In this document: one piece after another, positions 1-15,333 of the stretch
Position numbering within the stretch: the first letter of the stretch is position 1
How the letters are laid out: each line of letters opens with the position of its first letter
Virus record (IMG/VR): IMGVR_UViG_3300010283_000228
Coordinates: 1-15,333 of that record
Reading direction: 5' to 3' (one strand)
Source of the DNA: a virus
Lineage: Duplodnaviria > Heunggongvirae > Uroviricota > Caudoviricetes
DNA length: 15,333 bases
The notes under the pieces: generated by a model
What the model was told of the DNA's origin: nothing
What the model saw: the letters and a program-made list of their open reading frames with translations, nothing else
Databases searched by the model: none
Translations under genes and position numbers: made by a program

Positions 1-85
1 AAAAATGAGCGGATGGGAAACTCTCGAAATGGTTCGTCGATATGCTCACCTCGCACCTAATCACCTTACCGAACACGCACGGTAA
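1..85 (+). CDS. tyrosine recombinase/integrase, C-terminal fragment (5' end lies left of the window)
   Basis: Frame 2 reads KMSGWETLEMVRRYAHLAPNHLTEHAR followed by TAA at 83-85. The LEMVRRYAHL stretch matches the conserved C-terminal catalytic-tyrosine region of phage integrases (established family signature). Only 27 codons are visible, so the family assignment is tentative. Confidence 0.55.
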   Translation, partial: KMSGWETLEMVRRYAHLAPNHLTEHAR

Positions 86-171
86 ATAGATTCGATCCTG
101 AACCCATCGGTCCCAAATCTGTCCCAATAAAAAATAAGGAAGGTATTAGTGATGTGTAACTTATTGATTTA

Positions 172-189
172 AATGGTGCGATAATAGGA
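172..189. other. possible degenerate copy of the tRNA-Thr 3' end (candidate distal att core of the island)
   Basis: aatggtgcgataatagga here versus aatggtgccgataagagga at 15182-15200 (3' end of the tRNA plus 2 flanking nt): matching blocks of 8, 5 and 4 nt with one indel and one mismatch. Seen by eye; could be chance. Confidence 0.25.
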
Positions 190-250
190 ACAAAACACAA
201 ACAATAAATACATTGATGTTTAATGATATTTTCATATTGCATTTTTATAG

Positions 251-273
251 ATACCCCCAAAAGTACCCCCAAT
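251..273. repeat. 23-bp direct repeat ATACCCCCAAAAGTACCCCCAAT, copy 1 (candidate integrase arm-type site at the distal island end)
   Basis: Identical 23-mer found again at 15049-15071 between the integrase start and the tRNA. The repeat itself contains two ACCCCCAA units. The sequence identity is direct observation; the function is inference. Confidence 0.6.
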
Positions 274-773
274 AAATTTTCCCTTATCCCAAACTGTGCA
301 AAAATCGACTCTCTAGCACTCTTTTTCTTCGAGTCTCAACCTCACCAGCACTCAATGATGAAAGGCTGGTGGATGCCCAAGGATAACTACTAGCGTAAAG
401 TATTTTTTAATTTCGCGAGGGTACAAATTTGATGAGGCGGGCAGTCCCGGACAGCCATGGCTACAACGATTTTCCCGCCTCCTCTCCACCGACTACACTG
501 TTATGACACCAGCAGTGCTCACCTTGTGCAGAATTTCTGAACGTCAAGAATGTAGGCCATGATGATATGTGGCGATGCACCGAGTGACGCTGCACATAAT
601 GGAGATTAAATCTAATAATGTTGGTGGTGGAGATGTGAAGAAGGCGACCCGAGTGTTTGTGTGAAATGAATTGATGCCTCTACAGAAATGATTATATAGA
701 TTCAATAACTGGTTAGGTAAGAAAACTATCTGTTCTAAGGATTATGGTTTGAAAATTAAATCATGAATACATT

Positions 774-799
774 AAAAAAACCACCTCATCGAGAGGTGG
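774..799 (-). terminator. rho-independent terminator downstream of the ATPase gene
   Basis: Stem ccacctc (781-787) / gaggtgg (793-799) with loop atcga, flanked on the plus strand by a 7-nt A run (774-780), which gives a U tract after the hairpin on the minus-strand transcript. Lies 44 nt past the ATPase stop. Confidence 0.65.
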
Positions 800-842
800 T
801 TTAGGAGTAACAATAAAATTCTGTTTATAATGGCTTTCAATA

Positions 843-2048
843 TCACATATTCGCCAATCGAATAAAACTCGGCATCCTTGGATCGGTGAACTTATACACG
901 CCTCTACCCAGTCTTTTTATTGTCGCTCCAAAATCCTTTTTAATTAAGCGTCCTGTATAGTTACTCATACTTTGGTTGTTATATCTCTCTCCAGTATCTT
1001 GATATATCTGGTTTATCCATTCTTTAACGCCAAACTCCTCATTTTTAAACTTTGACGCTGAATATAGAATTTTTTTGTACACATCTGTTTTAGATGAACG
1101 AACAGCATCCTCATACTCTCTTCTTAGCCTACCTTCAGCATTCTCAACTGATTTTTCAATTGATTTATGGAAGATTTCAGAATTAATAACTTTGCTTGAA
1201 TCAACAATGGCAGCCTCAGCAGCCTCCTTGCAAAGGAGGTGAGTAAAATATGGAAAGCCATTGCTTATATCAACTATTTGATTTTTAATTTCATCGTCAA
1301 ACCTTAGTCCTAATCCCTTTTCTCCCAGACTGATTATTTCTAACAGATGCTTTTCATCAACCCCTCCCAGACAAACCTCATGCAGGCATCTATTAACAGA
1401 TTCATGCCCTGCCGTAAGGCTTTTACCATCCTTAGAAATTCCCACAAGCAATACTTTCAATTTCGAATTAAAATCGCTCAACTGCTTTATAAACTCTGCA
1501 ACAGCTTTCTTTATATCGTCTTCTAATACATCAAACTCATCTATAACGAGAACCCCCTGAATTATTCCAATAGTCGCTGCTGCCTTTCGAGGAGTTATTT
1601 CATCTCGTTCTATAGTTATTTTTTCTTCATAACCCACGTTACCAGTAAAGAAACTAAAAAACTTTGCAGATAAGCCTGCCTTTATTACTTTCTCTTCCTT
1701 ATACTTTTCCGGGTTTTGTGAGATAAATATTGCACATTCAGAGACGATATCTTTAAATTTAGTGTTAGTATCACACTTCACATTAAAATACTCACCTAAA
1801 AGTACGTTGTATTGCCTGCCACCAATAACTGTAGCATTAGCTAATGAGCTCTTTCCGATTCCTCTATCACCATATATCATACAATGCCTACCAGGAACCG
1901 TTAAATTATCTAAAATACTTCTCACTTCAGTATCTCTCCCCTTTAAATACTCAGGATTAGATATAGGAGTTGAAGGAGTATAATATTTATTCACATCATC
2001 TTTTTTTGCAAATTCTTGTGCATACTCTGCAAAAATATTCACATACAT
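843..2048 (-). CDS. stand-alone P-loop NTPase (AAA+/AAA_16-like ATPase domain with uncharacterised C-terminal region), 401 aa
   Basis: Long ORF with a GGAG Shine-Dalgarno about 6 nt upstream of the ATG at 2048. Translation shows Walker A GDRGIGKSS preceded by an LKGRDTE motif typical of AAA_16-type NTPases, and Walker B VLVIDEFD. Visibly AT-rich compared with the island backbone. Flanked by its own upstream and downstream terminators. Confidence 0.85.
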   Translation of the reverse strand: MYVNIFAEYAQEFAKKDDVNKYYTPSTPISNPEYLKGRDTEVRSILDNLTVPGRHCMIYGDRGIGKSSLANATVIGGRQYNVLLGEYFNVKCDTNTKFKDIVSECAIFISQNPEKYKEEKVIKAGLSAKFFSFFTGNVGYEEKITIERDEITPRKAAATIGIIQGVLVIDEFDVLEDDIKKAVAEFIKQLSDFNSKLKVLLVGISKDGKSLTAGHESVNRCLHEVCLGGVDEKHLLEIISLGEKGLGLRFDDEIKNQIVDISNGFPYFTHLLCKEAAEAAIVDSSKVINSEIFHKSIEKSVENAEGRLRREYEDAVRSSKTDVYKKILYSASKFKNEEFGVKEWINQIYQDTGERYNNQSMSNYTGRLIKKDFGATIKRLGRGVYKFTDPRMPSFIRLANM

Positions 2049-2224
2049 CTCCTTTTCATTAAAAATGATTAACCTACCACTTTCTGTTTTGCAACCGTTA
2101 CAAACTTCTTACGAGACTAAATATTTACGCATATCAAAGGAATGTTACGCACGCTCATATCCATCCCACGCTATCCCATTTTACATGAACATAAGTAAAA
2201 GCTCGCAACATCAGCATCAACAAA

Positions 2225-2243
2225 AAGCCTTACCCGTAGGCTT
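2225..2243 (-). terminator. possible weak terminator between the small ORF and the ATPase gene
   Basis: Stem aagcct (2225-2230) / aggctt (2238-2243) with loop tacccgt, followed on the minus-strand transcript by UUUUUG. Short stem, so low confidence. Confidence 0.35.
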
Positions 2244-2282
2244 AATGTTTGGCTTGGCTGTTGACTTACCGTAACGCTCCGC

Positions 2283-2462
2283 TCACCGTCGTGGCCTGTC
2301 CGGTTTCCGCCACTGATACGGCCTCACATCATCATGCTGGTGGCGTTCCTGTTGCAGCACAACGGAAACAGGCGCTGAACACCTGTTAATTTTGCTTGCT
2401 GGTTGTTTGATTTCGGCAATGCTGCGGATCATCTCCAGCATATCGGCTTCGGTGATGGTCAT
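2283..2462 (-). CDS. small hypothetical protein, 59 aa (below the ORF-track cutoff)
   Basis: Hand translation from the ATG at 2462 gives MTITEADMLEMIRSIAEIKQPASKINRCSAPVSVVLQQERHQHDDVRPYQWRKPDRPRR with TGA stop. AAGGTG lies about 7 nt upstream of the ATG. No recognisable motif. Confidence 0.3.
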   Translation of the reverse strand: MTITEADMLEMIRSIAEIKQPASKINRCSAPVSVVLQQERHQHDDVRPYQWRKPDRPRR

Positions 2463-2470
2463 GATTTACA

Positions 2471-2752
2471 CCTTAGGAAATCTTAGGGGCTGGTTGACAC
2501 TTTCCGGCTTAAGACCTTAACAAATCTTAACATCGCAGGTTGACACACTTGACACTTTTTCGCGAAAAACCTTATCAAACCTTAGCATTTCTGAGCATGG
2601 CAACTTGACACTTTTCGCGATTTTTTCGGCTTTTTGACGAGGTAAATCTGGCGCAAAGCCAGTAACGGCGGGGTTTACAGCGAGGTTGACACTTTTTCGC
2701 GTTCAGAGTGTAAAGTGTCAACCTGGCAAGCTGCTCAACTTGACACTTTTTG
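2471..2752. repeat. array of short repeats: at least six TTGACAC(T)TTTTCGCG units plus one inverted copy, interleaved with three CCTTA-N-AAATCTTA units
   Basis: TTGACAC at about 2494, 2541, 2549, 2606, 2687 and 2740; inverted GTGTCAACC at 2716-2724; CCTTAGGAAATCTTAGG at 2471, CCTTAACAAATCTTAACA at 2514, CCTTATCAAACCTTAGCA at 2570. All seen directly in the sequence. Sits immediately downstream of the wHTH gene and upstream of the 59-aa ORF and ATPase. Confidence 0.75.
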
Positions 2753-2755
2753 ATG

Positions 2756-3292
2756 TCATTGATGGTCTGATTTTTCCCATTCAGCCAGGGCGTTTAGCCC
2801 GGCTTCACTCCATGATTCCAGTTCATCGGGATAATCACCTGCAACATAGCAGAGTTCGCAACGTAGCATACGAATTGCCAGCCTGGCATTACCTCGCAAA
2901 TTGTATTTTTCAAAGTAATGCTGCCCTTCATCATCCTCAAGGCAGATAGCACCATCATCAAGAAAGAGCACTTCCCAGCCTAATTCCCCGGCTGCATACA
3001 GCACACGCTGCTGTATGTCATCGTCCGTTACTGGCGAAGGAATTTTACCGTCTCTGGCCTTAACTGCTTTCCAGAATTCGCCCCACGTCATTTCCAGCGT
3101 TCTTTCTGGCCACATTTCAGAAACGGTGTCTTTCCCTTGTGCCGGTGGGCTGTTCCGCTGCTCTGTCGCCTCCACATCAATTTTTTTGCCAGACATGATC
3201 ACTTCGCCTTTCTCGATCCAGTCGTAAACTGTCTGGCGGCTTACGCCTTTGTATTTGGCGTATTCGGCTTTACTCATCAACATGTAGCTCAC
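2756..3292 (-). CDS. winged-HTH DNA-binding protein with phage Nu1/small-terminase-like N-terminus, 178 aa (function uncertain: packaging-redirection or regulator)
   Basis: GAGGTG Shine-Dalgarno 6 nt upstream of the ATG at 3292. N-terminal KAEYAKYKGVSRQTVYDWIEKG aligns by eye with the lambda Nu1 HTH (KKQLADIFGASIRTIQNWQEQG) and also with the MerR/excisionase-type HTH. Acidic C-terminal half. Confidence 0.8.
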   Translation of the reverse strand: MSYMLMSKAEYAKYKGVSRQTVYDWIEKGEVIMSGKKIDVEATEQRNSPPAQGKDTVSEMWPERTLEMTWGEFWKAVKARDGKIPSPVTDDDIQQRVLYAAGELGWEVLFLDDGAICLEDDEGQHYFEKYNLRGNARLAIRMLRCELCYVAGDYPDELESWSEAGLNALAEWEKSDHQ

Positions 3293-3382
3293 CTCATGCG
3301 TATACGATAAAAAATAATTTCATGCGGAAAGGGAATGCGTTGTGGGTATGGAGGAAAGGGGCAATAACCGCCCCTTACTGAT

Positions 3383-3655
3383 TCAGTTGCGCCAGGATGG
3401 CTGGCTAAGCGTGGTTTTCATTACATCATTGACGACCTGTTTTACGATTTCTGTGTTGGCAGTCGTGCTTTCAACATCAACAAAGCCATAATCGCCAATT
3501 TCCACCGTCAGGGATTCCAGTTTCTTCCCTAGAGCATCAGGCAACTCTCCACTGAACCGGTGCTGAAGATTTTCCACCAGCAACGCCCTGAATGCCTCGC
3601 TGTTCTCTTTTTTCTGCCATAGCTGGCGTTTATCCACTCTGATATTTAATTTCAC
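3383..3655 (-). CDS. hypothetical protein, 90 aa, translationally coupled to the upstream 55-aa gene
   Basis: GTG start at 3655 overlaps the TGA stop of the upstream gene (GTGA), with GAGGTG about 5 nt upstream. Protein-like composition; no recognisable motif. Confidence 0.55.
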   Translation of the reverse strand: MKLNIRVDKRQLWQKKENSEAFRALLVENLQHRFSGELPDALGKKLESLTVEIGDYGFVDVESTTANTEIVKQVVNDVMKTTLSQPSWRN

Positions 3656-3819
3656 AGTCTCACCTCTTTAAGTGCCTTATCCATCAGTTGCCGGGCGATA
3701 ACATGAATCGACGGTGCCACACCAAGCACAGATTTCTGACGCTCTTCGTCCTGGATGCGTTGCAGGGCTTCGATCTGCCTCCGGGAAAGTAAAACTGGCT
3801 TTACTCCGTGATTTTTCAT
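3652..3819 (-). CDS. small putative DNA-binding protein, 55 aa (MKNHGVKPVLLSRRQIEALQRIQDEERQKSVLGVAPSIHVIARQLMDKALKEVRL)
   Basis: Internal ATG of the 107-aa track ORF, with AGAAGGGA Shine-Dalgarno 5 nt upstream. The N-terminal part of the track ORF is Cys/Asn-rich and runs through palindromic operator DNA, so it is judged non-coding. Perfect palindromes lie 20-70 bp upstream. Confidence 0.5.
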   Translation of the reverse strand: MKNHGVKPVLLSRRQIEALQRIQDEERQKSVLGVAPSIHVIARQLMDKALKEVRL

Positions 3820-3838
3820 GATGATCCCTTCTGAATGA

Positions 3839-3891
3839 CAATAATTGCAATTATTGCACAAATTGAAATGATACCAGAGACAATTGCAATA
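3839..3891. promoter_or_regulatory. operator-like palindromes upstream of the 55-aa/90-aa module
   Basis: Perfect 18-bp palindrome CAATAATTGCAATTATTG at 3839-3856 and a related AATTGCAATA at 3882-3891, just upstream of the Shine-Dalgarno of the 55-aa gene. Confidence 0.5.
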
Positions 3892-4097
3892 AATGAAACG
3901 AAAAGCATCAATAAACCAACCTTCGGCACTGAATGCTCTGATTTTTCTGCAAAGGTATGGCAGATGTTGGTGCATGCAAACATAAAGGCAATAGCAGAAG
4001 AAGCTGCGGGGAGTGAAAAGGGGAAGTTTTTATAAATACACGATTGTCGCCTCACTGCAGGTTAACAGCCACAAGCTCCATGATAATAACTTGTTAA

Positions 4098-4421
4098 TTA
4101 TTTCATCAGATTTTTCATTATTTGCGCGATTGAGTACACAAGCAAAAACTCGGCAGCCGCAAGAGTATAAAAAACATAAATTCGCTTAGCCCACCGACGA
4201 TGAAAGAACTCCTCAGCATGGCCGGATGTTCGAGATACAAGCCATGCACCTACTGCACACAGAGCAGGTGCAATGAGCACAGTTATAAACCAGATTGTGA
4301 TGCCCATCCCATGCCTACTGATAATAGCCATTGGTATTGCAAAAATGAATGTTAGAGCAGCATTAGCTAATAGAATATCTTTTAAAGTATTTTCAATTAG
4401 TTTTGCTAGATTATCTTTCAT
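4098..4421 (-). CDS. small integral membrane protein, 107 aa, three predicted hydrophobic helices
   Basis: Three hydrophobic segments of about 20 residues each (ILLANAALTFIFAIPMAIIS, ITIWFITVLIAPALCAVGAWLV, IYVFYTLAAAEFLLVYSIAQIM). TGGGGGA lies 4 nt upstream of the ATG. AT-rich. Confidence 0.65.
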   Translation of the reverse strand: MKDNLAKLIENTLKDILLANAALTFIFAIPMAIISRHGMGITIWFITVLIAPALCAVGAWLVSRTSGHAEEFFHRRWAKRIYVFYTLAAAEFLLVYSIAQIMKNLMK

Positions 4422-4451
4422 CTAATCCCCCACGTTGAACATTAATATATA

Positions 4452-4474
4452 AAAGCCCCTTACTAAGGGGCTTT
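4452..4474 (-). terminator. rho-independent terminator after the lipoprotein gene
   Basis: 10-bp perfect stem aaagcccctt (4452-4461) / aaggggcttt (4465-4474), followed on the minus-strand transcript by UAUAUAUU. Confidence 0.55.
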
Positions 4475-4485
4475 GCACGGATTGT

Positions 4486-5628
4486 TTAAAGGGAACTTTT
4501 TTTCGCCCCTTCAATTTCTGCCTGACAAATTTCGTCATTTGTAAATGAGTACTGCAGATAGACATATCCCTGAGTGGAATTGTTCGCTCTGGCCTCAATA
4601 GATATAGTATCAATATTGTTTTTTAATGGTATTTCTTTTGTTCCCTTCCATGTAGCAGATAAGAAGCGTTCTTTTTTGTTTAGCCCCCTCATCCAGTCCT
4701 GAGGATCTTTCCAAATTGAACCAGCCAGCAAAAAGTCTGTAGTATCAGCCTTTCCATACAGAGAACTTAAAGAATTACTCAATTCTTCAAACTTGGATTT
4801 AAGAGCCAATCCATAGCTATCAGTATCAATATTTTTTCCTAAAGCCCGTATTTGACATAAACCAGCTTTCGGGGAGATCAGCAAACCATACATTTCAAAA
4901 TCTGCGTTTTGCTTCGGTAATTTATCAGAAGTATACAGATTCACACTGTCTGGTAGTGGCTTGAGCTTAGCACCGATCATATCTTCGATGTTTTTCTGTG
5001 TAAGACCGGCTTCTAAGCCAAACGGACCATCCGCTGGCGGGAGTAAAGGAAGTTGCTCTTGGGAATTTTTGGCTGTTACTTCCGTTTCAGTACTGTTTTT
5101 TGCGTCATTAGCTTGTACTGATGCCAGCTTAACTTCAGCGAGGCCATACTTGGCTGTGAGGTACTTTTGCTGCAACATTGCCATGGTCTGCTCTTCAGTG
5201 GCAACAGTAGATAATTTTAGTACCTTTATCAGACCACCACTATACTGACGAGCATCAGCTTTGGCTTCGTTGATTTTTGCATCTAAGCTGTCAATTTCAG
5301 TTTTAATTGAAGCCGCAAGCTCAGGATCAGGTTTTACTCCAGATACAACAACATCAATTTTGGCACCTGATTCAATAGCATTAATACGCTGTTCCAAAAG
5401 CGCTTTATTAGTTCCTAATATTTCCAGTCTTGCTGTTGTCAGATTTTTTATCAACCCACCAGAAAACTGCTGGTCAACTTCCTTAGCTGCTGATATTTCA
5501 CCTTCCGTTTGCGACAGTTCAGCTTTAAGAGCAGCTACTTCCTGTTTCTGTTCTGGAGTTAACTCTTCTGGCCCACATCCGGTTAACATTACTATACCGA
5601 CTAATGTTGCAATTAAAGTTTTATTCAT
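4486..5628 (-). CDS. lipoprotein, 380 aa, with internally repeated SGGLIK-containing module and uncharacterised C-terminal domain
   Basis: N-terminus MNKTLIATLVGIVMLTGC is a signal peptide ending in a lipobox (LTGC). Two related segments, QQFSGGLIKNL and RQYSGGLIKVL, each sit in a charged, helix-prone context. Long protein-like ORF, AT-rich. Shine-Dalgarno is weak (AGGG 2 nt from the ATG). Confidence 0.8.
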   Translation of the reverse strand: MNKTLIATLVGIVMLTGCGPEELTPEQKQEVAALKAELSQTEGEISAAKEVDQQFSGGLIKNLTTARLEILGTNKALLEQRINAIESGAKIDVVVSGVKPDPELAASIKTEIDSLDAKINEAKADARQYSGGLIKVLKLSTVATEEQTMAMLQQKYLTAKYGLAEVKLASVQANDAKNSTETEVTAKNSQEQLPLLPPADGPFGLEAGLTQKNIEDMIGAKLKPLPDSVNLYTSDKLPKQNADFEMYGLLISPKAGLCQIRALGKNIDTDSYGLALKSKFEELSNSLSSLYGKADTTDFLLAGSIWKDPQDWMRGLNKKERFLSATWKGTKEIPLKNNIDTISIEARANNSTQGYVYLQYSFTNDEICQAEIEGAKKSSL

Positions 5629-5762
5629 ATCCCTATTCCAAATGAAAATATTCAGATTAATCTTATCAGGAACCCAGATGCAATTGAATATTCATCTGCT
5701 CAGCAACGTAGTAGATTTCCTCAGAAAGCATCAACAAAAAACCAAGAGAATCCCATCCTCTG

Positions 5763-6050
5763 TTACTGACTACAATTGTTCTTTTTTTGGTATTTCCTGA
5801 ATGCCTCACCATTGGGCTGATGTAATCCCATCCCGGCATGTGCCCGGCTGATGGTTTCGCGCATCTCCCCGAAATTATCCTGCCTTGCTGGTGGGCGTGC
5901 TGCCTTGTGGATACATTCCGCGCGACGTTTTGCCGCCTGTTCCCGTGCCTTGTCATCATTCGCCAGCATGATGACCTCAGCCCACCGCGCCGCCGCTCTC
6001 CGGTACAGACCACGCGCTTCCAGTGCTTCCGCTTTGCTGTCGTGAATCAT
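5763..6050 (-). CDS. PerC/Pch-family-like small transcriptional activator, 95 aa
   Basis: N-terminal AEALEARGLYRRAAARWAEV matches the remembered PerC/Pch signature (A..LE..GLWRRAA..W). ATG at 6050 overlaps the TGA of the upstream FinO-like gene (ATGA). Confidence 0.65.
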   Translation of the reverse strand: MIHDSKAEALEARGLYRRAAARWAEVIMLANDDKAREQAAKRRAECIHKAARPPARQDNFGEMRETISRAHAGMGLHQPNGEAFRKYQKKNNCSQ

Positions 6051-6589
6051 GCGCCTATTGTCTCCTTTGCTGCCCGGCGCTGGCGTTTGCGCTTCTCATT
6101 CAGCGCCACCAGCCGCGTTTCTGCGTCCTGTTGTTCCTGTGGTGTCACCTCGCCGCACGGCTGGCCTTTCAGGTCGTAGCGTACCCCACCAGCCATTAAG
6201 GCGCGGTAATAGCGCGGACACTGCGCATAAGATGCCAGCGTCGCACGCAATGCCCCTGGCCCGAATGCCAGCCCCCTGACGGCGAGATCCTGCATCAGGT
6301 CGTCGAATATCCCCACCTTAAGCGGCTTCAGTGCTTCCCGGCTGAATAAGTCAGGCCACAACTCAGTGAGGCGGTTAACGCGCCTGCGGTTTTTGCGCTG
6401 GCGTTTGGTCATATGCCGCCACGGTGTCGCCCCTGTAGGCTTCTGCTGCGCTTTCTGGTTACCGGGCATCACTTTATGCGCCGATGTGGTTTTATCCTGC
6501 TCCTGTGCCGCCTGCGTCGTTTTCTGCGGCGTGCCGTAAATACCTTTTGGTTTTCTGTTAATGGTCAGCTTAGTCATGCTTTGCCCCAT
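6047..6589 (-). CDS. ProQ/FinO-domain RNA-binding protein, 180 aa (alternative start at 6577)
   Basis: Segment WPDLFSREALKPLKVGIFDDLMQDL...YAQCPRYYRALMAGGVRYDLKGQPCGEVTPQEQQDAE aligns by eye with the E. coli ProQ N-terminal FinO domain ([55 protein letters not shown]). Basic N-terminal tail. Confidence 0.8.
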   Translation of the reverse strand: MGQSMTKLTINRKPKGIYGTPQKTTQAAQEQDKTTSAHKVMPGNQKAQQKPTGATPWRHMTKRQRKNRRRVNRLTELWPDLFSREALKPLKVGIFDDLMQDLAVRGLAFGPGALRATLASYAQCPRYYRALMAGGVRYDLKGQPCGEVTPQEQQDAETRLVALNEKRKRQRRAAKETIGA

Positions 6590-6595
6590 CGTTAC

Positions 6596-6933
6596 AACTG
6601 TCTACCAACTGTCTACCGATATAATTGATTGATTTATTTAATGTTATTAACACATAACAAAAAAACAATCTGCAAACTGTCTACCAACGGTCTACCGCAT
6701 TAATACATTGATAATTAATGATTTTTACTAAATGGTAGACAGTGTAGACAGTTAAAAGAGAAATTTAAAAAATGCCCCCTTAACTATCTGTTTTTTATAT
6801 ACCCCCCGTGGTTTAGGAATATAGAAATAACTGTCTACCTCTCTACCACATTGAAAATATCTTTATAATTCAAAATATTAATTGGTAGATGGTTGGTAGA
6901 GGGTTAAGTGAATCTGTCTACCAACCGTCTACC
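6596..6933. repeat. iteron array (about 12 copies of AACTGTCTACC in direct and inverted pairs) with AT-rich spacers; candidate replication origin
   Basis: Tandem direct pairs at 6596-6617, 6675-6696, 6829-6847 and 6914-6933; inverted pairs GGTAGACAGTGTAGACAG at 6734-6751 and GGTAGATGGTTGGTAGAG at 6884-6900; AT-rich stretches between. Lies immediately 3' of the primase gene. Confidence 0.75.
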
Positions 6934-6960
6934 TTTACGTTTCAGCTTATAAATTTCGTA

Positions 6961-8766
6961 TTATGTTCTGTCGTTAATCCCTGTAGCTGCTGGCAACCAG
7001 CCATCAGCATCATCATCTAACAGAACATTTGTTATCACTCGCCCTTTATCCGGGCCTTTAGTGCATTTAGCCCGCTTATACTCCTTTCCGTATTCCGCCA
7101 TAGCTCCTGGCATATCAGTACCAAAGCGTGTCAGTGATACTGGTTTTCCCAGGCCATGCGCTGACATATAGGCTAAATAAGCATGATACAGGTATCGCCT
7201 CGGGCTAAATGGCACTATTTCCGCATTGCCCACCATCATTCCTTCACATTTAACCAACGACATCAGATAGCCGCAAAAGTCCACCAGTGAATCACCTTCG
7301 CGCTTTATCAACAGCGCTTCTTCTGATTTTTGCTGCTCATAAAGTAGTCTTTTAGCTTCGTCCTGGTCGGTAAATCGTGTTAGCAAATGGCGAATCACTA
7401 CCGCCAGTTCGCCTTCTATCTTTTCCGCCAGCATGGGATCGCGTTCGTTCTCCGGTACGACCTCAGAGAAATTAAATATCACCCTACGACGCGAGATCCC
7501 CCCGCTTCGGTCACTGAATGACATGGCGTTATTGTTTACCGCAAGCACTACTGCCGGAATACGTGTGGAGTAGGGGGCTTTATGTTTCGGATCAATTGCC
7601 ACCTTGTCGCCGCCAGTAATTGCCTTAATTCCTGCACCATCGCCAGCGTAGCGAGTCATATCCGGCATGATAATCAGCGAAAAGCCAACTACTAACGCGC
7701 GTTCCCTTGCGTCTTCCAGAGCCTTCATGCTTGCCGATACTGTGTTGGCCTTACCCGCCAGCATGGTACAAATCTCAGCCATCACACTTTTACCGCTTCC
7801 GCCTGGGCCTGTTACCTCAAGGAATAACTGCCAGTCGTACCGGTTCGCCAGCACCATGAATAATGCCGCCAGTACGCGATCAGCTTTACGATCATTATCT
7901 GCCACCGAACGACGCAGCCACTTCCAGAAATTCGGCGCATGTGTTGCCAGCGTTTCCCCCTCTGCTGGTGGGCTGAACGGTAATTCACTGGCATTTAACA
8001 ACCAGTCATTTTTGTTATGCTCCCGAAAATTTCCCGTCCGGGTATCAAATACCCCGTTACTGAATCCAATAAGATTCCTGTCTGCCCCGCCCATAACAGG
8101 CAGGCTCAATTTCATTGTGTCTACGGCAAATTTAATGGCGTTTTGCGAATAACTGATTCCAGCATCAATAAAAATCTTCGCCATAGACCGCTGGAGTTCC
8201 TTATCAGATACAGGCACCCAGACAATTCCGTTGTAATGGTGAACTACATCAGAATCATCATTTATAGCCAGTGCTCTTCCATAATATTCAAGTAACACTT
8301 CCCCTCTCTGGCTGGCTCCCATCTGATTTAGTGCTGGCCTGGATAGGTCAATATTTTTTGTGGCTAATTTCATCGCTGAAACTTCCCCACTCTCTGCCTG
8401 TTCGCGGATCCGTTGCAGGTAGTCGCGCCAGTTTTCCGGCTCCCGGTCGGTGATACCTTTGTATAATTTCGCGTCCTGTACACCAGCCAGCGCCAGCTTT
8501 TCAGCAATAGCATTGATCTGGATTGGCTCTATCTCCCCCGCGAGATAGACACGTGCAAAGCGGCGTTTCTCGTCAATAATGCGGATATTCGCCAGGTCTG
8601 CCAGTTGCTTTGGCCCCAGATAAACAGGTGGCACGTTATCGCCGTGTTTTCGTCCTTCGCTTTCAATCCAGTGTTGAGCATGGGCGTAAGCATCCGTCCC
8701 GGCAAAAATGATTACCTCGGTGAATTTATCCTTCGGCTGATATTTTAAATTCGGTGCGTTTTTCAC
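6961..8766 (-). CDS. P4 alpha-like phage/plasmid primase-helicase (replication initiator), 601 aa
   Basis: Walker A GPGGSGKS in the C-terminal half. Overall resemblance to P4-family primase C-terminal regions is from memory of that family. GTG start at 8766 overlaps the upstream TGA, with GGGGAGG about 8 nt upstream. Confidence 0.88.
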   Translation of the reverse strand: MKNAPNLKYQPKDKFTEVIIFAGTDAYAHAQHWIESEGRKHGDNVPPVYLGPKQLADLANIRIIDEKRRFARVYLAGEIEPIQINAIAEKLALAGVQDAKLYKGITDREPENWRDYLQRIREQAESGEVSAMKLATKNIDLSRPALNQMGASQRGEVLLEYYGRALAINDDSDVVHHYNGIVWVPVSDKELQRSMAKIFIDAGISYSQNAIKFAVDTMKLSLPVMGGADRNLIGFSNGVFDTRTGNFREHNKNDWLLNASELPFSPPAEGETLATHAPNFWKWLRRSVADNDRKADRVLAALFMVLANRYDWQLFLEVTGPGGSGKSVMAEICTMLAGKANTVSASMKALEDARERALVVGFSLIIMPDMTRYAGDGAGIKAITGGDKVAIDPKHKAPYSTRIPAVVLAVNNNAMSFSDRSGGISRRRVIFNFSEVVPENERDPMLAEKIEGELAVVIRHLLTRFTDQDEAKRLLYEQQKSEEALLIKREGDSLVDFCGYLMSLVKCEGMMVGNAEIVPFSPRRYLYHAYLAYMSAHGLGKPVSLTRFGTDMPGAMAEYGKEYKRAKCTKGPDKGRVITNVLLDDDADGWLPAATGINDRT

Positions 8767-9077
8767 TTCTTACCTCCCCGCTCACGAATAATTTCACGTA
8801 CTGTCCTGATGCGTTCCGCGCCCGTGACGCTCATGATTTTGTCTATGTCGCTTAATTCTGCTGGTGGCGCTTTACTTACCAGGATGAATTCCCTTTCAAA
8901 GCGCATATGTGACGACACGCAGGGATGCGCATAACCTTTGCGGATATAGGTCACGCGAAAATCATCGACGGTTTTAATCGTTATCGTGCCGCCGTATTTA
9001 TCCCGGAAAATATCGCCGGGACGAATTTCAGGCCGAGAGAGACCGCTGACAGTAAAGCCAGAATTTTTCAGTTTCAT
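8763..9077 (-). CDS. hypothetical protein, 104 aa, coupled to the primase gene
   Basis: AGGAAA about 8 nt upstream of the ATG at 9077; stop overlaps the primase start. Protein-like basic composition. Confidence 0.6.
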   Translation of the reverse strand: MKLKNSGFTVSGLSRPEIRPGDIFRDKYGGTITIKTVDDFRVTYIRKGYAHPCVSSHMRFEREFILVSKAPPAELSDIDKIMSVTGAERIRTVREIIRERGGKK

Positions 9078-9081
9078 GGTT

Positions 9082-9282
9082 TTATTTTCCTGTCAGCAGT
9101 TCCGGTTTTATTTCTGCACGAATACAGAGTTCAGAAAAAAATTCAGGAGAACCAACAATCTCATTACTTTTCAGTCGGCGTTGTGATTTCACTTTCCCTT
9201 TATCCAGGTAAACCAGTACGCGTCCGGTGAAATCATCTGGCACATTAAGCACTACGGGTACATGCGCTTCATGATTATGCAT
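9082..9282 (-). CDS. hypothetical protein, 66 aa
   Basis: GGAGGA 8 nt upstream of the ATG; the start lies in an ATGCATAA stop/start overlap with the upstream gene. Confidence 0.55.
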   Translation of the reverse strand: MHNHEAHVPVVLNVPDDFTGRVLVYLDKGKVKSQRRLKSNEIVGSPEFFSELCIRAEIKPELLTGK

Positions 9283-9508
9283 GGCTTACATCCTCCGTGA
9301 ATTTTCTTCTGTAACGCGTCTCTGCCACATATTCCGCATAGTCCGACGCAATACTAAGAATCATTTCACCCTCTGACTTGTAGCCACTGGTATTGATAAG
9401 AAAATATGCAGCTTTCATCATGTCAGCAACGCTCAACAATGCGCCCGCTGCATCTTCCGGTGCGCCATCAAATTCCCGTTTCAGGGAATTAAAACGATCA
9501 TCACGCAT
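9275..9508 (-). CDS. hypothetical protein, 78 aa
   Basis: Chosen start is the internal ATG at 9508 (MRDDRF...), which has AGGGGGG 5 nt upstream and sits 2 nt after the upstream stop. The longer track ORF (start 9586) would overlap the upstream gene. Confidence 0.5.
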   Translation of the reverse strand: MRDDRFNSLKREFDGAPEDAAGALLSVADMMKAAYFLINTSGYKSEGEMILSIASDYAEYVAETRYRRKFTEDVSHA

Positions 9509-9510
9509 GT

Positions 9511-9867
9511 TTACCCCCCCTGAATGACCTGATAACCGCAACTGGTCAGCAATTCGATAAATTCCGGCAGTGTGCCGAAACAGCAATCATCACGCAGACG
9601 TTCGCGGGATACTTCAACGCCGTTTTCGTAGTGACTCACCATGCGTCCGGTAAAATGCAGATCATCATCGTGATGGCACGTTGACGGCTTAATCAGTCGC
9701 GCACGTTCCGCCAGTTCCAGCAATGCTTCAACGCTTCCGGCAATTGCACCATCCGGCAGGTGATAATTACTTACCACGCGTCCATTCTCCACGTTGACCA
9801 GTAGCTGCCCGGAAAATATCTCGTCAAACTGAATGCTGTTAAGGTCAGAAATTGACAGGTTATGCAT
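9511..9867 (-). CDS. hypothetical protein, 118 aa
   Basis: Start at the ATG at 9867 (MHNLSISD...), with AGGAGG 6 nt upstream and the ATGCATAA overlap with the upstream stop. Confidence 0.55.
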   Translation of the reverse strand: MHNLSISDLNSIQFDEIFSGQLLVNVENGRVVSNYHLPDGAIAGSVEALLELAERARLIKPSTCHHDDDLHFTGRMVSHYENGVEVSRERLRDDCCFGTLPEFIELLTSCGYQVIQGG

Positions 9868-10084
9868 GGTGCACCTCCTGTACATCAGCCATGATAATTT
9901 TTCCGGCCTTATCCAGTGCCTGATCGGCTTTCAGCTGCACAAATGCTAAATAATGGGAGATGCATTCTGATTCTCTGGCTGCGTGTTTATGCGCCACACC
10001 AGCGATAGCAGAAATCTCAATAAGTGAATCCATCAGCGTTTTGATAGCGTCTACCGCTGCATCAGGCCATGTTGCATTACACAT
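9860..10084 (-). CDS. hypothetical protein, 74 aa
   Basis: AGGAGGTGG upstream of the ATG at 10084; ATGTGTAA overlap with the upstream stop. Confidence 0.55.
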   Translation of the reverse strand: MCNATWPDAAVDAIKTLMDSLIEISAIAGVAHKHAARESECISHYLAFVQLKADQALDKAGKIIMADVQEVHHA

Positions 10085-10442
10085 GCTCCACCTCCTGGCG
10101 AATACGGGCAGCGAATACCATCACGCAGCCATCAGGAGATTGCTGGCGTGCTTCCTGTTCGCTGGTGGCCTCGATGTGAATCACGCGCGGTTGTGCCGTA
10201 CTCAGGGCGATAAAACGCCAGATAAAATTGTTTTCGCATTTCTGAATAAACAACGTGTTTTCTTCGCGCCCTTTCCATGTTGCCGAGATATAGCCCATGT
10301 CATTGAGCATCTCGCAGGCATCAACCAGCGTATCGGCGGCTACATGAACAGTGTTTTTACCGTCAGCCATGCAATCACGGTGCACCGCCAAGAAGGTGTA
10401 TATAAATTTAGGGTGAGTTTGGGTATGCTGTGCCCCAGCCAT
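10077..10442 (-). CDS. hypothetical protein, 121 aa (first gene of the leftward small-gene/primase operon)
   Basis: Internal ATG at 10442 with GAGGT 7 nt upstream, located just inside the divergent promoter region. It is the C-terminal in-frame part of the 512-codon track ORF. Confidence 0.45.
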   Translation of the reverse strand: MAGAQHTQTHPKFIYTFLAVHRDCMADGKNTVHVAADTLVDACEMLNDMGYISATWKGREENTLFIQKCENNFIWRFIALSTAQPRVIHIEATSEQEARQQSPDGCVMVFAARIRQEVEHV

Positions 10443-11615
10443 AATCGTTACCTCATTTAACGGTTTGGTTAGACGCCCCGCTACTGCCGCAAACAGTTCG
10501 GGGCGTTGTCGTTTATATCCTCTTACTGAGGTGTGATTTAAATTAAATTTAACTGAATCACAGGTCAAGTATTTTTTGTGATTCTTTTTTGTGTATACTG
10601 AATCACATCTTTTGTTTAGGAGAATGCACATGGCAAAAAACACTATCAACGACAAATCAAAACAGATTTCAATTCGTATCCCACATGATGCTTTTGAAGG
10701 CATGGAATCCGTAAAACTGGACGGCGAAAGCAACGCCGGATTCATAGTAACCGCCATGCGTGGTGAGATCGCCCGCCGCCAGGCAGAAGGAAGCGGAGAA
10801 AATCCCCTGGTTTCTTCGCTCAATGCACTGGCGCAGGTGGAAAAAATCGGAGTCAAAGCTGTCGAGGAGATCGGGCAGCTCGTCACCGTCGCACGTGAAG
10901 AACTCCAGCGCCGCAAGGCCAAAGAATCAGAATAATAACTATCATCGCCGTGGTGTGAGGAACTCCGGCGCATTGCTTTACAGGTACACAGAATGACCAA
11001 CAAAGAATCGACCAATACACCATCACCGGCACGGAAAAGACAGCGCAGAAAGATAACGTACGAATATGAGTCAGACAGATTCGCGCCCTGTGCGTTTATC
11101 CTTGAGAAATTCCTTAAAGAGTACAGGCGCACAAAAATGGGGTCGCATACCTGGAAAACATCGCGGCATGGCAATGTTAAAGAGCAGGAATAGCCCACCA
11201 GCAAGCCAACACACTGATCACATTGCCCACCAGCCGCAAATCTGGCATTGTTGGCGATGTGTTCAAGTGTGTAGCTTTCCCACTGGTGGCCCTCTGCGGT
11301 CGCCTTTGTTTTATCCAGAACGAAATTAGACATCAGATTGATCATCACCTTGCGACCTGACAAAATCGCATCAGTCGCGCCACCAGCAAAATTTTTTGCT
11401 TTCCGGACAGCGTGACCAACGACATTTTGCAGCAAAATATTCTGCATTTCTGGCGTGCTGTAGTAACGGTGATCAGCGCCTTCACTCTGTGCGACCACAA
11501 CGCTATAATCTGCCTCGTAGACAGTAAGCAATATGGCGCAGTAGGCTATTCGTTCACAAAGGCGCTCCGGCAACGGGGCGCTTTCTCTTTTTGTAACGGT
11601 CAGAGCGTTACACAT
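10077..11615 (-). CDS. 512-codon open frame; real translation start at 11615 but middle section probably not a genuine protein
   Basis: ATG at 11615 has GGAGGA upstream and the same ATGTGTAA stop/start overlap as the other coupled genes. The first ~140 codons look protein-like. The middle ~250 codons are Ser/Cys/Arg-rich and run antisense through the RHH gene and the AT-rich promoter region. No in-frame stop before 10077. Confidence 0.3.
   Translation of the reverse strand: MCNALTVTKRESAPLPERLCERIAYCAILLTVYEADYSVVVAQSEGADHRYYSTPEMQNILLQNVVGHAVRKAKNFAGGATDAILSGRKVMINLMSNFVLDKTKATAEGHQWESYTLEHIANNARFAAGGQCDQCVGLLVGYSCSLTLPCRDVFQVCDPIFVRLYSLRNFSRINAQGANLSDSYSYVIFLRCLFRAGDGVLVDSLLVILCTCKAMRRSSSHHGDDSYYSDSLALRRWSSSRATVTSCPISSTALTPIFSTCASALSEETRGFSPLPSAWRRAISPRMAVTMNPALLSPSSFTDSMPSKASCGIRIEICFDLSLIVFFAMCILLNKRCDSVYTKKNHKKYLTCDSVKFNLNHTSVRGYKRQRPELFAAVAGRLTKPLNEVTIMAGAQHTQTHPKFIYTFLAVHRDCMADGKNTVHVAADTLVDACEMLNDMGYISATWKGREENTLFIQKCENNFIWRFIALSTAQPRVIHIEATSEQEARQQSPDGCVMVFAARIRQEVEHV
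10533..10607. promoter_or_regulatory. divergent promoter region with two operator-like inverted repeats TGTGATT-N16-AATCACA
   Basis: TGTGATT at 10533 and 10578, AATCACA at 10556 and 10601, giving operators centred about 45 bp apart. A TATACT -10-like hexamer at 10594-10599 overlaps the second operator, upstream of the plus-strand RHH gene. Confidence 0.5.
10630..10935 (+). CDS. Arc/CopG-type ribbon-helix-helix DNA-binding protein, 101 aa (candidate island repressor)
   Basis: TAGGAGA Shine-Dalgarno 6 nt upstream of the ATG at 10630. KQISIRIPHDAFEGMESVKLDGE followed by SNAGFIVTAMRGEI fits the strand-helix-helix pattern of Arc-like repressors. Coiled-coil-like C-terminal half. Only plus-strand gene in the island, directly after the operator repeats. 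Confidence 0.55.
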   Translation: MAKNTINDKSKQISIRIPHDAFEGMESVKLDGESNAGFIVTAMRGEIARRQAEGSGENPLVSSLNALAQVEKIGVKAVEEIGQLVTVAREELQRRKAKESE

Positions 11616-12456
11616 GGCTGTTTTCCTCCATGCGACGGGCTAACCAACGCTGCGAAAGACGAATTAATTCAGCTTTCCGCTGGTGGTAGTCCAGGCCTAA
11701 CTCAATCAGCGTGATATTGCTCTGCTCAAGGTAAGAAAGGTGCTCAAGCTGCAACGTGCTCATGTGGTCGCGTGGTTCGCCTGTGATGCCGTTCGCCTGC
11801 GTCCACTGTTTTGCAGTCATGCCACCCAGCACGATACGCGCCAGCATATTGGCTTCCGTGGTGTAGTGGTGCTGGAGTGTGTTTTTACCCAGTTCAGCCC
11901 GGTACGCCTCCAGCGCGGCACACATCGGCTTAAAGTAGCTGGCAACGGAGATACGGGCTTTCAGTTCCCGGCGTAACGCTGCGGAACGCACTGGCGCTAC
12001 CTTGTGTAGCTCCTCCTCGCATTTGATGAAGTACTGACGAACGGCGCGGCCCTGTTCGGTGCGCTCGACCATCGCCAGTTCTTTCGCCATGTTCGTGGAG
12101 ATCAAATAGTCTTCACTGCGACGATCACCGCCGCGCTTTGTTGTCCAATCAAAATCAAACTGTTCAATATTTACACTTTGGTTCCCCCGTTTCGGGGAAT
12201 CAAAGTACAAATTATCTACAACTTCAAAATCCACGCCCTTTTTAAATCCGTACTCATCAATGCGTCCTTTAATCCAGGTTGTGAAATCACGCTTCACACC
12301 CAGCGCCTTATGCAACGCTCTGGCGCTAACAATATTGGTTTCACGTCCGCCAATAACGCCGGAAATAACCGGGATAATTTCGCCGAAATTTTGCAGATTC
12401 TGGTTTTCAGGCCGAACGAAGCCCTGCCCCTGTACGGGCGTTTTTCGCTGTTTCAT
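11608..12456 (-). CDS. phage antirepressor-like protein (AntA/Bro-N plus KilA-C-like regions), 282 aa
   Basis: AGGAG 5 nt upstream of the ATG at 12456. SARALHKALGVKRDFTTWIKGRI and later NMAKELAMVERTEQGRAVRQYFIKCEE resemble remembered antirepressor-domain signatures. Confidence 0.75.
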   Translation of the reverse strand: MKQRKTPVQGQGFVRPENQNLQNFGEIIPVISGVIGGRETNIVSARALHKALGVKRDFTTWIKGRIDEYGFKKGVDFEVVDNLYFDSPKRGNQSVNIEQFDFDWTTKRGGDRRSEDYLISTNMAKELAMVERTEQGRAVRQYFIKCEEELHKVAPVRSAALRRELKARISVASYFKPMCAALEAYRAELGKNTLQHHYTTEANMLARIVLGGMTAKQWTQANGITGEPRDHMSTLQLEHLSYLEQSNITLIELGLDYHQRKAELIRLSQRWLARRMEENSHV

Positions 12457-12534
12457 AAAAACTCCTGCTATCGAATTAAGTTACTTTTTATTTGCTGGTG
12501 GATAGTTGGGGCTTCTGGCCCCGTAGCCATTTAA

Positions 12535-12732
12535 TCAGGTAGCTGTTCCGCGTGATTCCGCAATACGCTGATTAATCCACTCGTCAATTTCACTCTCAAC
12601 GAAAGCAATAGCTCGCGAGCCAATTTTAACTGATGCAGGAAATTTACCTTGCCCCATAAGGCGATAAATCCATGCCTTGCTATATCCAGTTCTACGCTGA
12701 ACTTCCGTTAAACGAATAAGAGAGTTTGCCAT
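12535..12732 (-). CDS. alpA: AlpA-family prophage transcriptional regulator, 65 aa
   Basis: MANSLIRLTEVQRRTGYSKAWIYRLMGQGKFPASVKIGSRAIAFVESEIDEWI is the characteristic AlpA-type HTH. AAGGTGA 4 nt upstream of the ATG. Confidence 0.85.
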   Translation of the reverse strand: MANSLIRLTEVQRRTGYSKAWIYRLMGQGKFPASVKIGSRAIAFVESEIDEWINQRIAESRGTAT

Positions 12733-12987
12733 ATATTCACCTTGTAACGTCTATAAAGGTGTACATAGCTTGCATTAAGAAAAGTGATATTTATAGATGC
12801 TTACCATTATGAATGGCGAATACCATTTCAGTGAAATAGCTCCACCTTTTTTTAATAATGGCGTTTACTATTTTAAGTATCATGCTGACGTGAAACACGA
12901 AGAAAAATTACTGTTCTTACGATTTAATCTGCATTGGTGGTTACTTTTTTTTGAAAGGAAACCACCATTTTTCTGGAATAGCGACCA

Positions 12988-13704
12988 CTATTTAACTTTT
13001 TGTTTTTTTGGTCTTCTACCAATACGCTTCAGATGTTCAGGCCTTAAAATCAGATTCACAGCCCTAGCAACATTAGAACCCGCCCCCCTTTTTTTCAAAT
13101 ATTCAAGTACCTCATGCTCTGTCGGAGCCGTCTGTGGGTCATCTGGGTCATACGTCGACCATAGTTCTCTTATAGCATCCTGCACATACTCCAACCCATC
13201 ACTCTTATGCCCATAAGTACACAAATACTCGTCAGGATTAATTACCTGATGAGATGATTCAATGATTGCTGGCGGATTAACTTCCTTAACAGGTATAGGG
13301 CGAGGGCATCTCGCAAAATCAACGCTCTCATTTTTTATCCACTCATATAAAGAATGGCGACTAATTAAAGTTTTATCCTTGCTTATCTCATATGCACGAT
13401 CGGTCAGTTGCGCTGATGTCAGACGTTTGTACTCAATATCACAAACATTTCCCCAATTATCGTATTCAACTATTTCAGAGGTACATTCAACAGGAGTTAA
13501 GACACCACGACGGATGGCTGTTACCATTCCATTAGCCAACCCCCATGCCATTTTCCAACGTTCATGTTTATTATCTCTGACATGTTCAAGAGTAGGGTAA
13601 TCATAAGGATCAATTCCGGCCAACAATAAAGCGGCCTGGGTGATAGAAAACTCCTGTACTGTTCGCCAGTGGGATAAGTCAGGAATGTTTTCCACAATTG
13701 GCAT
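12988..13704 (-). CDS. hypothetical protein, 238 aa, in the variable slot between integrase and alpA
   Basis: Chosen start is the ATG at 13704 (MPIVENI...) with AAGGGGGAG 5 nt upstream; the track start at 13719 is a TTG. Basic C-terminal tail RIGRRPKKQKVK. No recognisable motif. Confidence 0.7.
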   Translation of the reverse strand: MPIVENIPDLSHWRTVQEFSITQAALLLAGIDPYDYPTLEHVRDNKHERWKMAWGLANGMVTAIRRGVLTPVECTSEIVEYDNWGNVCDIEYKRLTSAQLTDRAYEISKDKTLISRHSLYEWIKNESVDFARCPRPIPVKEVNPPAIIESSHQVINPDEYLCTYGHKSDGLEYVQDAIRELWSTYDPDDPQTAPTEHEVLEYLKKRGAGSNVARAVNLILRPEHLKRIGRRPKKQKVK

Positions 13705-13802
13705 ATTCTCCCCCTTCAAGCGGTCTAATGTTAAGGCCGAGCCAGCTCTGTTTGCATCAGCCTTTTTAGGTGCTCAAAGTCTACTACTGTATACTCAACC
13801 AG

Positions 13803-15017
13803 TCACCCGCATTTTCCGAACTCACCATGCACCACATTTCCGCCATGCTCGAGCGAATCCATATAGTCGGCATACCACTGGAGCATCTCCCGGCGACCAT
13901 CCAGATATTGCGCATGGTTGTATGTGCCACGAATTGAGTTTTTATCGACGTGTGCGAGCTGTGTCTCTATCCACGCGGTGTTATAGCCCTGCTCATGCAA
14001 AATGGTGCTCATGGTGTGCCGGAATCCATGACCAGTAACCTTTCCGTTATAGCCGATGCGTTTAAATACTTGGTTTATGCTAGCCTCGCTCATTGTTTTC
14101 CTTGGATCATTACGGCCGGGAAACATAAGCGGATAATTGCCAGTTAATTCTTTAATCTGCCCAATAAGCGAAAGAGCCTGCTTAGACAAAGGCACCACAT
14201 GAGGGCGACGCATTTTCATCCGTGAAGCAGGTATCTCCCAGATAGCCTTGTTGAGATCGATTTCATCCCATAATGCACCGCGCAGTTCGCCAGTCCGCAA
14301 ACCGGTGATAATCAGTAGACGAGCCGCCATAACAACCAATGCACTTCCTGAGTAACTGGACAATGCCTTGAAAAAATCAGGTAATTCTTTGGCTGTGAGG
14401 AAAGGATAATGATTAGATTCATGACCTTGCATCGCGCTGGTGAGATCCGGTGCAGGGTTATACTCAGCACGTCCAGTGACAATTGCATAGCGGAAAACCT
14501 CCCCGCATCGCTGCCTCACTTTTTTGGCTTTTTCGGTAGCACCGCGCCCCTCGATGCGCCGCAGCACATTCAGCAGTTCAAGTGGTTTGATTTCGGCGAT
14601 TGGTTTTTTGCCAATGTAAGGGAACACATCTTTGTTGAAGGCTTCGAGGATGTCTGAAGCATAACCAGCAGACCATTTTTTTAATTTGCTGCTGTGCCAC
14701 TCAAGGGCAATATCTTTGAAGGTGTTGTTTAACTGCGTTTCCCGGGCAATCTTTTCCTCTCGTTTCGCTTCCATCGGATCGATACCCCCAGCGATACCCC
14801 TTTTAGCTTCTTCACGTTTTGCACGAGCATCAGCCAAGGTAACTTCAGGATACACACCTAGTGCTAACAGCTTCTCTTTACCAGCTACACGATACTTGAA
14901 GCGCCAATATTTTCCTCCACTAGGTTTTACCAAGAGATACAGACCGCCACCATCAGCCAGCTTGTAAGCCTTCTCTTTTGGCTTGGCAGTGTCTATTTGA
15001 CGGGCATTGAGTTTCAC
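13803..15017 (-). CDS. int: P4-family tyrosine integrase, 404 aa
   Basis: N-terminus KPKEKAYKLADGGGLYLLVKPSGGKYWRFKYR is the hallmark of P4-type integrases. Catalytic-region motifs TGLRTGELRG, HGFRHT and RGTYNHAQY are present. GTG start with GGAGG 9 nt upstream. Located 166 bp from the 3' end of the tRNA. Confidence 0.9.
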   Translation of the reverse strand: MKLNARQIDTAKPKEKAYKLADGGGLYLLVKPSGGKYWRFKYRVAGKEKLLALGVYPEVTLADARAKREEAKRGIAGGIDPMEAKREEKIARETQLNNTFKDIALEWHSSKLKKWSAGYASDILEAFNKDVFPYIGKKPIAEIKPLELLNVLRRIEGRGATEKAKKVRQRCGEVFRYAIVTGRAEYNPAPDLTSAMQGHESNHYPFLTAKELPDFFKALSSYSGSALVVMAARLLIITGLRTGELRGALWDEIDLNKAIWEIPASRMKMRRPHVVPLSKQALSLIGQIKELTGNYPLMFPGRNDPRKTMSEASINQVFKRIGYNGKVTGHGFRHTMSTILHEQGYNTAWIETQLAHVDKNSIRGTYNHAQYLDGRREMLQWYADYMDSLEHGGNVVHGEFGKCG

Positions 15018-15048
15018 TTGGGGGTACCTCCACTAAACCGAACAGCAA

Positions 15049-15071
15049 ATACCCCCAAAAGTACCCCCAAT
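15049..15071. repeat. 23-bp direct repeat ATACCCCCAAAAGTACCCCCAAT, copy 2, with nearby inverted GTACCCCCAA-like copies; candidate integrase arm sites
   Basis: Identical to 251-273. Inverted partial copies TTGGGGGTAC at 15018-15027 and TTTTGGGGTAC at 15082-15092 flank it, between the integrase start codon and the tRNA. Confidence 0.6.
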
Positions 15072-15183
15072 TGACTGTAGATTTTGGGGTACTTAAGTAG
15101 ACGTCAAAAGACTAAAAGGGGCATTAATATACTGATTATAAGAGGTTTTTAAATACTTTAGTAGACTTGGGGAGACGTTAGAA

Positions 15184-15259
15184 TGGTGCCGATAAGAGGA
15201 GTCGAACCTCCGACCTTCGCATTACGAATGCGCTGCTCTACCAACTGAGCTATATCGGC
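15184..15259 (-). tRNA. thrW: tRNA-Thr (anticodon CGU)
   Basis: Reverse complement reads GCCGATATAGCTCAGTTGGTAGAGCAGCGCATTCGTAATGCGAAGGTCGGAGGTTCGACTCCTCTTATCGGCACCA: 7-bp acceptor stem, D arm, anticodon loop TTCGTAA (anticodon CGT), T arm GGAGG/TTCGACT/CCTCT, 3' CCA. The thrW symbol is assigned because CGU is the thrW anticodon in E. coli. Confidence 0.9.
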
Positions 15260-15333
15260 CCTGAAAGGACATGTTCACGAACGTGAATCACGGTGGACAA
15301 GGTTAAAACTAACCGGGCGATGCGTCAATGGCC

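What the first reader, a model, noticed from the sequence alone, without database searches (positions are those of the whole stretch)
843..2048. Stand-alone AT-rich P-loop ATPase in the island cargo region: candidate single-gene anti-phage or abortive-infection factor
A 401-aa protein with Walker A (GDRGIGKSS) and Walker B (VLVIDEFD) and about 200 residues of unrecognised C-terminal sequence. It has its own promoter region and is bracketed by terminators (2225-2243 upstream, 774-799 downstream). Its composition is clearly more AT-rich than the replication/integration backbone, suggesting separate acquisition. Cargo positions in satellites and PICIs are known hotspots for defence genes (established knowledge); the defence role itself is inference.
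Basis: partly seen in the sequence, partly recalled or inferred. Interest (0 to 1): 0.6.

Follow-up and report, generated by a model that had tools for sequence, protein, structure and literature searches.

The report
Lone ORC-like ATPase in defence slot
This is a real, solitary gene for a small ATP-driven, probably DNA-binding switch protein, and it sits in the swap-in cargo slot of a phage satellite where sister elements carry proven anti-phage genes, so it is a good but untested candidate for a new single-gene phage defence.

Summary
ORF 843-2048(-) is real and probably starts at the GTG at 2042, giving 399 aa. It has invariant Walker A and B motifs, is bracketed by two terminator-like hairpins, and has 35.6% GC against 46.5% for the rest of the window.

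The "unrecognised" C-terminal half is an AAA+ lid plus a basic winged helix. The whole protein is a minimal ORC/Cdc6-STAND-type ATPase (Pfam nSTAND1), closest in fold to the archaeal ATPases PAB2304 and SSO1545 and to Orc1/Cdc6. It has no sensor repeats, no effector domain and no conserved partner gene.

It is the only gene in a 1.7-kb cassette (~483-2217) beside the attR end of a PICI-like satellite at tRNA-Thr. In twelve sister E. coli islands the same slot held:
- PARIS
- SieB
- a RexA-like DUF4747 pair
- a methylase + DUF262 + HEPN module
- other cargo, or nothing

Homologues occupy three other phage cargo slots: the P2 gpA-portal defence hotspot, the lambdoid Q-lysis slot, and the variable centre of mycobacteriophage Kevin1.

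The defence role rests on genomic association only. I found no experimental work, and PADLOC v2 gives only a weak match to the candidate PDC-S59. The most likely mechanism, which is inferred, is ATP-dependent oligomerisation on invading nucleic acid.

The parts
843..2048 (-). CDS of the minimal ORC/Cdc6-STAND-type AAA+ ATPase (401 aa from the ATG at 2048; more likely 399 aa from the GTG at 2042; stop codon 843-845)
   Evidence: Pfam nSTAND1 38 bits against a cut-off of 27.1; phrog_6841 at 1.5e-102
1845..1871 (-). Walker A / P-loop, G60-S68 (GDRGIGKSS); G60, R62, G63, G65, K66 and S68 are invariant
1530..1553 (-). Walker B, V166-D173 (VLVIDEFD); D170, E171 and D173 are invariant
1593..1715 (-). 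Variable, low-confidence insertion (residues ~112-152) after helix 2, at the position of the ORC/Cdc6 ISM/HEH insert
   Evidence: pLDDT below 50 at 117-127 and 136-148; highest column entropy in the alignment
1389..1391 (-). Invariant R220 at the base of strand 5 (motif GHxSVxRC); putative arginine finger
   Evidence: the ORC/Cdc6 hallmark is described in PMC12839542
1239..1259 (-). Lid 'GxP' motif, G264-H270 (GFPYFTH); Tyr occupies the position of the RuvB sensor-2 Arg
846..1139 (-). C-terminal winged-helix domain (residues ~304-401); net charge +8 (family median +5); conserved basic residues R367, R379, R382, R391, R397; conserved DPRMPSFIR tail
778..802 (-). Intrinsic-terminator-like hairpin (10-bp stem plus T-run) 41 nt after the stop codon
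2049..2224 (-). AT-rich upstream spacer. It must hold the promoter if the gene is transcribed on its own; no consensus promoter was found there. AGGAG RBS at 2049-2053
2225..2243 (-). Terminator-like hairpin ending the conserved upstream 59-aa ORF; marks the right edge of the cassette
483..2217 (.). Variable cargo cassette: the stretch with no homology to sister islands, which carry other cargo here
2283..2462 (-). Conserved 59-aa backbone ORF that borders the slot in most sampled sister islands
156..482 (.). Conserved island end shared with sister islands; contains an attR-like imperfect copy of the tRNA-Thr 3' end at 174-189

Best explanation
The gene is a single-gene accessory cassette of a ~15-kb PICI-like phage satellite integrated at tRNA-Thr. 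It encodes a minimal ORC/Cdc6-STAND-type AAA+ ATPase: an N-terminal GRxxE segment, the ATPase core, a lid and a basic winged helix. Its most likely role is inter-virus competition, meaning anti-phage defence or superinfection exclusion expressed from the resident element. Proposed mechanism, which is inferred: the ATP-bound protein oligomerises through its invariant arginine finger on invading nucleic acid, or on a replication or packaging intermediate. The winged helix and the variable insertion after helix 2 would bind that target. The protein would then block replication, transcription or packaging by occupancy or remodelling, as ORC, TnsC, MuB and BrxC-type ATPases do on DNA. It has no nuclease, NADase, protease or membrane domain, so it cannot act enzymatically on its own. 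Shown here: the fold, the motifs, solitariness, foreign composition, placement in the slot and the recurrence of homologues in phage hotspots. Inferred: the defence phenotype, the DNA ligand and the non-suicidal mode of action.
For: Fold and motifs:
- AF2 model with pLDDT 88.5.
- K66, D170/E171 and R220 are invariant in 48 homologues.
- The winged helix has net charge +8 and conserved Arg residues in the recognition helix and wing.

Slot:
- The cassette spans 483-2217, between conserved backbone and the attR end.
- 170 of 5426 complete E. coli genomes have the backbone, and only 1 has this gene.
- Twelve sampled sister islands carry PARIS (AAA ATPase + DUF4435, O104:H4), SieB, a DUF4747 RexA-like protein plus partner (PMC6426596), methylase + NsnA/PD-T4-2_A-like DUF262 (1e-55) + HEPN, other cargo, or nothing.

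Other elements:
- The 85%- and 52%-identical homologues lie alone between gpA and the portal gene of P2-like phages in Citrobacter, Salmonella and E. coli. The same holds in 8 of 13 close IMG/VR contigs. This is the hotspot defined by Rousset et al. 2022 (PMC9122126).
- A 52% homologue lies between antiterminator Q and the lysis genes of lambdoid phages.
- A 29% full-length homologue is gp30 of the cluster-N mycobacteriophage Kevin1, in the variable centre next to a HicB-like gene.
- On a Clavibacter plasmid the homologue is close to a DUF4238 gene.

Stand-alone status and spread:
- Nearly all of 1411 cluster representatives (E<=1e-30) are ~400 aa.
- The distribution is patchy across bacterial phyla and some archaea.
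- Split pseudogene copies occur.
- 44 of 48 members match the PADLOC candidate PDC-S59 weakly.
Against: - No experiment on this family was found in ten literature searches.
- PADLOC v2 gives only 27.6 bits to a candidate (unvalidated) model, over residues 157-286.
- Hotspots also carry non-defence cargo. About a quarter of P2 loci hold partition systems, and some hold toxins (PMC9122126).
- Many distant homologues sit in ordinary chromosomal contexts with no defence gene nearby, for example Aeromonas.
- Six distant homologues lie next to ribonucleotide reductase, which could point to DNA metabolism.
- A defence protein with neither a sensor nor an effector domain has little precedent.
- DNA binding is inferred only from charge and fold.
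Confidence: 0.55

Rival explanations
1. It is a defence gene, but it works as a sensor or adaptor, not as the executor. The ATPase senses a phage protein or DNA, oligomerises, and activates or recruits an effector encoded elsewhere. That effector could be a conserved host nuclease, protease or membrane protein, or a helper factor, and the outcome would be abortive infection.
For: The protein meets the Pfam nSTAND1 threshold, has a STAND-like GxP lid and lacks the sensor-2 Arg. In actinobacteria the module is fused to, or translationally coupled with, an NB-ARC + TPR NLR-like protein (P0210; Saccharothrix L044/L054 with a -4 overlap). That shows it can work inside a multi-part STAND pathway. 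Seven of 48 members weakly match IetA, the ATPase of the two-gene IetAS system. Host-factor repurposing by STANDs is documented (Avs7 with EF-Tu, PMC13581612).
Against: No partner gene recurs in more than 6 of 60 loci, and the one that does is ribonucleotide reductase. The gene moves as a one-gene cassette between Enterobacterales, Aeromonas, Bacteroidota and Actinomycetota, so any partner would have to be universally conserved. There is no repeat-type sensor domain.
Confidence: 0.17
2. It is not a defence gene but a regulatory or maintenance factor of mobile elements. It would be an Orc1/Cdc6-like DNA-binding ATPase that senses DNA damage or replication state and tunes induction, lysogeny, copy number or host DNA metabolism for the element that carries it.
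For: An Orc1/Cdc6 homologue (Orf8) of the archaeal temperate virus SNJ2 is reported to control the lysogeny-induction switch after DNA damage (PMC10123103 abstract). The fold is that of initiators and loaders. Homologues lie next to parAB on Y. pestis pMT1 and next to ribonucleotide reductase in six distant loci. P2 hotspots also hold partition systems.
Against: The gene is present in 1 of 170 E. coli islands with this backbone and is replaced by unrelated defence cargo in the others, so it is dispensable for the island's life cycle. The same gene serves elements with unrelated regulation and replication: P2 gpA, a lambdoid phage, a D5-type primase satellite and a mycobacteriophage. Its composition is foreign to the backbone.
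Confidence: 0.13
3. It is a weapon of the element against other mobile elements or against host defences. It could interfere with the helper phage, exclude plasmids or conjugative elements, or act as a counter-defence protein, as opposed to protecting the cell against lytic phages.
For: Satellite cargo positions also hold helper-interference genes (established knowledge of PICIs and P4). The pMT1 homologue lies near ArdA and a DNA methylase. ORC-like ATPases take part in DNA 'capture' systems aimed at invading DNA in general (PMC12839542).
Against: The same family is carried by helper-type phages themselves (P2-like and lambdoid) and by solitary chromosomal loci. That does not fit a satellite-specific anti-helper role. 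It has no similarity to known anti-defence proteins.
Confidence: 0.1
4. It is the replication initiator, or a helicase-loader or transposition-target ATPase, of the island, as the PGAP product name 'orc1/cdc6 family replication initiation protein' suggests.
For: The PGAP product name in E. coli JNU, and fold similarity to Orc1/Cdc6, DnaA, TnsC and MuB.
Against: TIGR02928 scores 15.7 bits against a cut-off of 181.3. The island has its own D5/DUF5906 primase-helicase and iteron-like repeats elsewhere. Sister islands replicate without this gene. P2-like carriers have gpA. No transposase is adjacent.
Confidence: 0.03

Closest known systems
Archaeal 'Walker-type' AAA+ ATPases PAB2304 (PDB 2qen) and SSO1545 (PDB 2fna), Pfam ATPase_2 (PF01637)
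   Different: Sequence identity is only 12-18%, and the window protein itself does not reach PF01637. Those proteins have no known function, so the match says nothing about mechanism.
Orc1/Cdc6 replication initiators (e.g. PDB 1fnn, 2qby, 2v1u)
   Same: Same three-domain architecture; N-terminal GRxxE segment; an insertion after helix 2; an invariant Arg at the base of strand 5; a basic C-terminal winged helix.
   Different: The sensor-2 Arg is replaced by Tyr. TIGR02928 falls far below its threshold. There is no origin or replication-gene synteny, and the gene is dispensable cargo.
STAND / NLR-like defence NTPases (Avs1-21, bNACHT; Pfam nSTAND1)
   Different: It lacks both the C-terminal repeat sensor and the effector domain that define the tripartite STAND architecture (PMC13581612). 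That survey grouped only sensors of >=400 aa. Only the N-terminal part (positions 15-217 of 379) of the nSTAND1 model is matched.
BREX ORC/Cdc6-clade ATPases BrxC and BrxD
   Different: They work only within 4-7-gene BREX operons with a methylase and PglZ. No such genes are adjacent here, and there is no significant sequence match.
PADLOC candidate PDC-S59 and IetA of the IetAS system
   Same: There are weak profile matches: PDC-S59 in 44 of 48 members (best 1.2e-13) and IetA in 7 of 48. PDC-S59 is likewise a single-gene ATPase of about 430 aa.
   Different: The window protein scores only 27.6 bits, over the Walker B-to-lid segment. PDC-S59 is an untested candidate. IetA needs the protease IetS.
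P2 old and tin; PARIS; SieB; RexAB (positional analogues)
   Same: They occupy the same cargo positions: the P2 gpA-portal hotspot, and the terminal slot of this satellite family.
   Different: The proteins are unrelated. The analogy is one of genomic position only.

Membership tests
Pfam nSTAND1 (PF20703) | Score at or above the curated gathering threshold | tested here: met
   38.0 bits against 27.1, but only model positions 15-217 of 379 are matched. Most homologues carry the same precomputed hit.
STAND NTPases (Avs / NLR-type defence receptors) | Tripartite architecture: central NTPase plus a C-terminal repeat sensor plus an effector domain | tested here: not met
   The 401 aa are fully accounted for by ATPase core + lid + winged helix. 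There are no further Pfam domains. Family members are ~400 aa throughout.
STAND NTPases | GxP motif in the helical lid and loss of the AAA+ sensor-2 arginine | tested here: met
   G264-F-P266 is conserved. Tyr aligns with the RuvB sensor-2 Arg.
[quoted passage not shown] | AAA+ core + helical bundle + C-terminal winged helix, with closest fold matches to Orc1/Cdc6 | tested here: met
[quoted passage not shown] | [quoted passage not shown] | tested here: met
   R220 is invariant and lies immediately before strand 222-227. The feature is described in PMC12839542.
[quoted passage not shown] | Helical (ISM/HEH) insert after strand 2 / helix 2 | tested here: inconclusive
   A 33-41-residue insertion is present at 112-152, but it is poorly conserved and modelled with pLDDT below 50.
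Orc1/Cdc6 replication initiators (NCBIfam TIGR02928) | HMM score above the curated cut-off, and linkage to an origin or replication module | tested here: not met
   15.7 bits against 181.3. The gene is absent from 169 of 170 E. coli islands with the same backbone.
Known anti-phage systems in PADLOC-DB v2.0.0 | Confident full-length match to a model of a validated system | tested here: not met
   Only PDC-S59 (candidate, 27.6 bits, partial), mad8 (P-loop only) and Cas3 (noise). Newer DefenseFinder and PADLOC releases could not be queried.
Anti-phage defence gene (functional class) | Measured reduction of phage infection that depends on the gene | not testable with these tools
   No experimental report was found.
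Defence-hotspot cargo of mobile elements | Sits in a slot where related elements carry alternative, known defence genes | tested here: met
   PARIS, SieB, a DUF4747 RexA-like pair and methylase + DUF262 + HEPN occupy the same slot. Homologues lie in the P2 gpA-portal hotspot (PMC9122126).
PICI-type phage satellite (the host element) | Integrase + AlpA + primase/replicase, ~10-15 kb, at a tRNA, without virion genes | tested here: met
   Integrase, AlpA (69 bits) and a D5_N/DUF5906 primase are present, with tRNA-Thr at 15184-15259. The span is ~15 kb. No structural-gene Pfam hit occurred in the ORFs scanned. Helper-dependent mobilisation was not testable.

The most novel reading that the evidence does not exclude
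The family is a new class of immunity protein: a sensor-less, effector-less ORC/Cdc6-like ATPase that defends by 'initiator mimicry'. It would load as an ATP-locked oligomer onto incoming phage DNA or its origin or packaging site and make it unusable. That would be a non-enzymatic, non-suicidal, single-protein defence, spread by P2-like and lambdoid phages, satellites and mycobacteriophages. In actinobacteria it would be wired as the output module of NLR-like sensors.
Probability: 0.2. Interest if true: 0.8.

Novelty: new variant of a known kind. Interest (0 to 1): 0.5.

Why it matters
If it defends, it would add a widespread single-gene system to the defence catalogue. The family has about 1,400 clusters at 50% identity with E<=1e-30 and occurs in many bacterial phyla and some archaea.

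It would also show that the bare ORC/STAND nucleotide switch plus a winged helix is enough for immunity. Current STAND surveys set such proteins aside because they lack large sensors. That would bear on how NLR-type receptors and replication initiators diverged, and on how a defence can work without an enzymatic effector.

The test is cheap: a 1.5-kb clone, a phage panel and three point mutants. If it is not defence, the gene is still a marker of a well-defined cargo slot in a common E. coli satellite family (170 of 5426 complete genomes), which can be mined for other systems.

Tried and rejected
- **Promoter scan.** The sigma-70 consensus scan of 2049-2224 found no site on the gene's strand. 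The promoter stays inferred.
- **PDB by sequence.** With the single protein and with the 48-sequence profile, nothing scored better than E 0.0016 (ClpC, RuvB fragments). There is no solved close relative.
- **NCBIfam.** All hits fall far below their cut-offs, including Sll1717-family, TIGR02928 and RuvB.
- **BFVD viral fold library.** It returned only generic clamp-loader/RFC AAA+ matches, which are uninformative.
- **Partner gene.** No credible ORF lies in 1-842. Clustering of +/-3 neighbours in 60 loci gave no family in more than 6 loci. The two-gene-system idea was rejected for this lineage.
- **Transposition-target ATPase (TnsC/MuB/IstB-like).** Rejected: no transposase is adjacent in the window, in JNU or in the phage loci.
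- **Replication initiator.** Rejected (see rivals).
- **attR.** An exact direct-repeat search between the tRNA and the left end found nothing of >=11 bp. Only an imperfect 16/17-nt copy was found by eye.
- **Literature.** Searches for nSTAND1, PDC-S59, phrog_6841, PF01637 with defence, Cdc6 with anti-phage, and Kevin1 found no functional study of this family.
- **Rousset et al. supplements.** They list single-gene 'AAA_22' cargo in P2 and P4 hotspots. I could not establish whether those accessions belong to this family, and the accessions of this family were not found in the stored, truncated tables.
- **PADLOC on neighbours of distant homologues.** It gave only a QueC hit in Kangiella and nothing for the Clavibacter DUF4238 gene.
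Full report
**1. The observation**

ORF 843..2048 on the minus strand is present and encodes 401 aa. An AGGAG sequence lies directly before the ATG but 6 nt before the GTG at codon 3. PGAP and most homologues give 399 aa, so translation probably starts at 2042.

Their key residues are invariant in a 48-sequence alignment that reaches down to 34% identity.

Both terminator-like hairpins are found by the scan, at 2243-2225 and 802-778 on the minus strand. Three sites were found in the region against 1.3 expected from shuffles. The scan finds no sigma-70 consensus on the gene's strand in the 176-nt spacer upstream, so the "own promoter" is an inference.

The gene has 35.6% GC and GC3 of 28.6%. 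The rest of the window has 46.5% GC, and the primase and integrase have GC3 of about 48%. The composition claim therefore holds, although the 380-aa ORF at 4486-5628 is also AT-rich.

**2. What the protein is**

Pfam places it in nSTAND1 (38 bits, cut-off 27.1), with sub-threshold AAA_22, AAA_16 and ORC-CDC6-like hits. NCBIfam gives nothing near any cut-off. The PGAP product name in E. coli JNU, "orc1/cdc6 family replication initiation protein", is not backed by TIGR02928 (15.7 bits against 181.3).

AlphaFold2 with the alignment gives a confident model (pLDDT 88.5, pTM 0.84) with these parts:
- an N-terminal helix
- an AAA+ core
- a low-confidence insertion at about 112-152
- a helical lid (about 231-303)
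- a C-terminal winged helix (about 304-401)

The previously unrecognised C-terminal half is thus a lid plus a winged helix.

Fold searches agree with each other:
- Foldseek against the PDB is led by ORC1/Cdc6, the archaeal ATPases PAB2304 and SSO1545, RFC and RuvB.

R220 is invariant and lies at the base of strand 5, where ORC/Cdc6-type ATPases have their arginine finger (feature described in PMC12839542). The lid carries a conserved GxP motif, with Tyr at the position of the RuvB sensor-2 arginine, which is a STAND-like trait. The winged helix is basic (net +8; family median +5) with conserved arginines at 367, 379, 382, 391 and 397.

Nothing in the 401 residues resembles a nuclease, NADase, protease, membrane or repeat-sensor domain.

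**3. Where it sits in the window**

The window is a roughly 15-kb integrative element. On the minus strand, in order, it carries:
- tRNA-Thr at 15184-15259
- a tyrosine integrase, AlpA, an AntA antirepressor and an Icd-like domain
- DUF4222, a D5_N/DUF5906 primase-helicase, ProQ/FinO and PerC

An imperfect copy of the tRNA 3' end lies at 174-189. Integrase plus AlpA plus primase at a tRNA, with no virion genes detected, is the layout of enterobacterial PICI-type satellites. That classification rests on established knowledge, and mobilisation was not tested.

BLAST against sister islands shows that homology runs from 2218 onwards and again over 156-482. It is absent over about 483-2217. That 1.7-kb cassette contains only this gene, its upstream spacer and its terminator. 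No credible second ORF lies between it and the island end.

**4. The slot is a variable defence slot**

The backbone next to the gene (2200-3400) occurs in 170 of 5426 complete E. coli genomes. The gene itself occurs in one, strain JNU, at 99.8% identity and at the same position of a related island at thrW.

I inspected twelve sister islands. Beyond the conserved 59-aa ORF the slot held:

| Cargo | Strains |
|---|---|
| DUF4747 protein plus a 199-aa partner | IMT5155, ARS-C301, SCU-104 |
| 662-aa protein with a weak match to an Argonaute-associated domain | A41 |
| SieB superinfection-exclusion protein | OkiPb01690, WGI31CT |
| DNA methylase + DUF262 protein matching NsnA/PD-T4-2_A at 1e-55 + HEPN-like nuclease | FDAARGOS_1300 |
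| AAA ATPase + DUF4435, the PARIS gene pair | O104:H4 2011C-3493 |
| two hypothetical proteins | F6326-C1 |
| nothing | PapRG-04-4, STEC346 |

DUF4747 is the domain shared by lambda RexA and the Sbash gp30 defence protein (PMC6426596). ARS-C301, SCU-104 and O104:H4 sit at the same chromosomal site as JNU, between the LysR pseudogene next to paoD and the island. The exchange is therefore of the cassette and not of the site.

**5. Homologues in other mobile elements**

- An 85%-identical protein from Citrobacter lies alone between the replication gene gpA and the portal gene of P2-like prophages.
- A 52%-identical paralogue does the same on a Salmonella P2/186-like phage-plasmid and in four complete E. 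coli genomes.
- Eight of the thirteen closest IMG/VR viral contigs have the gpA - ATPase - portal order, and two distant relatives (25-27% identity) also lie beside a P2-type portal.
- This is the gpA-gpQ hotspot that holds old and tin in P2 and that Rousset et al. showed to be a reservoir of anti-phage systems (PMC9122126).
- Other 52% homologues lie between antiterminator Q and the lysis genes of lambdoid phages.
- A 29%-identical, full-length relative is gp30 of the cluster-N mycobacteriophage Kevin1. It lies between the lysis cassette and the integrase, next to a HicB-like gene, in the region its describers call the variable centre.
- On plasmids, relatives lie near toxin-antitoxin genes, a methylase and ArdA (Y. 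pestis pMT1) or close to a DUF4238 gene (Clavibacter). None of the three plasmid loci inspected shows an annotated replication initiator nearby.

**6. The family**

A profile search of 1.84 billion representatives finds 1411 clusters at E<=1e-30, and nearly all are about 400 aa. The family is scattered over Pseudomonadota, Bacteroidota, Actinomycetota, Verrucomicrobiota, Spirochaetota and some archaea. It matches PHROG 6841, which has no known function. Split copies occur in Klebsiella.

Among 60 loci no neighbouring gene family recurs in more than six. The recurring neighbour is the large subunit of ribonucleotide reductase, in Oceaniferula, Psychrobacter, Marinobacter and Thioalkalicoccus. 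Four loci are followed by a C5 cytosine methylase.

One lineage differs. In Saccharothrix an NB-ARC + TPR gene overlaps the start of the ATPase gene by 4 nt. One metagenomic protein, P0210, fuses NB-ARC, DUF7779 and TPR to the module.

**7. What is known**

PADLOC v2 gives only a weak, partial match to the untested candidate PDC-S59, in 44 of 48 members (best 1.2e-13). Matches to IetA and mad8 are weaker still. I found no paper that tests this family.

The recent survey of prokaryotic STANDs defines them as tripartite and grouped only sensors of 400 aa or more (PMC13581612). ORC/Cdc6-type ATPases with winged helices are known parts of BREX (BrxC, BrxD) and related multi-gene systems (PMC12839542).

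**8. Most likely mechanism**

These points are shown:
- The protein is a competent-looking ATP switch with an arginine finger.
- It has a basic winged helix.
- It has no effector domain and no fixed partner.
- It lies in defence slots of four unrelated kinds of phage-related element.

From this I infer that it is expressed from the resident element and oligomerises in an ATP-dependent way on invading nucleic acid or on a replication or packaging intermediate. It would block the invader by occupancy or remodelling, in the manner of ORC, TnsC, MuB or BrxC on DNA. I put the defence or exclusion role at about 0.55-0.7 (adding the sensor/adaptor variant) and this specific mechanism at about 0.3.

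**9. Rivals**

- **Sensor or adaptor that needs a trans-acting effector.** This is the main alternative. It is supported by the NB-ARC-TPR fusion and weakened by the gene's wide solo transfer.
- **Regulatory or maintenance role.** It is suggested by the SNJ2 Orf8 precedent, by the pMT1 par neighbourhood and by the ribonucleotide reductase adjacency. The gene's dispensability among sister islands argues against it.
- **Role against other mobile elements or against host defences.** This cannot be excluded.
- **Replication initiator or transposition ATPase.** This is effectively refuted.

**10. Verdict**

It is an uncharacterised family in a known setting. As a bare ORC/STAND module it would be a new variant among defence ATPases. 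It is a strong, cheaply testable candidate but not a demonstrated system, so I score interest at 0.5.

Noticed in passing
window 1-83 (+): This is the 3' end of a second tyrosine-recombinase gene (...[25 protein letters not shown]). Homology to E. coli JNU begins only at 156, so the island here abuts a different neighbour, possibly another integrative element in tandem.
   Followed up: partly
window 174-189 and 15184-15200: There is an imperfect copy of the tRNA-Thr 3' end: TGGTGCGATAATAGGA against TGGTGCCGATAAGAGGA. It is a likely degenerate attR and gives an island span of about 15.0 kb. No exact repeat of >=11 bp exists.
   Followed up: partly
window 2494-2755: An iteron-like motif, TTGACACTTTTT(CGCG), is repeated in several copies between the 59-aa ORF and the 178-aa HTH_17 protein. 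It could be an operator array or the satellite origin.
   Followed up: partly
window 4486-5628 (-): A second AT-rich gene (380 aa, GC 40%, GC3 32%) has no Pfam or PADLOC hit and a weak lipoprotein-like N-terminus. It is present in the ARS-C301, SCU-104, O104:H4 and F6326-C1 islands but absent from IMT5155, A41 and JNU. This is a second variable cargo position.
   Followed up: partly
window 10077-11615 (-): A 512-aa ORF has only a C-terminal ~45-residue match, to the Icd-like cell-division inhibitor domain (NF033153). JNU has a 121-aa Icd-like gene and two plus-strand genes instead. The ~460-residue N-terminal part is unassigned.
   Followed up: no
window 11608-12456 (-): The C-terminal part of the AntA-family antirepressor matches the PADLOC candidate PDC-S22 (1.7e-10).
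   Followed up: no
L042, L051, L056, L061, L070, L071 (distant homologues): The ATPase gene lies immediately downstream of the ribonucleotide reductase large subunit in four genera from two phyla. In Psychrobacter it appears to sit between nrdA and a putative nrdB. This could be an insertion hotspot or a functional link; it is unexplained.
   Followed up: partly
L044 and L054 (Saccharothrix); protein P0210: An NB-ARC + TPR STAND gene overlaps the ATPase gene by 4 nt. One protein fuses NB-ARC, DUF7779 and TPR to the module. This suggests the module can serve as the output of an NLR-like sensor.
   Followed up: partly
window 843-2048, residues H55, C92, H215, C221, H270: Five invariant His and Cys residues lie in the ATPase core and lid and have no assigned role. 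H55, H215 and C221 are predicted to lie near the N-terminal ends of neighbouring strands 1 and 5.
   Followed up: no
L191 (E. coli O104:H4 2011C-3493), locus positions 2703-4659: The 2011 outbreak strain carries the PARIS gene pair (AAA ATPase + DUF4435) in the same slot of a sister satellite at thrW. That island lacks the conserved 59-aa ORF.
   Followed up: partly
E. coli JNU record NZ_CP083263.1 (L001 18144-19343): The RefSeq product name 'orc1/cdc6 family replication initiation protein' for WP_001019824.1 is not supported by the NCBIfam model (15.7 bits against a cut-off of 181.3). Other records name the same cluster 'nSTAND1 domain-containing NTPase'.
   Followed up: yes

Follow-up and report, generated by a model that had tools for sequence, protein, structure and literature searches.

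The Rpp proteins of the Escherichia coli cos-type PICIs, of which EcCICFT073 is an example, have been described by Fillol-Salom et al. 2019 (PMC6739421), and in other PICIs cos is found at a position matching the slot occupied by the protein gene and repeat array analysed here (the HE-PICI paper, PMC10111431). EcCIMP1 is a PICI integrated at thrW and mobilised by the helper Kapi1; its helper-dependent induction and transfer have been shown, AlpA is needed for its excision, and its authors call its packaging mechanism unknown (PMC11773190). The same authors raised, for the thrW islands, the question of how Gram-negative PICIs are packaged when they have no terS, rpp or helper cos site.

The window analysed, a stretch of 15,333 bp, is a 15-kb PICI-type phage satellite of E. 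coli integrated at thrW. The integrase, AlpA, primase-replicase with its adjacent origin, unidirectional genes and specific attachment site are those of Gram-negative PICIs, the size falls within their range of ~10–20 kb, and a structural and lysis gene set is absent. The island also encodes AntA/B and PerC, and its primase is of the D5_N/DUF5906 type. The left attachment core (GATAATAGGA, 180–189) repeats the core inside the tRNA-Thr gene thrW (15184–15259); the island therefore extends from about 180 to 15200. An identical core has been reported for EcCIMP1 (PMC11773190). The replication origin (6596–6950), in which ~10 copies of AACTGTCTACC stand either side of an AT-rich core of 24% GC, adjoins the primase gene (6961–8766, minus strand), as an earlier sequence-only reading of this DNA had recognised.

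A terminator-like hairpin (2225–2243, minus strand) closes the long leftward operon, and the variable cargo region beyond it holds an nSTAND NTPase gene (843–2048). At this end of the operon lie the gene for a 175 amino acid protein, HTH175, the repeat array, and a small ORF next after the array, orf59 (2283–2462, minus strand). The product of orf59 is related to that of the 93-amino acid ORF located after cos2 in EcCICFT073, with 45% identity at the N-termini (E 5e-5) and a shared ending, W(K/R)KP(E/D)R.RR. HTH175 and the array are called the module below. For the DNA, no phage match was found. An Rfam search of the window matched a tRNA alone and no other RNA element; an RNA element at the array was rejected, the RNA fold z-score of −2.35 being accounted for by the inverted repeats.

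The whole array occupies the untranslated spacer of 290 bp between the HTH175 gene and orf59 (2464–2755) and is proposed to be a packaging-initiation (pac-like) region. TTGACAC occurs seven times in the window, every time within 2494–2746, where 1.8 occurrences would be expected for the whole window, and none of 200 shuffled windows reached seven. Six copies are on the plus strand and one is on the minus strand; on the sense strand the site reads (A)nGTGTCAA(C/G). The plus-strand sites at 2494–2500 and 2540–2546 comprise the core only, those at 2549–2555 and 2686–2692 have a TTTTTCGCG extension and that at 2605–2611 has a TTTTCGCG extension. At 2549, 2605 and 2686 the sites form part of the longer unit TTGACAC(T)TTTTCGCG, which the 2740 copy matches at 81%. 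The inverted site (2715–2721, minus strand) pairs with the plus-strand site at 2740–2746, which begins 10 nt past the HTH175 stop codon, and an inverted pair of this kind, with variable spacing, follows the stop codon in most homologous loci. The spacing of the TTGACAC sites in the window is irregular, from 9 to 81 bp. Two degenerate copies are also present, TTTACAC at 2465–2471 (plus strand), 3 nt from the orf59 start codon, and GTGTAAA on the plus strand at 2708–2714; these variants stand in for GTGTCAA in some genera.

Interleaved with the TTGACAC sites are three CCTTA..AAANCTTA units on the plus strand, at 2471–2485 (CCTTAGGAAATCTTA, in sense-strand form TAAGATTTCCTAAGG), 2515–2529 (CCTTAACAAATCTTA) and 2570–2584 (CCTTATCAAACCTTA). 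Their shared string CCTTANNAAANCTTA occurs three times (2471, 2515, 2570) against an expectation of 0.12. A likeness of these TAAG units to the pac site of P22 (GAAGATTTATCTGAAGTCGTTA, taken from the record) was dismissed as chance, with a score of 9 against random maxima of 10–14 in a scan of the whole window and shuffles. The central block (about 2612–2685), which has no TTGACAC sites and a core of GCCRTTACTGG, is conserved in the arrays of Escherichia, Raoultella and Pantoea; in the E. coli genomes and viral contigs searched it was found in these islands only and never in prophages. The dense repeats that the sequence-only reading had reported 3′ of the protein are thus as described.

That reading had also offered a second origin, a partition-like site or stacked −35 elements as alternative roles for the repeats, and the repeats are indeed iteron-like, while TTGACA is the −35 consensus. 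The primase origin, however, lies elsewhere with its own iterons and AT-rich core, whereas the array has a GC content of 40–51% and no such core; the module accompanies unrelated replicases, and the array is found unchanged beside primases of 46–99% identity and beside a RepA-type helicase. A centromere-like function would sit poorly with the lack of a partition NTPase and of plasmid copies (0 of 193 places on plasmids). No sigma-70-like promoter was found in 2150–3450, and no TTGACA has a −10 partner. Taken as an origin, a partition site or a promoter stack, the array is thus very poorly explained, and we regard this group of readings as highly improbable.

Of 5426 complete E. coli genomes, 170 carry the module; it also occurs in at least eight other genera and always adjoins a cargo hotspot carrying defence or virulence genes. 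In other islands the genes just upstream of it are relatives of helper head or tail genes, including genes for tape measure, baseplate hub and spike proteins and a DUF2213 head-protease-like gene with 54% identity to a Rac-SA53 head gene. Viral loci retrieved by the motif are motif-biased, and the linkage of protein and motif was therefore recomputed on 59 non-redundant loci from several genera that had been retrieved by protein similarity. Across these loci, the 400-bp stretches 3′ of the gene hold 217 motifs (9.2 per kb) and the remaining 753 kb hold 23, a ~300-fold enrichment 3′ of the HTH175 homologue, and 50 of the 59 have at least two motifs. The linkage holds across genera, down to 38% overall protein identity, and neither the recognition helix nor the motif varies among the homologous loci; where the exact motif is missing, GTGTAAA or GCGTCAA variants occur with the same recognition helix. 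Judged from this pattern of conservation, the array is very probably the binding site of HTH175. A motif cluster without HTH175, at locus L126, proved to be an unrelated TGTCAAC-iteron origin beside a primase.

HTH175 is a two-domain protein encoded at 2756–3283 (minus strand). The listed ORF (2756–3292) reaches a GTG at 3292, which would give 178 residues, but the start is most likely the ATG at 3283 because the homologues all begin MLMSK. In the AF2 model (pLDDT 87) an N-terminal winged HTH of the Nu1/excisionase/MerR type (residues 1–44; 3152–3283, minus strand) is joined by a disordered linker (residues 45–57) to a C-terminal alpha/beta domain (residues 58–175; 2759–3112, minus strand), for which no family match was found and which varies among homologues. 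The recognition helix of the HTH, GVSRQTVY(D)W, hardly varies from genus to genus. The best PHROG match for residues 1–42 is phrog_57, the lambda Nu1 TerS family (1.7e-6), which is matched by 36 of 36 family members (best 8.8e-10); the AlpA of the island matches excisionase PHROG families and not phrog_57. Based on these profile matches, the DNA-binding head of HTH175 is of the lambda Nu1 type at the domain level, and the Nu1-like HTH seen in the sequence-only reading is upheld.

The likeness to a small terminase does not extend beyond this domain. The lambda-like TerS of a CFT073 prophage matched phrog_57 over its full length (4.7e-65), spanning profile positions 11–189, whereas the match of HTH175 spans positions 11–57 of 199. 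Fold comparison found no TerS-like fold for residues 58–175, the C-terminal domain resembles no terminase-interacting domain, and no oligomerisation or TerL-binding region was found in HTH175. There is no terL in the island, so no large terminase gene adjoins HTH175, and neither phage nor plasmid homologues of the protein were found, apart from one weak HTH match. On these grounds HTH175 was rejected as a TerS.

With Rpp, HTH175 has in common a Nu1-like DNA-binding domain and a position at the end of the PICI beside the packaging-site slot. BLASTP against RppA, RppB and RppC aligned residues 2–33 only (29% identity, E 0.05), hhalign gave a probability of 30%, and a PDB sequence search with HTH175 as the query retrieved neither 6HLK nor 6HN7. 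The three-helix dimerisation domain with a long coiled coil that characterises the C-terminal part of Rpp is absent from HTH175. Membership of the Rpp family was rejected, as the HTH alone aligns and the C-terminal fold differs. The comparison with the TerS/Nu1, Rpp and MerR/excisionase families that had been recommended at the outset thus returned a Nu1-type HTH domain and no membership of TerS or Rpp.

Excisionases, Cox, BldC and MerR share the HTH fold of HTH175, and a packaging role therefore does not follow from repeat binding alone. HTH175 might instead be a transcription factor of the MerR/excisionase type with the array as its operator, regulating orf59 together with read-through to the (defence) cargo hotspot, or forming a roadblock where the late operon ends. 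The 528-bp homologues in RefSeq are named ‘hypothetical protein’ or, for some copies called by PGAP, ‘MerR family transcriptional regulator’, and one UniRef entry labels the Pantoea homologue ‘Repressor’; BldC and Cox are gene regulators that bind repeat arrays, the sites in the window come as close as 3 nt to the start codon of orf59, and the array lies directly ahead of the terminator and variable cargo. Pfam MerR, however, is matched by one of the 36 family members, and HTH_17 is below threshold for the HTH175 of the window. The array offers at least seven dispersed sites over 290 bp in both orientations, unlike a MerR operator, which is a single palindrome within a long-spacer promoter, and no promoter-like site, in keeping with the promoter search described above; the gene for HTH175 itself has no TTGACAC sites upstream, and many loci without orf59 or without cargo after the array still keep the array. 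Regulation would also leave the helper terS-derived inserts described below unexplained, and we consider it an unlikely role.

A role as a recombination directionality factor of the Xis/Cox type, with the array as an attachment-site arm, is harder to sustain. Every site lies at least 2.3 kb from the attachment core at 180–189, with variable cargo between, and the island carries its own AlpA, the protein that EcCIMP1 requires for excision. The module is found with unrelated integrases, and HTH175, with 175 residues and a second domain, is unlike the small single-domain wHTH proteins with sites near the attachment core that serve as directionality factors. Such a role can be given very little credence.

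Packaging or its redirection is indicated because the array contains sequence derived from helper terS. Some satellites are embedded in their own helper prophage, inside its major head gene, and their array shares an 18-nt exact match with helper terS codons 88–94 (E 0.006 for 11 x 8 kb). The 15-mer at the core of this match recurs in all 28 protein-seeded TerS genes of the embedding helper's family, where it forms an invariant patch within a variable linker. The E. coli arrays, including that of the window, copy ~33 nt of the Rac-SA53-type terS. In the window the terS-like segment (2561–2605, minus strand) lies between two TTGACAC sites, encloses the third CCTTA unit, corresponds to codons ASRLIRNDKVFR of the small-terminase gene and is proposed to be a helper pac mimic; it includes a 10-nt tandem duplication, with 15 nt exact and 20/20 across the duplication. 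The unduplicated form at locus L093 matches at 28/33 with one gap or at 20/22 ungapped, the next best match in 14 kb being 15/22. These terS-derived segments are short. In headful phages such as P22, pac is situated within the small-terminase gene, and the P22 record annotates pac inside terS.

The distribution of the Rac-SA53-type terminase is consistent with this origin of the segment. Of the ~58 known island-bearing genomes, five rank in the top 60 for carriage of that terminase where ~0.7 would be expected, a rough count drawn from partial lists that include related strains, and the five include both islands with the DUF2213 gene. Strains A17 and EC11 are examples with both the island and a Rac-SA53-type prophage. 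The repeat units themselves, which the sequence-only reading had suggested seeking in candidate helpers, did not turn up there: no TTGACAC clusters are present in the Rac-SA53 packaging region or in the terS region of the embedding prophage, and Kapi1, the helper of EcCIMP1, has neither a motif cluster nor an array match.

The array could be a passive mimic of helper pac that is read directly by the helper TerS, with HTH175 and the TTGACAC repeats serving an unrelated role such as helper interference or regulation. The terS-derived segments would be accounted for in this way, and Vibrio PLEs can depend on pac mimicry alone, according to a preprint abstract (bioRxiv 10.1101/2024.04.22.590561). 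Yet the mimic segment always has TTGACAC sites on either side, which the helpers lack, and sites and HTH keep their positions together in the various genera, including those in which a different segment has been inserted. A purely passive mimic is accordingly judged improbable. As to the type of site, searches of the window for lambda and P2 cosN with up to 3 mismatches gave chance-level matches only, none near the array, and neither cosN nor RppA was found in any HTH175 locus. The array is not a cos site because no cosN is present. Of the cos-like packaging or redirection site first suggested, the cos element is lost, while the packaging or redirection element is retained through the slot, the terS-derived sequence and the Nu1-type head.

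Based on these sequence comparisons, we slightly favour the reading that the array is a composite pac site of the satellite, with HTH175 as its dedicated specificity protein. The Nu1-type wHTH would bind the (A)nGTGTCAA sites, and the flexible linker would let C-terminally associated subunits reach irregularly spaced sites in both orientations. The sites flank a short copy of the helper small-terminase gene, which may represent the helper pac. The nucleoprotein complex would then attract the helper terminase to satellite concatemers, so that headful packaging begins on satellite DNA. The variable C-terminal domain would probably contact the TerS or TerL of the helper, and would set helper specificity. 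More speculatively, titration of the terminase could also hinder the helper, as Rpp does.

The module appears to serve pac-type rather than cos-type helpers, and is probably a new route by which a satellite gets packaged. We put forward more tentatively, as a proposal that falls a little short of an even chance, that HTH175 typifies a class of satellite packaging specifier that is new and is widespread in the Enterobacterales, in which a Nu1-like head with an orphan adaptor domain, assembled on TTGACAC sites arrayed about a stolen piece of helper terS, recruits headful (pac-type) terminases of unrelated families. If true, this would supply a mechanism for many ‘Type C’ Gram-negative PICIs without a recognisable packaging module and would be the first Rpp-like system for pac helpers. 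As a packaging determinant, the module would explain high-frequency transduction of defence and virulence cargo, the terS-derived insert would predict from sequence which prophage helps which satellite, and the ~0.8 kb unit of protein and site could make plasmids packageable by headful phages.

Among the known systems, EcCIMP1 shares with the window the attachment site and core, a related integrase, AlpA, AntA, PerC and a small RHH-like ORF. It differs in having another primase, ejection-protein genes after the primase, and neither HTH175 nor an array. That a related and proven satellite is without the module counts against the packaging reading. The wHTH proteins of the excisionase, Cox and BldC type are the best structural matches for the DNA-binding domain of HTH175 and bind arrays of short repeats; they are, however, single domains of 50–90 residues acting on contiguous, helically phased repeats near attachment sites or promoters, whereas the sites in the window are irregularly spaced and far from the attachment site.

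The N-terminal winged HTH of lambda gpNu1 belongs to the same sequence family as that of HTH175, and the R sites of lambda cosB resemble the array in being several short sites of which one is inverted relative to the others. HTH175, in contrast to gpNu1, has no gpA-binding or oligomerisation part, no terL neighbour and no cosN, and the array has seven to nine sites compared with three in cosB. The Vibrio PLEs, according to the abstract of the preprint (Boyd & Seed, bioRxiv 10.1101/2024.04.22.590561), combine a helper pac mimic with satellite specificity factors, the genome packaging specifiers GpsA/GpsB, as is proposed for the window. Proteins, host and helper type are unrelated, the PLE helper being the lytic phage ICP1, and no TerL inhibitor is recognisable in the satellite of the window.

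A further comparison is with Rpp and the PICI cosB of EcCICFT073. RppA and HTH175 are both satellite-encoded proteins of ~140–175 residues that are recognisable in their Nu1-type wHTH only, with phrog_57 as the best PHROG for the HTH of each. The end of EcCICFT073 (cos1, rppA, cos2, 93-amino acid ORF) and that of the window (HTH175, array, orf59) occupy the same operon 3′ slot, and each has a satellite-specific recognition site that the helper lacks. Homology is not detectable past ~30 residues of the HTH, and the C-terminal domain of HTH175 is alpha/beta whereas RppC has a helical coiled-coil dimeriser. The window has no cosN or cosQ, and its sites lie 3′ of the HTH175 gene rather than between cosN and the gene as in the Rpp system. 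Because the embedded satellites have a helper whose TerS is not of the Nu1 type, the hetero-DNA-binding-domain mechanism of TerS and Rpp is not simply transferable; as the known and candidate helpers of the HTH175 module have non-Nu1 small terminases, such a pairing is unlikely here. By analogy, the HTH175 module would be functionally like Rpp with cosB, or GpsA/GpsB with a pac mimic, built from a different protein family and with a different site design.

Downstream of the gene for HTH175, a protein with a Nu1-type winged helix-turn-helix (wHTH), lies an untranslated spacer that holds every copy of the heptamer TTGACAC in the 15.3-kb window. All seven copies are inside this 290-bp spacer (2464-2755), six of them direct (2494, 2540, 2549, 2605, 2686 and 2740, + strand) and one inverted (2715-2721, - strand), as the sequence-only reading had described; 1.8 copies are expected in the whole window and seven were reached in 0 of 200 shuffles. 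The three interleaved CCTTA-type units it reported were also recovered, CCTTANNAAANCTTA being found at 2471, 2515 and 2570 against an expected 0.12. Degenerate copies (TTTACAC/GTGTAAA) are at 2465-2471 and 2708-2714, and the complete site, read on the gene strand, is (C)GCGAAAAAGTGTCAA(C/G). The array starts 10 nt from the HTH175 stop codon (ORF 2756-3292, - strand) and ends 3 nt from the start codon of orf59, a 59-aa ORF (2283-2462, - strand), 3′ of which is a terminator-like hairpin (2243-2225). The separate primase origin of the same reading is borne out: adjoining the primase gene, a core of 24% GC is flanked by about ten AACTGTCTACC iterons in both orientations (6596-6950). That the array is itself a second origin, a partition site or a set of stacked promoters is very improbable, as it is contradicted by the base composition, the array is independent of the replicase, and both plasmid copies and -10 elements are absent.

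GTGTCAA/TTGACAC clusters begin right after the stop codon in species-representative genomes retrieved by protein similarity, namely in Escherichia ruysiae, Rouxiella, Raoultella, Buttiauxella and Pantoea. A second set, seeded by protein, comprised 59 non-redundant loci from viral-contig collections, with 217 motifs inside the 400 bp downstream of the HTH175 gene (9.2 per kb) and 23 in the remaining 753 kb (0.03 per kb). At least two motifs are present in 50 of the 59 loci, and the few loci without an exact motif have GTGTAAA or GCGTCAA variants together with an identical helix. An earlier locus set, biased through retrieval by the DNA motif itself, is left out of this enrichment figure; several locus sets include related sequences. 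Recognition helix and motif are both unchanging across loci, a co-conservation which, short of proof of binding, suggests that HTH175 and the sites belong together. The two sites of the inverted pair that follows the stop codon are spaced 20 to 45 bp apart, depending on lineage; a rigid dimer operator fits this variation less well than do monomeric heads held by a flexible linker. Very similar heptamers act as origin iterons elsewhere: in an unrelated viral contig (L126, 2300-2620), a primase-helicase gene is directly followed by TGTCAAC/GTTGACA iterons.

All HTH175 homologues begin with MLMSK, so the start codon is most likely at 3283, giving a protein of 175 aa. Pfam returned a sub-threshold HTH_17 match alone (residues 6-31). 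The best phage-family match was phrog_57, 'terminase small subunit' (residues 1-42 against profile positions 11-57 of 199), which was matched by 36 of 36 family members (best E 8.8e-10) and was followed by Cox-like and excisionase families. This profile was calibrated with the lambda-like small terminase (TerS) of a CFT073 prophage, with RppA, the proven packaging-redirecting protein of the satellite EcCICFT073, and with the island AlpA. The TerS matches over its full length (4.7e-65), which identifies phrog_57 as the Nu1 family; RppA also has its best match there, by the HTH alone (aa 7-47, 3.9e-8), and AlpA matches excisionase families, not phrog_57. An AlphaFold model from 36 homologues (pLDDT 87) comprises a wHTH (aa 1-44), a disordered linker (aa 45-57) and a compact α/β domain (aa 60-170), and Foldseek matches in the PDB and viral models are confined to the HTH.

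The profile and structure comparison called for by the sequence-only reading therefore upholds its 'Nu1-like wHTH' at the level of the domain, and not as a TerS or Rpp family member, since the phrog_57, Foldseek and RppA matches all stop at the HTH. HTH175 was rejected as a TerS on the partial coverage of the phrog_57 profile, and as an Rpp member because only about 30 HTH residues align directly with RppA (29% identity, hhalign probability 30%). On the defining features compared, HTH175 and the array group with none of TerS, Rpp, recombination directionality factors and MerR, and comparisons gave no functional clue to the C-terminal domain. Homologues are found in Escherichia, Citrobacter, Pantoea, Serratia, Rouxiella, Raoultella, Klebsiella, Enterobacter, Yersinia and further genera; none was found in phage records, and a plasmid search gave one weak match, to the HTH alone. 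The first 42 residues are near-invariant (recognition helix GVSRQTVY.W), while in the C-terminal domain identity falls to below 40% between homologues and in some proteins the domain is wholly replaced. A Lelliottia wanjuensis locus (L013) has three paralogous genes in 4 kb that share a conserved 43-aa HTH head (2386-2514, 4192-4320 and 6001-6129), with long, differing C-terminal parts (at least 260 aa) and no TTGACAC array directly downstream. These paralogues suggest a modular head that recombination has joined to different effector domains.

In EcCICFT073 the end of the island is ordered capsid gene, decoration gene, hypothetical gene, cosN of cos1, rppA (144 aa, in agreement with the published length), cosN of cos2 (inverted), a 93-aa ORF and then the chromosome. 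The 93-aa ORF and orf59 have a common N-terminus (45% identity, E 5e-5), and W(K/R)KP(E/D)R.RR forms the C-terminal end of both. This order and kinship indicate that HTH175 and the array replace rppA and cos in the same slot. Neither rppA nor lambda cosN was found in any of about 45 HTH175 loci, which argues against the cos-like site proposed earlier. Of complete E. coli genomes, about 3% carry the module, always in the chromosome and in up to four copies per genome; it moves independently of the rest of the island, its companions being primases of 46-99% identity, a RepA-type helicase and unrelated integrases and att sites. The variety of integrases counts against HTH175 as a recombination directionality factor, a role made highly unlikely also by the distance of every site from att (at least 2.3 kb, with variable cargo between) and by the presence of AlpA on the island. 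Helper morphogenesis genes often have relatives just upstream of the module: in strain A17 and locus L156, a DUF2213 head-protease-like gene (54% identity with a Rac-SA53 phage head gene) and another fragment of that phage protein; in another island group, tape measure, baseplate hub and spike genes.

The island itself is integrated in the tRNA-Thr gene thrW (15184-15259), with the att core repeat at the left end (180-189). Its minus-strand genes encode an integrase, AlpA, an AntA/B antirepressor, DUF4222, a D5_N/DUF5906 primase, ProQ/FinO, PerC, several small or membrane proteins and then HTH175. From the terminator after orf59 to the att end is a cargo hotspot (window 843-2048, - strand; also L001 2809-4407), occupied by an nSTAND1/AAA NTPase in the window, GapS1 in the otherwise 98.7% identical APEC E123 island, DUF3800 in strain A17 and others elsewhere; in many islands a conserved boundary sequence, CGCTCTAAGTTACAGTTG, comes before the variable part. 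Window positions 1-189 open with 85 nt encoding the C-terminus of another tyrosine integrase, ahead of the att core; the island is thus in tandem with a second island, which in related strains is Vat-encoding. A 512-aa ORF with an ATG start (10077-11615, - strand) is intact, 99.8% identical in APEC E123, partly kept in Serratia loci (33-44%) and without a Pfam match; RefSeq leaves it unannotated and calls small genes there instead, some on the opposite strand (Icd-like, YlcI/YnfO). A 55-aa ORF (3652-3819, - strand; also L017 10666-10827), ribbon-helix-helix-like by eye and without a family match, is the one post-primase-module gene common to the satellite EcCIMP1 (62% identity) and most HTH175 islands, and may have a conserved regulatory role in that module. 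Between PerC and the HTH175 module, in a subset of islands only, are a 380-aa putative lipoprotein (signal peptide then Cys; 4486-5628, - strand) and a 107-aa membrane protein (4098-4421, - strand), both without a family match, which may have surface or exclusion functions.

For some module-bearing satellites the helper is known, because they sit within the major head gene of a myovirus-type prophage, an arrangement that PMC10111431 describes as 'helper-embedded'. The TerS of this helper belongs to phrog_370, not to the Nu1 family, and the TTGACAC cluster is absent from its terS region. Comparison of satellite and helper head region gave one match that stood out, an exact one of 18 nt (CCAGATACGAAACCGATA, E 0.006), which pairs the array, between two TTTACAC-type sites, with codons 88-94 of the helper terS. 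The 15-mer core has at least 120 occurrences in viral contigs, 62 of them inside TerS genes of the phrog_370 helper family, down to 64% protein identity, and four in HTH175 arrays. All 28 distinct terS genes of a protein-seeded set contain it, and the linker region, variable elsewhere, has a conspicuous invariant 18-nt window. A shorter form, ACGAAAC(C/G), lies a few bases ahead of the inverted site in arrays of the Klebsiella-type clade and of Rouxiella, Raoultella, Buttiauxella and Pantoea. In satellites inserted in this way (L172, L186 and L217; viral contigs 2767802164_000005 and 2636416123_000001), an integrase and a primase are accompanied by tape measure, baseplate hub and spike genes of the satellite's own, with 52-69% identity to the helper's; it is unusual for a satellite to have tail and baseplate genes.

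The window array was compared with four phage regions, the best of which gave 15 nt exact in the terS of Rac-SA53 (E 0.004; 15 nt were reached by 2% of mononucleotide shuffles), the phage already pointed to by the DUF2213 gene. On the gene strand, window 2561-2592 reads AGAAATG[CTAAGGTTTG]ATAAGGTTTTTCG, which is Rac-SA53 AGAAATGATAAGGTTTTTCG (codons RNDKVFR) plus a 10-nt tandem duplication; nine of the compared loci have the unduplicated form. In one of these (L093) the alignment with Rac-SA53 terS spans 33 columns, 28 of them matched and with one gap, or, ungapped, reaches 20/22, the next best in the 14-kb locus being 15/22. Given this copy and its duplication, the 'CCTTA..AAANCTTA' units are at least partly repeats of terS-derived sequence. 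A perfect 14-nt palindrome, TTTTTCGCGAAAAA (2556-2569), links the terS-like segment with the next TTGACAC site, and its half-site TTTTTCGCG is seen again at 2693-2701 and, minus one T, at 2612-2619. Rac-SA53-type terS-terL is present in 85 of 5426 complete E. coli genomes, and the best 60 of these 85 include five of about 58 listed island-bearing accessions (A17, EC11, U90, ETEC4090 and JNU), where about 0.7 would be expected by chance, a rough count that ignores strain relatedness. The two islands that carry the DUF2213 gene are those of A17 and EC11. The terS matches are short, and a Rac-SA53-type phage is only a candidate as helper of the window's own island. In P22, pac is within gene 3 (terS), about 89 codons in; by analogy, the copied terS segments may be the pac sites of those helpers.

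On balance HTH175 and the array probably form a packaging-specificity module, built around a pac mimic, that would recruit the helper terminase. The Nu1-type head would bind the GTGTCAA sites, which would bracket a mimic of the helper pac sequence; the complex, via the variable C-terminal domain, would bring the helper terminase to satellite concatemers, and headful packaging would start on satellite DNA. The analysis shows the repeats and their conservation beside the gene, the class of DNA-binding domain, the positional correspondence to rppA and cos, and the inserts derived from helper terS; HTH175 binding, terminase recruitment and any helper interference are what we infer here. A transcription factor acting on an operator array is rather unlikely, with no promoter present, nothing downstream to regulate in many loci and the terS inserts left unexplained. 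A passive pac mimic, with HTH175 serving an unrelated role, would account for the inserts but not for the sites that always bracket them, and is distinctly improbable.

Among known satellites, EcCIMP1 has in common with the window the att site, the att core TCCTATTATC, the integrase (96% identity), AlpA, AntA and PerC. It is a PICI whose induction and transduction by the P22-like phage Kapi1 were shown experimentally, and its authors describe the packaging mechanism as unknown (PMC11773190); unlike the window, it has neither HTH175 nor the array. HTH175 and the array are proposed to work as Rpp does with cosB, or as the pac mimic of the Vibrio satellites (PLE) does with GpsA/GpsB. The helpers of the HTH175 module are apparently pac-type. 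Computation would place the module in a known kind of system, satellite-encoded redirection of helper packaging, in which it is set apart by a new protein family and a new composite site design.

Follow-up and report, generated by a model that had tools for sequence, protein, structure and literature searches.

Background

In phage P22, Arc heads the ant operon and limits it, and P4 epsilon binds the C immunity repressor of P2 and inactivates it. The acidic C-terminal helix of DinI reportedly mimics DNA on RecA. In phages 186, Fels-2/PSP3 and the Gifsy phages, LexA operons pair the gene of a small regulator or antirepressor with a dinI homologue (PMC3121763), a pairing with which the annotation of coliphage 186 agrees. 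Gram-negative PICIs, in those passages of PMC10111431 that set out their plan, are built of four zones (integration, Bro, replication and late), the late zone being dynamic and holding late genes captured from helpers. How Gram-negative PICIs switch on that zone, with its captured genes for virions, packaging and interference, is poorly understood.

Here we analyse a viral DNA stretch of 15,333 nucleotides (the window; IMG/VR record IMGVR_UViG_3300010283_000228) in which two small genes, of 55 and 90 codons, lie behind a palindrome. The original prediction, made from the letters of the sequence, had read them as a type II toxin-antitoxin-like module or as a small regulatory switch behind palindromic operators.

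The island and its late zone

With near certainty, the window is a Gram-negative PICI-type phage satellite at tRNA-Thr (thrW), and the gene pair stands at the head of its late zone. An integrase, an AlpA-type regulator and a primase/replicase are present at a tRNA gene, and a full virion gene set is not; satellites of this type are also expected to measure about 10-15 kb. The int, AlpA-like, AntA/B, primase, ProQ/FinO and PerC genes all lie on the minus strand and adjoin the tRNA-Thr gene, which was the sole match when the whole window was searched against Rfam. A circular 12-kb relative exists that was assembled as a "plasmid". The landmarks of the island are:

15184-15259: tRNA-Thr gene
13803-15017, minus strand: int, the integrase gene
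12535-12732, minus strand: AlpA-like gene
6961-8766, minus strand: primase gene

The pair and its downstream neighbours are arranged as follows:

3652-3819, minus strand: 55-aa leader gene, ATG start, with the Shine-Dalgarno sequence AAGGGA 5 nt upstream
3383-3655, minus strand: 90-aa gene, GTG start, with GAGGTGA upstream
3356-3376, minus strand: GC-rich hairpin with an 8-bp stem directly past the stop codon of the 90-aa gene and no proper U tract
2756-3292, minus strand: next late-zone gene (175-178 aa), with an N-terminal HTH resembling an excisionase or terminase small subunit

Reading the sequence against the list of open reading frames bears out the GTGA start/stop overlap that had been claimed for the two small genes: they share the four bases at 3652-3655, through which translation of the 90-aa gene is predicted to be coupled to that of the leader gene. 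Compared with an allele 96.8% identical, the 90-aa gene carries four synonymous changes and one non-synonymous change and the 55-aa gene three of each; homologues of both are known in other genera. Judging by these comparisons, both ORFs are real coding genes. RefSeq labels their products hypothetical proteins, and a literature search found no paper for the RefSeq accessions of the two proteins, nor any that names the 55-aa family or the two-box promoter described below.

The hairpin behind the pair is present in the MFE structure, the 71-nt segment that contains it being not unusually stable (z -0.65); it is possibly a weak terminator, or a stabiliser of the transcript end, between the pair and the next gene. 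At the corresponding place the Serratia locus (L057) has a different inverted repeat, seen by eye. The gene beyond the hairpin encodes a 178-aa HTH protein that matches HTH_17 (E 1.3e-4) and the terminase small subunit family phrog_57 (E 1.7e-6). It is kept downstream of variable cargo in related islands, with homologues in L003-L006 and L057. Rpp, the packaging-redirection protein of solved structure, was considered as its homologue by sequence and rejected, there being no match among solved structures.

A conserved two-box region, the probable promoter

Upstream of the leader gene lies a region that is best read as a regulated late-zone promoter. Its elements are:

3883-3898, minus strand: distal promoter box, TTTCATTTATTGCAAT, an exact TTTCA-N5-TGCAAT, which includes an 8-bp palindromic ATTGCAAT core at 3883-3890
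3853-3868, minus strand: proximal promoter box, TTTCAATTTGTGCAAT, set exactly 30 bp downstream from its distal counterpart
3839-3856, no strand: palindrome CAATAATTGCAATTATTG, in which 4 nt from the end of the proximal box are joined by the 9-bp insertion AATTGCAAT to the first letters of the -10-like TATTGT
3838-3843, minus strand: -10-like hexamer TATTGT, inferred from alignment with the TATAAT of relatives after removal of the 9-bp insertion

The two boxes, 16 bp each (TTTCA-N5-TGCAAT) with an (A)TTGCAA(T) core, are spaced by exactly 30 bp in 16 of 16 aligned loci, without indels. Across these loci, which represent about 12 genera, the box columns are on average 78-79% identical, as against 54-58% in the flank and spacer, and the -10 is conserved at 89%. 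In most relatives the proximal box is followed by TATAAT, so that it abuts the -10 hexamer. A strict scan of the window promoter found no canonical sigma-70 promoter (-10/-35), and the promoters of all relatives have no -35, which suggests dependence on an activator, although this activator need not be the leader protein. Besides the leader, the boxes might be occupied by AlpA, a PerC-like protein, the HTH protein of 178 aa, a protein of the helper or some host factor. An activator site of the P2 Ogr/Delta type (TGT-N12-ACA) was also looked for, by eye, and none was seen in the window sequence.

In five relatives (L012, L014, L056, L057 and L058) the ATG of the leader gene is preceded, at a distance of 15-30 nt, by an exact LexA box, CTGT-N8-ACAG. 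Two of these, L057 and L058, have the orthologous pair of leader and DinI-like gene, and the Serratia form carries the exact box. At the window promoter the LexA box is absent, the best LexA-like site nearby matching 5 of 8 core positions. Since the palindrome sits where relatives have TATAAT and the LexA box, control in this island is probably independent of LexA.

We also rejected as genes three ORFs that cover the promoter (a 66-aa one on the plus strand, and 79-aa and 107-aa ones on the minus strand): their substitutions are mostly non-synonymous, stops interrupt them in close relatives, and the boxes fall in different frames in different islands. A RefSeq ORF lying in the promoter can thus be flagged in annotation as probably spurious.

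The palindrome as a local product

The 18-bp palindrome that drew attention to the locus is indeed perfect (9+9, 3839-3856) and is the only one that long in the window. When the whole window is shuffled with its dinucleotides preserved, an arm of at least 9 arises in 7% of cases; when the 278-bp intergenic gap is shuffled, it arises in 0.2%. The second palindrome, which had been placed at 3882-3891, is related to the first as claimed; it is not a perfect 10-mer (TATTGCAATT on the minus strand), and its symmetry is confined to the 8-bp core of the distal box. This ATTGCAAT core occurs twice in the 15.3-kb window, there and, at 3844-3851, in the middle of the longer palindrome.

The palindrome is missing from L003, L021, L022, L002, L004 and L023, which include sister islands with near-identical genes, and its position is occupied by TATAAT in relatives. 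The number of copies of the 9-bp unit varies in L052 and in L047, and L020 has lost 39 bp between the two copies of ATTGCAATT. By such alignments, the palindrome is specific to this lineage, where 9 bp inserted at the -10 position gave rise to it, and is not the conserved cis element. Nor could we retain it as an operator shared with a helper phage: its exact matches in IMG/VR number 20, of which 14 belong to this same satellite and six are unrelated AT-rich chance contexts. Hence, of the regulatory switch envisaged in the original prediction, the switch remains plausible while the operators have to be redefined as the two 16-bp boxes, because the palindrome is missing from sister islands.

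The leader protein

The leader family comprises 57 representative proteins, all small, and is strongly conserved across Escherichia, Pantoea, Erwinia and Serratia. A tblastn search of 50,697 phage records yielded no homologue; as far as sequence searches can tell, the 55-aa family is satellite-specific. In every locus examined the leader gene is the first of the late zone, coming after primase/PerC or an accessory gene, and after a terminator. What stands behind it varies, usually with an overlap of 4 or 1 nt: at least six unrelated gene types follow it, and its neighbours elsewhere include the genes of a tape measure module and those for a baseplate hub, an internal virion protein like T7 gp14, and protease-like and metalloprotease-like proteins. 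To date, members of the 90-aa family are known solely from the position immediately after a leader gene; leader genes are found without them, too.

An AF2 monomer model of the leader (pLDDT 81) has helices at residues 13-29 and 38-54, joined by a loop of 8 residues, with residues 1-12 extended or coiled. The protein is basic, with a net charge of about +5 as counted from the sequence, and its helix-B motif, G-x-A-P-S/T-I-H-x-I-A-R, resembles, in our reading, the turn and helix-B pattern of ribbon-helix-helix (RHH) proteins. The hydrophobicity of its N-terminal VKPVLL stretch is above that of typical RHH reading strands. Pfam scans of 24 and 31 members and profile searches of the PDB gave no RHH or other DNA-binding match, and a Foldseek search of the model against the PDB gave nothing at E<0.9, the only matches being non-significant homeodomain-like ones. 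Comparison by hhalign with the N-terminal half of Tum (E 0.15) and with the 62-aa protein of SEN8 (E 0.44) showed no similarity. We infer a dimer of Arc/ribbon-helix-helix-like layout, and tentatively, as something approaching an even chance, a small DNA-binding autoregulator.

The 90-aa protein

The structure prediction that had been proposed for the 90-aa protein gave a DinI-like model, unlike any toxin fold: a three-stranded sheet on two helices in the order beta-alpha-beta-beta-alpha (pLDDT 74, built from 8 sequences). With hhalign, residues 1-90 align to 1-77 of our own DinI/Tum profile (E 0.0019, probability 14%). The HMM score on this profile is weak, 9.0 bits, a value reached by 36 of 20000 shuffles (empirical P 0.0018). 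Motifs that the protein has in common with Tum95.5 are MKLNIRVDKRQ / VKVNITLDKDQ at the N-terminus and SWR at the C-terminus. Database searches added little: Pfam DinI (PF06183) did not match at E<=1, Foldseek of the model against viral models returned unnamed small phage proteins only (E>=1.7e-3) and no named DinI, tblastn against phage records gave no relevant match, the sole weak PHROG match was to a family of unknown function, and PDB sequence-profile searches with the 55-aa and 90-aa families found nothing significant. The protein is net neutral and the acidic C-terminal helix is missing, residues 66-90 (ANTEIVKQVVNDVMKTTLSQPSWRN), with a modelled helix at 68-84, having two acidic and two basic residues there. 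From the model and the weak profile score, we consider it likely that the 90-aa protein has a divergent DinI/Tum fold.

Interpretation and alternatives

We lean towards the reading that this is the head of a late zone, with a regulated promoter, a probable DNA-binding leader and an exchangeable DinI/Tum-like cargo. Two 16-bp boxes three helical turns apart, followed by TATAAT and in several relatives by a LexA operator, would form the conserved promoter that drives the leader, which would bind the boxes and feed back on its own operon in a manner analogous to Arc. The gene or genes after the leader would be exchangeable cargo for dealing with the helper phage. Here this cargo would be the 90-aa DinI/Tum-fold protein, which likely binds RecA filaments or a phage repressor and may tune SOS or helper prophage induction rather than poison the cell. 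In this E. coli lineage, the 9-bp insertion between proximal box and -10 created a third ATTGCAAT core along with the 18-bp palindrome.

One may ask whether the pair could nevertheless be what it resembled at first, with the 90-aa protein as toxin (a new family), the 55-aa protein as a DNA-binding antitoxin to it and the palindromes as operators for autorepression. Two small genes overlapping by 4 nt, the first of them basic and preceded by a palindrome, have that look, and the 90-aa gene is always accompanied by the leader gene. Of a dedicated pair, one would expect mutual inheritance, and the leader is not always accompanied; it stands in front of tape measure, baseplate and other non-toxin genes, and islands with the same two genes have no palindrome. 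Neither protein matches toxin, antitoxin or defence models in Pfam, NCBIfam, PHROGs or PADLOC. The island of E. coli SCU-316 (L020) carries a natural allele in which a stop codon (Q20stop) interrupts the 55-aa gene and the 90-aa gene is intact, an argument weakened because the same allele has the 39-bp promoter deletion, which may silence both genes. Homology to a known non-toxin phage regulator had been named in the original prediction as evidence against a toxin-antitoxin system, and the DinI/Tum relationship is in substance such a homology. Taken with the modelled fold and the exchangeable cargo, these observations make it highly probable that the pair is not a toxin-antitoxin module, the new-toxin version being very improbable, and a tempting but wrong annotation is removed.

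The remaining alternatives concern mainly the leader. If the cassette worked like a split Tum, the 55-aa protein would be an antirepressor that inactivates the immunity repressor of a resident helper prophage by binding it, in the way of P4 epsilon with P2 C, with the 90-aa protein as an accessory and the boxes bound by another factor. The order of small ORF and DinI-like ORF is that of PSP3/Fels-2, in which the antirepressor is encoded upstream (PMC3121763), and of the SEN8 locus; the Serratia orthologous pair lies behind an exact LexA box, as do tum and the Gifsy dinI operons, and the restriction of the 90-aa family to the position behind the leader is also in keeping with it. Yet the leader resembles neither the N-half of Tum nor the SEN8 protein, it is highly conserved across genera whereas phage-repressor targets diverge fast, and it mostly occurs without a DinI-like partner, before virion-type cargo, all of which makes this reading distinctly unlikely. 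Alternatively, the leader might be no DNA-binding regulator but an adaptor, chaperone or modulator (its target being e.g. RNA polymerase, LexA/RecA or a late activator from the helper) that any late-zone cargo needs in order to be expressed or to work, the boxes being sites for some other satellite, host or helper factor. The want of a DNA-binding family match, the hydrophobic N-terminus and the promoters without a -35, which leave room for another activator, speak for it; against it, the leader gene alone is invariably linked in cis to the boxes, several loci have no PerC-like gene in the 4 kb upstream, and the protein is basic with an RHH-like helix-B motif. We regard this alternative as unlikely. 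About equally improbable is a bolder form of the preferred reading, in which the 55-aa protein founds a new satellite-restricted regulator family, a PICI late-zone master switch reading two phased ATTGCAAT boxes with LexA or, here, instead of it, and the DinI/Tum-like partner manipulates RecA- or repressor-dependent helper induction. If true, it would be an SOS or antirepressor circuit encoded by a satellite, for which Gram-negative PICIs offer no described parallel.

Comparison with known systems

The island shares its four-zone plan and dynamic late zone with the Gram-negative PICIs of Tommasini, Mageeney and Williams 2023 (PMC10111431), and differs from them, as far as the passages on that plan go, in a conserved late-zone leader gene and promoter, which are not described there. 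The locus offers a compact conserved handle on the late zone: a two-box promoter, LexA-controlled in several genera, plus a universal 55-aa leader gene.

Compared with E. coli DinI (PF06183; PDB 1ghh, 7ywa), the 90-aa protein is about 18% identical and has about 12 residues inserted after helix 1. The C-terminal helix of E. coli DinI is strongly acidic, with 6-7 acidic residues, where that of the 90-aa protein has two acidic against two basic ones. Membership of the SOS regulon through a LexA-box promoter, characteristic of DinI, is not seen in the window and is seen, as the exact CTGT-N8-ACAG, in the Serratia orthologous pair.

By analogy, the operon is best read as resembling both P22 arc-ant and the split-Tum operons. 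As in arc-ant, a basic protein of roughly 53-55 aa comes first in the operon and would limit it; operator symmetry overlaps the promoter, and the downstream gene acts, in our proposal, on prophage induction and not on the cell. In contrast to arc-ant, no relation of the leader to Arc/RHH was detectable in sequence or fold, the conserved sites are a pair of 16-bp boxes at a 30-bp spacing where P22 has a single 21-bp operator, and the downstream gene is DinI-like where P22 has Ant. From Tum of 186, the split Tum of Fels-2/PSP3 and the Gifsy dinI-antirepressor operons, the locus differs in a leader unrelated to the Tum N-half and also heading operons without a DinI-like gene, in the lack of a LexA box in the window copy, and in being part of a satellite instead of a phage. 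What it has in common with them is a small ORF and a DinI-fold ORF in one short operon and, in relatives including the Serratia orthologue, a LexA box at the promoter. The DinI/Tum-like cargo suggests that some satellites interfere with the SOS or repressor signalling of their helpers, and it would carry over to satellites a combination, small regulator plus DinI homologue, that recurs in temperate phages.

Position of the gene pair in the satellite

The window is a Gram-negative PICI-type phage satellite inserted at tRNA-Thr, and every gene of the satellite lies on the minus strand. The gene order starts with integrase, a 243-aa gene, an AlpA-like regulator, AntA/AntB, Icd-like genes and primase, continues with ProQ/FinO, PerC, a lipoprotein-like gene, a membrane-protein gene and the 55-aa/90-aa pair, and ends with a 178-aa HTH protein, a 59-aa ORF and a variable hotspot. 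This order agrees with the four-zone PICI plan as outlined in PMC10111431, in which integration, Bro and replication zones are followed by a dynamic late zone where helper late genes are captured; by this match and the gene order, the late zone begins with the 55-aa/90-aa pair as its first transcription unit. The chromosomal position is identical to that of EcCIMP1, whose mobilisation has been shown experimentally (PMC11773190).

Features of the window
3383-3655, minus strand: 90-aa ORF, GTG start, GAGGTGA before the start
3652-3819, minus strand: 55-aa ORF (the leader), ATG start, ribosome-binding site AAGGGA
3853-3868, minus strand: proximal box
3883-3898, minus strand: distal box
15184-15259: tRNA-Thr, insertion site of the satellite

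Sequence and ORF list agree with the original prediction that the two small genes are coupled, as they share GTGA. Compared with a 96.8% identical allele, the 90-aa gene carries four synonymous changes and one non-synonymous change, and homologues of both proteins are present in other genera. Both ORFs (hypothetical proteins in RefSeq) are true genes. A GC-rich hairpin without a U tract lies 3' of the 90-aa gene (3356-3376), and a different inverted repeat was seen by eye at the equivalent place in Serratia, which suggests that transcription may be partially terminated, or the transcript stabilised, ahead of the 178-aa gene.

Several neighbouring regions deserve mention. Between PerC and the leader promoter, segment 4098-5628 (minus strand) holds the lipoprotein-like 380-aa gene and the 107-aa membrane-protein gene, with a terminator-like hairpin between them (4452-4474, after the 380-aa gene), and resembles an accessory (moron-like) block that was inserted. 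A Rouxiella island (L006) encodes a homologue of the 107-aa protein, and E. coli DE17-type islands lack both genes, the PerC terminator directly preceding the leader promoter. The 178-aa protein (2756-3292, minus strand) has an N-terminal HTH that is terminase small subunit- or excisionase-like (phrog_57, E 1.7e-6) and no sequence match among solved structures; its gene is conserved in E. coli, Rouxiella and Serratia, where it closes the variable late segment, and the protein is a candidate packaging-redirection (Rpp-like) factor. What looks like a satellite defence-gene hotspot lies downstream of the 178-aa and 59-aa genes, with equivalents in five related loci (L001, L003, L005, L023 and L057). 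Near the other end, TACTGTATACTCAACCAGTC (13785-13804, between the integrase stop and the 243-aa/AlpA-like genes) matches seven of eight positions of the LexA consensus core, hinting that SOS control of the early region might also be possible.

Content of the variable hotspot
Window, 843-2048, minus strand: nSTAND-type ATPase (phrog_6841, PF20703)
Strain 55989: AAA and DUF4435 (PARIS-like)
DE17: DUF4747 and partner
258E: SIR2
Serratia: AAA and S8 peptidase

A conserved leader with exchangeable cargo

Relatives of the leader were taken from 29 clusters that a search of 5.8 billion proteins returned, from the 57 representatives of an exhaustive profile search and from 14 loci in genomes of about 12 Enterobacterales genera, to which E. 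coli genomes and contigs encoding distant members were added. The 57 representatives have 31-189 aa, except for one repetitive protein of 1,154 aa, and none has a significant annotated domain. Relatives were absent from 50,697 phage records (tblastn) and present in 12-22 kb "plasmids" that are circular satellites; the family is satellite-specific and uncharacterised. Such "non-mobilizable plasmids" in PLSDB, among them NZ_CP148430.1 (L056, 12,152 bp), carry integrase, AntA/B, primase, the leader gene and PerC.

At every locus with sufficient flank the leader gene stands behind the satellite primase, PerC or an accessory gene and is the first of a co-oriented operon. Which gene follows varies by island, and an overlap of 4 or 1 nt with the leader stop is usual.

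Genes behind the leader (L numbers are loci of related islands or alleles)
Window, L003, L005: 90-aa gene
L002, L004: phrog_6216 and DUF2213/protease-like genes
L006, L007: HEAGH metalloprotease-like protein
L008, L015: baseplate hub
L009-L012, L014, L016-L018: 108-aa protein and tape measure protein
L013: 70-aa ORF, T7 gp14-like internal virion protein
L053, L054: tail fibre assembly, tail chaperone, tape measure or Dit genes

The 55-aa gene is a conserved leader and not one half of a fixed pair. The 90-aa family, for its part, comprises only nine clusters, and in all recovered contexts, including Serratia, its gene lies directly behind the leader with the identical 4-nt overlap; one locus has the 108-aa and tape-measure cargo after it. 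Among the virion-type genes that come directly after the leader (L009-L018, L008/L015, L013, L053, L054 and L059) are those for tape measure (850-1136 aa), for baseplate hub and spike, for distal tail protein and tail chaperone, and for a T7 gp14-like internal virion protein; they are captured helper late cargo with the two-box promoter in common.

Two boxes, LexA sites and a lineage-specific palindrome

Alignment of the 110 bp upstream of the leader from 16 loci revealed two 16-bp boxes, TTTCA-N5-TGCAAT, with a palindromic core (A)TTGCAA(T) and an invariant register of 30 bp; mean column identity is 78-79% in the boxes, versus 54-58% in spacer and flank. Most genera have a hexamer that reads TATAAT or nearly so (column identity 89%) immediately next to the proximal box, no -35 element was recognisable in the alignment, and the preceding gene's rho-independent terminator usually lies just upstream. 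Directly after the -10, five loci have an exact LexA core CTGT-N8-ACAG (L012, L014, the E. coli circular satellite L056, and L057 and L058 from Serratia, which carry an orthologous leader and DinI-like pair), and five more (L006, L007, L008, L010, L053) match it at 7 of its 8 positions. Applied to controls, the pattern also picks up the LexA sites annotated in the phage 186 tum promoter and in phage dinI promoters. The promoter of L056 has the complete canonical form, with terminator, two boxes, TATAAT and exact LexA box.

The boxes are non-coding: they are read in differing frames across islands, and ORFs over them gather non-synonymous changes and stops. The RefSeq 66-aa hypothetical protein WP_000152392.1 (3835-4035, plus strand), which overlaps promoter and palindrome on the opposite strand, is probably spurious: its changes between close alleles are nearly all non-synonymous, it has a stop in L020, and it is missing in islands without the upstream insert. 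A 79-aa ORF (3816-4055, minus strand), with a stop in L005, is probably spurious likewise. Upstream of the distal box, about 60-80 nt before the leader ATG, the Pantoea, Erwinia and Chimaeribacter group (L009, L011, L014, L016-L018) has a conserved repeat that contains GATC, cGATCaAAACGATCAAAt, which is absent from the window; these could be Dam or SeqA sites, or sites of another factor.

The perfect 18-bp palindrome originally reported at 3839-3856, CAATAATTGCAATTATTG (9+9), is real, the longest in the window, and operator-like in position. Arms of at least 9 arose in 7% of dinucleotide-preserving shuffles of the window as a whole, and in 0.2% when the 278-bp gap was shuffled. The second palindrome, at 3882-3891, is not a perfect 10-mer, although its 8-bp core ATTGCAAT (3883-3890) is palindromic, and its relation to the first holds, since the 18-bp palindrome has this octamer at its centre; no further copy occurs in 15.3 kb. 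In the window and close alleles a 9-bp insertion, AATTGCAAT, fills the -10 position after the proximal box, so that a third ATTGCAAT core arises at a distance of 9 bp from the proximal one, giving the perfect palindrome; without it, TGCAAT-TATTGT-CA is restored, co-linear with TGCAAT-TATAAT-CA of the family. The palindrome is missing in L003, L021 and L022, despite 98% identical leader and identical 90-aa proteins, and also in L002, L004 and L023. The 9-bp CAATAATTG unit is unstable, varying in copy number (an extra copy in metagenomic L052, a variant in L047), and of 20 exact palindrome matches elsewhere in IMG/VR 14 are this satellite and the rest unrelated. From this absence, instability and distribution, the palindrome is an elaboration of the conserved box core that is specific to this lineage, and it is not the operator of the family. 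In E. coli SCU-316 (L020, NZ_CP054371.1) a 39-bp deletion between two ATTGCAATT copies, equivalent to window 3843-3881, takes out the proximal box; there the leader has Q20stop (window 3762 equivalent) and the 90-aa gene is intact.

The two proteins and the alternatives

The AF2 model of the 90-aa protein (pLDDT 74, eight sequences) is beta-alpha-beta-beta-alpha. A profile built from E. coli DinI orthologues and phage DinI and Tum sequences aligned end to end with the 90-aa family (hhalign E 0.0019); the window protein scored 9.0 bits against the HMM, a score reached by 36 of 20,000 shuffles. Its N-terminal MKLNIRVDKRQ and C-terminal SWR echo VKVNITLDKDQ and ESWR of Tum95.5. The lack of a Pfam DinI match, an insertion of about 12 residues after helix 1 and a C-terminal helix that is neutral, whereas that of DinI is acidic, count against full DinI membership; we consider it likely that this is a divergent DinI/Tum-fold protein.

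The leader is basic, with the family motif VKPVLL-x3-Q-x3-L-x2-IQ-x-ER-x2-S-x2-G-x-APSIH-x-IAR-x-L-x-KAL, and its AF2 model (pLDDT 81) has an extended N-terminus followed by helices 13-29 and 38-54. It shares the layout of ribbon-helix-helix proteins (strand, helix A, G-x-x-P-S/T turn, helix B), although its strand is unusually hydrophobic and sequence, profile and fold searches gave that assignment no support. That the leader is invariably linked in cis to the boxes, does not depend on the cargo, and is small and basic leads us to infer that it binds DNA; that it is instead a non-DNA-binding adaptor, with another factor on the boxes, seems rather unlikely.

A toxin-antitoxin module, as first proposed, is not supported and is now highly improbable, since the 90-aa fold is DinI-like, the leader's partners are exchangeable, a natural leader-null allele keeps an intact 90-aa gene, and the palindrome is missing in islands with the same genes. 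The other proposal, a small regulatory switch, is plausible for the module itself, but its operators have to be redefined as the two boxes rather than the 18-bp palindrome. One may also consider a split-Tum antirepressor pair, which the layout and the Serratia LexA box fit; however, the leader is widely conserved, occurs also without DinI-like partners and has no similarity to the Tum N-half, leaving this explanation quite unlikely. We class the module as the head of an operon of Arc-ant-like or split-Tum-like type, carried by a PICI satellite.

Proposed mechanism and related systems

We propose that the late-zone promoter of this satellite group would extend from the distal box to the Shine-Dalgarno sequence and, in many members, would be an SOS (LexA) promoter. 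In the window lineage the palindrome stands in place of LexA box and TATAAT, and control has probably moved to whatever recognises ATTGCAAT. The leader, as a small oligomer, would most likely bind the phased ATTGCAAT boxes and feed back on the operon, in a manner analogous to Arc, which heads the P22 ant operon. Cargo is exchangeable, and the DinI/Tum-like cargo of the window plausibly acts on RecA filaments or on a repressor. While the mechanism is at the proposal stage, the locus offers a concrete, testable way into late-zone regulation of Gram-negative satellites. In phages 186, Fels-2/PSP3 and Gifsy, operons under LexA control recurrently pair a small antirepressor with a dinI homologue (PMC3121763), a pairing that the leader and its DinI/Tum-like cargo echo.

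What the first reader, a model, noticed from the sequence alone, without database searches (positions are those of the whole stretch)
4098..5628. AT-rich lipoprotein with internal SGGLIK repeat, followed by a three-helix membrane protein: candidate envelope-acting exclusion or defence pair
The 380-aa lipoprotein has a canonical lipobox and two copies of a charged helical module centred on SGGLIK, then about 200 residues of unrecognised sequence. A hairpin terminator separates it from a 107-aa membrane protein with three predicted hydrophobic helices. Both genes are AT-rich cargo. Envelope proteins carried by prophages and satellites often mediate superinfection exclusion (established knowledge); that role here is inference.
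Basis: partly seen in the sequence, partly recalled or inferred. Interest (0 to 1): 0.55.

Follow-up and report, generated by a model that had tools for sequence, protein, structure and literature searches.

The report
Satellite-borne envelope lipoprotein moron cassette
A phage-satellite island in E. coli carries a self-contained 1.85-kb add-on encoding a large, uncharacterised outer-membrane-type lipoprotein and a small membrane protein. In related prophages the lipoprotein's relatives sit next to the tail tape-measure gene, so it is a plausible but unproven blocker of incoming phages.

Summary
ORF 4486-5628(-) is a 380-aa lipoprotein with lipobox LTGC (Cys18) and two SGGLIK helical-hairpin repeats. 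A conserved hairpin terminator follows, then a 107-aa protein with three hydrophobic helices (4098-4421, -).

Both genes lie in one AT-rich 1.85-kb indel (3900-5748) of a PICI-type satellite integrated at tRNA-Thr. A collinear E. coli island lacks this indel.

The "pair" is not obligate. The membrane protein was next to the lipoprotein wherever its context could be checked, but its family is tiny (17 clusters). The lipoprotein family is large (2,871 clusters at 50% identity), has no Pfam, PHROG, NCBIfam or PADLOC match, and mostly occurs without the partner.

The lipoprotein is modular:
- lipid anchor
- conserved double coiled-coil hairpin "stalk"
- linker
- disulfide-bonded α/β domain (pLDDT 96.7; only weak fold matches, to DcrB, PsbP/Mog1, Eag and T6SS-immunity-like proteins)

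It is under strong purifying selection. It carries its own extended -10-like promoter, overlapped by a conserved exact RcsB-box match.

In prophages, homologues sit 0-3 small genes upstream of the tape-measure gene, the slot of the HK97 gp15 exclusion moron.

The best reading is a periplasmic superinfection-exclusion or envelope-protection moron. This is inferred and untested.

The parts
3900..5748 (-). Two-gene accessory (moron) cassette, present or absent as one unit
   Evidence: A collinear E. coli PICI (NZ_LR883000, L045) matches the window up to 3899 and again from 5749, with only 17 bp in between. GC is 39.8% against 46.9% and 55.5% in the flanks. A 14-nt direct repeat AAAGCATCAA[T/C]AAA lies at both edges, 3902-3915 and 5725-5738.
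5650..5670 (-). Conserved promoter/operator unit upstream of the lipoprotein gene. It reads CCTGATAAGATTAATCTGAAT: an extended -10-like TGnTAAGAT overlapping the palindrome TAAGATTAATCTGA, which matches the RcsB box
   Evidence: TGnTAGGAT(T/A)A(A/T)TCC(G)A is conserved at a fixed distance from the ATG in 20 of ~24 distinct upstream sequences, while DNA further upstream diverges. It is an exact match to TN(G/A)GAN4TC(T/C)NA (PMC7913699). It is the only match in the window, where 0.76 is expected by chance.
4486..5628 (-). 380-aa lipoprotein gene (stop codon included)
   Evidence: ORF. 99.9% identical in 113 of 5,426 complete E. coli genomes. 318 homologues found by word search and 2,871 50%-identity clusters by profile search. 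dN/dS 0.05-0.10.
5575..5628 (-). Signal peptide and lipobox LTGC (residues 1-18); Gly at +2
   Evidence: G17, C18, G19 and P20 are invariant in alignment A1. The N-module follows a lipobox Cys in nearly all distant relatives.
5371..5556 (-). Helical hairpin 1 (residues 25-86), with SGGLIK at the turn (56-61)
   Evidence: AlphaFold secondary structure; repeat statistics; invariant G58, L59, I60, R67, T73, N74, Q80, R81.
5146..5325 (-). Helical hairpin 2 (residues 102-161), with SGGLIK at the turn (130-135)
   Evidence: The N-module (both hairpins) is 40-55% identical to lipoproteins from distant bacteria that carry other C-terminal domains.
5041..5139 (-). Variable, low-confidence linker (residues ~164-196)
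   Evidence: pLDDT below 50 for residues 164-194. This is the only poorly conserved stretch of alignment A1.
4489..5040 (-). C-terminal alpha/beta 'GPFGL' domain (residues 197-380) with covarying Cys258/Cys368
   Evidence: Model pLDDT 96.7, pTM 0.90. It also occurs as stand-alone secreted ~200-aa proteins. Of 49 sequences, 40 have both Cys, 7 have neither and 2 have one. Fold matches are weak.
4452..4474 (-). Intrinsic terminator hairpin after the lipoprotein gene
   Evidence: I12, 100% complementary arms. Conserved in Klebsiella, Edwardsiella, Citrobacter and Yokenella loci, with changes only in the loop.
4098..4421 (-). 107-aa protein with three hydrophobic helices, predicted inner membrane
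   Evidence: 17 homologous clusters. It lies directly downstream of a lipoprotein homologue in all 8 clusters that were checked: 3 by locus inspection and 3 by shared contig length. It is also adjacent in 16 IMG/VR loci. dN/dS 0.17-0.21.

Best explanation
The cassette is a moron carried by a PICI-type phage satellite.

Shown:
- Its main product is a lipoprotein with a lipid-modified Cys18, a conserved double antiparallel coiled-coil hairpin module, a flexible linker and a compact alpha/beta domain. A covarying cysteine pair in that domain places it outside the cytoplasm.
- The gene carries its own compact extended -10-like promoter and its own terminator.
- It is gained or lost as a unit.
- It is retained under strong purifying selection in satellites, in prophages and in island remnants next to tRNA genes.

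Inferred:
- Gly at +2 would send the protein to the inner leaflet of the outer membrane. The hairpin module would act as a stalk or docking element, holding the C-terminal binding domain in the periplasm.
- There it would interfere with an incoming phage after adsorption, at the stage when tail-tip and tape-measure proteins cross the periplasm and peptidoglycan. Alternatively it would lock a conserved host envelope factor that this step needs.
- That would be superinfection exclusion, protecting both the host and the resident element.
- The conserved RcsB-box-like palindrome over the -10/start region would tie expression to the Rcs envelope-stress system, most simply as repression.
- The 107-aa inner-membrane protein is a lineage-specific addition, expressed at a lower level by terminator read-through. 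It would act either as a second, inner-membrane barrier or as an unrelated stacked moron.
For: Element type: the island has integrase, AlpA, AntA, a D5-type primase, ProQ and PerC, sits at tRNA-Thr, and has no structural genes. A published E. coli PICI reports the same hallmarks: integrase, AlpA, PerC and a primase, with no structural or lysis genes (PMC11773190).

Moron features:
- A discrete indel with low GC.
- Its own conserved promoter unit and conserved terminator.

Localisation: lipobox and covarying Cys pair.

Modularity: the N-module and C-domain each occur alone or with other partners.

Position in phages:
- In at least 6 different arrangements, homologues lie 0-3 small genes upstream of a tape-measure gene. 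The tape-measure genes were confirmed by TMP_3 and Tape_meas_lam_C matches.
- HK97 gp15, a proven exclusion protein, occupies this slot (PMC3594210).

Fold: the nearest viral models are phage lipoproteins. The weak PDB neighbours are non-enzymatic envelope binders or immunity-like proteins: DcrB, PA1624, RhsI1, TsiN and Eag.

Retention: intact genes lie beside tRNA genes where the rest of the island is gone, and dN/dS is 0.05-0.10.
Against: - No phenotype data exist, and I found no paper on this protein.
- There is no hit to any PADLOC, PHROG-annotated, Pfam or NCBIfam family.
- None of 50,697 GenBank phage genomes encodes a homologue by tblastn.
- Very strong purifying selection across elements with unrelated tape-measure proteins fits a conserved host target better than a variable phage target. 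It would fit a housekeeping-like envelope role equally well.
- Stand-alone C-domain proteins occur in ordinary chromosomal contexts in other bacteria.
- The promoter, transcription start and RcsB binding are all inferred from sequence only.
Confidence: 0.35

Rival explanations
1. Envelope-protection or 'immunity-like' factor not aimed at phages. The periplasmic domain would bind and neutralise other periplasm-acting attackers, such as bacteriocins, type VI effectors or peptidoglycan hydrolases including lysozyme. Alternatively it would buffer envelope stress, as part of the Rcs regulon.
For: - The weak fold neighbours include T6SS immunity and chaperone proteins and periplasmic lipoproteins: RhsI1, TsiN, TplEi, SciW and DcrB.
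- One N-module relative carries a VasI (T6SS) domain.
- An exact RcsB-box match is conserved at the promoter.
- Stand-alone C-domains occur in non-mobile contexts.
- Very low dN/dS.
- The gene is retained in degraded islands.
Against: - No toxin or effector gene is adjacent in any locus examined.
- The recurrent position beside tape-measure genes is not explained by this reading.
Confidence: 0.25
2. The two genes form an obligate two-component system. The outer-membrane lipoprotein and the inner-membrane protein would work together, in the way TraT/TraS or T4 Imm/Sp pairs do.
For: - The membrane protein was directly downstream of the lipoprotein gene, 64-68 nt away, in all 8 of its 17 clusters that could be checked and in 16 IMG/VR loci.
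- The two genes are gained or lost together in E. coli.
Against: - Most lipoprotein homologues have no such partner and no analogous small membrane gene.
- The partner is degraded next to an intact lipoprotein gene in Yokenella.
- A conserved terminator separates the genes.
- The predicted topology leaves the membrane protein almost no periplasmic surface (inference).
Confidence: 0.15
3. Host-interaction or virulence-type moron. A surface- or envelope-exposed lipoprotein would change adhesion, serum resistance or colonisation, as lambda Bor and Lom do, with no role against phages.
For: - The cassette sits next to PerC and ProQ accessory regulators on an island found in pathogenic lineages such as O104:H4 and 55989.
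- Morons often encode such factors (PMC3594210).
Against: - The family is spread across plant-, insect- and soil-associated Enterobacterales (Pantoea, Xenorhabdus, Rouxiella, Rahnella) and beyond, which argues against a host-specific virulence role.
- There is no homology to Bor, Lom or TraT.
Confidence: 0.1
4. A function in the element's own life cycle, for example modulating helper-phage lysis or envelope events at release.
For: - The cassette lies directly upstream of the orf55-orf90-HTH178 block.
- The HTH178 protein has a terminase-small-subunit-like N-terminus.
- In some satellite-like relatives the gene precedes a tape-measure-like gene.
Against: - A near-identical island lacks the cassette, so it is dispensable for the island.
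- A periplasmic lipoprotein cannot act on cytoplasmic packaging or tail assembly.
- It has its own promoter and terminator rather than being part of an operon.
Confidence: 0.08

Closest known systems
HK97 gp15 moron (superinfection exclusion at DNA entry)
   Same: Both are self-contained morons with deviating GC. Homologues of the lipoprotein occupy the same tail-operon slot next to the tape-measure gene (PMC3594210). Both products are envelope-located.
   Different: gp15 is described as a small inner-membrane protein of the YebO family (PMC3594210). This is a 380-aa lipoprotein with no sequence similarity to it. In the window itself the cassette is on a satellite with no tape-measure gene.
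Ltp of Streptococcus thermophilus phage TP-J34 (lipoprotein exclusion factor)
   Same: Both are lipid-anchored extracytoplasmic proteins, and Ltp is an established superinfection-exclusion lipoprotein (PMC3952083). From my own knowledge, Ltp also has tandem helical repeats and acts at tape-measure-dependent DNA injection.
   Different: Ltp comes from a Gram-positive host. No homology was detected. The repeats here are coiled-coil hairpins, and there is an additional alpha/beta domain.
Cor (phi80/N15) and Llp (T5) receptor-blocking outer-membrane lipoproteins
   Same: All are phage-encoded lipoproteins with genes in or near the tail region, acting from the envelope to block superinfection. From my own knowledge, Llp does so from the periplasmic face of FhuA (paper PMC9586334 was listed but not read).
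   Different: From my own knowledge, Cor and Llp are small (roughly 60-80 aa) and their genes neighbour the receptor-binding protein gene. This protein is five times larger, is modular, and neighbours the tape-measure gene in prophages. No Pfam or PHROG family of any kind was matched.
TraT/TraS exclusion pair of F-like plasmids
   Same: Both are an adjacent outer-membrane lipoprotein plus a small hydrophobic inner-membrane protein on a mobile element (my own knowledge).
   Different: There is no homology. Here the two genes are separable, and the lipoprotein mostly occurs alone.
Mog1/PsbP/DcrB-like periplasmic alpha/beta proteins and T6SS immunity or Eag proteins
   Same: These are the best structural neighbours of the C-domain: PA1624, SciW, RhsI1, DcrB and TsiN. 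All are non-enzymatic binding modules of the envelope or of secretion systems.

Membership tests
Moron (independent accessory transcription unit in a phage or satellite) | Present or absent as a discrete insertion relative to otherwise collinear relatives | tested here: met
   Window 3900-5748 is replaced by 17 bp in NZ_LR883000. Another island has different genes in the same slot.
Moron (independent accessory transcription unit in a phage or satellite) | Base composition differs from the surrounding genes | tested here: met
   39.8% GC against 46.9% and 55.5% in the flanks.
Moron (independent accessory transcription unit in a phage or satellite) | Own promoter and own terminator | tested here: inconclusive
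   The terminator is clear and conserved. The promoter is inferred only from a conserved TGnTAGGAT extended -10-like element. The two-hexamer scan found no promoter upstream of the gene; its single hit lies inside the coding sequence. No transcript data are available.
Bacterial lipoprotein (Lgt/LspA substrate) | Signal peptide ending in the lipobox [LVI][ASTVI][GAS]C | tested here: met
   LTGC with Cys18. It is invariant in the family and conserved in distant N-module proteins.
Bacterial lipoprotein (Lgt/LspA substrate) | Outer-membrane sorting (no Asp at +2) | tested here: met
   Gly19 at +2 is invariant. The actual location was not tested.
Cor/Llp-type receptor-blocking lipoproteins | Sequence homology to Cor or Llp; small size (roughly 60-80 aa) | tested here: not met
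   No Pfam or PHROG hit. The protein is 380 aa.
HK97 gp15/YebO-type exclusion protein | Moron located beside the tape-measure gene | tested here: met
   This holds for homologues in prophages. It does not hold in the window itself, which has no tape-measure gene.
HK97 gp15/YebO-type exclusion protein | Small single-pass inner-membrane protein homologous to YebO | tested here: not met
   Neither protein matches any Pfam family. Size and topology also differ.
Known anti-phage defence systems (PADLOC-DB v2) | Match to a defence-system protein model | tested here: not met
   Zero families for both proteins.
Spanin (Rz/Rz1) lysis pair | Outer-membrane lipoprotein plus an inner-membrane protein with a periplasmic coiled coil, in a lysis cassette | tested here: not met
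   No holin or endolysin is nearby. The coiled coil is on the lipoprotein, and the membrane protein has no periplasmic domain. No PHROG hit.
Pore-forming colicin immunity proteins (E1 type), considered for the 107-aa protein | About 100-115 aa, three transmembrane helices (my own knowledge); sequence homology | tested here: not met
   Size and helix count fit, but there is no Pfam hit even at E <= 5.
Mog1/PsbP/DUF1795-like fold | Significant structural superposition over most of the domain | tested here: inconclusive
RcsB regulon | RcsB box TN(G/A)GAN4TC(T/C)NA in the regulatory region | tested here: met
   TAAGATTAATCTGA at 5652-5665. It is conserved at the same position in 20 of ~24 distinct upstream regions, with changes only at N or R/Y positions. 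The consensus is from PMC7913699.
RcsB regulon | RcsB binding and Rcs-dependent expression | not testable with these tools
   This needs EMSA or footprinting and reporter assays in rcsB and rcsC mutants.
CpxP/Spy LTXXQ periplasmic chaperones, considered for the N-module | Match to the LTXXQ family above its threshold | tested here: not met
   PF07813 scores E = 0.028 and 15.6 bits against a cut-off of 24.3. A profile search of the PDB finds only designed coiled coils.

The most novel reading that the evidence does not exclude
The lipoprotein defines a large, unrecognised family of modular periplasmic 'guard' lipoproteins. A conserved double-hairpin stalk would dock to a conserved envelope component, and exchangeable C-terminal binding domains would provide specificity. 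Prophages and satellites would deploy these proteins, under Rcs envelope-stress control, to block tape-measure-mediated genome delivery by competing phages. That would be a general periplasmic layer of anti-phage immunity, distinct from receptor masking and from cytoplasmic defence systems.
Probability: 0.12. Interest if true: 0.72.

Novelty: new variant of a known kind. Interest (0 to 1): 0.42.

Why it matters
Most known anti-phage systems act in the cytoplasm. Few envelope-level exclusion factors of Gram-negative bacteria are understood, and those that are known are small proteins.

This one is a large, well-folded, strongly conserved lipoprotein. Its family has about 2,900 clusters at 50% identity and no entry in Pfam, NCBIfam, PHROGs (by direct match) or PADLOC. 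It recurs in the tape-measure-adjacent moron slot of prophages and on satellites.

If it blocks genome delivery, it would:
- give a handle on the poorly understood periplasmic step of siphophage DNA injection;
- add a class of genes that defence-finding pipelines currently miss;
- link prophage or satellite cargo to the host Rcs stress response, through the conserved RcsB-box-like operator.

If it does not block phages, it is still a widespread envelope protein of unknown role that mobile elements keep.

Tried and rejected
1. Family scans (Pfam, PHROGs, NCBIfam, PADLOC) gave nothing significant for either protein. The weak LpoB, SbsC_C and LTXXQ hits are below threshold and cover only the signal peptide or coiled coil.

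3. The AFDB Foldseek library was not available.

4. Sequence and profile searches of the PDB were empty, apart from designed coiled coils.

5. tblastn against 50,697 GenBank phage genomes found no match.

6. Back-translation of the C-domain alignment for a genome scan failed because the alignment is too divergent.

7. Literature searches by accession, locus tag and keywords found no paper on these proteins.

8. Readings considered and rejected: a spanin pair, a class I holin, a colicin immunity protein and TraT/TraS homology. Each lacks homology and has the wrong context or topology.

9. I tested whether the 178-aa HTH protein downstream is an Rpp (packaging redirection) homologue. There was no sequence match to any PDB chain, and none to RppC, which PMC6739421 reports as crystallised. 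Only a terminase-small-subunit-like HTH match was found.

10. One source names a homologue 'TolA-binding protein'. I treated this as a coiled-coil artefact.
Full report
**1. What is there**

The window is an E. coli island of about 14.8 kb. It is integrated beside tRNA-Thr(cgt), which lies at 15184-15259, and is flanked by a 23-nt direct repeat at 251 and 15049. All its genes read on the minus strand:
- integrase, 13803-15017
- an AlpA-like gene
- an AntA antirepressor
- a D5-type primase/helicase, 6961-8766
- ProQ/FinO
- PerC
- the two genes of the finding
- three small genes, ending in a 178-aa HTH protein
- an nSTAND1-like ATPase, 843-2048

 There are no capsid, tail or lysis genes. A published E. 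coli PICI reports the same hallmarks: integrase, AlpA and PerC regulators, a primase, and no structural or lysis genes (PMC11773190). The same island at the same site is annotated in E. coli 55989, where both genes of the finding are 'hypothetical protein'.

**2.

The 380-aa ORF (4486-5628, minus strand) has a classical lipoprotein signal ending in LTGC, with Cys18. SGGLIK occurs at residues 56 and 130. The two N-terminal halves align with a score of 76, against 28.5 +/- 5.2 for shuffles.

A full-length AlphaFold model (pLDDT 69.5) shows two helical hairpins, at 25-86 and 102-161. Each SGGLIK sits at a hairpin turn. A disordered linker follows, then an alpha/beta domain.

The hairpin terminator (4452-4474) has perfect 11-nt arms and is conserved in four other genera, with changes only in the loop.

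The 107-aa ORF (4098-4421) has three hydrophobic segments. Both genes are about 39-40% GC.

**3. The two genes are one mobile cassette, but not an obligate pair**

A collinear E. coli island (NZ_LR883000) matches the window up to 3899 and again from 5749, with only 17 bp in between. Another island holds unrelated genes in that slot. The cassette is therefore a 1.85-kb indel. A 14-nt direct repeat lies at its two edges.

The cassette is 99.9% identical in 113 of 5,426 complete E. coli genomes, and in 112 of these the match spans both genes.

The membrane protein has only 17 homologous clusters. Its context could be checked for eight of them, and all eight are next to a lipoprotein homologue. 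Three were inspected directly, from Klebsiella, Edwardsiella and Citrobacter. Three more share a contig length with a lipoprotein cluster. The same adjacency holds in E. ruysiae and in 16 IMG/VR loci.

The converse is not true. Lipoprotein homologues of 41-88% identity lack the partner, and have no analogous small membrane gene, in:
- Enterobacter satellites
- Pantoea
- 15 other species-level genomes
- about 30 IMG/VR loci

In Yokenella the partner is a degraded 74-codon remnant beside an intact lipoprotein gene.

**4. A large, uncurated, modular family**

No Pfam, PHROG, NCBIfam or PADLOC model matches either protein.

A profile search of 1.84 billion representatives found 2,871 clusters at E <= 0.001. 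Of these, 475 scored E <= 1e-30.

Among the best 150 hits:
- 32 have both modules;
- 39 have only the N-module, nearly always straight after a lipobox cysteine, either alone or fused to other C-terminal domains, one of them a VasI (T6SS) domain;
- 79 have only the C-domain, mostly as ~200-aa secreted proteins that begin GPFGL right after the signal peptide

.

The N-module is 40-55% identical between the window protein and lipoproteins from distant bacteria.

The C-domain modelled alone, with 49 diverse sequences, gives pLDDT 96.7 and pTM 0.90. Cys258 and Cys368 covary: 40 sequences have both, 7 have neither and 2 have one. That is the signature of a disulfide, and hence of an extracytoplasmic location. 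The conserved residues are mostly glycines and aromatics, and no conserved histidine or obvious catalytic set is present. The domain is therefore more likely a binding module than an enzyme; this is an inference.

**5. Fold comparison is uninformative about function**

In the viral model library the best match is an Erwinia phage 'lipoprotein' (E = 3e-7, TM 0.61-0.63), followed by other ~190-aa phage proteins. Three distant C-domain members hit phrog_28385, a family of unknown function.

**6. Genomic position in phages**

A scan of IMG/VR returned 50 loci. In at least six different arrangements, homologues of 41-64% identity lie 0-3 small genes upstream of an 857-1,202-aa ORF. These ORFs carry TMP_3 or Tape_meas_lam_C domains, or share the same C-terminus.

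In L032, the genes beyond the tape-measure ORF follow a lambda-like tail-module order (my reading of ORF sizes and sequences, not a domain search). In L039 and L040, where a C-domain-only relative sits in the same slot, the downstream genes do carry Phage_min_tail, Phage_tail_L and NLPC_P60 domains.

This is the slot of the first described moron, HK97 gene 15. Its product blocks genome injection by other phages in a way that depends on the tail region of the incoming phage (PMC3594210).

In satellite-like relatives (L029, L030, L074, L075) the order is lipoprotein, an orf55 homologue, a 108-aa gene, then a tape-measure-like gene. The window keeps lipoprotein, (membrane protein) and orf55, but has no tape-measure gene.

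No homologue is found in the 50,697 GenBank phage genomes.

**7. The gene carries its own control unit**

About 50 nt upstream of the ATG are conserved across genera, while DNA further upstream diverges. The conserved unit is TGnTAGGAT(T/A)A(A/T)TCC(G)A, then about 20 variable nt, then the ribosome-binding site.

TGnTAGGAT resembles an extended -10 element. The overlapping palindrome is an exact match to the RcsB box TN(G/A)GAN4TC(T/C)NA defined in PMC7913699. It sits at a fixed position in 20 of ~24 distinct upstream sequences. The substitutions fall only at N positions or within the allowed R/Y positions; the window copy is TAAGATTAATCTGA, with both arms changed.

A single match in 15 kb is not significant on its own, since 0.76 is expected by chance. 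The positional conservation is what counts.

Because the box overlaps the putative -10 and start region, repression by RcsB is the simplest reading. Binding by another regulator with a similar site cannot be excluded. All of this is inference from sequence.

The membrane gene has no conserved promoter between the terminator and its ATG. It is therefore probably expressed at a low level by read-through; this too is an inference.

**8. Selection and retention**

dN/dS is 0.05-0.10 for the lipoprotein and 0.17-0.21 for the membrane protein.

In several genomes an intact lipoprotein gene lies 0.3-1.6 kb from a tRNA gene (Thr-cgt, Arg-tct or Gly-ccc), with the rest of the island missing. This suggests the gene is kept because it benefits the host.

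**9. Interpretation**

What is shown: the cassette is a moron, and the lipoprotein is extracytoplasmic and modular.

What is inferred: the Gly at +2 suggests outer-membrane anchoring, with the protein facing the periplasm. The recurrent tape-measure-adjacent position and carriage on satellites make superinfection exclusion at the genome-delivery step the best single hypothesis. I put it at about 0.35. The exclusion could work by binding ejected tail proteins, or by locking a conserved host factor.

The very strong conservation, across elements with unrelated tape-measure proteins, favours a conserved host target. It equally allows a non-phage envelope-protection role, which I put at about 0.25. 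The idea of an obligate two-protein system is weak, at about 0.15.

**10. Novelty and score**

The kind of thing, a moron-encoded envelope protein that probably acts in exclusion, is well known. The protein family, its architecture and its possible Rcs wiring are not described in any resource or paper I could search.

I rate it a new variant of a known kind, with interest 0.42. It is a good experimental lead rather than a surprise.

Noticed in passing
window 251-273 and 15049-15071; 15184-15259; 1-85: A 23-nt direct repeat, ATACCCCCAAAAGTACCCCCAAT, brackets the island (~14.8 kb) next to tRNA-Thr(cgt). Bases 1-85 encode the C-terminal end of another tyrosine recombinase, which suggests a second element in tandem at this tRNA site.
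   Followed up: partly
window 843-2048 (-); L001, L011, L015, L017: The distal end of the island is a variable cargo slot. Here it holds an nSTAND1-like P-loop ATPase (phrog_6841, weak PADLOC PDC-S59 hit). E. coli 55989 has an AAA ATPase plus a DUF4435 protein, which I recall as the PARIS domain composition. Citrobacter has a SEFIR/TIR protein, Klebsiella a KAP NTPase, and Edwardsiella an ORC/CDC6-like ATPase.
   Followed up: partly
window 5652-5665 (also L002-L079 at -37 from the lipoprotein ATG): An exact RcsB-box match overlaps an extended -10-like element. It is conserved across genera, with substitutions only at degenerate positions. This is a possible link between satellite or prophage cargo and the Rcs envelope-stress response.
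   Followed up: partly
window 3902-3915 and 5725-5738: A 14-nt direct repeat, AAAGCATCAA[T/C]AAA, lies at both edges of the cassette. Looser similarity extends ~40 nt, which hints at how the cassette was inserted or can be lost.
   Followed up: no
window 2756-3292 (-), 3383-3655 (-), 3652-3819 (-): A conserved three-gene block lies downstream of the cassette. The 55-aa and 90-aa proteins have no family match. The 178-aa protein has an N-terminal HTH resembling terminase small subunits and excisionases (phrog_57), so it may be a packaging-redirection (Rpp-like) protein. It showed no sequence match to any PDB chain.
   Followed up: partly
L029 9837-12410; L030 9841-13449; L074/L075: These satellite-like elements have AlpA, a primase and PerC, with no capsid genes seen in the stretch examined. 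They nevertheless carry an 857-1,202-aa tape-measure-like gene right after the lipoprotein, an orf55 homologue and a 108-aa gene.
   Followed up: no
window 10077-11615 (-) versus 10591-10935 (+): The 512-aa minus-strand ORF looks spurious. RefSeq annotates small plus-strand genes in the corresponding region of E. coli 55989, including a YlcI/YnfO family protein, and the region has unusual AT skew.
   Followed up: no
L014 about 8345-8390: A tandem (GGGGCTT)n repeat lies just downstream of the membrane-protein gene in an Edwardsiella-type locus. The window has a single copy-like sequence at that position.
   Followed up: no
L064 +2 gene; L029 7601-7957: In some relatives, additional unrelated small lipoprotein genes lie beside the lipoprotein gene in the same slot. 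The slot therefore accumulates several envelope morons.
   Followed up: no

Follow-up and report, generated by a model that had tools for sequence, protein, structure and literature searches.

The two adjacent minus-strand genes analyzed here encode a FinO/ProQ-domain protein and a small PerC/Pch-family regulator, and sequence comparisons indicate that they constitute a cassette conserved among phage satellites of enterobacteria (PICI-type islands), in which they are the first genes after the replication origin. PerC homologues on PICIs have already been published; in the literature searched, the FinO-like partner appears only as an annotation and the pairing of the two genes is discussed nowhere. 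We consider it rather probable that this post-origin cassette is co-expressed from an AlpA-driven operon as a translationally coupled pair comprising an RNA-binding FinO-like protein and a Pch-like PerC protein. The pair and its junction are as follows.

6047–6577, minus strand: FinO/ProQ-domain gene, encoding 176 aa if translation begins, as is likely, at the ATG at 6577 (180 aa for the longest ORF, from 6589)
5763–6050, minus strand: PerC/Pch-family small regulator gene, 95 aa (Pfam PF06069)
6047–6050, minus strand: ATGA stop/start overlap read from the sequence, with the FinO-like TGA within the PerC-like ATG-A
6062–6067, minus strand: AAGGAG Shine-Dalgarno–like motif for the PerC-like gene, within the 3′ end of the FinO-like ORF and 11 nt before the ATG

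The window (the whole stretch of 15,333 nucleotides that was analyzed) is, by its gene content, an E. coli-type phage-inducible chromosomal island (PICI). It carries an integrase gene at a tRNA gene, an AlpA gene, and a primase gene followed by an iteron origin, all with one direction of transcription, and over its ~15 kb virion and lysis genes are absent, as in Gram-negative PICIs.

13803–15017, minus strand: tyrosine integrase gene (Pfam integrase domains), adjoining tRNA-Thr and marking the island's end
15184–15259: tRNA-Thr (CGT), detected by ARAGORN, which marks the island's end together with the integrase
12535–12732, minus strand: AlpA-family regulator gene (Pfam Phage_AlpA, 69.4 bits)
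6961–8766, minus strand: P4/D5-type primase-helicase gene, pri-rep (Pfam D5_N, DUF5906, and Pox_D5; NCBIfam TIGR01613 primase_Cterm), upstream of the pair and transcribed in the same direction
6596–6936, no strand assigned: replication origin in which an AT-rich core (GC 0.32) is flanked by ~14 GTCTACC iterons, present in both orientations

An identical island is located between tRNA-Thr/proA and the pao genes in E. coli 537-20. Within the window, neither an att direct repeat of at least 14 nt matching the tRNA end nor the island's left end was found. The gene order resembles that of EcCICFT073 (int, alpA, a stretch with an icd-like gene, small ORFs, and DUF4222, then primase, iteron origin, and post-origin genes), and the window shares with EcCICFT073-type PICIs a gene for a TerS/Rpp-like HTH protein after the origin, a tRNA attachment site, the lack of virion genes, and a size of ~15 kb. 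Whereas the post-origin order in EcCICFT073 is hypothetical gene–SSB–PerC, with no FinO-like gene, that in the window island is FinO-like–PerC, with no SSB gene. The preliminary description had placed the pair immediately beside the replication origin, and the iterons indeed adjoin the FinO-like start: the origin, which contains repeat families D1–D6 and inverted pairs I1–I24, lies between the primase stop (6961) and the FinO-like ATG at 6577, its edge being 18 nt from this ATG. This layout agrees with that of published E. coli PICI origins (PMC6092414).

Profile searches bore out both family assignments. The FinO-like protein matched PF04352 (FinO/ProQ) with 82.6 bits against a cut-off of 27, residues 68–172 corresponding to positions 5–108 of the 109-position profile, and its best sequence match among solved structures was the N-terminal domain of ProQ (E 1e-11), with further matches to NMB1681, FinO, and RocC. 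Both genes carry the corresponding family names, FinO/ProQ-type and PerC, in the RefSeq annotation. Although the span of 5763–6589 given in the preliminary description holds for the longest ORFs, the second in-frame ATG at 6577 (MTKLTINRKP...) is more likely than that at 6589 to be the FinO-like start, because the four residues preceding it were absent from all 13 aligned homologues, 11 of which start with an M-x-x-L-T-I motif, RefSeq annotates this start in an identical copy, and a GGGG lies 6 nt upstream.

The protein consists of a basic N-terminal tail predicted to be disordered (73 residues with 18 K/R versus 3 D/E), a FinO domain spanning residues ~62–150, and a long C-terminal helix. Its AlphaFold2 model, of moderate confidence (mean pLDDT of 62; block means of ~56–85 in the domain), shows helices at 62–77, 94–105, 111–122, and 125–132, a hairpin at 136–147, and the C-terminal helix, and thus has the helical core and β-hairpin of the predicted FinO-domain fold. 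All 23 Foldseek hits at E≤0.001 were NMB1681, FinO, or RocC, followed by Lpp1663 (1.7e-3), and the target-normalized TM-scores of the hits were 0.41–0.55. In ProQ, each of the seven RNAs tested requires R58, Y70, and R80 for binding (PMC10578477). These residues correspond in the alignment to R115, Y127, and R137 of the FinO-like protein, and G37 to G93; the four positions, which belong to the concave pocket that binds the RNA 3′ end, were invariant or nearly so in 14 subfamily members. The moderate contributors K54 and R62 of ProQ are replaced by P and A.

The protein was assigned to none of the known E. coli branches. Its NCBIfam scores fell well below the cut-offs for FinO proper (58.6 versus 136 bits) and ProQ proper (56.1 versus 127 bits). 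It resembles FinO of F-like plasmids (FinP/traJ) in its fold, its Tyr/Arg pocket, its basic N-terminal extension, and its carriage on a mobile element, and the NCBIfam FinO model aligns to residues 35–175; however, the identity of ~28–36% is confined to the domain, the window gene is chromosomal and satellite-borne, and scans of the window found no FinP-like antisense RNA for it. Like FopA (YafB), the chaperone of the Inc antisense RNA of the IncI plasmid pCol1B9, it is a small FinO-domain protein of a mobile element with a basic N-terminal region of its own, but it differs from FopA proper in that the 32% identity covers the domain only, the N-terminal regions are unrelated, and the gene context is different. 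Compared with ProQ, the chromosomal global RNA chaperone, it lacks the linker and the C-terminal Tudor-like domain. An origin of the pair in true phages was also rejected, as only seven weak phage hits were obtained for the FinO-like protein and two for PerC. PADLOC matched neither protein to a defense system.

The PerC-like protein matched PF06069 over positions 1–89 of 90 with 109.1 bits against a cut-off of 22.6, a full-length match that it shares with PerC of EPEC and with PchA/B/C and PchE of EHEC, and is named "PerC family transcriptional regulator" in the identical RefSeq copy. It contains the N-terminal motif D-x-KAE-x-LE-x-x-G-x-YRRAA-x-RW, and D4, K6, A7, E8, L10, E11, G14, Y16, R17, R18, A19, R22, and C46 were invariant in 28 PerC homologues. 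Its identity was 89% to a 54-aa protein named PchE, 63% to a protein named "PchABC family," and 52% to PerC of EcCICFT073. PerC-like genes occupy the same post-origin position in EcCICFT073, EcCIEDL933, and EcCIMP1; the window gene differs from PerC/Pch in being overlapped by a FinO-like gene. The model showed a confident three-helix N-terminal part (pLDDT >90) that matched TPR-type repeats only, so that the protein is modeled as a short TPR-like helical bundle without a helix-turn-helix. The term "activator" in the preliminary description is a family label only. PchA derepresses H-NS–silenced promoters, and Pch proteins, which have no homology to DNA-binding proteins, activate LEE1 only where H-NS/StpA silencing is present (PMC4764244). 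In the literature, PerC/Pch activity is allele-specific: activating, neutral, or repressing (PMC4764244, PMC7369912, PMC11773190).

Both ORFs lie on the minus strand at the positions described earlier, and the described overlap of the FinO-like TGA with the PerC-like ATG was found as well. On the minus strand, the junction reads ...GCAAAGGAGACAATAGGCGC ATG A TTCACGAC; the FinO-like frame ends GCA TGA (TGA, 6049–6047) and the PerC-like ATG occupies 6050–6048, giving an overlap of 4 nt. ATGA or GTGA was retained at the junction in 47 distinct nucleotide versions of the pair, and AAGGAG upstream of the PerC-like start in nearly all cassette versions listed. Because the stop/start overlap and the ribosome-binding site within the upstream ORF are both conserved among relatives, we infer that the two genes are translationally coupled.

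The pair is also probably part of a longer transcription unit. No minus-strand terminator-like site was detected from 8766 down to 4474, the first strong one downstream of the pair being the following hairpin, which is located after a lipoprotein gene (4486–5628) and is likely to be the 3′ end of the transcription unit.

4452–4474, minus strand: intrinsic-terminator–like hairpin with a 10-bp stem followed by a T-run

Since the coding strand has no terminator-like site from the primase gene to this hairpin and the promoter scan revealed no promoter-like site between the two genes, co-transcription is the simplest reading. The same scan found no consensus promoter of the pair's own, which makes expression in the uninduced state uncertain.

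Of 5426 complete E. coli chromosomes, 1159 carried a related FinO-like gene; no plasmid did, plasmid homologues reaching at most ~43% identity, apart from one mis-filed chromosome record. A scan of one genome per species, with narrow search patterns, yielded two loci, in E. ruysiae and E. albertii; the wider distribution was drawn from IMG/VR contigs and exact-protein look-ups. The FinO-to-PerC order with an overlapping or abutting stop/start recurred in satellites with three replicase types, namely the D5-type primase of the window, a DUF927 primase with SSB (locus L136; 4-nt overlap, FinO-like protein 88% identical), and a Toprim/DUF927 primase in Salmonella (locus L140; 14-nt overlap). In the Salmonella locus, the FinO-like and PerC-like proteins are 39% and 52% identical to those of the window, and the N-terminal M-x-x-LTI-x-RKPKG is kept. 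The genes also stay together where they abut (L012), where they are separated by 19 nt (L093 and O157:H7), and where their order is reversed (L010); junctions among relatives include a 14-nt overlap, a 0-nt gap, and gaps of 19–22 nt. The dN/dS ratios of 0.25 for the FinO-like gene (0.25 in the tail and 0.23 in the domain) and 0.29 for the PerC-like gene point to purifying selection on both, with the FinO-like tail as constrained as the domain.

It is nevertheless conceivable, though somewhat unlikely, that the two are neighbors without a shared function, independent accessory genes in a variable post-origin region whose ATGA is ordinary compaction. Each gene occurs without the other: the FinO-like gene lacks PerC in capsid-gene–carrying islands such as L055 and, in a very common lineage, is left with no more than a PerC remnant, while PerC lacks the FinO-like gene in EcCICFT073 and elsewhere. 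In the PerC-less L055, moreover, the FinO-like gene likewise ends in an overlap (GTGA), here with another gene downstream of it, which encodes an 82-aa phrog_1957 protein. Synonymous divergence in the same island pairs was about threefold higher in the PerC-like gene (0.87) than in the FinO-like gene (0.28), a gap that points to recombination at the junction. Overlapping neighbors are the rule in the island, the RefSeq annotation of the identical copy containing seven overlapping same-strand pairs of 4 or 8 nt each, so that the overlap may be mere compaction. However, the adjacency survives to 39%/52% identity, across three replicase types and two genera, and persists where the gene order has changed and where the junctions are of several different types, which is hard to explain without selection for keeping the genes together. 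While a 4-nt overlap alone is ordinary, the conservation of the junction and the adjacency in distant relatives exceed chance.

In the mechanism that we favor, the co-expressed and coupled cassette would be transcribed within a long minus-strand operon running through the primase gene and the origin. AlpA of published E. coli PICIs is the master activator of an operon that extends over the primase gene and the origin into the genes that follow (PMC6092414), and a pair on such an operon would be expressed mainly when a helper phage switches the island on via AlpA. Ribosomes ending the FinO-like ORF would restart at the overlapping ATG, tying PerC-like output to FinO-like output. Through its conserved pocket (G93, R115, Y127, and R137), the FinO-like protein would bind one or a few structured RNAs at their 3′ terminator hairpin and tail. 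Such RNAs may be of island, helper-phage, or host origin. The conserved basic N-terminal tail may promote or block RNA–RNA pairing, as with FinO and FinP/traJ or FopA and Inc/repZ. The PerC-like protein could act in the manner of Pch, altering transcription by remodeling H-NS–type nucleoprotein complexes where the DNA is AT-rich. Its targets could plausibly include AT-rich genes of the island itself that directly follow the cassette (GC 0.41 in the bordering cargo versus 0.58 in the cassette). A bolder form of this mechanism, which we regard as improbable, would make the pair a dedicated two-layer control module of the satellite. In it, the FinO-like protein, as a fourth, satellite-specific branch of E. 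coli FinO-domain proteins beside ProQ, FinO, and FopA, present in about one-fifth of complete genomes, would capture a helper-phage or island antisense RNA, and the co-translated PerC would relieve AT-rich genes of the island or the helper from H-NS silencing, the two jointly timing replication, packaging, or helper exploitation.

We also searched for an RNA partner. An Rfam scan of the window at E≤1 returned a tRNA and two chance hits to plastid families only, with nothing in the region of the pair. When the window and two distant cassettes were scanned for promoters and terminators, nothing convincing as an antisense unit emerged around the origin, the cassette, or the primase gene; antisense terminator-like sites were weak and their counts were within the range of shuffled sequence. 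A hairpin at 6369–6385 antisense to the FinO-like ORF was weak and is conserved only because it is located in coding sequence. The only good small-RNA–like element lies elsewhere in the island.

11481–11594, plus strand: small-RNA–like element, a candidate ~80-nt RNA with a 10/12 promoter (11481–11509) and a strong terminator (11559–11584)

This candidate was rejected as a FinO-specific ligand, as a 57-nt core recurs across many PICIs and is kept even in EcCICFT073, where the FinO-like gene is missing; the terminator can be placed as that of a convergent YlcI/YnfO-type unit. Because the search for an RNA ligand came out empty, we only infer the function of the FinO-like protein.

These scans also bear on the idea that the FinO-like protein belongs to the replication module, chaperoning an antisense or primer-type RNA that sets replicase level or origin firing, with PerC as a passenger, which we find doubtful. 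Its gene always comes directly after replicase and origin, in many cases with an SSB gene just ahead of it, and in the window starts next to the first iteron. FinO-domain proteins of mobile elements, moreover, control replication or transfer via cis-antisense RNAs, the precedents for replication being FopA/Inc for IncI plasmids, in which the main target of FopA controls replication (PMC7491321), and FinO/RepX for a co-resident plasmid (PMC7491321, PMC8136791, PMC9977716). On the other hand, no promoter–terminator pair stood out, either within the origin or on the strand antisense to the primase gene, and near-identical FinO-like alleles accompany unrelated replicases and iterons, as in the 88%-identical allele with DUF927 and SSB. 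In addition, the pri-ori region of EcCICFT073, which lacks the FinO-like gene, was tested alone for plasmid maintenance and its origin function characterized (PMC6092414).

That the pair instead benefits its host cell and not the life cycle of the island, with the PerC-like protein reprogramming adhesins, motility, or LEE and the FinO-like protein rewiring host small-RNA networks, is likewise unlikely: PchE represses adhesins and raises flagella, its overexpression lowering curli and other adhesins (PMC7369912), EcCIMP1_025 represses LEE1 and silences it in C. rodentium (PMC11773190), LEE expression falls when a related O157 island is deleted, according to the account of Flockhart 2012 given in PMC6092414, and FopA also binds chromosomal RNAs (PMC7491321), but the best genome matches listed come from blood, urine, rectal swabs, wastewater, seawater, and cattle, expression before induction is uncertain as noted above, and the PerC homologues of EcCIEDL933 and EcCICFT073 have no LEE1 effect according to the passage of PMC11773190 that cites Porter 2005.

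Mobile-element FinO-domain proteins have so far been studied on plasmids (FinO and FopA), where they gate transfer or replication via a single antisense RNA. Should the pair be of no use to the island, it amounts to just two more annotated accessory genes. A conserved, satellite-borne branch carried by 1159 of 5426 chromosomes, however, would extend this plasmid antisense-RNA logic to phage satellites in a simple system of one small protein and probably few RNA ligands. PerC/Pch genes in O157:H7 and many other strains are the second gene of a post-origin satellite FinO–PerC cassette, rather than isolated "virulence regulators," and "pch promoter" clones may accordingly contain part of the FinO-like ORF.

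The stretch is an E. coli-type phage-inducible chromosomal island (PICI) of 15.3 kb, read on the minus strand, with its features in this order:

15184-15259, tRNA-Thr
13803-15017, integrase
12535-12732, AlpA regulator
11608-12456, AntA-like gene
several small ORFs
8763-9077, DUF4222 gene
6961-8766, P4/D5-type primase
6596-6936, iteron origin
6047-6577 (-), FinO-like gene, 176 aa
5763-6050 (-), PerC-like gene, 95 aa
thereafter, AT-rich cargo

A 100% identical copy of 5600-6700 was found in E. coli 537-20 at tRNA-Thr next to proA, where RefSeq names the two genes 'ProQ/FINO family protein' and 'PerC family transcriptional regulator'. The origin consists of about 14 GTCTACC iterons in both orientations around an AT-rich core (GC 0.32), the layout published for E. 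coli PICIs (PMC6092414), and its final iteron stops 18 nt short of the FinO-like ATG at 6577, placing the pair immediately beside the origin as the preliminary description had it. The GC content was 0.58 in the cassette (5763-6577), 0.45 in the window and 0.41 in everything downstream; this abrupt step suggests that the cassette has a history distinct from the adjacent cargo.

At the junction, the minus strand reads GCAAAGGAGACAATAGGCGC-ATGA-TTCACGAC. The FinO-like frame terminates GCA TGA (TGA, 6049-6047) and the PerC-like ATG lies at 6050-6048; therefore, the genes overlap by 4 nt (6050-6047), exactly as first described. An AAGGAG motif (6067-6062) is located 11 nt 5' of the PerC-like ATG. 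Such an overlap is ordinary, the identical island's annotation having seven overlapping neighbour pairs. The FinO-like ORF has two possible starts, 6589 and 6577, and homologue comparison points to ATG 6577 as the better one: the four preceding residues were absent from all 13 aligned homologues, an M-x-x-L-T-I motif formed the N-terminus in 11 of the 13, and RefSeq uses the equivalent start. GGGG lies 6 nt 5' of ATG 6577, and a ribosome-binding motif is absent at the first ATG.

Profile searches confirmed both proposed family assignments. The FinO-like protein scored 82.6 bits against Pfam ProQ/FinO (cut-off 27) and matched the solved structures of the ProQ N-terminal domain (1e-11), NMB1681, FinO and RocC. 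Its AlphaFold2 model was of moderate confidence (mean pLDDT 62; about 56-85 per 10-residue block in the domain; residues 1-53 disordered), and all 23 Foldseek matches at E<=0.001 were FinO-domain structures. ProQ R58, Y70 and R80, essential for binding all tested RNAs (PMC10578477), align with R115, Y127 and R137, and G37 with G93; the moderate contributors K54 and R62 are replaced by P and A. The protein is neither FinO nor ProQ proper (NCBIfam 58.6 and 56.1, cut-offs 136 and 127), nor FopA proper (32% identity, confined to the domain), and plasmid homologues reached about 43% identity at most. Its N-terminal tail is basic (18 K/R, 3 D/E) and as constrained as the domain (dN/dS 0.25 versus 0.23), the initial residues M-T-x-LTI-x-RKPKG being kept even at 39% overall identity.

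The PerC-like protein scored 109.1 bits against Pfam PerC over its full length (cut-off 22.6). It is 52% identical to PerC of EcCICFT073, a published E. coli PICI, 63% to a protein named 'PchABC family' and 89% to a 54-aa protein that one source names PchE. A sequence search of solved structures gave no match, in agreement with the report that Pch resembles no DNA-binding protein by homology and that its activation of LEE1 works solely through relief of silencing by H-NS/StpA/Hha (PMC4764244).

The pairing itself is conserved. Among 47 distinct nucleotide versions of the FinO-to-PerC region from IMG/VR and genome loci, nearly all kept ATGA and the 5' AAGGAG, with GTGA in one, and both genes are under purifying selection (dN/dS 0.25 for FinO-like, 0.29 for PerC-like). 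In distant cassettes, the two remain together behind unrelated replication modules: they overlap by 4 nt after a DUF927 primase and SSB at one locus (L136), by 14 nt after a Toprim/DUF927 primase in Salmonella (FinO 39%, PerC 52% identical; L140), and abut at another (L012), and at L010 the order is reversed (SSB-PerC-FinO). The O157:H7 island carries SSB-FinO-PerC with a 19-22-nt gap, plus two further PerC-family genes (E32511, 5479-8063: FinO-like of 138 aa, PerC after 22 nt), an order that places EHEC pch-type genes in the same post-origin module.

Several observations argue against an obligate partnership. Islands with capsid and protease genes (L055-type) have an 82-aa phrog_1957 protein in PerC's place, again with a GTGA overlap. 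The most frequent FinO-like lineage (E. coli genomes L004-L009, 4479-5129; its protein P0046 is indexed in 4005 contig-collection blocks) has a broken PerC gene: the FinO-like stop is overlapped by a 138-aa gene whose N-terminal region is Ant-like, and PerC survives only as its C-terminal half (49 aa, covering Pfam positions 41-88 of 90). EcCICFT073 has SSB-PerC and lacks the FinO-like gene, and in two further lineages PerC also occurs alone. Across the same island pairs, synonymous divergence of PerC-like was three times that of FinO-like, which suggests recombination at the junction.

A natural deletion variant was also found on a 2506-nt Logan assembly contig (P0113), in which FinO-like residues 5-93 in window numbering (1-89 of P0113) are fused in frame to the last 43 PerC residues (53-95).

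No consensus promoter was found from the primase gene to the pair, and no coding-strand terminator-like site was found before 4474-4452; therefore, the pair most simply lies in a long AlpA-controlled operon, which would be turned on at helper-phage induction of the island, AlpA being the published operon switch (PMC6092414). The overlap and internal Shine-Dalgarno motif predict termination-reinitiation coupling. By analogy with FinO/FinP-traJ, FopA/Inc-repZ and RocC/RocR (PMC9977716, PMC7491321, PMC9674577), the FinO-like protein would be expected to recognise a terminator hairpin in one RNA or a small number of RNAs, and the PerC-like protein, like Pch, would be expected to reshape H-NS complexes on AT-rich DNA. 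Because the cassette borders AT-rich cargo, genes of the island itself that lie downstream are plausible targets.

A search for an RNA ligand yielded none: an Rfam scan gave nothing relevant and the antisense terminator-like sites were weak. The one promising small-RNA-like element (11481-11594, +) was rejected as a FinO-specific ligand, being kept whether or not a PICI carries the FinO-like gene; the best reading is that it terminates a convergent YlcI/YnfO-type unit. This plus-strand unit (10591-11594) converges on the main operon and contains a 114-aa ORF, which the RefSeq copy assigns to the YlcI/YnfO family, a 66-aa ORF and terminators at 11285-11304 and, more strongly, 11559-11584. A 10/12 sigma-70-like promoter (11481-11509) directly precedes the latter, making an RNA of about 80 nt possible, and the 57-nt terminator core is kept in many PICIs, including EcCICFT073. 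A 512-aa ORF antisense across the unit (10077-11615, -) is probably no real gene; only its final part corresponds to an Icd-like remnant, which RefSeq lists as a pseudogene in the identical island.

The cargo begins immediately after the pair with a predicted 380-aa lipoprotein (4486-5628, -) within the transcription unit ending at the 4474-4452 terminator, and a 107-aa membrane protein gene (4098-4421, -) lies just past it; neither matched a family in Pfam, PHROGs or PADLOC. A 178-aa protein (2756-3292, -) with an N-terminal helix-turn-helix like small terminase/excisionase (Pfam HTH_17, PHROG 57 TerS) is a possible Rpp/TerS-like protein through which the island would redirect packaging. In the most AT-rich section (GC about 0.34), a 401-aa STAND/AAA NTPase (843-2048, -; Pfam nSTAND1, weak PADLOC PDC-S59 match), followed by a strong terminator (802-778), is a candidate anti-phage defence gene.

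Blastn with the FinO-like gene matched 1159 of 5426 complete E. coli genomes, at up to 9 places per genome, all chromosomal, none on plasmids, and all annotated 'ProQ/FINO family protein'. Both genes are nearly absent from true phages. Named homologues of both occur in Escherichia, Shigella, Salmonella and Citrobacter, and of PerC additionally in Klebsiella, Enterobacter, Kluyvera and Buttiauxella.

The RefSeq family names and the presence of PerC homologues on E. coli PICIs (PMC6092414) were already known; one PICI PerC-like gene is a LEE1 repressor (PMC11773190), and PchE acts on adhesins and flagella (PMC7369912). When EcCICFT073 post-origin genes were cloned singly, only rppA (c1503) blocked lambda (PMC6739421). 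ProQ/FinO-like genes have been noted, as annotation only, in two settings: a PICI covered by a survey of Enterobacter (PMC13612085) and episomal satellites of Vibrio (PMC13230959). In our literature search, the two families appeared together only in the Enterobacter survey, which lists them separately, on different PICIs, and discussion of them as a pair was not found. What is new is modest: in enterobacterial phage satellites, the FinO-like and PerC-like genes form a widespread and conserved post-origin cassette, which carries a distinct FinO-domain branch.

Follow-up and report, generated by a model that had tools for sequence, protein, structure and literature searches.

In Gram-negative PICIs, the replication origin lies immediately 3' of rep, where sets of iterons flank an AT-rich region (Fillol-Salom et al. 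2018, PMC6092414). The pri-ori segment of EcCICFT073 alone sustains a temperature-sensitive (ts) plasmid. No replication was obtained with the delta-pri construct, and colony numbers were significantly reduced with the delta-ori construct (PMC6092414). In SaPIs, Rep recognises iterons situated just past the 3' end of rep by means of a C-terminal winged helix, and it loads itself onto the DNA at either side of an AT-rich centre (PMC9371898). In the P4 record, type-1 repeats TGTTCACC are present in crr (4291-4590), directly after the alpha gene (4636-6969, minus strand), and they are found again in ori 4.5 kb away.

Here, a repeat array at 6596-6933 was analysed in a viral DNA stretch of 15,333 nucleotides (the window), which represents a 14.8 kb island of E. 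coli. From sequence comparison, we consider it likely, with good confidence, that this array is the vegetative origin of a Gram-negative-type PICI of ~14.8 kb situated beside tRNA-Thr in E. coli. The preliminary description had proposed a satellite or PICI origin fired by its own initiator. The proposal gains support from the gene order and iteron core shared with EcCICFT073, from the origin-binding domain (OBD) of the replicase, from a natural cassette swap and from the covariation of iterons with that domain.

The island and its iteron array

The main genes of the island are all on the minus strand. Read leftward, their order is integrase, AlpA-like HTH, Icd-like, DUF4222, replicase, array, ProQ and PerC, and then small genes follow. 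The P4-type integrase gene is located at 13803-15017, the AlpA-like HTH gene at 12535-12732 and the DUF4222 gene at 8763-9077, all on the minus strand, with an AntA gene between the latter two in the operon order. Immediately downstream of the proposed origin is the gene of a ProQ/FinO-family RNA chaperone (6047-6589, minus strand), and just downstream of it is that of a PerC-family activator (5763-6050, minus strand). The tRNA-Thr gene is at 15184-15259. An exact 23-bp direct repeat, ATACCCCCAAAAGTACCCCCAAT, occurs at 251-273 and 15049-15071, ~14.8 kb apart. The right copy is not within the tRNA-Thr gene but in the gap that separates it from the integrase gene. The two copies are probably the island ends, attL and attR. 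The features by which PICIs are recognised are all present: an integrase at one end, unidirectional main genes, an AlpA-type regulator, flanking repeats and a size of ~8-15 kb. None of the E. coli PICIs in PMC6092414 and its supplement is at this att site, and a full-text literature search for the iteron string gave no match.

The array with its flanks was found in 98 of 5,426 complete E. coli genomes (~2%). E. coli strain 537-20 is 100% identical to the region over 701 bp. Its island copy has a frameshifted antA and a partial icd, so some copies of the island may be decaying. At the far end of the island, a segment of 34% GC encodes an nSTAND1/AAA NTPase of 401 amino acids (843-2048, minus strand), which is possibly an anti-phage defence gene. 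This end differs from that of strain 537-20, indicating variable cargo.

The array itself is composed of 12 iteron copies. The unit is 11 nt long with the core TGTCTACC, and the copies are grouped as six dyads separated by AT-rich spacers, four of them direct (P1, P2, P4 and P6, plus strand) and two inverted (P3 and P5, minus strand). The earlier count of about twelve copies in four direct and two inverted pairs was thereby borne out. Dyad P1 (6596-6617; copies at 6596 and 6607) contains AACTGTCTACC twice, and P2 (6675-6696; 6675 and 6686) contains AACTGTCTACC and AACGGTCTACC. P3 (6734-6754; 6734 and 6743) is formed by GGTAGACAGT and GTAGACAGTT at a 9-bp spacing. P4 (6829-6848; 6829 and ~6840) is formed by AACTGTCTACC and the shortened TCTCTACC. 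P5 (6884-6905; 6884 and 6895) consists of GGTAGATGGTT and GGTAGAGGGTT, each with two mismatches, and P6 (6912-6933; 6912 and 6923) of ATCTGTCTACC and AACCGTCTACC. P2 converges on P3 across spacer S2, and P4 on P5 across spacer S4. The spacing inside the dyads is 11 bp in P1, P2, P5 and P6 and 8-9 bp in P3 and P4. Only four of the copies are exact 11-mers, and the part that is conserved is the 8-mer core. The degeneration of P5 and of the second P4 copy counts against an origin.

The repeat array is real and non-random. With up to two mismatches allowed, the 11-mer has 18 matches in the window against 2.56 expected, a number reached by none of 200 shuffles, and 12 of the 18 fall within the 338 bp of the array. 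The exact heptamer GTCTACC occurs nine times in the window (0.75 expected), eight of them inside the array. The core 8-mer at up to one mismatch is found 10 times in the array, where its frequency elsewhere in the window would predict 0.34 (Poisson 4e-12). The replicase gene is on the minus strand, its stop codon reaching to 6961, and the array ends 27 bp further on, at 6933. The location directly 3' of the primase/helicase gene, as first described, is therefore correct for that strand.

Three of the spacers stand out by their AT content and low predicted duplex stability. S1 (6618-6674) is 81% AT with low duplex stability, S2 (6697-6733) is 84% AT, and S4 (6849-6883) is 89% AT and represents the second least stable 41-bp stretch in the whole window. 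Of the seven 41-bp stretches with the lowest stability in the 15.3 kb, three are in these spacers. S2 and S4 are candidate unwinding elements. The central spacer S3 (6755-6828; 74 bp) is 69% AT, carries two C-runs and is free of iterons. IHF-consensus matches number five in the window, and two of them are in the array, one in S1 (6622-6634, minus strand) and one in S2 (6701-6713, minus strand). For DnaA boxes, 46 matches were obtained in the window against 37 expected, with none clustered in the array.

P5 and P6 together make a 17-nt inverted repeat (6884-6933) just past the replicase stop codon. In the minus-strand replicase transcript, it is predicted to fold into a hairpin with a 16-bp stem (-26.1 kcal/mol, z = -5.3). 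The t-alpha terminator is at the same position in the P4 record, and the hairpin may double as a terminator. It might also attenuate read-through into proQ-perC. A search of the array region against Rfam returned sub-threshold chance hairpins only.

The stem, lying right after the stop where P4 has t-alpha, could be taken together with the degenerate dyads and the pseudogenes in some island copies. On these grounds the array might be a decayed remnant of an origin, mainly a replicase-titrating site for copy control or incompatibility, or the terminator of the replicase gene. The cores are also not conserved above the spacers among close variants: variable columns make up 12.5% of cores and 15.3% of spacers (p = 0.6) in a test with four sequences, namely the window, two E. 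coli variants at 92-95% identity and E. ruysiae, and this test does not discriminate. However, the 98 E. coli genomes and E. ruysiae, at 92-100% identity, preserve the dyad layout in full together with the six exact cores, and the reading frame of the replicase is uninterrupted. Across genera, the arrays could not be aligned globally on account of their spacers, which are unalignable. The arrays were compared by motif maps instead, and related arrays of other genera keep 10-12 cores in spite of their spacers. The roles of terminator and origin are moreover compatible. For these reasons, we consider a remnant, a titration site or a simple terminator quite improbable.

The replicase and the inheritance of the array

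The replicase gene (6961-8766, minus strand, GTG start) encodes 601 amino acids with D5_N, DUF5906 and Pox_D5 domains. Its helicase core (codons 141-480; 7327-8346, minus strand) comprises D5_N and SF3 and matches the SaPI5 PriRep5 structure 7OLA with E = 9e-10. A match to the solved structure of the P4 alpha origin-binding winged helix (1KA8, E = 6e-19) spans residues 491-592 (6991-7296, minus strand). Residues 141-592 of the replicase and residues 322-769 of P4 alpha share 49% identity. For residues 1-140, there is neither an alignment to alpha 1-321 nor a Pfam match. Codons 1-129 (8380-8766, minus strand) form an N-terminal domain with a weak Toprim-like fold. In our reading of the P4 motif EGYATA, the replicase has Ala at the position of alpha E214. 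Since the protein aligns only to alpha 322-769 and is without the primase domain, the name 'primase' is unproven. The C-terminal winged helix (residues ~491-592) is probably the domain that reads the iterons.

The inheritance of the array can be followed in the sister island of an O104:H4 strain. Its identity to the window is 98% at 2492-6593 and 95% at 8383-8778, and the intervening 6594-8382 shows no similarity. This replication cassette (6594-8382, minus strand), which comprises the array and replicase codons ~129-601, has been replaced as one block. In its place stands an unrelated DUF927 replicase, followed by ~12-14 CGGGATA iterons in the style of dyads and AT spacers. The left breakpoint, 6593/6594, falls between ProQ and the array, 2 bp from the first iteron (P1). 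The right breakpoint is at replicase codon ~129. The two replicases are 95% identical in their first 129 residues and otherwise unrelated. The swap shows that the array is inherited with the helicase and OBD part of the gene, and not with ProQ or the N-terminal domain. The preliminary description had proposed a binding test with the N-terminal domain. Because a 95% identical N-terminal domain sits on a replicase with entirely different iterons, it is not the specificity determinant, and the binding domain has to be looked for at the C-terminus instead.

Further islands agree with this. In two of them (L003 and L004), different iterons (TGCGGGTTA and CTTGTCCCA) stand directly past the replicase stop. 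The array is separated from ProQ by SSB in L004 and by a hypothetical protein and SSB in L003, and ProQ lies behind SSB with a gap of ~36 bp in both. In another genome (NZ_CP157327), an IS1A is inserted at the ProQ start codon (~6580-6590 in window positions) with a 9-bp target duplication, GTCATGCTT. It splits proQ from an intact iteron array, which stays attached to the replicase. Judged from these sequences, the array follows the replicase and not ProQ.

The same islands bear on the proposal that the repeats are operators rather than an origin, either for transcription factors acting on proQ-perC or for autoregulation of the operon. A distance of 19 bp separates the annotated start codon of ProQ (ATG at 6577) from the array, and weak sigma-70-like matches are present inside the latter. 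Initiators often also autoregulate. However, a promoter and terminator scan of 6300-7300 was not above the shuffled expectation (3 promoter-like matches vs 2.7). The 5' part of ProQ is present in 316 of the 5,426 complete E. coli genomes, beside several replicase types, while the array is confined to the 98 genomes with this replicase. The iterons of L003 and L004 remain beside the replicase stop although ProQ stands behind SSB. The swap breakpoint between ProQ and the first iteron and the IS1 between the ProQ ATG and P1 point in the same direction. A role as operators alone is thus extremely unlikely, and the reading of the array as an origin is retained.

A second array, at 2490-2755, consists of seven TTGACAC(TT) repeats, one of them inverted. 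The preliminary description had called the iteron unrelated to this array. In sequence, this holds only in part, because the unit AAGTGTCAACC shares 9 of 11 positions with the iteron AACTGTCTACC. The near-iteron TGTCAACC is present in four copies at 2492-2723, 4.1 kb from the iteron array. In function, the separation is upheld, as the TTGACAC array does not depend on the replicase. The array directly follows the 3' end of a gene (2756-3292, minus strand) for a 178-aa TerS-like HTH protein. The N-terminal HTH of this protein gave a match to phrog_57, a family of terminase small subunits. Both are unchanged in the O104:H4 island with its unrelated replicase and iterons, so the TTGACAC array does not follow the replicase, and its candidacy as a second replicase site was rejected. 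For a packaging site, the model is given by cosB elements specific to PICIs, which Rpp-TerS reads (PMC6739421). The TTGACAC array appears to fit a packaging site better than a replicase site, and the 178-aa protein is a candidate Rpp-like protein of a PICI, with this array as its cosB-type packaging site. A lambda-type cosN was not found near the array.

Iteron class and the C-terminal domain

The replicase and array were compared with 26 homologues, made up of 23 loci from other Enterobacterales together with CFT073, vB_KppS-Ant and P4. In 24 of the 26, the array starts ~10-80 bp after the replicase stop. Each array has 7-12 cores, compared with 0-4 per 1.5 kb of gene. Six iteron classes were distinguished by their cores, TGTCTACC, TGTTCACC, TATCTACC, TGTCCACC, TGTCCGCC and TCTCCACC.

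The iteron class tracks the C-terminal domain and not the helicase core, and it is unrelated to the identity of the N-terminal domain. Homologues with equal helicase-core identity to the window protein (87-88%) are split by iteron class on OBD identity, which is 86-88% for homologues of the same class and 71-74% for those of the TGTTCACC class. The difference is larger in the segment 558-580, with 78% identity in the same class and 44-50% in the TGTTCACC class. From the topology of winged helices, we infer that this segment is the wing. At the presumed tip of the wing, five residues are inserted in the clade of the window (CTKGPDKGR; KCTKGPDKGR in the window protein), and the proteins of the TGTTCACC class have a shorter wing.

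One of the homologues, LR881103.1 ('Escherichia phage vB_KppS-Ant'), was deposited as a phage of 16.5 kb with integrase, capsid, portal and terminase genes. Its replicase is 73% identical to that of the window, and P4-type TGTTCACC iterons are located after it at 10780-11015. The record resembles a capsid-forming PICI more than a phage.

A more specific idea can be put forward tentatively, and we regard it as possible rather than probable. The helicase-OBD-iteron block may be a self-contained and exchangeable specificity cassette, in which the wing tip would read the central two or three bases of a TGTYYACC-type iteron. If this were true, the six iteron classes would be mutually orthogonal replicon groups. 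P4-like satellites and PICIs could then share one cell, and neither would cross-fire with the other or titrate its initiator. The natural swap and the covariation of iterons with OBDs also offer specificity variants for orthogonal satellite replicons or for studies of satellite incompatibility.

Some features of the window array are unusual in this set. Most relatives have arrays of ~230 bp that start with '>>' and end with '<<' relative to the gene, whereas the array of the window is 338 bp long and starts with '<<'. The unusual length and orientation count against the reading as an origin.

Comparison with known satellite and plasmid origins

If the array is the origin, replication can be pictured as follows. 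Upon induction, the leftward operon would express the 601-aa replicase, a self-loading SF3 helicase-initiator related to P4 alpha. Its C-terminal winged helix (~491-592) would bind the TGTCTACC repeats, the copies of a dyad being one helical turn apart. The convergent dyads P2>>S2<<P3 and P4>>S4<<P5 bracket spacers of 35-37 bp with 84-89% AT. As has been suggested for SaPI Reps and P4 alpha, oligomers assembled on these dyads could melt S2 and S4 and be loaded as helicase rings to either side. DNA bending may be assisted by IHF. Priming would probably be left to the host primase, because the replicase is without the DnaG-type primase domain of P4 alpha.

Among the described systems, classical plasmid origins were considered as well. 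Iteron plasmids such as pSC101, R6K, RK2 and P1 have tandem direct iterons of 17-22 bp and a WH1-WH2 Rep that recruits DnaA and DnaB. The window shares with them initiator-binding repeats beside an AT-rich unwinding element and possible IHF sites. In contrast, its repeats are short dyads in both orientations with a period of 8-11 bp and without a DnaA-box cluster, and its initiator is itself a D5/SF3 helicase. A classical iteron-plasmid origin of the RepA, pi or TrfA type was rejected on account of repeat length, orientation, DnaA boxes and initiator type.

The resemblance to SaPI origins is closer in arrangement. In both, iterons lie just downstream of rep and point in opposite directions around an AT-rich region, and the initiator has a C-terminal winged helix. 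However, SaPI iterons are 5-6 nt long, whereas the core in the window has 8 nt in an 11-nt period, and the SaPI hosts are Gram-positive. Between the DNA-binding domain of SaPI Reps and that of the window replicase, no sequence similarity is detectable.

P4 provides both a likeness and an alternative. As in P4, the replicase combines an SF3 helicase with a C-terminal winged-helix OBD, here homologous to that of alpha, and the iterons are octamers of the TGTYYACC type, closely spaced in direct and inverted orientation. The type-1 iteron of P4, TGTTCACC, differs from TGTCTACC at two of eight positions. The N-terminal zinc-finger/DnaG-type primase domain of alpha is absent from the window replicase, which has a 5-residue insertion in the wing of the OBD relative to alpha, and the island is without sid, delta and psu. 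The array stands just after the replicase gene, as crr does after the alpha gene, and is its positional homologue. In P4, crr is an auxiliary cis site and initiation takes place at the second cluster 4.5 kb away, which counts against an origin here. The array might accordingly be an auxiliary cis site like crr that binds the replicase while replication starts elsewhere in the island. The 49% identity between replicase and alpha is in line with this, and the near-iteron cluster of TGTCAACC, 4.1 kb away, recalls the distance between ori and crr in P4. However, the scan that recovers both clusters of P4 found one cluster each in the window, EcCICFT073 and vB_KppS-Ant, with no second cluster apart from TGTCAACC. 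The TTGACAC/TGTCAACC array, for its part, is unchanged beside the unrelated replicase of the O104:H4 island. Furthermore, the pri-ori segment of EcCICFT073 sustained replication when it was cloned by itself (PMC6092414). An auxiliary role of this kind is hence very unlikely, and the array is better read as the origin.

The closest counterpart is EcCICFT073, the type example of Gram-negative PICIs. Its origin (7010-7240 of that island's record) contains ten copies of iterons, CTGTCTACC, GGTAGACAG and variants of them, with dyads in both orientations, and like the window array it is located immediately 3' of the replicase. A comparison with the origins of related islands had been advised in the preliminary description, and it gave here the same core, CTGTCTACC/GGTAGACAG. 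The order of the genes is also the same: int, AlpA-like HTH, YlcI, Icd, DUF4222, replicase, array and then PerC. There are several differences between the two islands. The EcCICFT073 array is ~230 bp long with 57% AT, whereas that of the window is 338 bp long with 68% AT and has another order and orientation relative to the gene. The att site is beside tRNA-Thr/proA in the window and at ycfD-phoQ in EcCICFT073. The array is followed by ProQ in the former and by a hypothetical protein and SSB in the latter, and, unlike EcCICFT073, the window island is without capsid genes. Pri-Rep of EcCICFT073 is 44% identical to the window replicase over the full length, and only 38% in the C-terminal domain. 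Replication dependent on Rep was shown for EcCICFT073 only, and we infer it for the window on the grounds that the iteron core is shared and the replicases are homologous. The origin function would thus be transferred from replicases that are only 44% (CFT073) or 49% (P4 alpha) identical.

The characteristics given for PICI origins in PMC6092414 are found in the window, namely a location 3' of the initiator gene and sets of iterons that flank an AT-rich region. The analysis points to the probable cis-acting origin and a likely reader domain for a PICI lineage with ProQ/FinO and PerC-type regulators, and it leaves the current picture of satellite replication unchanged. The array is very probably an ordinary further case of the kind of origin that has already been shown to work in the sister island EcCICFT073.

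Follow-up and report, generated by a model that had tools for sequence, protein, structure and literature searches.

The window analysed here, a 15,333-nucleotide stretch of DNA, carries genes for an integrase, AlpA, AntA, an Icd-like domain, a DUF4222 protein, a D5-type primase, PerC and ProQ, with tRNA-Thr alongside. The integrase, the AlpA-type regulator and the primase/replication module follow the conserved order of the EcCICFT073-type islands of about 12–15 kb, and neither the 15.3-kb window nor L001, a 99% identical relative, contains virion or lysis genes. Judged by this gene content, the window belongs to the Gram-negative phage-inducible chromosomal islands (PICIs) of the EcCICFT073/P4 lineage and adjoins tRNA-Thr. 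The island of strain CFT073 has the same operon. A comparison of the operon DNA with 50,697 phage records gave three short matches only, and the possibility that the element is a phage was therefore rejected.

The early operon lies on the minus strand in the order alpA, antA, a long eta/kil-like ORF, four small genes named D, E, F and G, DUF4222 and primase. The first gene of this rightward transcription unit, alpA (12535–12732; Pfam Phage_AlpA, 2.4e-19), encodes an AlpA-family activator/excisionase that PGAP calls a helix-turn-helix regulator in L001; AlpA is an activator of PICI genes (PMC6092414). It is followed by an antA/antB-type (Bro-network) gene of 282 aa (11608–12456; Pfam AntA, 7.8e-24; PHROG anti-repressor families; PGAP in L001) and by an eta-like open frame of 512 codons (10077–11615), which has a kil/Icd-like domain at its end (approximately 10092–10223; NF033153). 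The small genes are D (9860–10084, 74 aa, phrog_5146), E (9511–9867, 118 aa in the window and 121 aa in L001, phrog_340, with two tandem G-like units), F (9275–9508, 77 aa, phrog_24341) and G (9082–9282, 66 aa, phrog_340). Their status as genes is supported by the PHROG families, by PGAP calls in relatives and by substitutions that are biased to the third codon position (13/19/34 by codon position in D, 36/31/80 in F and 30/26/53 in G). The DUF4222 gene (8763–9077; Pfam DUF4222, 2.1e-18) begins 4 nt past the stop codon of G and is joined by a GTGA 4-nt overlap (8763–8766) to the final gene of the chain, a primase/helicase (6961–8766; D5_N, DUF5906, Pox_D5) with 49% identity to P4 alpha across 453 aa. 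Along the chain, the search for minus-strand intrinsic terminators yielded nothing except one weak 5-bp candidate at 10795–10807.

Four junctions in this operon share an 8-nt stop/start overlap of the form CATG-YR-TAA, as the first-pass annotation had reported. The 9-mer CATGYRTAA matches exactly four times in the 15,333 bases, always on the minus strand (9275–9283, 9860–9868, 10077–10085 and 11608–11616), and the upstream ends H-V/A-stop and downstream starts M-C/H-N described there were recovered at all four sites. At J1 (11608–11629), where antA meets the 512-codon frame, the overlap ATGTGTAA at 11608–11615 is read as ...GGAGGAAAACAGCC-ATG-TGT-AA, so that AntA ends S-H-V-stop and the next ORF begins M-C-N. 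J2 (10077–10095) joins the Icd-like end to D through the same overlap at 10077–10084 (read CAGGAGGTGGAGC-ATG-TGT-AA; E-H-V-stop and M-C-N), and J3 (9860–9878) joins D to E through ATGCATAA at 9860–9867 (read CAGGAGGTGCACC-ATG-CAT-AA; H-H-A-stop and M-H-N). J2 and J3 also share the 9-mer CAGGAGGTG. The last of the four, J4 (9275–9296), connects F to G, again through ATGCATAA (9275–9282; read GGAGGATGTAAGCC-ATG-CAT-AA; S-H-A-stop and M-H-N). A GGAGG-type Shine-Dalgarno sequence (SD) precedes each start, at 11625–11629, 10091–10095, 9874–9878 and 9292–9296 for J1 to J4, respectively. The distance of 4–8 nt originally given for these SDs needs correction, because the gaps between GGAGG and ATG are 9, 6, 6 and 9 nt. 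J1 is also present in L001 and in the related islands L002, L029 and L030.

A fifth junction of this type, J5 between E and F, is latent in the window (9501–9520). Here ATGCGTGA at 9501–9508 is preceded by a run of seven G residues (9514–9520) that serves as the SD, and the length of the run determines the joint: G6 and G9 produce an 8-nt overlap, and G7 a gap of 2 nt. The run is G6 in L001, G7 in L029 and G9 in L002. Thus, E ends at J5 in L001, for which the PGAP annotation shows the 8-nt overlap, whereas the one extra G in the window makes E end at the TAA at 9511–9513 and leaves 2 nt between stop and start.

The seven same-strand joints from antA to primase therefore comprise four 8-nt overlaps, one latent overlap (2-nt gap), one 4-nt gap and one 4-nt overlap. 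For comparison, −8 was found in 62 of 2,511 gene pairs in H. volcanii, approximately 2.5%, and ranks third in E. coli behind −4 and −1 (PMC10666635). With the H. volcanii value as an approximate background, four −8 joints among seven correspond to a P of about 1e-5. Shuffled versions of the window contained 0.65 CATGYRTAA matches on average and none of 200 shuffles reached four, a difference whose significance is overstated because the pattern was defined post hoc. The looser string ATGNNTRA is not enriched in the window (21 observed as compared to 23 expected); what is unusual is the placement of the matches at the ends of ORFs. This lack of enrichment is what would be expected if the overlaps were due to chance or to wrongly chosen start codons. 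Such an artefact is nevertheless extremely improbable given the shuffling result, the agreement between PGAP and an independent gene caller, the lack of nearby alternative starts with an SD, and N-termini that are conserved across genera.

A survey of related islands, for which a purpose-built gene caller was validated against PGAP, showed that the 8-nt junction is shared by the relatives; its absence from them had been named beforehand as the outcome that would speak against the first-pass interpretation. In 21 annotated E. coli islands, −8 is the commonest junction in the operon (34 of 101), followed by −4 (24 junctions, 21 of them the single joint between DUF4222 and the replication gene) and −11 (13 junctions). 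Another 22 loci were inspected in other genera, 20 of which yielded junctions, with −8 at 31 of 89 joints and −4 at 29. These counts are not fully independent, since related islands share ancestry. The 54 distinct junctions give the consensus AGGRGGTG c r y C ATG C R T R A, with the SD AGGRGGTG at −12 to −5. The final codons of the upstream gene contain the SD in frame, mostly as Glu-Val, the ATG follows 4 nt past GGTG or 7 nt past the shorter GGAGGA (J1 and J4), and the upstream stop codon occupies positions +6 to +8 of the downstream gene. A C is found at −1 in 43 and at +4 in 39 of the 54 junctions; neither is needed for coupling, and their conservation is unexplained. Based on these comparisons, we conclude that 8-nt overlaps are the standard joint between small early-operon genes in this satellite and its relatives, including phage P4.

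The small genes are related to each other to some extent, and the earlier description of a chain of unrelated small ORFs holds only in part. E is a paralogue of G (both phrog_340, with 36% identity), D and F are elsewhere either neighbours or the N- and C-terminal halves of a single 154-aa gene, and the ORF that follows J1 is long. Because E and G are paralogous, the identical ATGCATAA and M-H-N at J3 and J4 are partly inherited. These relationships, together with the internal duplication in E and the conservation of C at −1 and +4 past functional need, could be taken to mean that tandem duplication of a single two-gene cassette gave rise to the small genes, with the motif as a functionless relic of that descent. 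BLASTP searches of D against F, of D against E, and of the first 140 aa after J1 (the B part) against D detected no similarity, and those junction pairs are thus not explained by paralogy. The same design moreover joins 27 of the 65 distinct upstream/downstream family pairs, among them clearly unrelated partners such as AntA, the Icd-like domain, the genes beside DUF4222, P4 epsilon and orf151, and it persists in at least 10 genera where the flanks have diverged beyond alignment. Pure descent is therefore a most unlikely explanation.

Alignment of related islands, the comparison that the first-pass annotation had proposed, showed a single junction design retained around genes that differ from island to island, and gave direct comparative support to its suggestion of modular exchange at a conserved junction. 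Internal homology blocks end at the junctions: 62% of the block ends fall within −20 to +10 of a start codon of the chain, as compared to 11% by chance, and the same short sequence stands beside different modules. The conserved 3' end of the Icd-like gene at J2 precedes at least 12 different downstream gene families, and in other islands the 3' end of F, at the J4 site, is followed by either of two downstream genes. Gene D is missing from the island L030, which otherwise equals the window; there the Icd-like end is placed directly on E, and the joint is located inside the CAGGAGGTG 9-mer. The clustering of break points has to be read with the caveat that selection acting on random recombinants would likewise be expected to leave block ends at gene borders.

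From these exchanges it could be argued that the junction of about 20 nt is conserved chiefly as a homology patch for recombination, with translation being incidental. Modules are known to be exchanged by way of short conserved sequences at their flanks, as has been proposed for some lambdoid phages (PMC2327257), and the exact D-cassette difference between two CAGGAGGTG copies, as well as the pile-up of block ends, are in line with such a route. Almost all of the conserved positions belong to the SD, the ATG or the stop codon, with two extra positions only, and 9–13 nt is short for homologous recombination; we therefore regard this explanation as very unlikely, all the more as gene-border break points would also be left by selection on random joints. 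A role of the joint in exchange may instead be combined with translation. The SD block is locked in frame to the ATG and the stop, and recombination or slippage inside it could add, drop or swap a small gene and leave both reading frames and the passage of ribosomes intact, which would account for the same joint being found beside many different genes in related islands. More tentatively, and with considerable doubt, the joint CAG-GAG-GTG-NNN-CAT-GNN-TAA might serve the entire P4/PICI lineage as a standardised linker between cassettes. Every cassette would then bring the stop for the preceding gene and the SD for the next, swaps would occur within the SD block of 9–13 nt, and both the relay of ribosomes and protection from Rho would be unbroken between alpA and the primase, by way of a 'bridge' ORF whose sequence is unconstrained.

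The ORF after J1, which had been counted among the small ones, is instead the 512-codon frame, which extends as far as the stop at J2. Public databases contain the exact 512-aa protein under the name Icd-like, although the NF033153 domain is restricted to aa 464–507, and an internal start with its own SD is located at 10442. The short kil/Icd-like gene thus occupies, in frame, the 3' part of a long ORF that begins close behind the alpA homologue or its following gene, an arrangement of the P4 eta/kil type that recurs in most of the loci compared. The frame contains no stop codon in any segment, as compared to 1–9 in the five other frames. It is antisense to ylcI, to a 66-aa gene, to two plus-strand terminators and to a divergent promoter region. 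The opposite-strand unit (10630–11193, plus strand) consists of the ylcI/ynfO-family gene at 10630–10935 (NF041551, 5e-18) and the 66-aa gene at 10993–11193, with matches to phrog_6522 and phrog_21027 and PGAP calls. Across all genera, the frame that ends at the Icd-like stop is open for 290–547 codons in most loci, whereas the other frames mostly have 12–26 stops per 900 nt. The B part, the first 140 codons after J1, is open in spite of showing no protein-level constraint, which points to selection for continuous translation.

The four overlaps connect ORFs of the same direction, with stop and start in the range of −8 to +6 nt and the downstream SD near the end of the upstream coding sequence, and the chain has no untranslated gap longer than 4 nt over approximately 5.5 kb. 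Spacings of −8 fall inside the window that is predictive of termination-reinitiation (PMC12548453; PMC10666635), and in P4 the translation of eta prevents transcription termination (PMC10111431). From the layout of the joints, we consider it likely that they act as a termination-reinitiation relay which keeps the transcript translated from alpA to the primase, and that they also mark the boundaries of cassettes. A ribosome that ends the upstream gene would still be held by the SD, and a step back of two bases would put the AUG in the P site for re-initiation of the known '−8' class. In the absence of gaps above 4 nt, translation begun at the head of the transcript would run on to the primase, and the RNA would be shielded from premature, probably Rho-dependent, termination. 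The strict translational coupling first proposed for these junctions fits, we infer, both the anatomy of the joint and the knowledge of eta in P4. Re-initiation at −8 is less efficient than at shorter overlaps (PMC10666635), and the preference for −8 is thus not explained by efficiency.

For each of the seven junctions, the surrounding 75 nt were folded as RNA; the structures were no more stable than those of shuffled sequences (z from −1.3 to +0.9), with small hairpins that include the palindromic CATG. Occlusion of the SD or AUG by structure is not supported by these folds. A programmed +1 frameshift of the prfB type at the stop was rejected. Such a frameshift requires that the P-site codon ahead of the stop be slippery and that an SD be placed approximately 3 nt upstream of the stop, whereas here the last sense codons, GTG and GCA, are unable to pair again in the +1 frame and the SD is 8–11 nt upstream.

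The SDs are not only free of significant structure but also match the anti-SD over 7–8 nt, so that each gene may see a substantial amount of de novo initiation and coupling may be partial. Taken further, the overlaps might serve compaction only, with strong SDs recruiting free 30S subunits to every gene, no hand-over of ribosomes, and an 8-nt distance that is an accident of a GGAGGTG frame tolerated as Glu-Val. By sequence logic, a GAG-GTG frame with a 4-nt spacer automatically yields the −8/−11/−14 phase, and de novo starts were seen in one of five E. coli pairs tested (PMC6728339). Against this, the first stop in the upstream frame is nearly always found 8–14 nt from the ATG, whereas random sequence would give much longer overlaps. 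The tight spacing of the 5.5-kb chain, the long frame kept open in all genera and the precedent of eta in P4 also argue against independent initiation, which we consider unlikely on balance, though the least improbable of the alternatives to a ribosome relay.

Among known systems, the closest likeness is with the left (alpha) operon of P4, which comprises vis/orf88, the nested eta/kil genes, epsilon, orf151, orf106 and alpha. Both elements have a homologous primase and an AlpA homologue, the C-terminus of kil/eta matches the same NCBIfam and PHROG models as the Icd-like domain of the window, and in both a long frame nests a short kil-like gene, the translation of the long frame preventing termination in P4. 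P4 also has 8-nt junctions with GGAGGTG and CATG-NN-TGA, from kil/eta to epsilon (ggaggtgtcccGTGcgtaa) and from epsilon to orf151 (cgCATGtttga). In contrast, epsilon, orf151 and orf106, the P4 genes between kil and primase, match PHROGs other than those of the small genes in the window, and the 512-codon frame of the window is antisense to the ylcI-family gene with its terminators. Rfam gave no match to a C4/isrK-type immunity RNA, either in the whole window at the gathering threshold, where tRNA-Thr was the only hit, or at E≤10 in 10380–11700; that region has the ylcI-family gene with operator-like repeats. The island also lacks sid, delta and psu and has PICI organisation. EcCICFT073 (Fillol-Salom et al. 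2018, PMC6092414) resembles the window in the order of int, alpA, variable zone and primase, in PerC, in tRNA-side integration and in unidirectional transcription activated by AlpA, and the CFT073 island shows the same −4/−11/−8 chain. It differs in that the window carries antA and other small cassettes (Icd-D-E-F-G), and the junction design is not described in the cited PICI literature.

Coupled overlaps of −4, −1 and −8 in general share the co-directional ORFs, the SD within the upstream gene and a stop at most 8 nt from the start. Genomes are dominated by −4, whereas in this operon −8 is commonest, has an extended consensus and occurs four to five times in a row. The lambda genes O, P, ren, ninB-ninI and Q form a similarly long run of small overlapping early genes in a mosaic region of a temperate element, but with ATGA (−4) at 7 of 11 joints and −8 at none. 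This lambda chain was reportedly described by Kroger and Hobom in 1982 as 'interlinked genes'. The immI operon of phage P1 (c4 RNA, icd, ant) also has a gene for an Icd-type cell-division inhibitor at its head, and expression of icd was reported to be necessary for the downstream gene (PMC8201110). Besides the C4 RNA, which has no match in the window, P1 differs in the position of the antirepressor-type gene, which lies downstream of icd in P1 and upstream of the Icd-like gene here.

The passing of ribosomes from gene to gene, which most likely takes place at these joints, is an established principle and not a new one; P4 and overlapping genes in general already exemplify it, so that the gain is descriptive and not conceptual. 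PICIs and their P4-type relatives are very common and carry defence and virulence cargo, and the operon studied here was matched in 1,897 of 5,426 complete E. coli genomes. The fixed, frame-locked joint offers a simple rule for finding the true starts of tiny satellite genes and a natural template for tightly coupled synthetic operons; if the joint is also a cassette linker, it would represent a natural plug-and-play standard for polycistrons. If the ribosome relay operates as proposed, expression of the replication module would be gated at the head of the transcript, where one upstream translational block would silence the whole operon, and this would help to explain how satellites remain quiescent until a helper phage arrives.

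The closest relatives of the island adjoin tRNA-Thr and proA, and this tRNA is found at 15187–15259 in the window. On the minus strand the genes are ordered as integrase, a 243-aa ORF, alpA, an antA/antB gene, a 512-codon frame ending in an Icd-like domain, the small genes D, E, F and G, DUF4222, a D5-type primase, ProQ/FinO and PerC. Judged from the predicted genes, the locus is organised as a Gram-negative phage-inducible chromosomal island (PICI); such islands are transcribed in one direction and switched on by AlpA (Fillol-Salom et al., PMC6092414). The same operon is present in the CFT073 island, and of 5,426 complete E. coli genomes, 1,897 contain a match to the stretch from the Icd-like gene to DUF4222. 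A 401-aa STAND-type NTPase (nSTAND1, AAA; 843–2048, minus strand) is encoded at the island's far end, and a relative, L001, carries a GapS1 gene (1–964) in its place beyond a 99%-identical operon. This points to a slot for variable cargo, which is probably anti-phage.

The motif CATGYRTAA occurs four times in the window, always on the minus strand (9275–9283, 9860–9868, 10077–10085 and 11608–11616), as compared to a mean of 0.65 in the shuffled window, with none of 200 shuffles reaching four. ATGNNTRA by itself shows no enrichment in the window (21 observed, 23 expected), and thus the signal is the placement of the motif exactly at the end of one minus-strand ORF and the start of the next. The four 8-nt stop/start overlaps proposed in the first-pass annotation were confirmed at these ORF ends, with small corrections. 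On the minus strand they read GGAGGAAAACAGCC-ATG-TGT-AA at J1 (antA/long frame), CAGGAGGTGGAGC-ATG-TGT-AA at J2 (long frame/D), CAGGAGGTGCACC-ATG-CAT-AA at J3 (D/E) and GGAGGATGTAAGCC-ATG-CAT-AA at J4 (F/G). The GGAGG, which had been placed 4–8 nt before the ATG, lies at measured spacings of 9, 6, 6 and 9 nt for J1 to J4, respectively.

Related junctions were collected from 21 E. coli islands with PGAP annotation and from 22 loci of other genera found via the primase (including Raoultella, Kluyvera, Klebsiella, Enterobacter, Serratia, Rahnella, Pantoea and Erwinia), 20 of which yielded junctions. A simple chain caller matched the PGAP junctions in nearly all annotated loci. Overlaps of 8 nt (class −8) made up 34 of 101 junctions in E. 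coli, next to 24 of class −4 and 13 of class −11; the corresponding numbers in the other genera were 31, 29 and 6 of 89. As many as 21 of the 24 −4 junctions in E. coli represent one conserved joint, from DUF4222 to the replication gene. Counted by distinct pairs of upstream and downstream families (n = 65), class −8 was found in 27, −4 in 14 and −11 in 5. The consensus of 54 distinct −8 junctions (L001–L044) was A-G-G-R-G-G-T-G-c-r-y-C-ATG-C-R-T-R-A, with C at position −1 in 43 and at position +4 in 39. Neither conserved C is required by the Shine-Dalgarno sequence (SD), the start or the stop; because of them, most upstream proteins end in His-Ala or His-Val and most downstream proteins start with Met-His or Met-Arg.

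In genomes in general, −4 is by far the commonest class, followed by −1 and then −8 (PMC12548453; PMC10666635), and of all overlaps about 45% are 4 nt and 15% are 1 nt long (PMC3887535). In the lambda chain of early genes, between O and Q, class −4 occurs at seven joints and class −8 at none, whereas −8 is the commonest class in the island operon. Thus, it is this operon family that favours −8. The −8 junction is a clear feature of the P4/PICI early operon, not described before as far as searchable papers show, but familiar in concept.

The description of the genes between the junctions as unrelated small ORFs holds only in part. No similarity was found between D and F, between D and E, or between the ORF after J1 and D. 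However, E and G are members of one family, phrog_340, with 36% identity in their alignment, and gene E (9511–9867, minus strand) is an internal tandem duplication, of which residues 1–61 and 61–107 each align to the 66-aa G. The identity of J3 and J4 in ATGCATAA and M-H-N is therefore partly inherited. Moreover, D corresponds to one half of phrog_2512 and F to the other, and the two form a single 154-aa gene in three islands, and the ORF after J1 comprises 512 codons. Substitutions at codon positions 1/2/3, compared with homologues of the same length, were 13/19/34 for D, 36/31/80 for F and 30/26/53 for G, a codon-position test by which all three are indicated to be genuine coding genes.

A fifth junction of the same type, J5 between E and F (ATGCGTGA at 9501–9508), is latent in the window. 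In the 99%-identical L001, which has a run of six G (G6), PGAP closes gene E at J5 with an 8-nt overlap. In the window and in strain ABU 83972, G7 puts a TAA in frame two bases ahead of the ATG of gene F, and G9 in L002 brings the 8-nt overlap back. At the D/F joint of other islands, the fused 154-aa gene results from G7, two genes overlapping by 8 nt from G8 and an overlap of 28 nt from G9. The G run is itself the SD ahead of gene F (9514–9520 in the window) and ranges from G6 to G9 among strains (compared in the window, L001, L002, L027, L029, L033, L035 and L043). Depending on its length, the upstream gene overlaps the next one by 8 or 28 nt, is separated from it by 2 nt, or is fused in frame as the 154-aa D+F gene.

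Alignment of related islands, the check suggested for the four junctions, revealed that downstream families vary while the junction design is kept. The interpretation offered in the first-pass annotation is thereby supported in part. At least 12 different families occupy the same position, downstream of the conserved 3' end of the Icd-like gene (cgtattcgYcaggRggtg). Of the internal BLAST homology-block ends between islands, 62% fell within −20 to +10 of a chain start codon, as compared to 11% expected from uniform placement and a maximum of 18% over 200 trials. One island (L030) corresponds to the window minus gene D, with flanks 97% and 93% identical, and its joint falls within CAGGAGGTG, which is common to J2 and J3. 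Break points at gene borders are also left by selection on random recombinants, and the data therefore speak of modularity and not of where recombination starts. In these comparisons the junctions emerge as cassette boundaries, at which modularity is evident.

The ORF that starts at J1 is open for 512 codons and ends at the J2 stop (10077–11615, minus strand). It is antisense to two plus-strand terminators (11285–11304 and 11559–11584), a 66-aa gene, a ylcI/ynfO-family gene and a promoter region with operator-like inverted repeats. The frame has no stops in any of five segments, as compared to 1–9 in each of the other five frames, the sole exception being a plus-strand frame that is also stop-free in segment 10224–10442. 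In most related loci of all genera (L003–L044), the frame that closes at the Icd-like stop stays open over 290–547 codons, with 0–2 stops per 900 nt versus 12–26 in most counts for other frames; in loci with an interrupted frame, another long one carries on upstream. The first 140 codons displayed no protein-level constraint, with substitutions of 17/11/14 and 24/14/13 by codon position and an amino-acid identity in their own frame not above that in other frames. Protein-level constraint is clear in the Icd-like part. Gene callers and NCBI use the name 'Icd-like protein' for precisely this 512-aa product and for over 1,500 relatives.

PGAP annotation of the long frame is inconsistent: it is an Icd-like protein of 470 or 222 aa in some islands, a 65–73-aa protein in others, and elsewhere 'incomplete' pseudogene fragments that carry the label hypothetical protein or Icd-like, with ash-family in L044 and BRO-N in L041 (L036 2232–3644; L030 2133–2801; L026, L027, L028, L035 and L039). 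Two blocks, 11536–11592 and 11213–11259, are 91–97% conserved in many islands that otherwise differ there, and the first holds the strong intrinsic terminator at 11559–11584. Both terminators probably close the ylcI transcription unit, convergent on alpA/antA. The operator-like inverted repeats TGTGATT...AATCACA (10527–10538/10556–10567 and 10577–10584/10600–10607) lie, together with the direct repeat ACTGAATCACA in copies 45 nt apart, in the divergent region between ylcI and the kil-like start. A perfect 8-bp hairpin (10473–10480/10499–10506) is located immediately upstream of the kil-like SD.

The primase of the window is 49% identical to the alpha protein of phage P4 (L046). In P4, the ORF annotated 'cI, 137 aa' and epsilon share an 8-nt overlap, ggaggtgtccc-GTG-CGT-AA, and epsilon, which ends T-H-V-stop, overlaps orf151 by 8 nt in cg-CATG-TT-TGA (7888–7895 and 8168–8175). 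Like the Icd-like gene of the window, the 'cI' ORF has the Icd-like domain NF033153, at residues 85–132, together with phrog_1743; this ORF represents the C-terminal portion of nested eta/kil. In the P4 reference record it continues to be listed as a 137-aa 'cI gene product' that starts at ATT and has the Icd-like (kil) domain at its C-terminus. Kil of P4 is a truncated Eta, full-length Eta is translated from the upstream late promoter only, and translation of eta prevents termination of the P4 transcript (Mageeney et al., PMC10111431, summarising Forti et al. 1999). The long frame of the window differs from P4 in having the ylcI gene on the opposite strand, and no C4/isrK-type RNA was detectable in the window. 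We read the long frame as the island's eta/kil equivalent, held open in order to be translated, which is consistent with the P4 precedent.

While the anatomy of the junctions and its conservation, the pattern of cassettes and the homology to P4 are direct observations, we infer a re-initiation relay at the joints from the sequence. A ribosome would stop at the UAA or UGA five bases beyond the AUG with SD pairing still held, the distance from SD to P site being 8 nt at termination versus 6 nt once placed on the AUG, and a backward shift of 2 nt would allow re-initiation on the downstream AUG. That coupling is strict is questioned by the SDs, which are very strong and, in RNA folding of the junctions, free of structural masking; this points against strict coupling, as does the report that −8 overlaps re-initiate less well than shorter ones (PMC10666635). 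The SD, read as GAG-GTG with a 4-nt spacer, sets the −8/−11/−14 phase, which may be why this phase persists through cassette exchange. With a re-initiation relay at every joint, the 5.5-kb RNA from alpA to primase would be translated continuously and would therefore resist premature termination.

Follow-up and report, generated by a model that had tools for sequence, protein, structure and literature searches.

The attachment site of P4 carries arm repeats that were described by Pierson & Kahn (1987, as cited in PMC7286903), and the P4 GenBank record, NC_001609, annotates the word TTGGGGGCA as 'attP arm sequence repeat'. An inverted copy lies at the start of int (3915-3926). Two tandem pairs flank the core (4078-4097), one (3942-3965) at a distance of 112 bp and the other (4151-4174) 53 bp beyond it, and one further copy is inside int. 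In the IntS-TorI module of KplE1, HK620, and Sf6, the arm sites of KplE1 IntS have been examined by mutagenesis, and both Int and the recombination directionality factor (RDF) repress intS (PMC2951348). Sf6 has pairs of the word GGGTAAAA on both arms, with inverted copies abutting the ATG. A 2023 study of helper-embedded PICIs (HE-PICIs; PMC10111431) reported a doubled motif of 12-bp period, of which each attP has two, one 81+/-2 and the other 132+/-2 bp from the crossover; its authors did not find the doubled motif in other PICIs. This arm-site design is already described, and the thrW island reported here is almost certainly a new instance of it.

The window, that is, the whole 15,333-nucleotide stretch of DNA analysed, is judged from its sequence to be an Escherichia satellite or PICI-like island of about 15 kb residing in thrW. 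Its gene set comprises int, AlpA, AntA, a D5_N/DUF5906/Pox_D5 primase-helicase, iterons, ProQ/FinO, and a STAND/Orc1-like ATPase, a constellation that is satellite/PICI-like according to PMC6092414; several of its open reading frames have no Pfam match. P4 differs in cargo, carrying sid, psu, delta, and alpha, whereas the cargo of the window is PICI-like, with alpA, the D5/DUF5906 primase, ProQ/FinO, PerC-type neighbours, and the STAND/Orc1-like ATPase.

The int gene (13803-15017, minus strand) encodes a P4-type tyrosine integrase of 404 residues, with an arm-binding N-terminal domain at residues 3-88 and Pfam matches to Arm-DNA-bind_3 (3.6e-29), Phage_int_M (1.3e-34), and Phage_integrase (4.9e-26), a domain architecture that it shares with P4 Int. 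The N-domain has relatives 3JU0 and 3JTZ in PDB, and 2KJ8 is also a PDB relative of the protein. IntS of Sf6/CUS-3, about 49% identical, is among the closest phage matches, and the KplE1/HK620/Sf6 module represents the closest characterised integrase group, at 49% identity. ARAGORN identifies the integration target, a tRNA-Thr (CGT) gene, thrW, at 15184-15259, likewise on the minus strand, and the 166-bp spacer between the two genes is the attL arm. As in KplE1, int lies beside the tRNA gene and is transcribed away from it, and the control region of int therefore falls within attL. KplE1 resembles the window further in an attL arm with both Int arm-type and RDF sites, which in the window are predicted. 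The two differ in word and target (GGGTAAAA-type and argW in KplE1, GTACCCCCAA and thrW in the window) and in directionality factor, which is the Xis-like TorI in KplE1 and a candidate of AlpA/Vis type in the window. The gene for that candidate RDF or regulator, a member of the alpA family (12535-12732, minus strand; Phage_AlpA, 2.4e-19), lies about 2.0-2.6 kb from the start of int and is conserved in relatives.

Both ends of the island could be placed by comparison with other genomes. More than 4000 E. coli genomes match the window solely from about 15178-15184 rightwards, and for this reason the right boundary is set at the tRNA gene's 3' end; of 5426 complete E. coli genomes, about 860-920 have the junction between int and the tRNA gene. 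The attL core identity block at this boundary, AATGGTGCCGATAAGAGGA (15182-15200), consists of the last 17 nt of the tRNA gene and 2 nt more. At the far end, sequence from about 156 rightwards is common to all relatives, and the DNA to the left of that point differs: JNU and APEC E123 have a LysR remnant there, the window and A20 a fragment of an integrase. Comparison with attL and with the relatives identifies the far boundary as an attR core copy, AATGGTGC-GATAATAGGA, at 172-189. With the tRNA 3' end and this copy as its ends, the island spans about 172 to 15200. The attR core departs from the attL core by a 1-nt deletion and one G/T difference, and because of this one indel and one substitution the island copy in the window may have lost the ability to excise.

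A preliminary description of this DNA had noted an exact 23-bp repeat near its two ends, and the repeat is as described: ATACCCCCAAAAGTACCCCCAAT occurs at 251-273 and again at 15049-15071, 14,798 bp away. It is the sole exact repeat of at least 18 nt in the window, where 1.7e-6 exact 23-mer pairs would be expected by chance, and the longest exact repeat in 100 shuffles of the window was 17 nt. Within each 23-mer the 9-mer TACCCCCAA occurs twice with a 12-bp period. Five exact copies of the 9-mer are found in the window, as against 0.07 expected from shuffles (none of 200 shuffles reached five), and all are confined to two short stretches near the island ends, with starts at 252, 264, 15050, and 15062 on the plus strand and a single minus-strand copy at 15018-15026. 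We designate the repeat at 251-273 (plus strand; words at 252-260 and 264-272) pair B, the putative tandem arm-type sites of the int-distal arm, and that at 15049-15071 (plus strand; words at 15050-15058 and 15062-15070) pair A, its counterpart on the int-proximal arm. Since the core copies bound the island, both 23-mers are internal to it, 61 and 112 bp from the cores. The centre of pair B is 81 bp from the centre of its core, with the 61-bp gap between pair and core copy; pair A is 112 bp from the tRNA end, its centre is 131 bp from the core centre, and it lies 31 bp upstream of the start of int. A literal search of the literature for the motif strings returned only unrelated eukaryotic primer and promoter matches.

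The preliminary description also listed two inverted partial copies on the int side. The first, here R1, is exact (15018-15026, minus strand); it had been thought to overlap the start region of int, and this part did not hold, as R1 leaves the coding sequence free and fills the spacer between the Shine-Dalgarno sequence (plus-strand CCTCC, 15027-15031) and the GTG start codon at 15017, so that the minus strand reads GGAGG-TACCCCCAA-GTG. The second, R2, is located at 15083-15091 on the minus strand and reads TACCCCAAA, with one mismatch. R2 is retained in close relatives only, and it was rejected as a general site of the family, being absent or different in most lineages beyond them.

Exact direct repeats that bracket int and the cargo could themselves be taken for attachment-site repeats, in which case crossover would occur within the 23-mers and the element would measure 14.8 kb. 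Island-specific DNA, however, reaches past both copies to the cores at 172-189 and 15182-15200, the two pairs are unlike each other in relatives, and in a circular relative they are separate, 188 bp apart, with a tRNA-like core between them. We regard the chance that the 23-mers are crossover sites as negligible; as an att core or a target duplication they are ruled out by the boundary comparisons together with the circular attP.

That relative (L094) was found by scanning viral contigs for the core-plus-arm pattern. It is a contig of 12,914 bp with an exact 77-bp terminal overlap, giving a circle of 12.8 kb, and across its junction the int start is followed by the inverted copy and pair A, then, after 110 bp, by AATGGTGCCGATAATAGGA and, 59 bp further on, by pair B. 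This junction is the predicted attP, with both arms contiguous around a single core. Its core is the 19-mer of the window attL with T instead of G at 15196. The int region is 85% identical to the window at the nucleotide level, and the attP is one seen in that relative. A tandem duplication can also give rise to a circular contig. Two other contigs contained hybrid junctions from tandem arrays, one of which joins an int and arm of the GGGGGCA class to an island of the GGGGGTA class.

The locus has the plan predicted for a P4-type attP, in which a tandem pair stands on either side of the core and an inverted copy lies at the start of int; attP of the Sf6/KplE1 type follows this plan too, with the word GGGTAAAA. 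From core to pairs, the gaps of the window measure 112 and 61 bp; those of P4 are 112 and 53 bp, and those of the circular relative 110 and 59 bp. P4 and the window agree in plan, in orientation, in the 12-bp period, in an inverted copy abutting the MKLNARQ start, in having a copy inside int, which for the window is a possible one, and in a core formed by the 3' end of a tRNA gene, and their words are one base apart (TTGGGGGCA vs TTGGGGGTA). The targets differ, tRNA-Leu in P4 and tRNA-Thr (thrW) in the window. Two co-oriented pairs with a 12-bp period are likewise the plan of the HE-PICI doubled motif, to whose spacing the 81 and 131 bp of the window correspond, but the HE-PICI word is TGTATTGC and the targets are late genes of prophages rather than a tRNA gene. 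The GTACCCCCAA words are, with high probability, arm-type sites to which the P4-type tyrosine integrase of the island itself binds. The preliminary description had proposed arm-type sites flanking the core, with one set at either end of the element once it has integrated. The proposal is supported by the internal position of both 23-mers relative to the cores, by an Int with an arm-binding N-domain, by a layout that equals the annotated attP arm repeats of P4, by the flanking of one core by both pairs in the circular relative, and by the co-variation of the word at all sites and with residues of the N-domain that is documented below.

On this basis we infer the following cycle, in which binding and bridging by Int are conditional throughout. 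The excised circle would carry a single attP of about 285 bp, ordered as pair B, about 60 bp, a 19-bp core identical with the thrW 3' end, about 112 bp, pair A, about 22 bp, and the inverted site at the int start. A heterobivalent Int would hold the core through its catalytic and core-binding domains and the arm words through its N-terminal beta-sheet domain, so that its protomers link the arms to the core in a bent intasome in which IHF probably takes part. Integration into thrW would split attP, sending pair B to the far end (attR, 251-273) and leaving pair A and the inverted sites beside int and the tRNA gene (attL, 15018-15092); excision would probably also involve an AlpA/Vis-like factor bound at the GTCTAC words of attL. 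The proposed attP resembles that of lambda, in which a heterobivalent Int also bridges arms and core and integration also splits the arm sites between attL and attR. The lambda N-domain, however, belongs to another family, the spacing and orientation of the lambda arm sites (P1, P2, and P'1-3) are unlike those of the window, and lambda int is transcribed towards att with no autoregulation through attL. The established picture of site-specific recombination is unchanged by these results.

The same sites occur in the same places in JNU, in a P4-like satellite (L005), in a defence island (L006), in a PICI-like island (L007), and in a remnant of the Vat island (L008), despite quite different cargo. 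Between core and pair, L005 shares only about half of its sequence with the window, yet pair B is kept; A20 has an intact 23-mer in flanks that have diverged. In L006, the most diverged E. coli relative (about 80%), both tandem copies and the inverted copy have shifted together from TACCCCC to TGCCCC(C). A locus in E. ruysiae (L009) has an Int 100% identical to that of the window, and its match to the window is mosaic, at 95-99%. The comparison of att regions suggested in the preliminary description was extended to 79 loci from other species (L009-L087), with integrases 61-100% identical, for a set of 84 loci from 79 species counting those of E. coli. About 70 of the 84 have the layout, a tandem pair of 12-bp period standing at -53/-41 and an inverted copy at -9 relative to the start of int. 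The elements occupy seven tRNA genes (Thr, Arg-TCT, SeC, Gly, Ser, Arg-CCT, and Phe), and int starts 164-166 bp from the tRNA 3' end in most loci, whichever of the seven is used, a constancy that implies a strongly constrained arm length.

The word itself is lineage-specific. GGGGGTA, GGGGGCA, (T/G)GTATAG, GGGGGCC, TGGTAT, and others are found, and the tandem and inverted sites always change in concert. In the 11 elements whose far end is included in the fetched DNA (at tRNA-Thr, -Gly, and -Arg), a tandem pair lies about 81 bp inside the core copy. This pair B has the lineage's own word, as in the GGGGGCA element L029 and the TGTGTAT element L067; a mixed pair is found in one of the 11, L032. 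Comparison across the loci shows that the doubled-motif geometry is general and the word specific to the lineage. A practical rule for finding the arm sites of P4-family elements follows the same geometry: tandem pairs of 12-bp period about 81 and about 131 bp from the crossover, with an inverted copy at the int start.

Word class corresponds to a signature in the arm-binding domain of the integrase. All 42 GGGGGTA loci have Leu at residue 29, Leu at 50, and Leu, Val, or Ile at 53, while all 23 GGGGGCA loci, P4 included, have Glu or Gln at 29, Arg at 50, and Phe at 53; the Leu29/Leu50 of the window Int thus stands against a Glu/Arg signature in P4. Residues 29, 50, and 53 are the sole columns within residues 1-95 that discriminate the two classes, and the GTATAG class has a third N-domain signature. 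In a tree of the catalytic part alone, proteins cluster according to tRNA target and the word classes are scattered (17 parsimony changes), and two integrases, L038 and L084, have nearly identical catalytic domains with different N-domains and different words. The words appear, from this co-variation, to co-evolve with the arm-binding domain independently of core and tRNA specificity. Part of the association between residues and word may reflect linkage or shared ancestry, because the coding region for the N-domain lies within 60 bp of pair A and R1. The agreement at pair B is a stronger argument than that of the int-side words, because pair B lies beyond the tRNA-specific core; this agreement beyond linkage was assessed in the same 11 elements, of which L032 is the mixed one. 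A single-sequence AlphaFold model of Int residues 1-100 has a pLDDT of 55, and the order of secondary structure alone was used from it. The model has a three-stranded sheet followed by a helix and would put residue 29 in the first strand and residues 50 and 53 in the third, a placement on the DNA-contacting sheet that is weak because of the low pLDDT.

If the three residues read the word, the code would pair Leu29/Leu50/(L,V,I)53 with GGGGG-T-A, Glu or Gln29/Arg50/Phe53 with GGGGG-C-A, and the third signature with TGTATAG. We put forward, tentatively and as somewhat less probable than its opposite, that arm word and N-domain make up a swappable module of a specificity code that has been repeatedly exchanged among catalytic domains targeting different tRNAs. 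Residues 29, 50, and 53 are candidate specificity residues that can be tested directly or used to engineer orthogonal integrases. Islands that occupy the same tRNA site could be orthogonal by virtue of distinct words, each tandem resident then excising on its own, and a metagenomic contig, L091 (IMGVR_UViG_3300007747_000137), has GCA-class and GTA-class islands in tandem at thrW. As an observation on the architecture of such arrays, positions 1180-1440 of that contig join an int and arm of the GGGGGCA class via a core copy to an island of the GGGGGTA class. In L093 and L008, a decayed Vat-island int and a half-deleted pair A are followed by another core copy and pair B.

The tandem words might instead be bound by AlpA, by another island protein, or by a host factor. 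The HE-PICI study (PMC10111431) leaves the Int arm domains, AlpA, or an unknown protein as possible binders of its doubled motif. In our set, word class follows Int residues 29, 50, and 53; AlpA type follows a different word, TCTAC or TCAAC, and one AlpA type is found with GTA, GCA, and GTATAG Int words. Moreover, L006 keeps the words although tblastn found no AlpA homologue there and none is annotated, and the P4 equivalents are annotated as attP arm repeats. Recognition by a protein other than the integrase is accordingly improbable in our estimation, and the comparison favours Int over AlpA as the probable reader of the HE-PICI doubled motif as well.

A second set of repeated words lies between the core and pair A (15077-15176, minus strand), reading (A/G)TCTAC in the orientation of int and recognised by comparison across loci. 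On the plus strand these are GTAGAT at 15077-15082, GTAGAC at 15097-15102 and at 15161-15166, and GGAGAC at 15171-15176. Across species, the TCTAC or TCAAC class of these words tracks AlpA type and tracks neither Int word nor tRNA. This points to AlpA/Vis-like sites at these positions, as in KplE1 and P4, and the (A/G)TCTAC words are likely to be sites for an excisionase or regulator. A separate set of repeats, iterons of the word AACTGTCTACC in direct and inverted orientation at 6596-6949, between the ProQ/FinO gene and the primase-helicase gene, probably marks a replication origin. The iterons share a hexamer with the attL GTCTAC words, and a functional link between the two was considered and rejected because the loci show no covariation. 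Relatives have widely different iteron words, which vary freely among loci that share one arm word, and the resemblance is for that reason regarded as coincidental.

The placement of R1 and pair A raises the question of regulation. The words could be purely transcriptional operators of int, bound by Int or by another repressor, with no role in recombination: R1 sits between the Shine-Dalgarno sequence and the start codon, pair A lies 31 bp upstream of the start, and P4 Int, KplE1 IntS, and PAI I536 IntI all repress their own genes, the first and last by acting on their own promoters (PMC7286903). Left unexplained by operators alone are the identical tandem pair 14.8 kb away, fixed about 81 bp from a core copy in 11 elements, and the constant 112-bp distance from pair A to the core across tRNA targets. 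An exclusively regulatory function is thus a slim prospect. A regulatory role in addition to recombination is reasonably likely, at about even chances. R1 would probably let Int damp its own expression; by analogy with P4 and KplE1, whose Int proteins repress their own gene, autoregulation through R1, and an operator role for this copy, is plausible. The detail differs, for P'1 of KplE1 overlaps a -10 box whereas R1 occupies the spacer between Shine-Dalgarno sequence and start codon.

Control might also act on the messenger, the tandem words pairing with the inverted copies in the int leader to hide the Shine-Dalgarno sequence and start codon. The minimum free energy fold of the 111-nt leader consists of two hairpins, R2 with the tandem word D1 and D2 with R1, the second of which buries the region from Shine-Dalgarno sequence through start codon. 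The concerted changes of the words leave such pairing feasible in all lineages. A promoter scan upstream of int gave one weak consensus match, at 15153-15126 on the minus strand; it lies upstream of all the words and, as the sole promoter-like match, would place them all in the leader. The fold, at -34.3 kcal/mol (z = -1.97), is however only weakly better than those of shuffled sequences, 10 of 200 of which fold as well, and any inverted protein sites in a leader would pair, so that pairing alone is not diagnostic. Pair B has no inverted partner and is outside the int transcript, and neither the 12-bp tandem duplication nor the correlation with N-domain residues is explained by a hairpin. As an account of the words in itself, the hairpin is most improbable; as an added layer of control it is possible but doubtful. 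R1 could be both a DNA operator and one half of a hairpin that hides the ribosome-binding site.

A possible third tandem pair, GATACCCCCAGCGATACCCC, is found inside int at 14778-14800 on the plus strand. It has the 12-bp period, and it coincides with codons for the atypical peptide RGIAGGI and with a rare AGG codon. It is restricted to the thrW/GTA clade, four members of which have lost the pair through synonymous changes. These features are suggestive of a further arm-type pair within int.

The functional ends and the attP anatomy are hereby fixed for a very common family of Escherichia thrW islands, and several observations concern the core copies of that family. All chromosomal far-end core copies in E. 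coli (window 172-189; L002-L005, L007, and L095) share the 1-nt deletion GGTGC-GAT, whereas the circular attP of L094 and the tRNA gene have GGTGCCGAT. The deletion in attR may be an old scar that is reused as islands turn over. The thrW gene of the window has a compensatory change in the T-stem, from U-A to G-C (GTCGGAGG...CCTCTTATC), at 15196 and its partner at about 15210, and none of 26 further thrW loci, drawn from many genera, has it. Of the two altered bases, one falls within the att identity block and makes attL unlike attR.

Positions 1-171 of the window encode the 3' end of another tyrosine integrase, on the plus strand with its stop at 84, directed at the far-end core copy. In ARS-C101, a full-length homologue closes a lambdoid prophage with early genes of the ymfK/ymfL/yfdPQ type, which stands in tandem with an island of the thrW family. 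From this tandem arrangement, the copy at 172-189 is probably a hybrid prophage/island junction. Elsewhere the integrase fragment is a pseudogene, or a LysR remnant is found in its place.

Within the island, TTGACAC(TTTTT) is repeated in both direct and inverted orientation (families D2, D8, and D10; pairs I8 and I17) at 2494-2755, in a cluster that adjoins an ORF of 178 aa with a helix-turn-helix (2756-3292); the cluster may be an operator or promoter array. Cargo of the thrW family is variable and includes defence and virulence functions, among them the Vat toxin island, Dpt, Abi, GapS1, and STAND ATPases. At the cargo end beside attR (843-2048 in the window, and the corresponding slot in relatives) gene content varies, with an enrichment of defence-type genes: a STAND/Orc1-Cdc6-like ATPase occupies it in the window and JNU, GapS1 in APEC E123, DptFGH with AbiE in CFSAN018748, NACHT and HEPN proteins in L006, and a toxin-antitoxin pair in L005.
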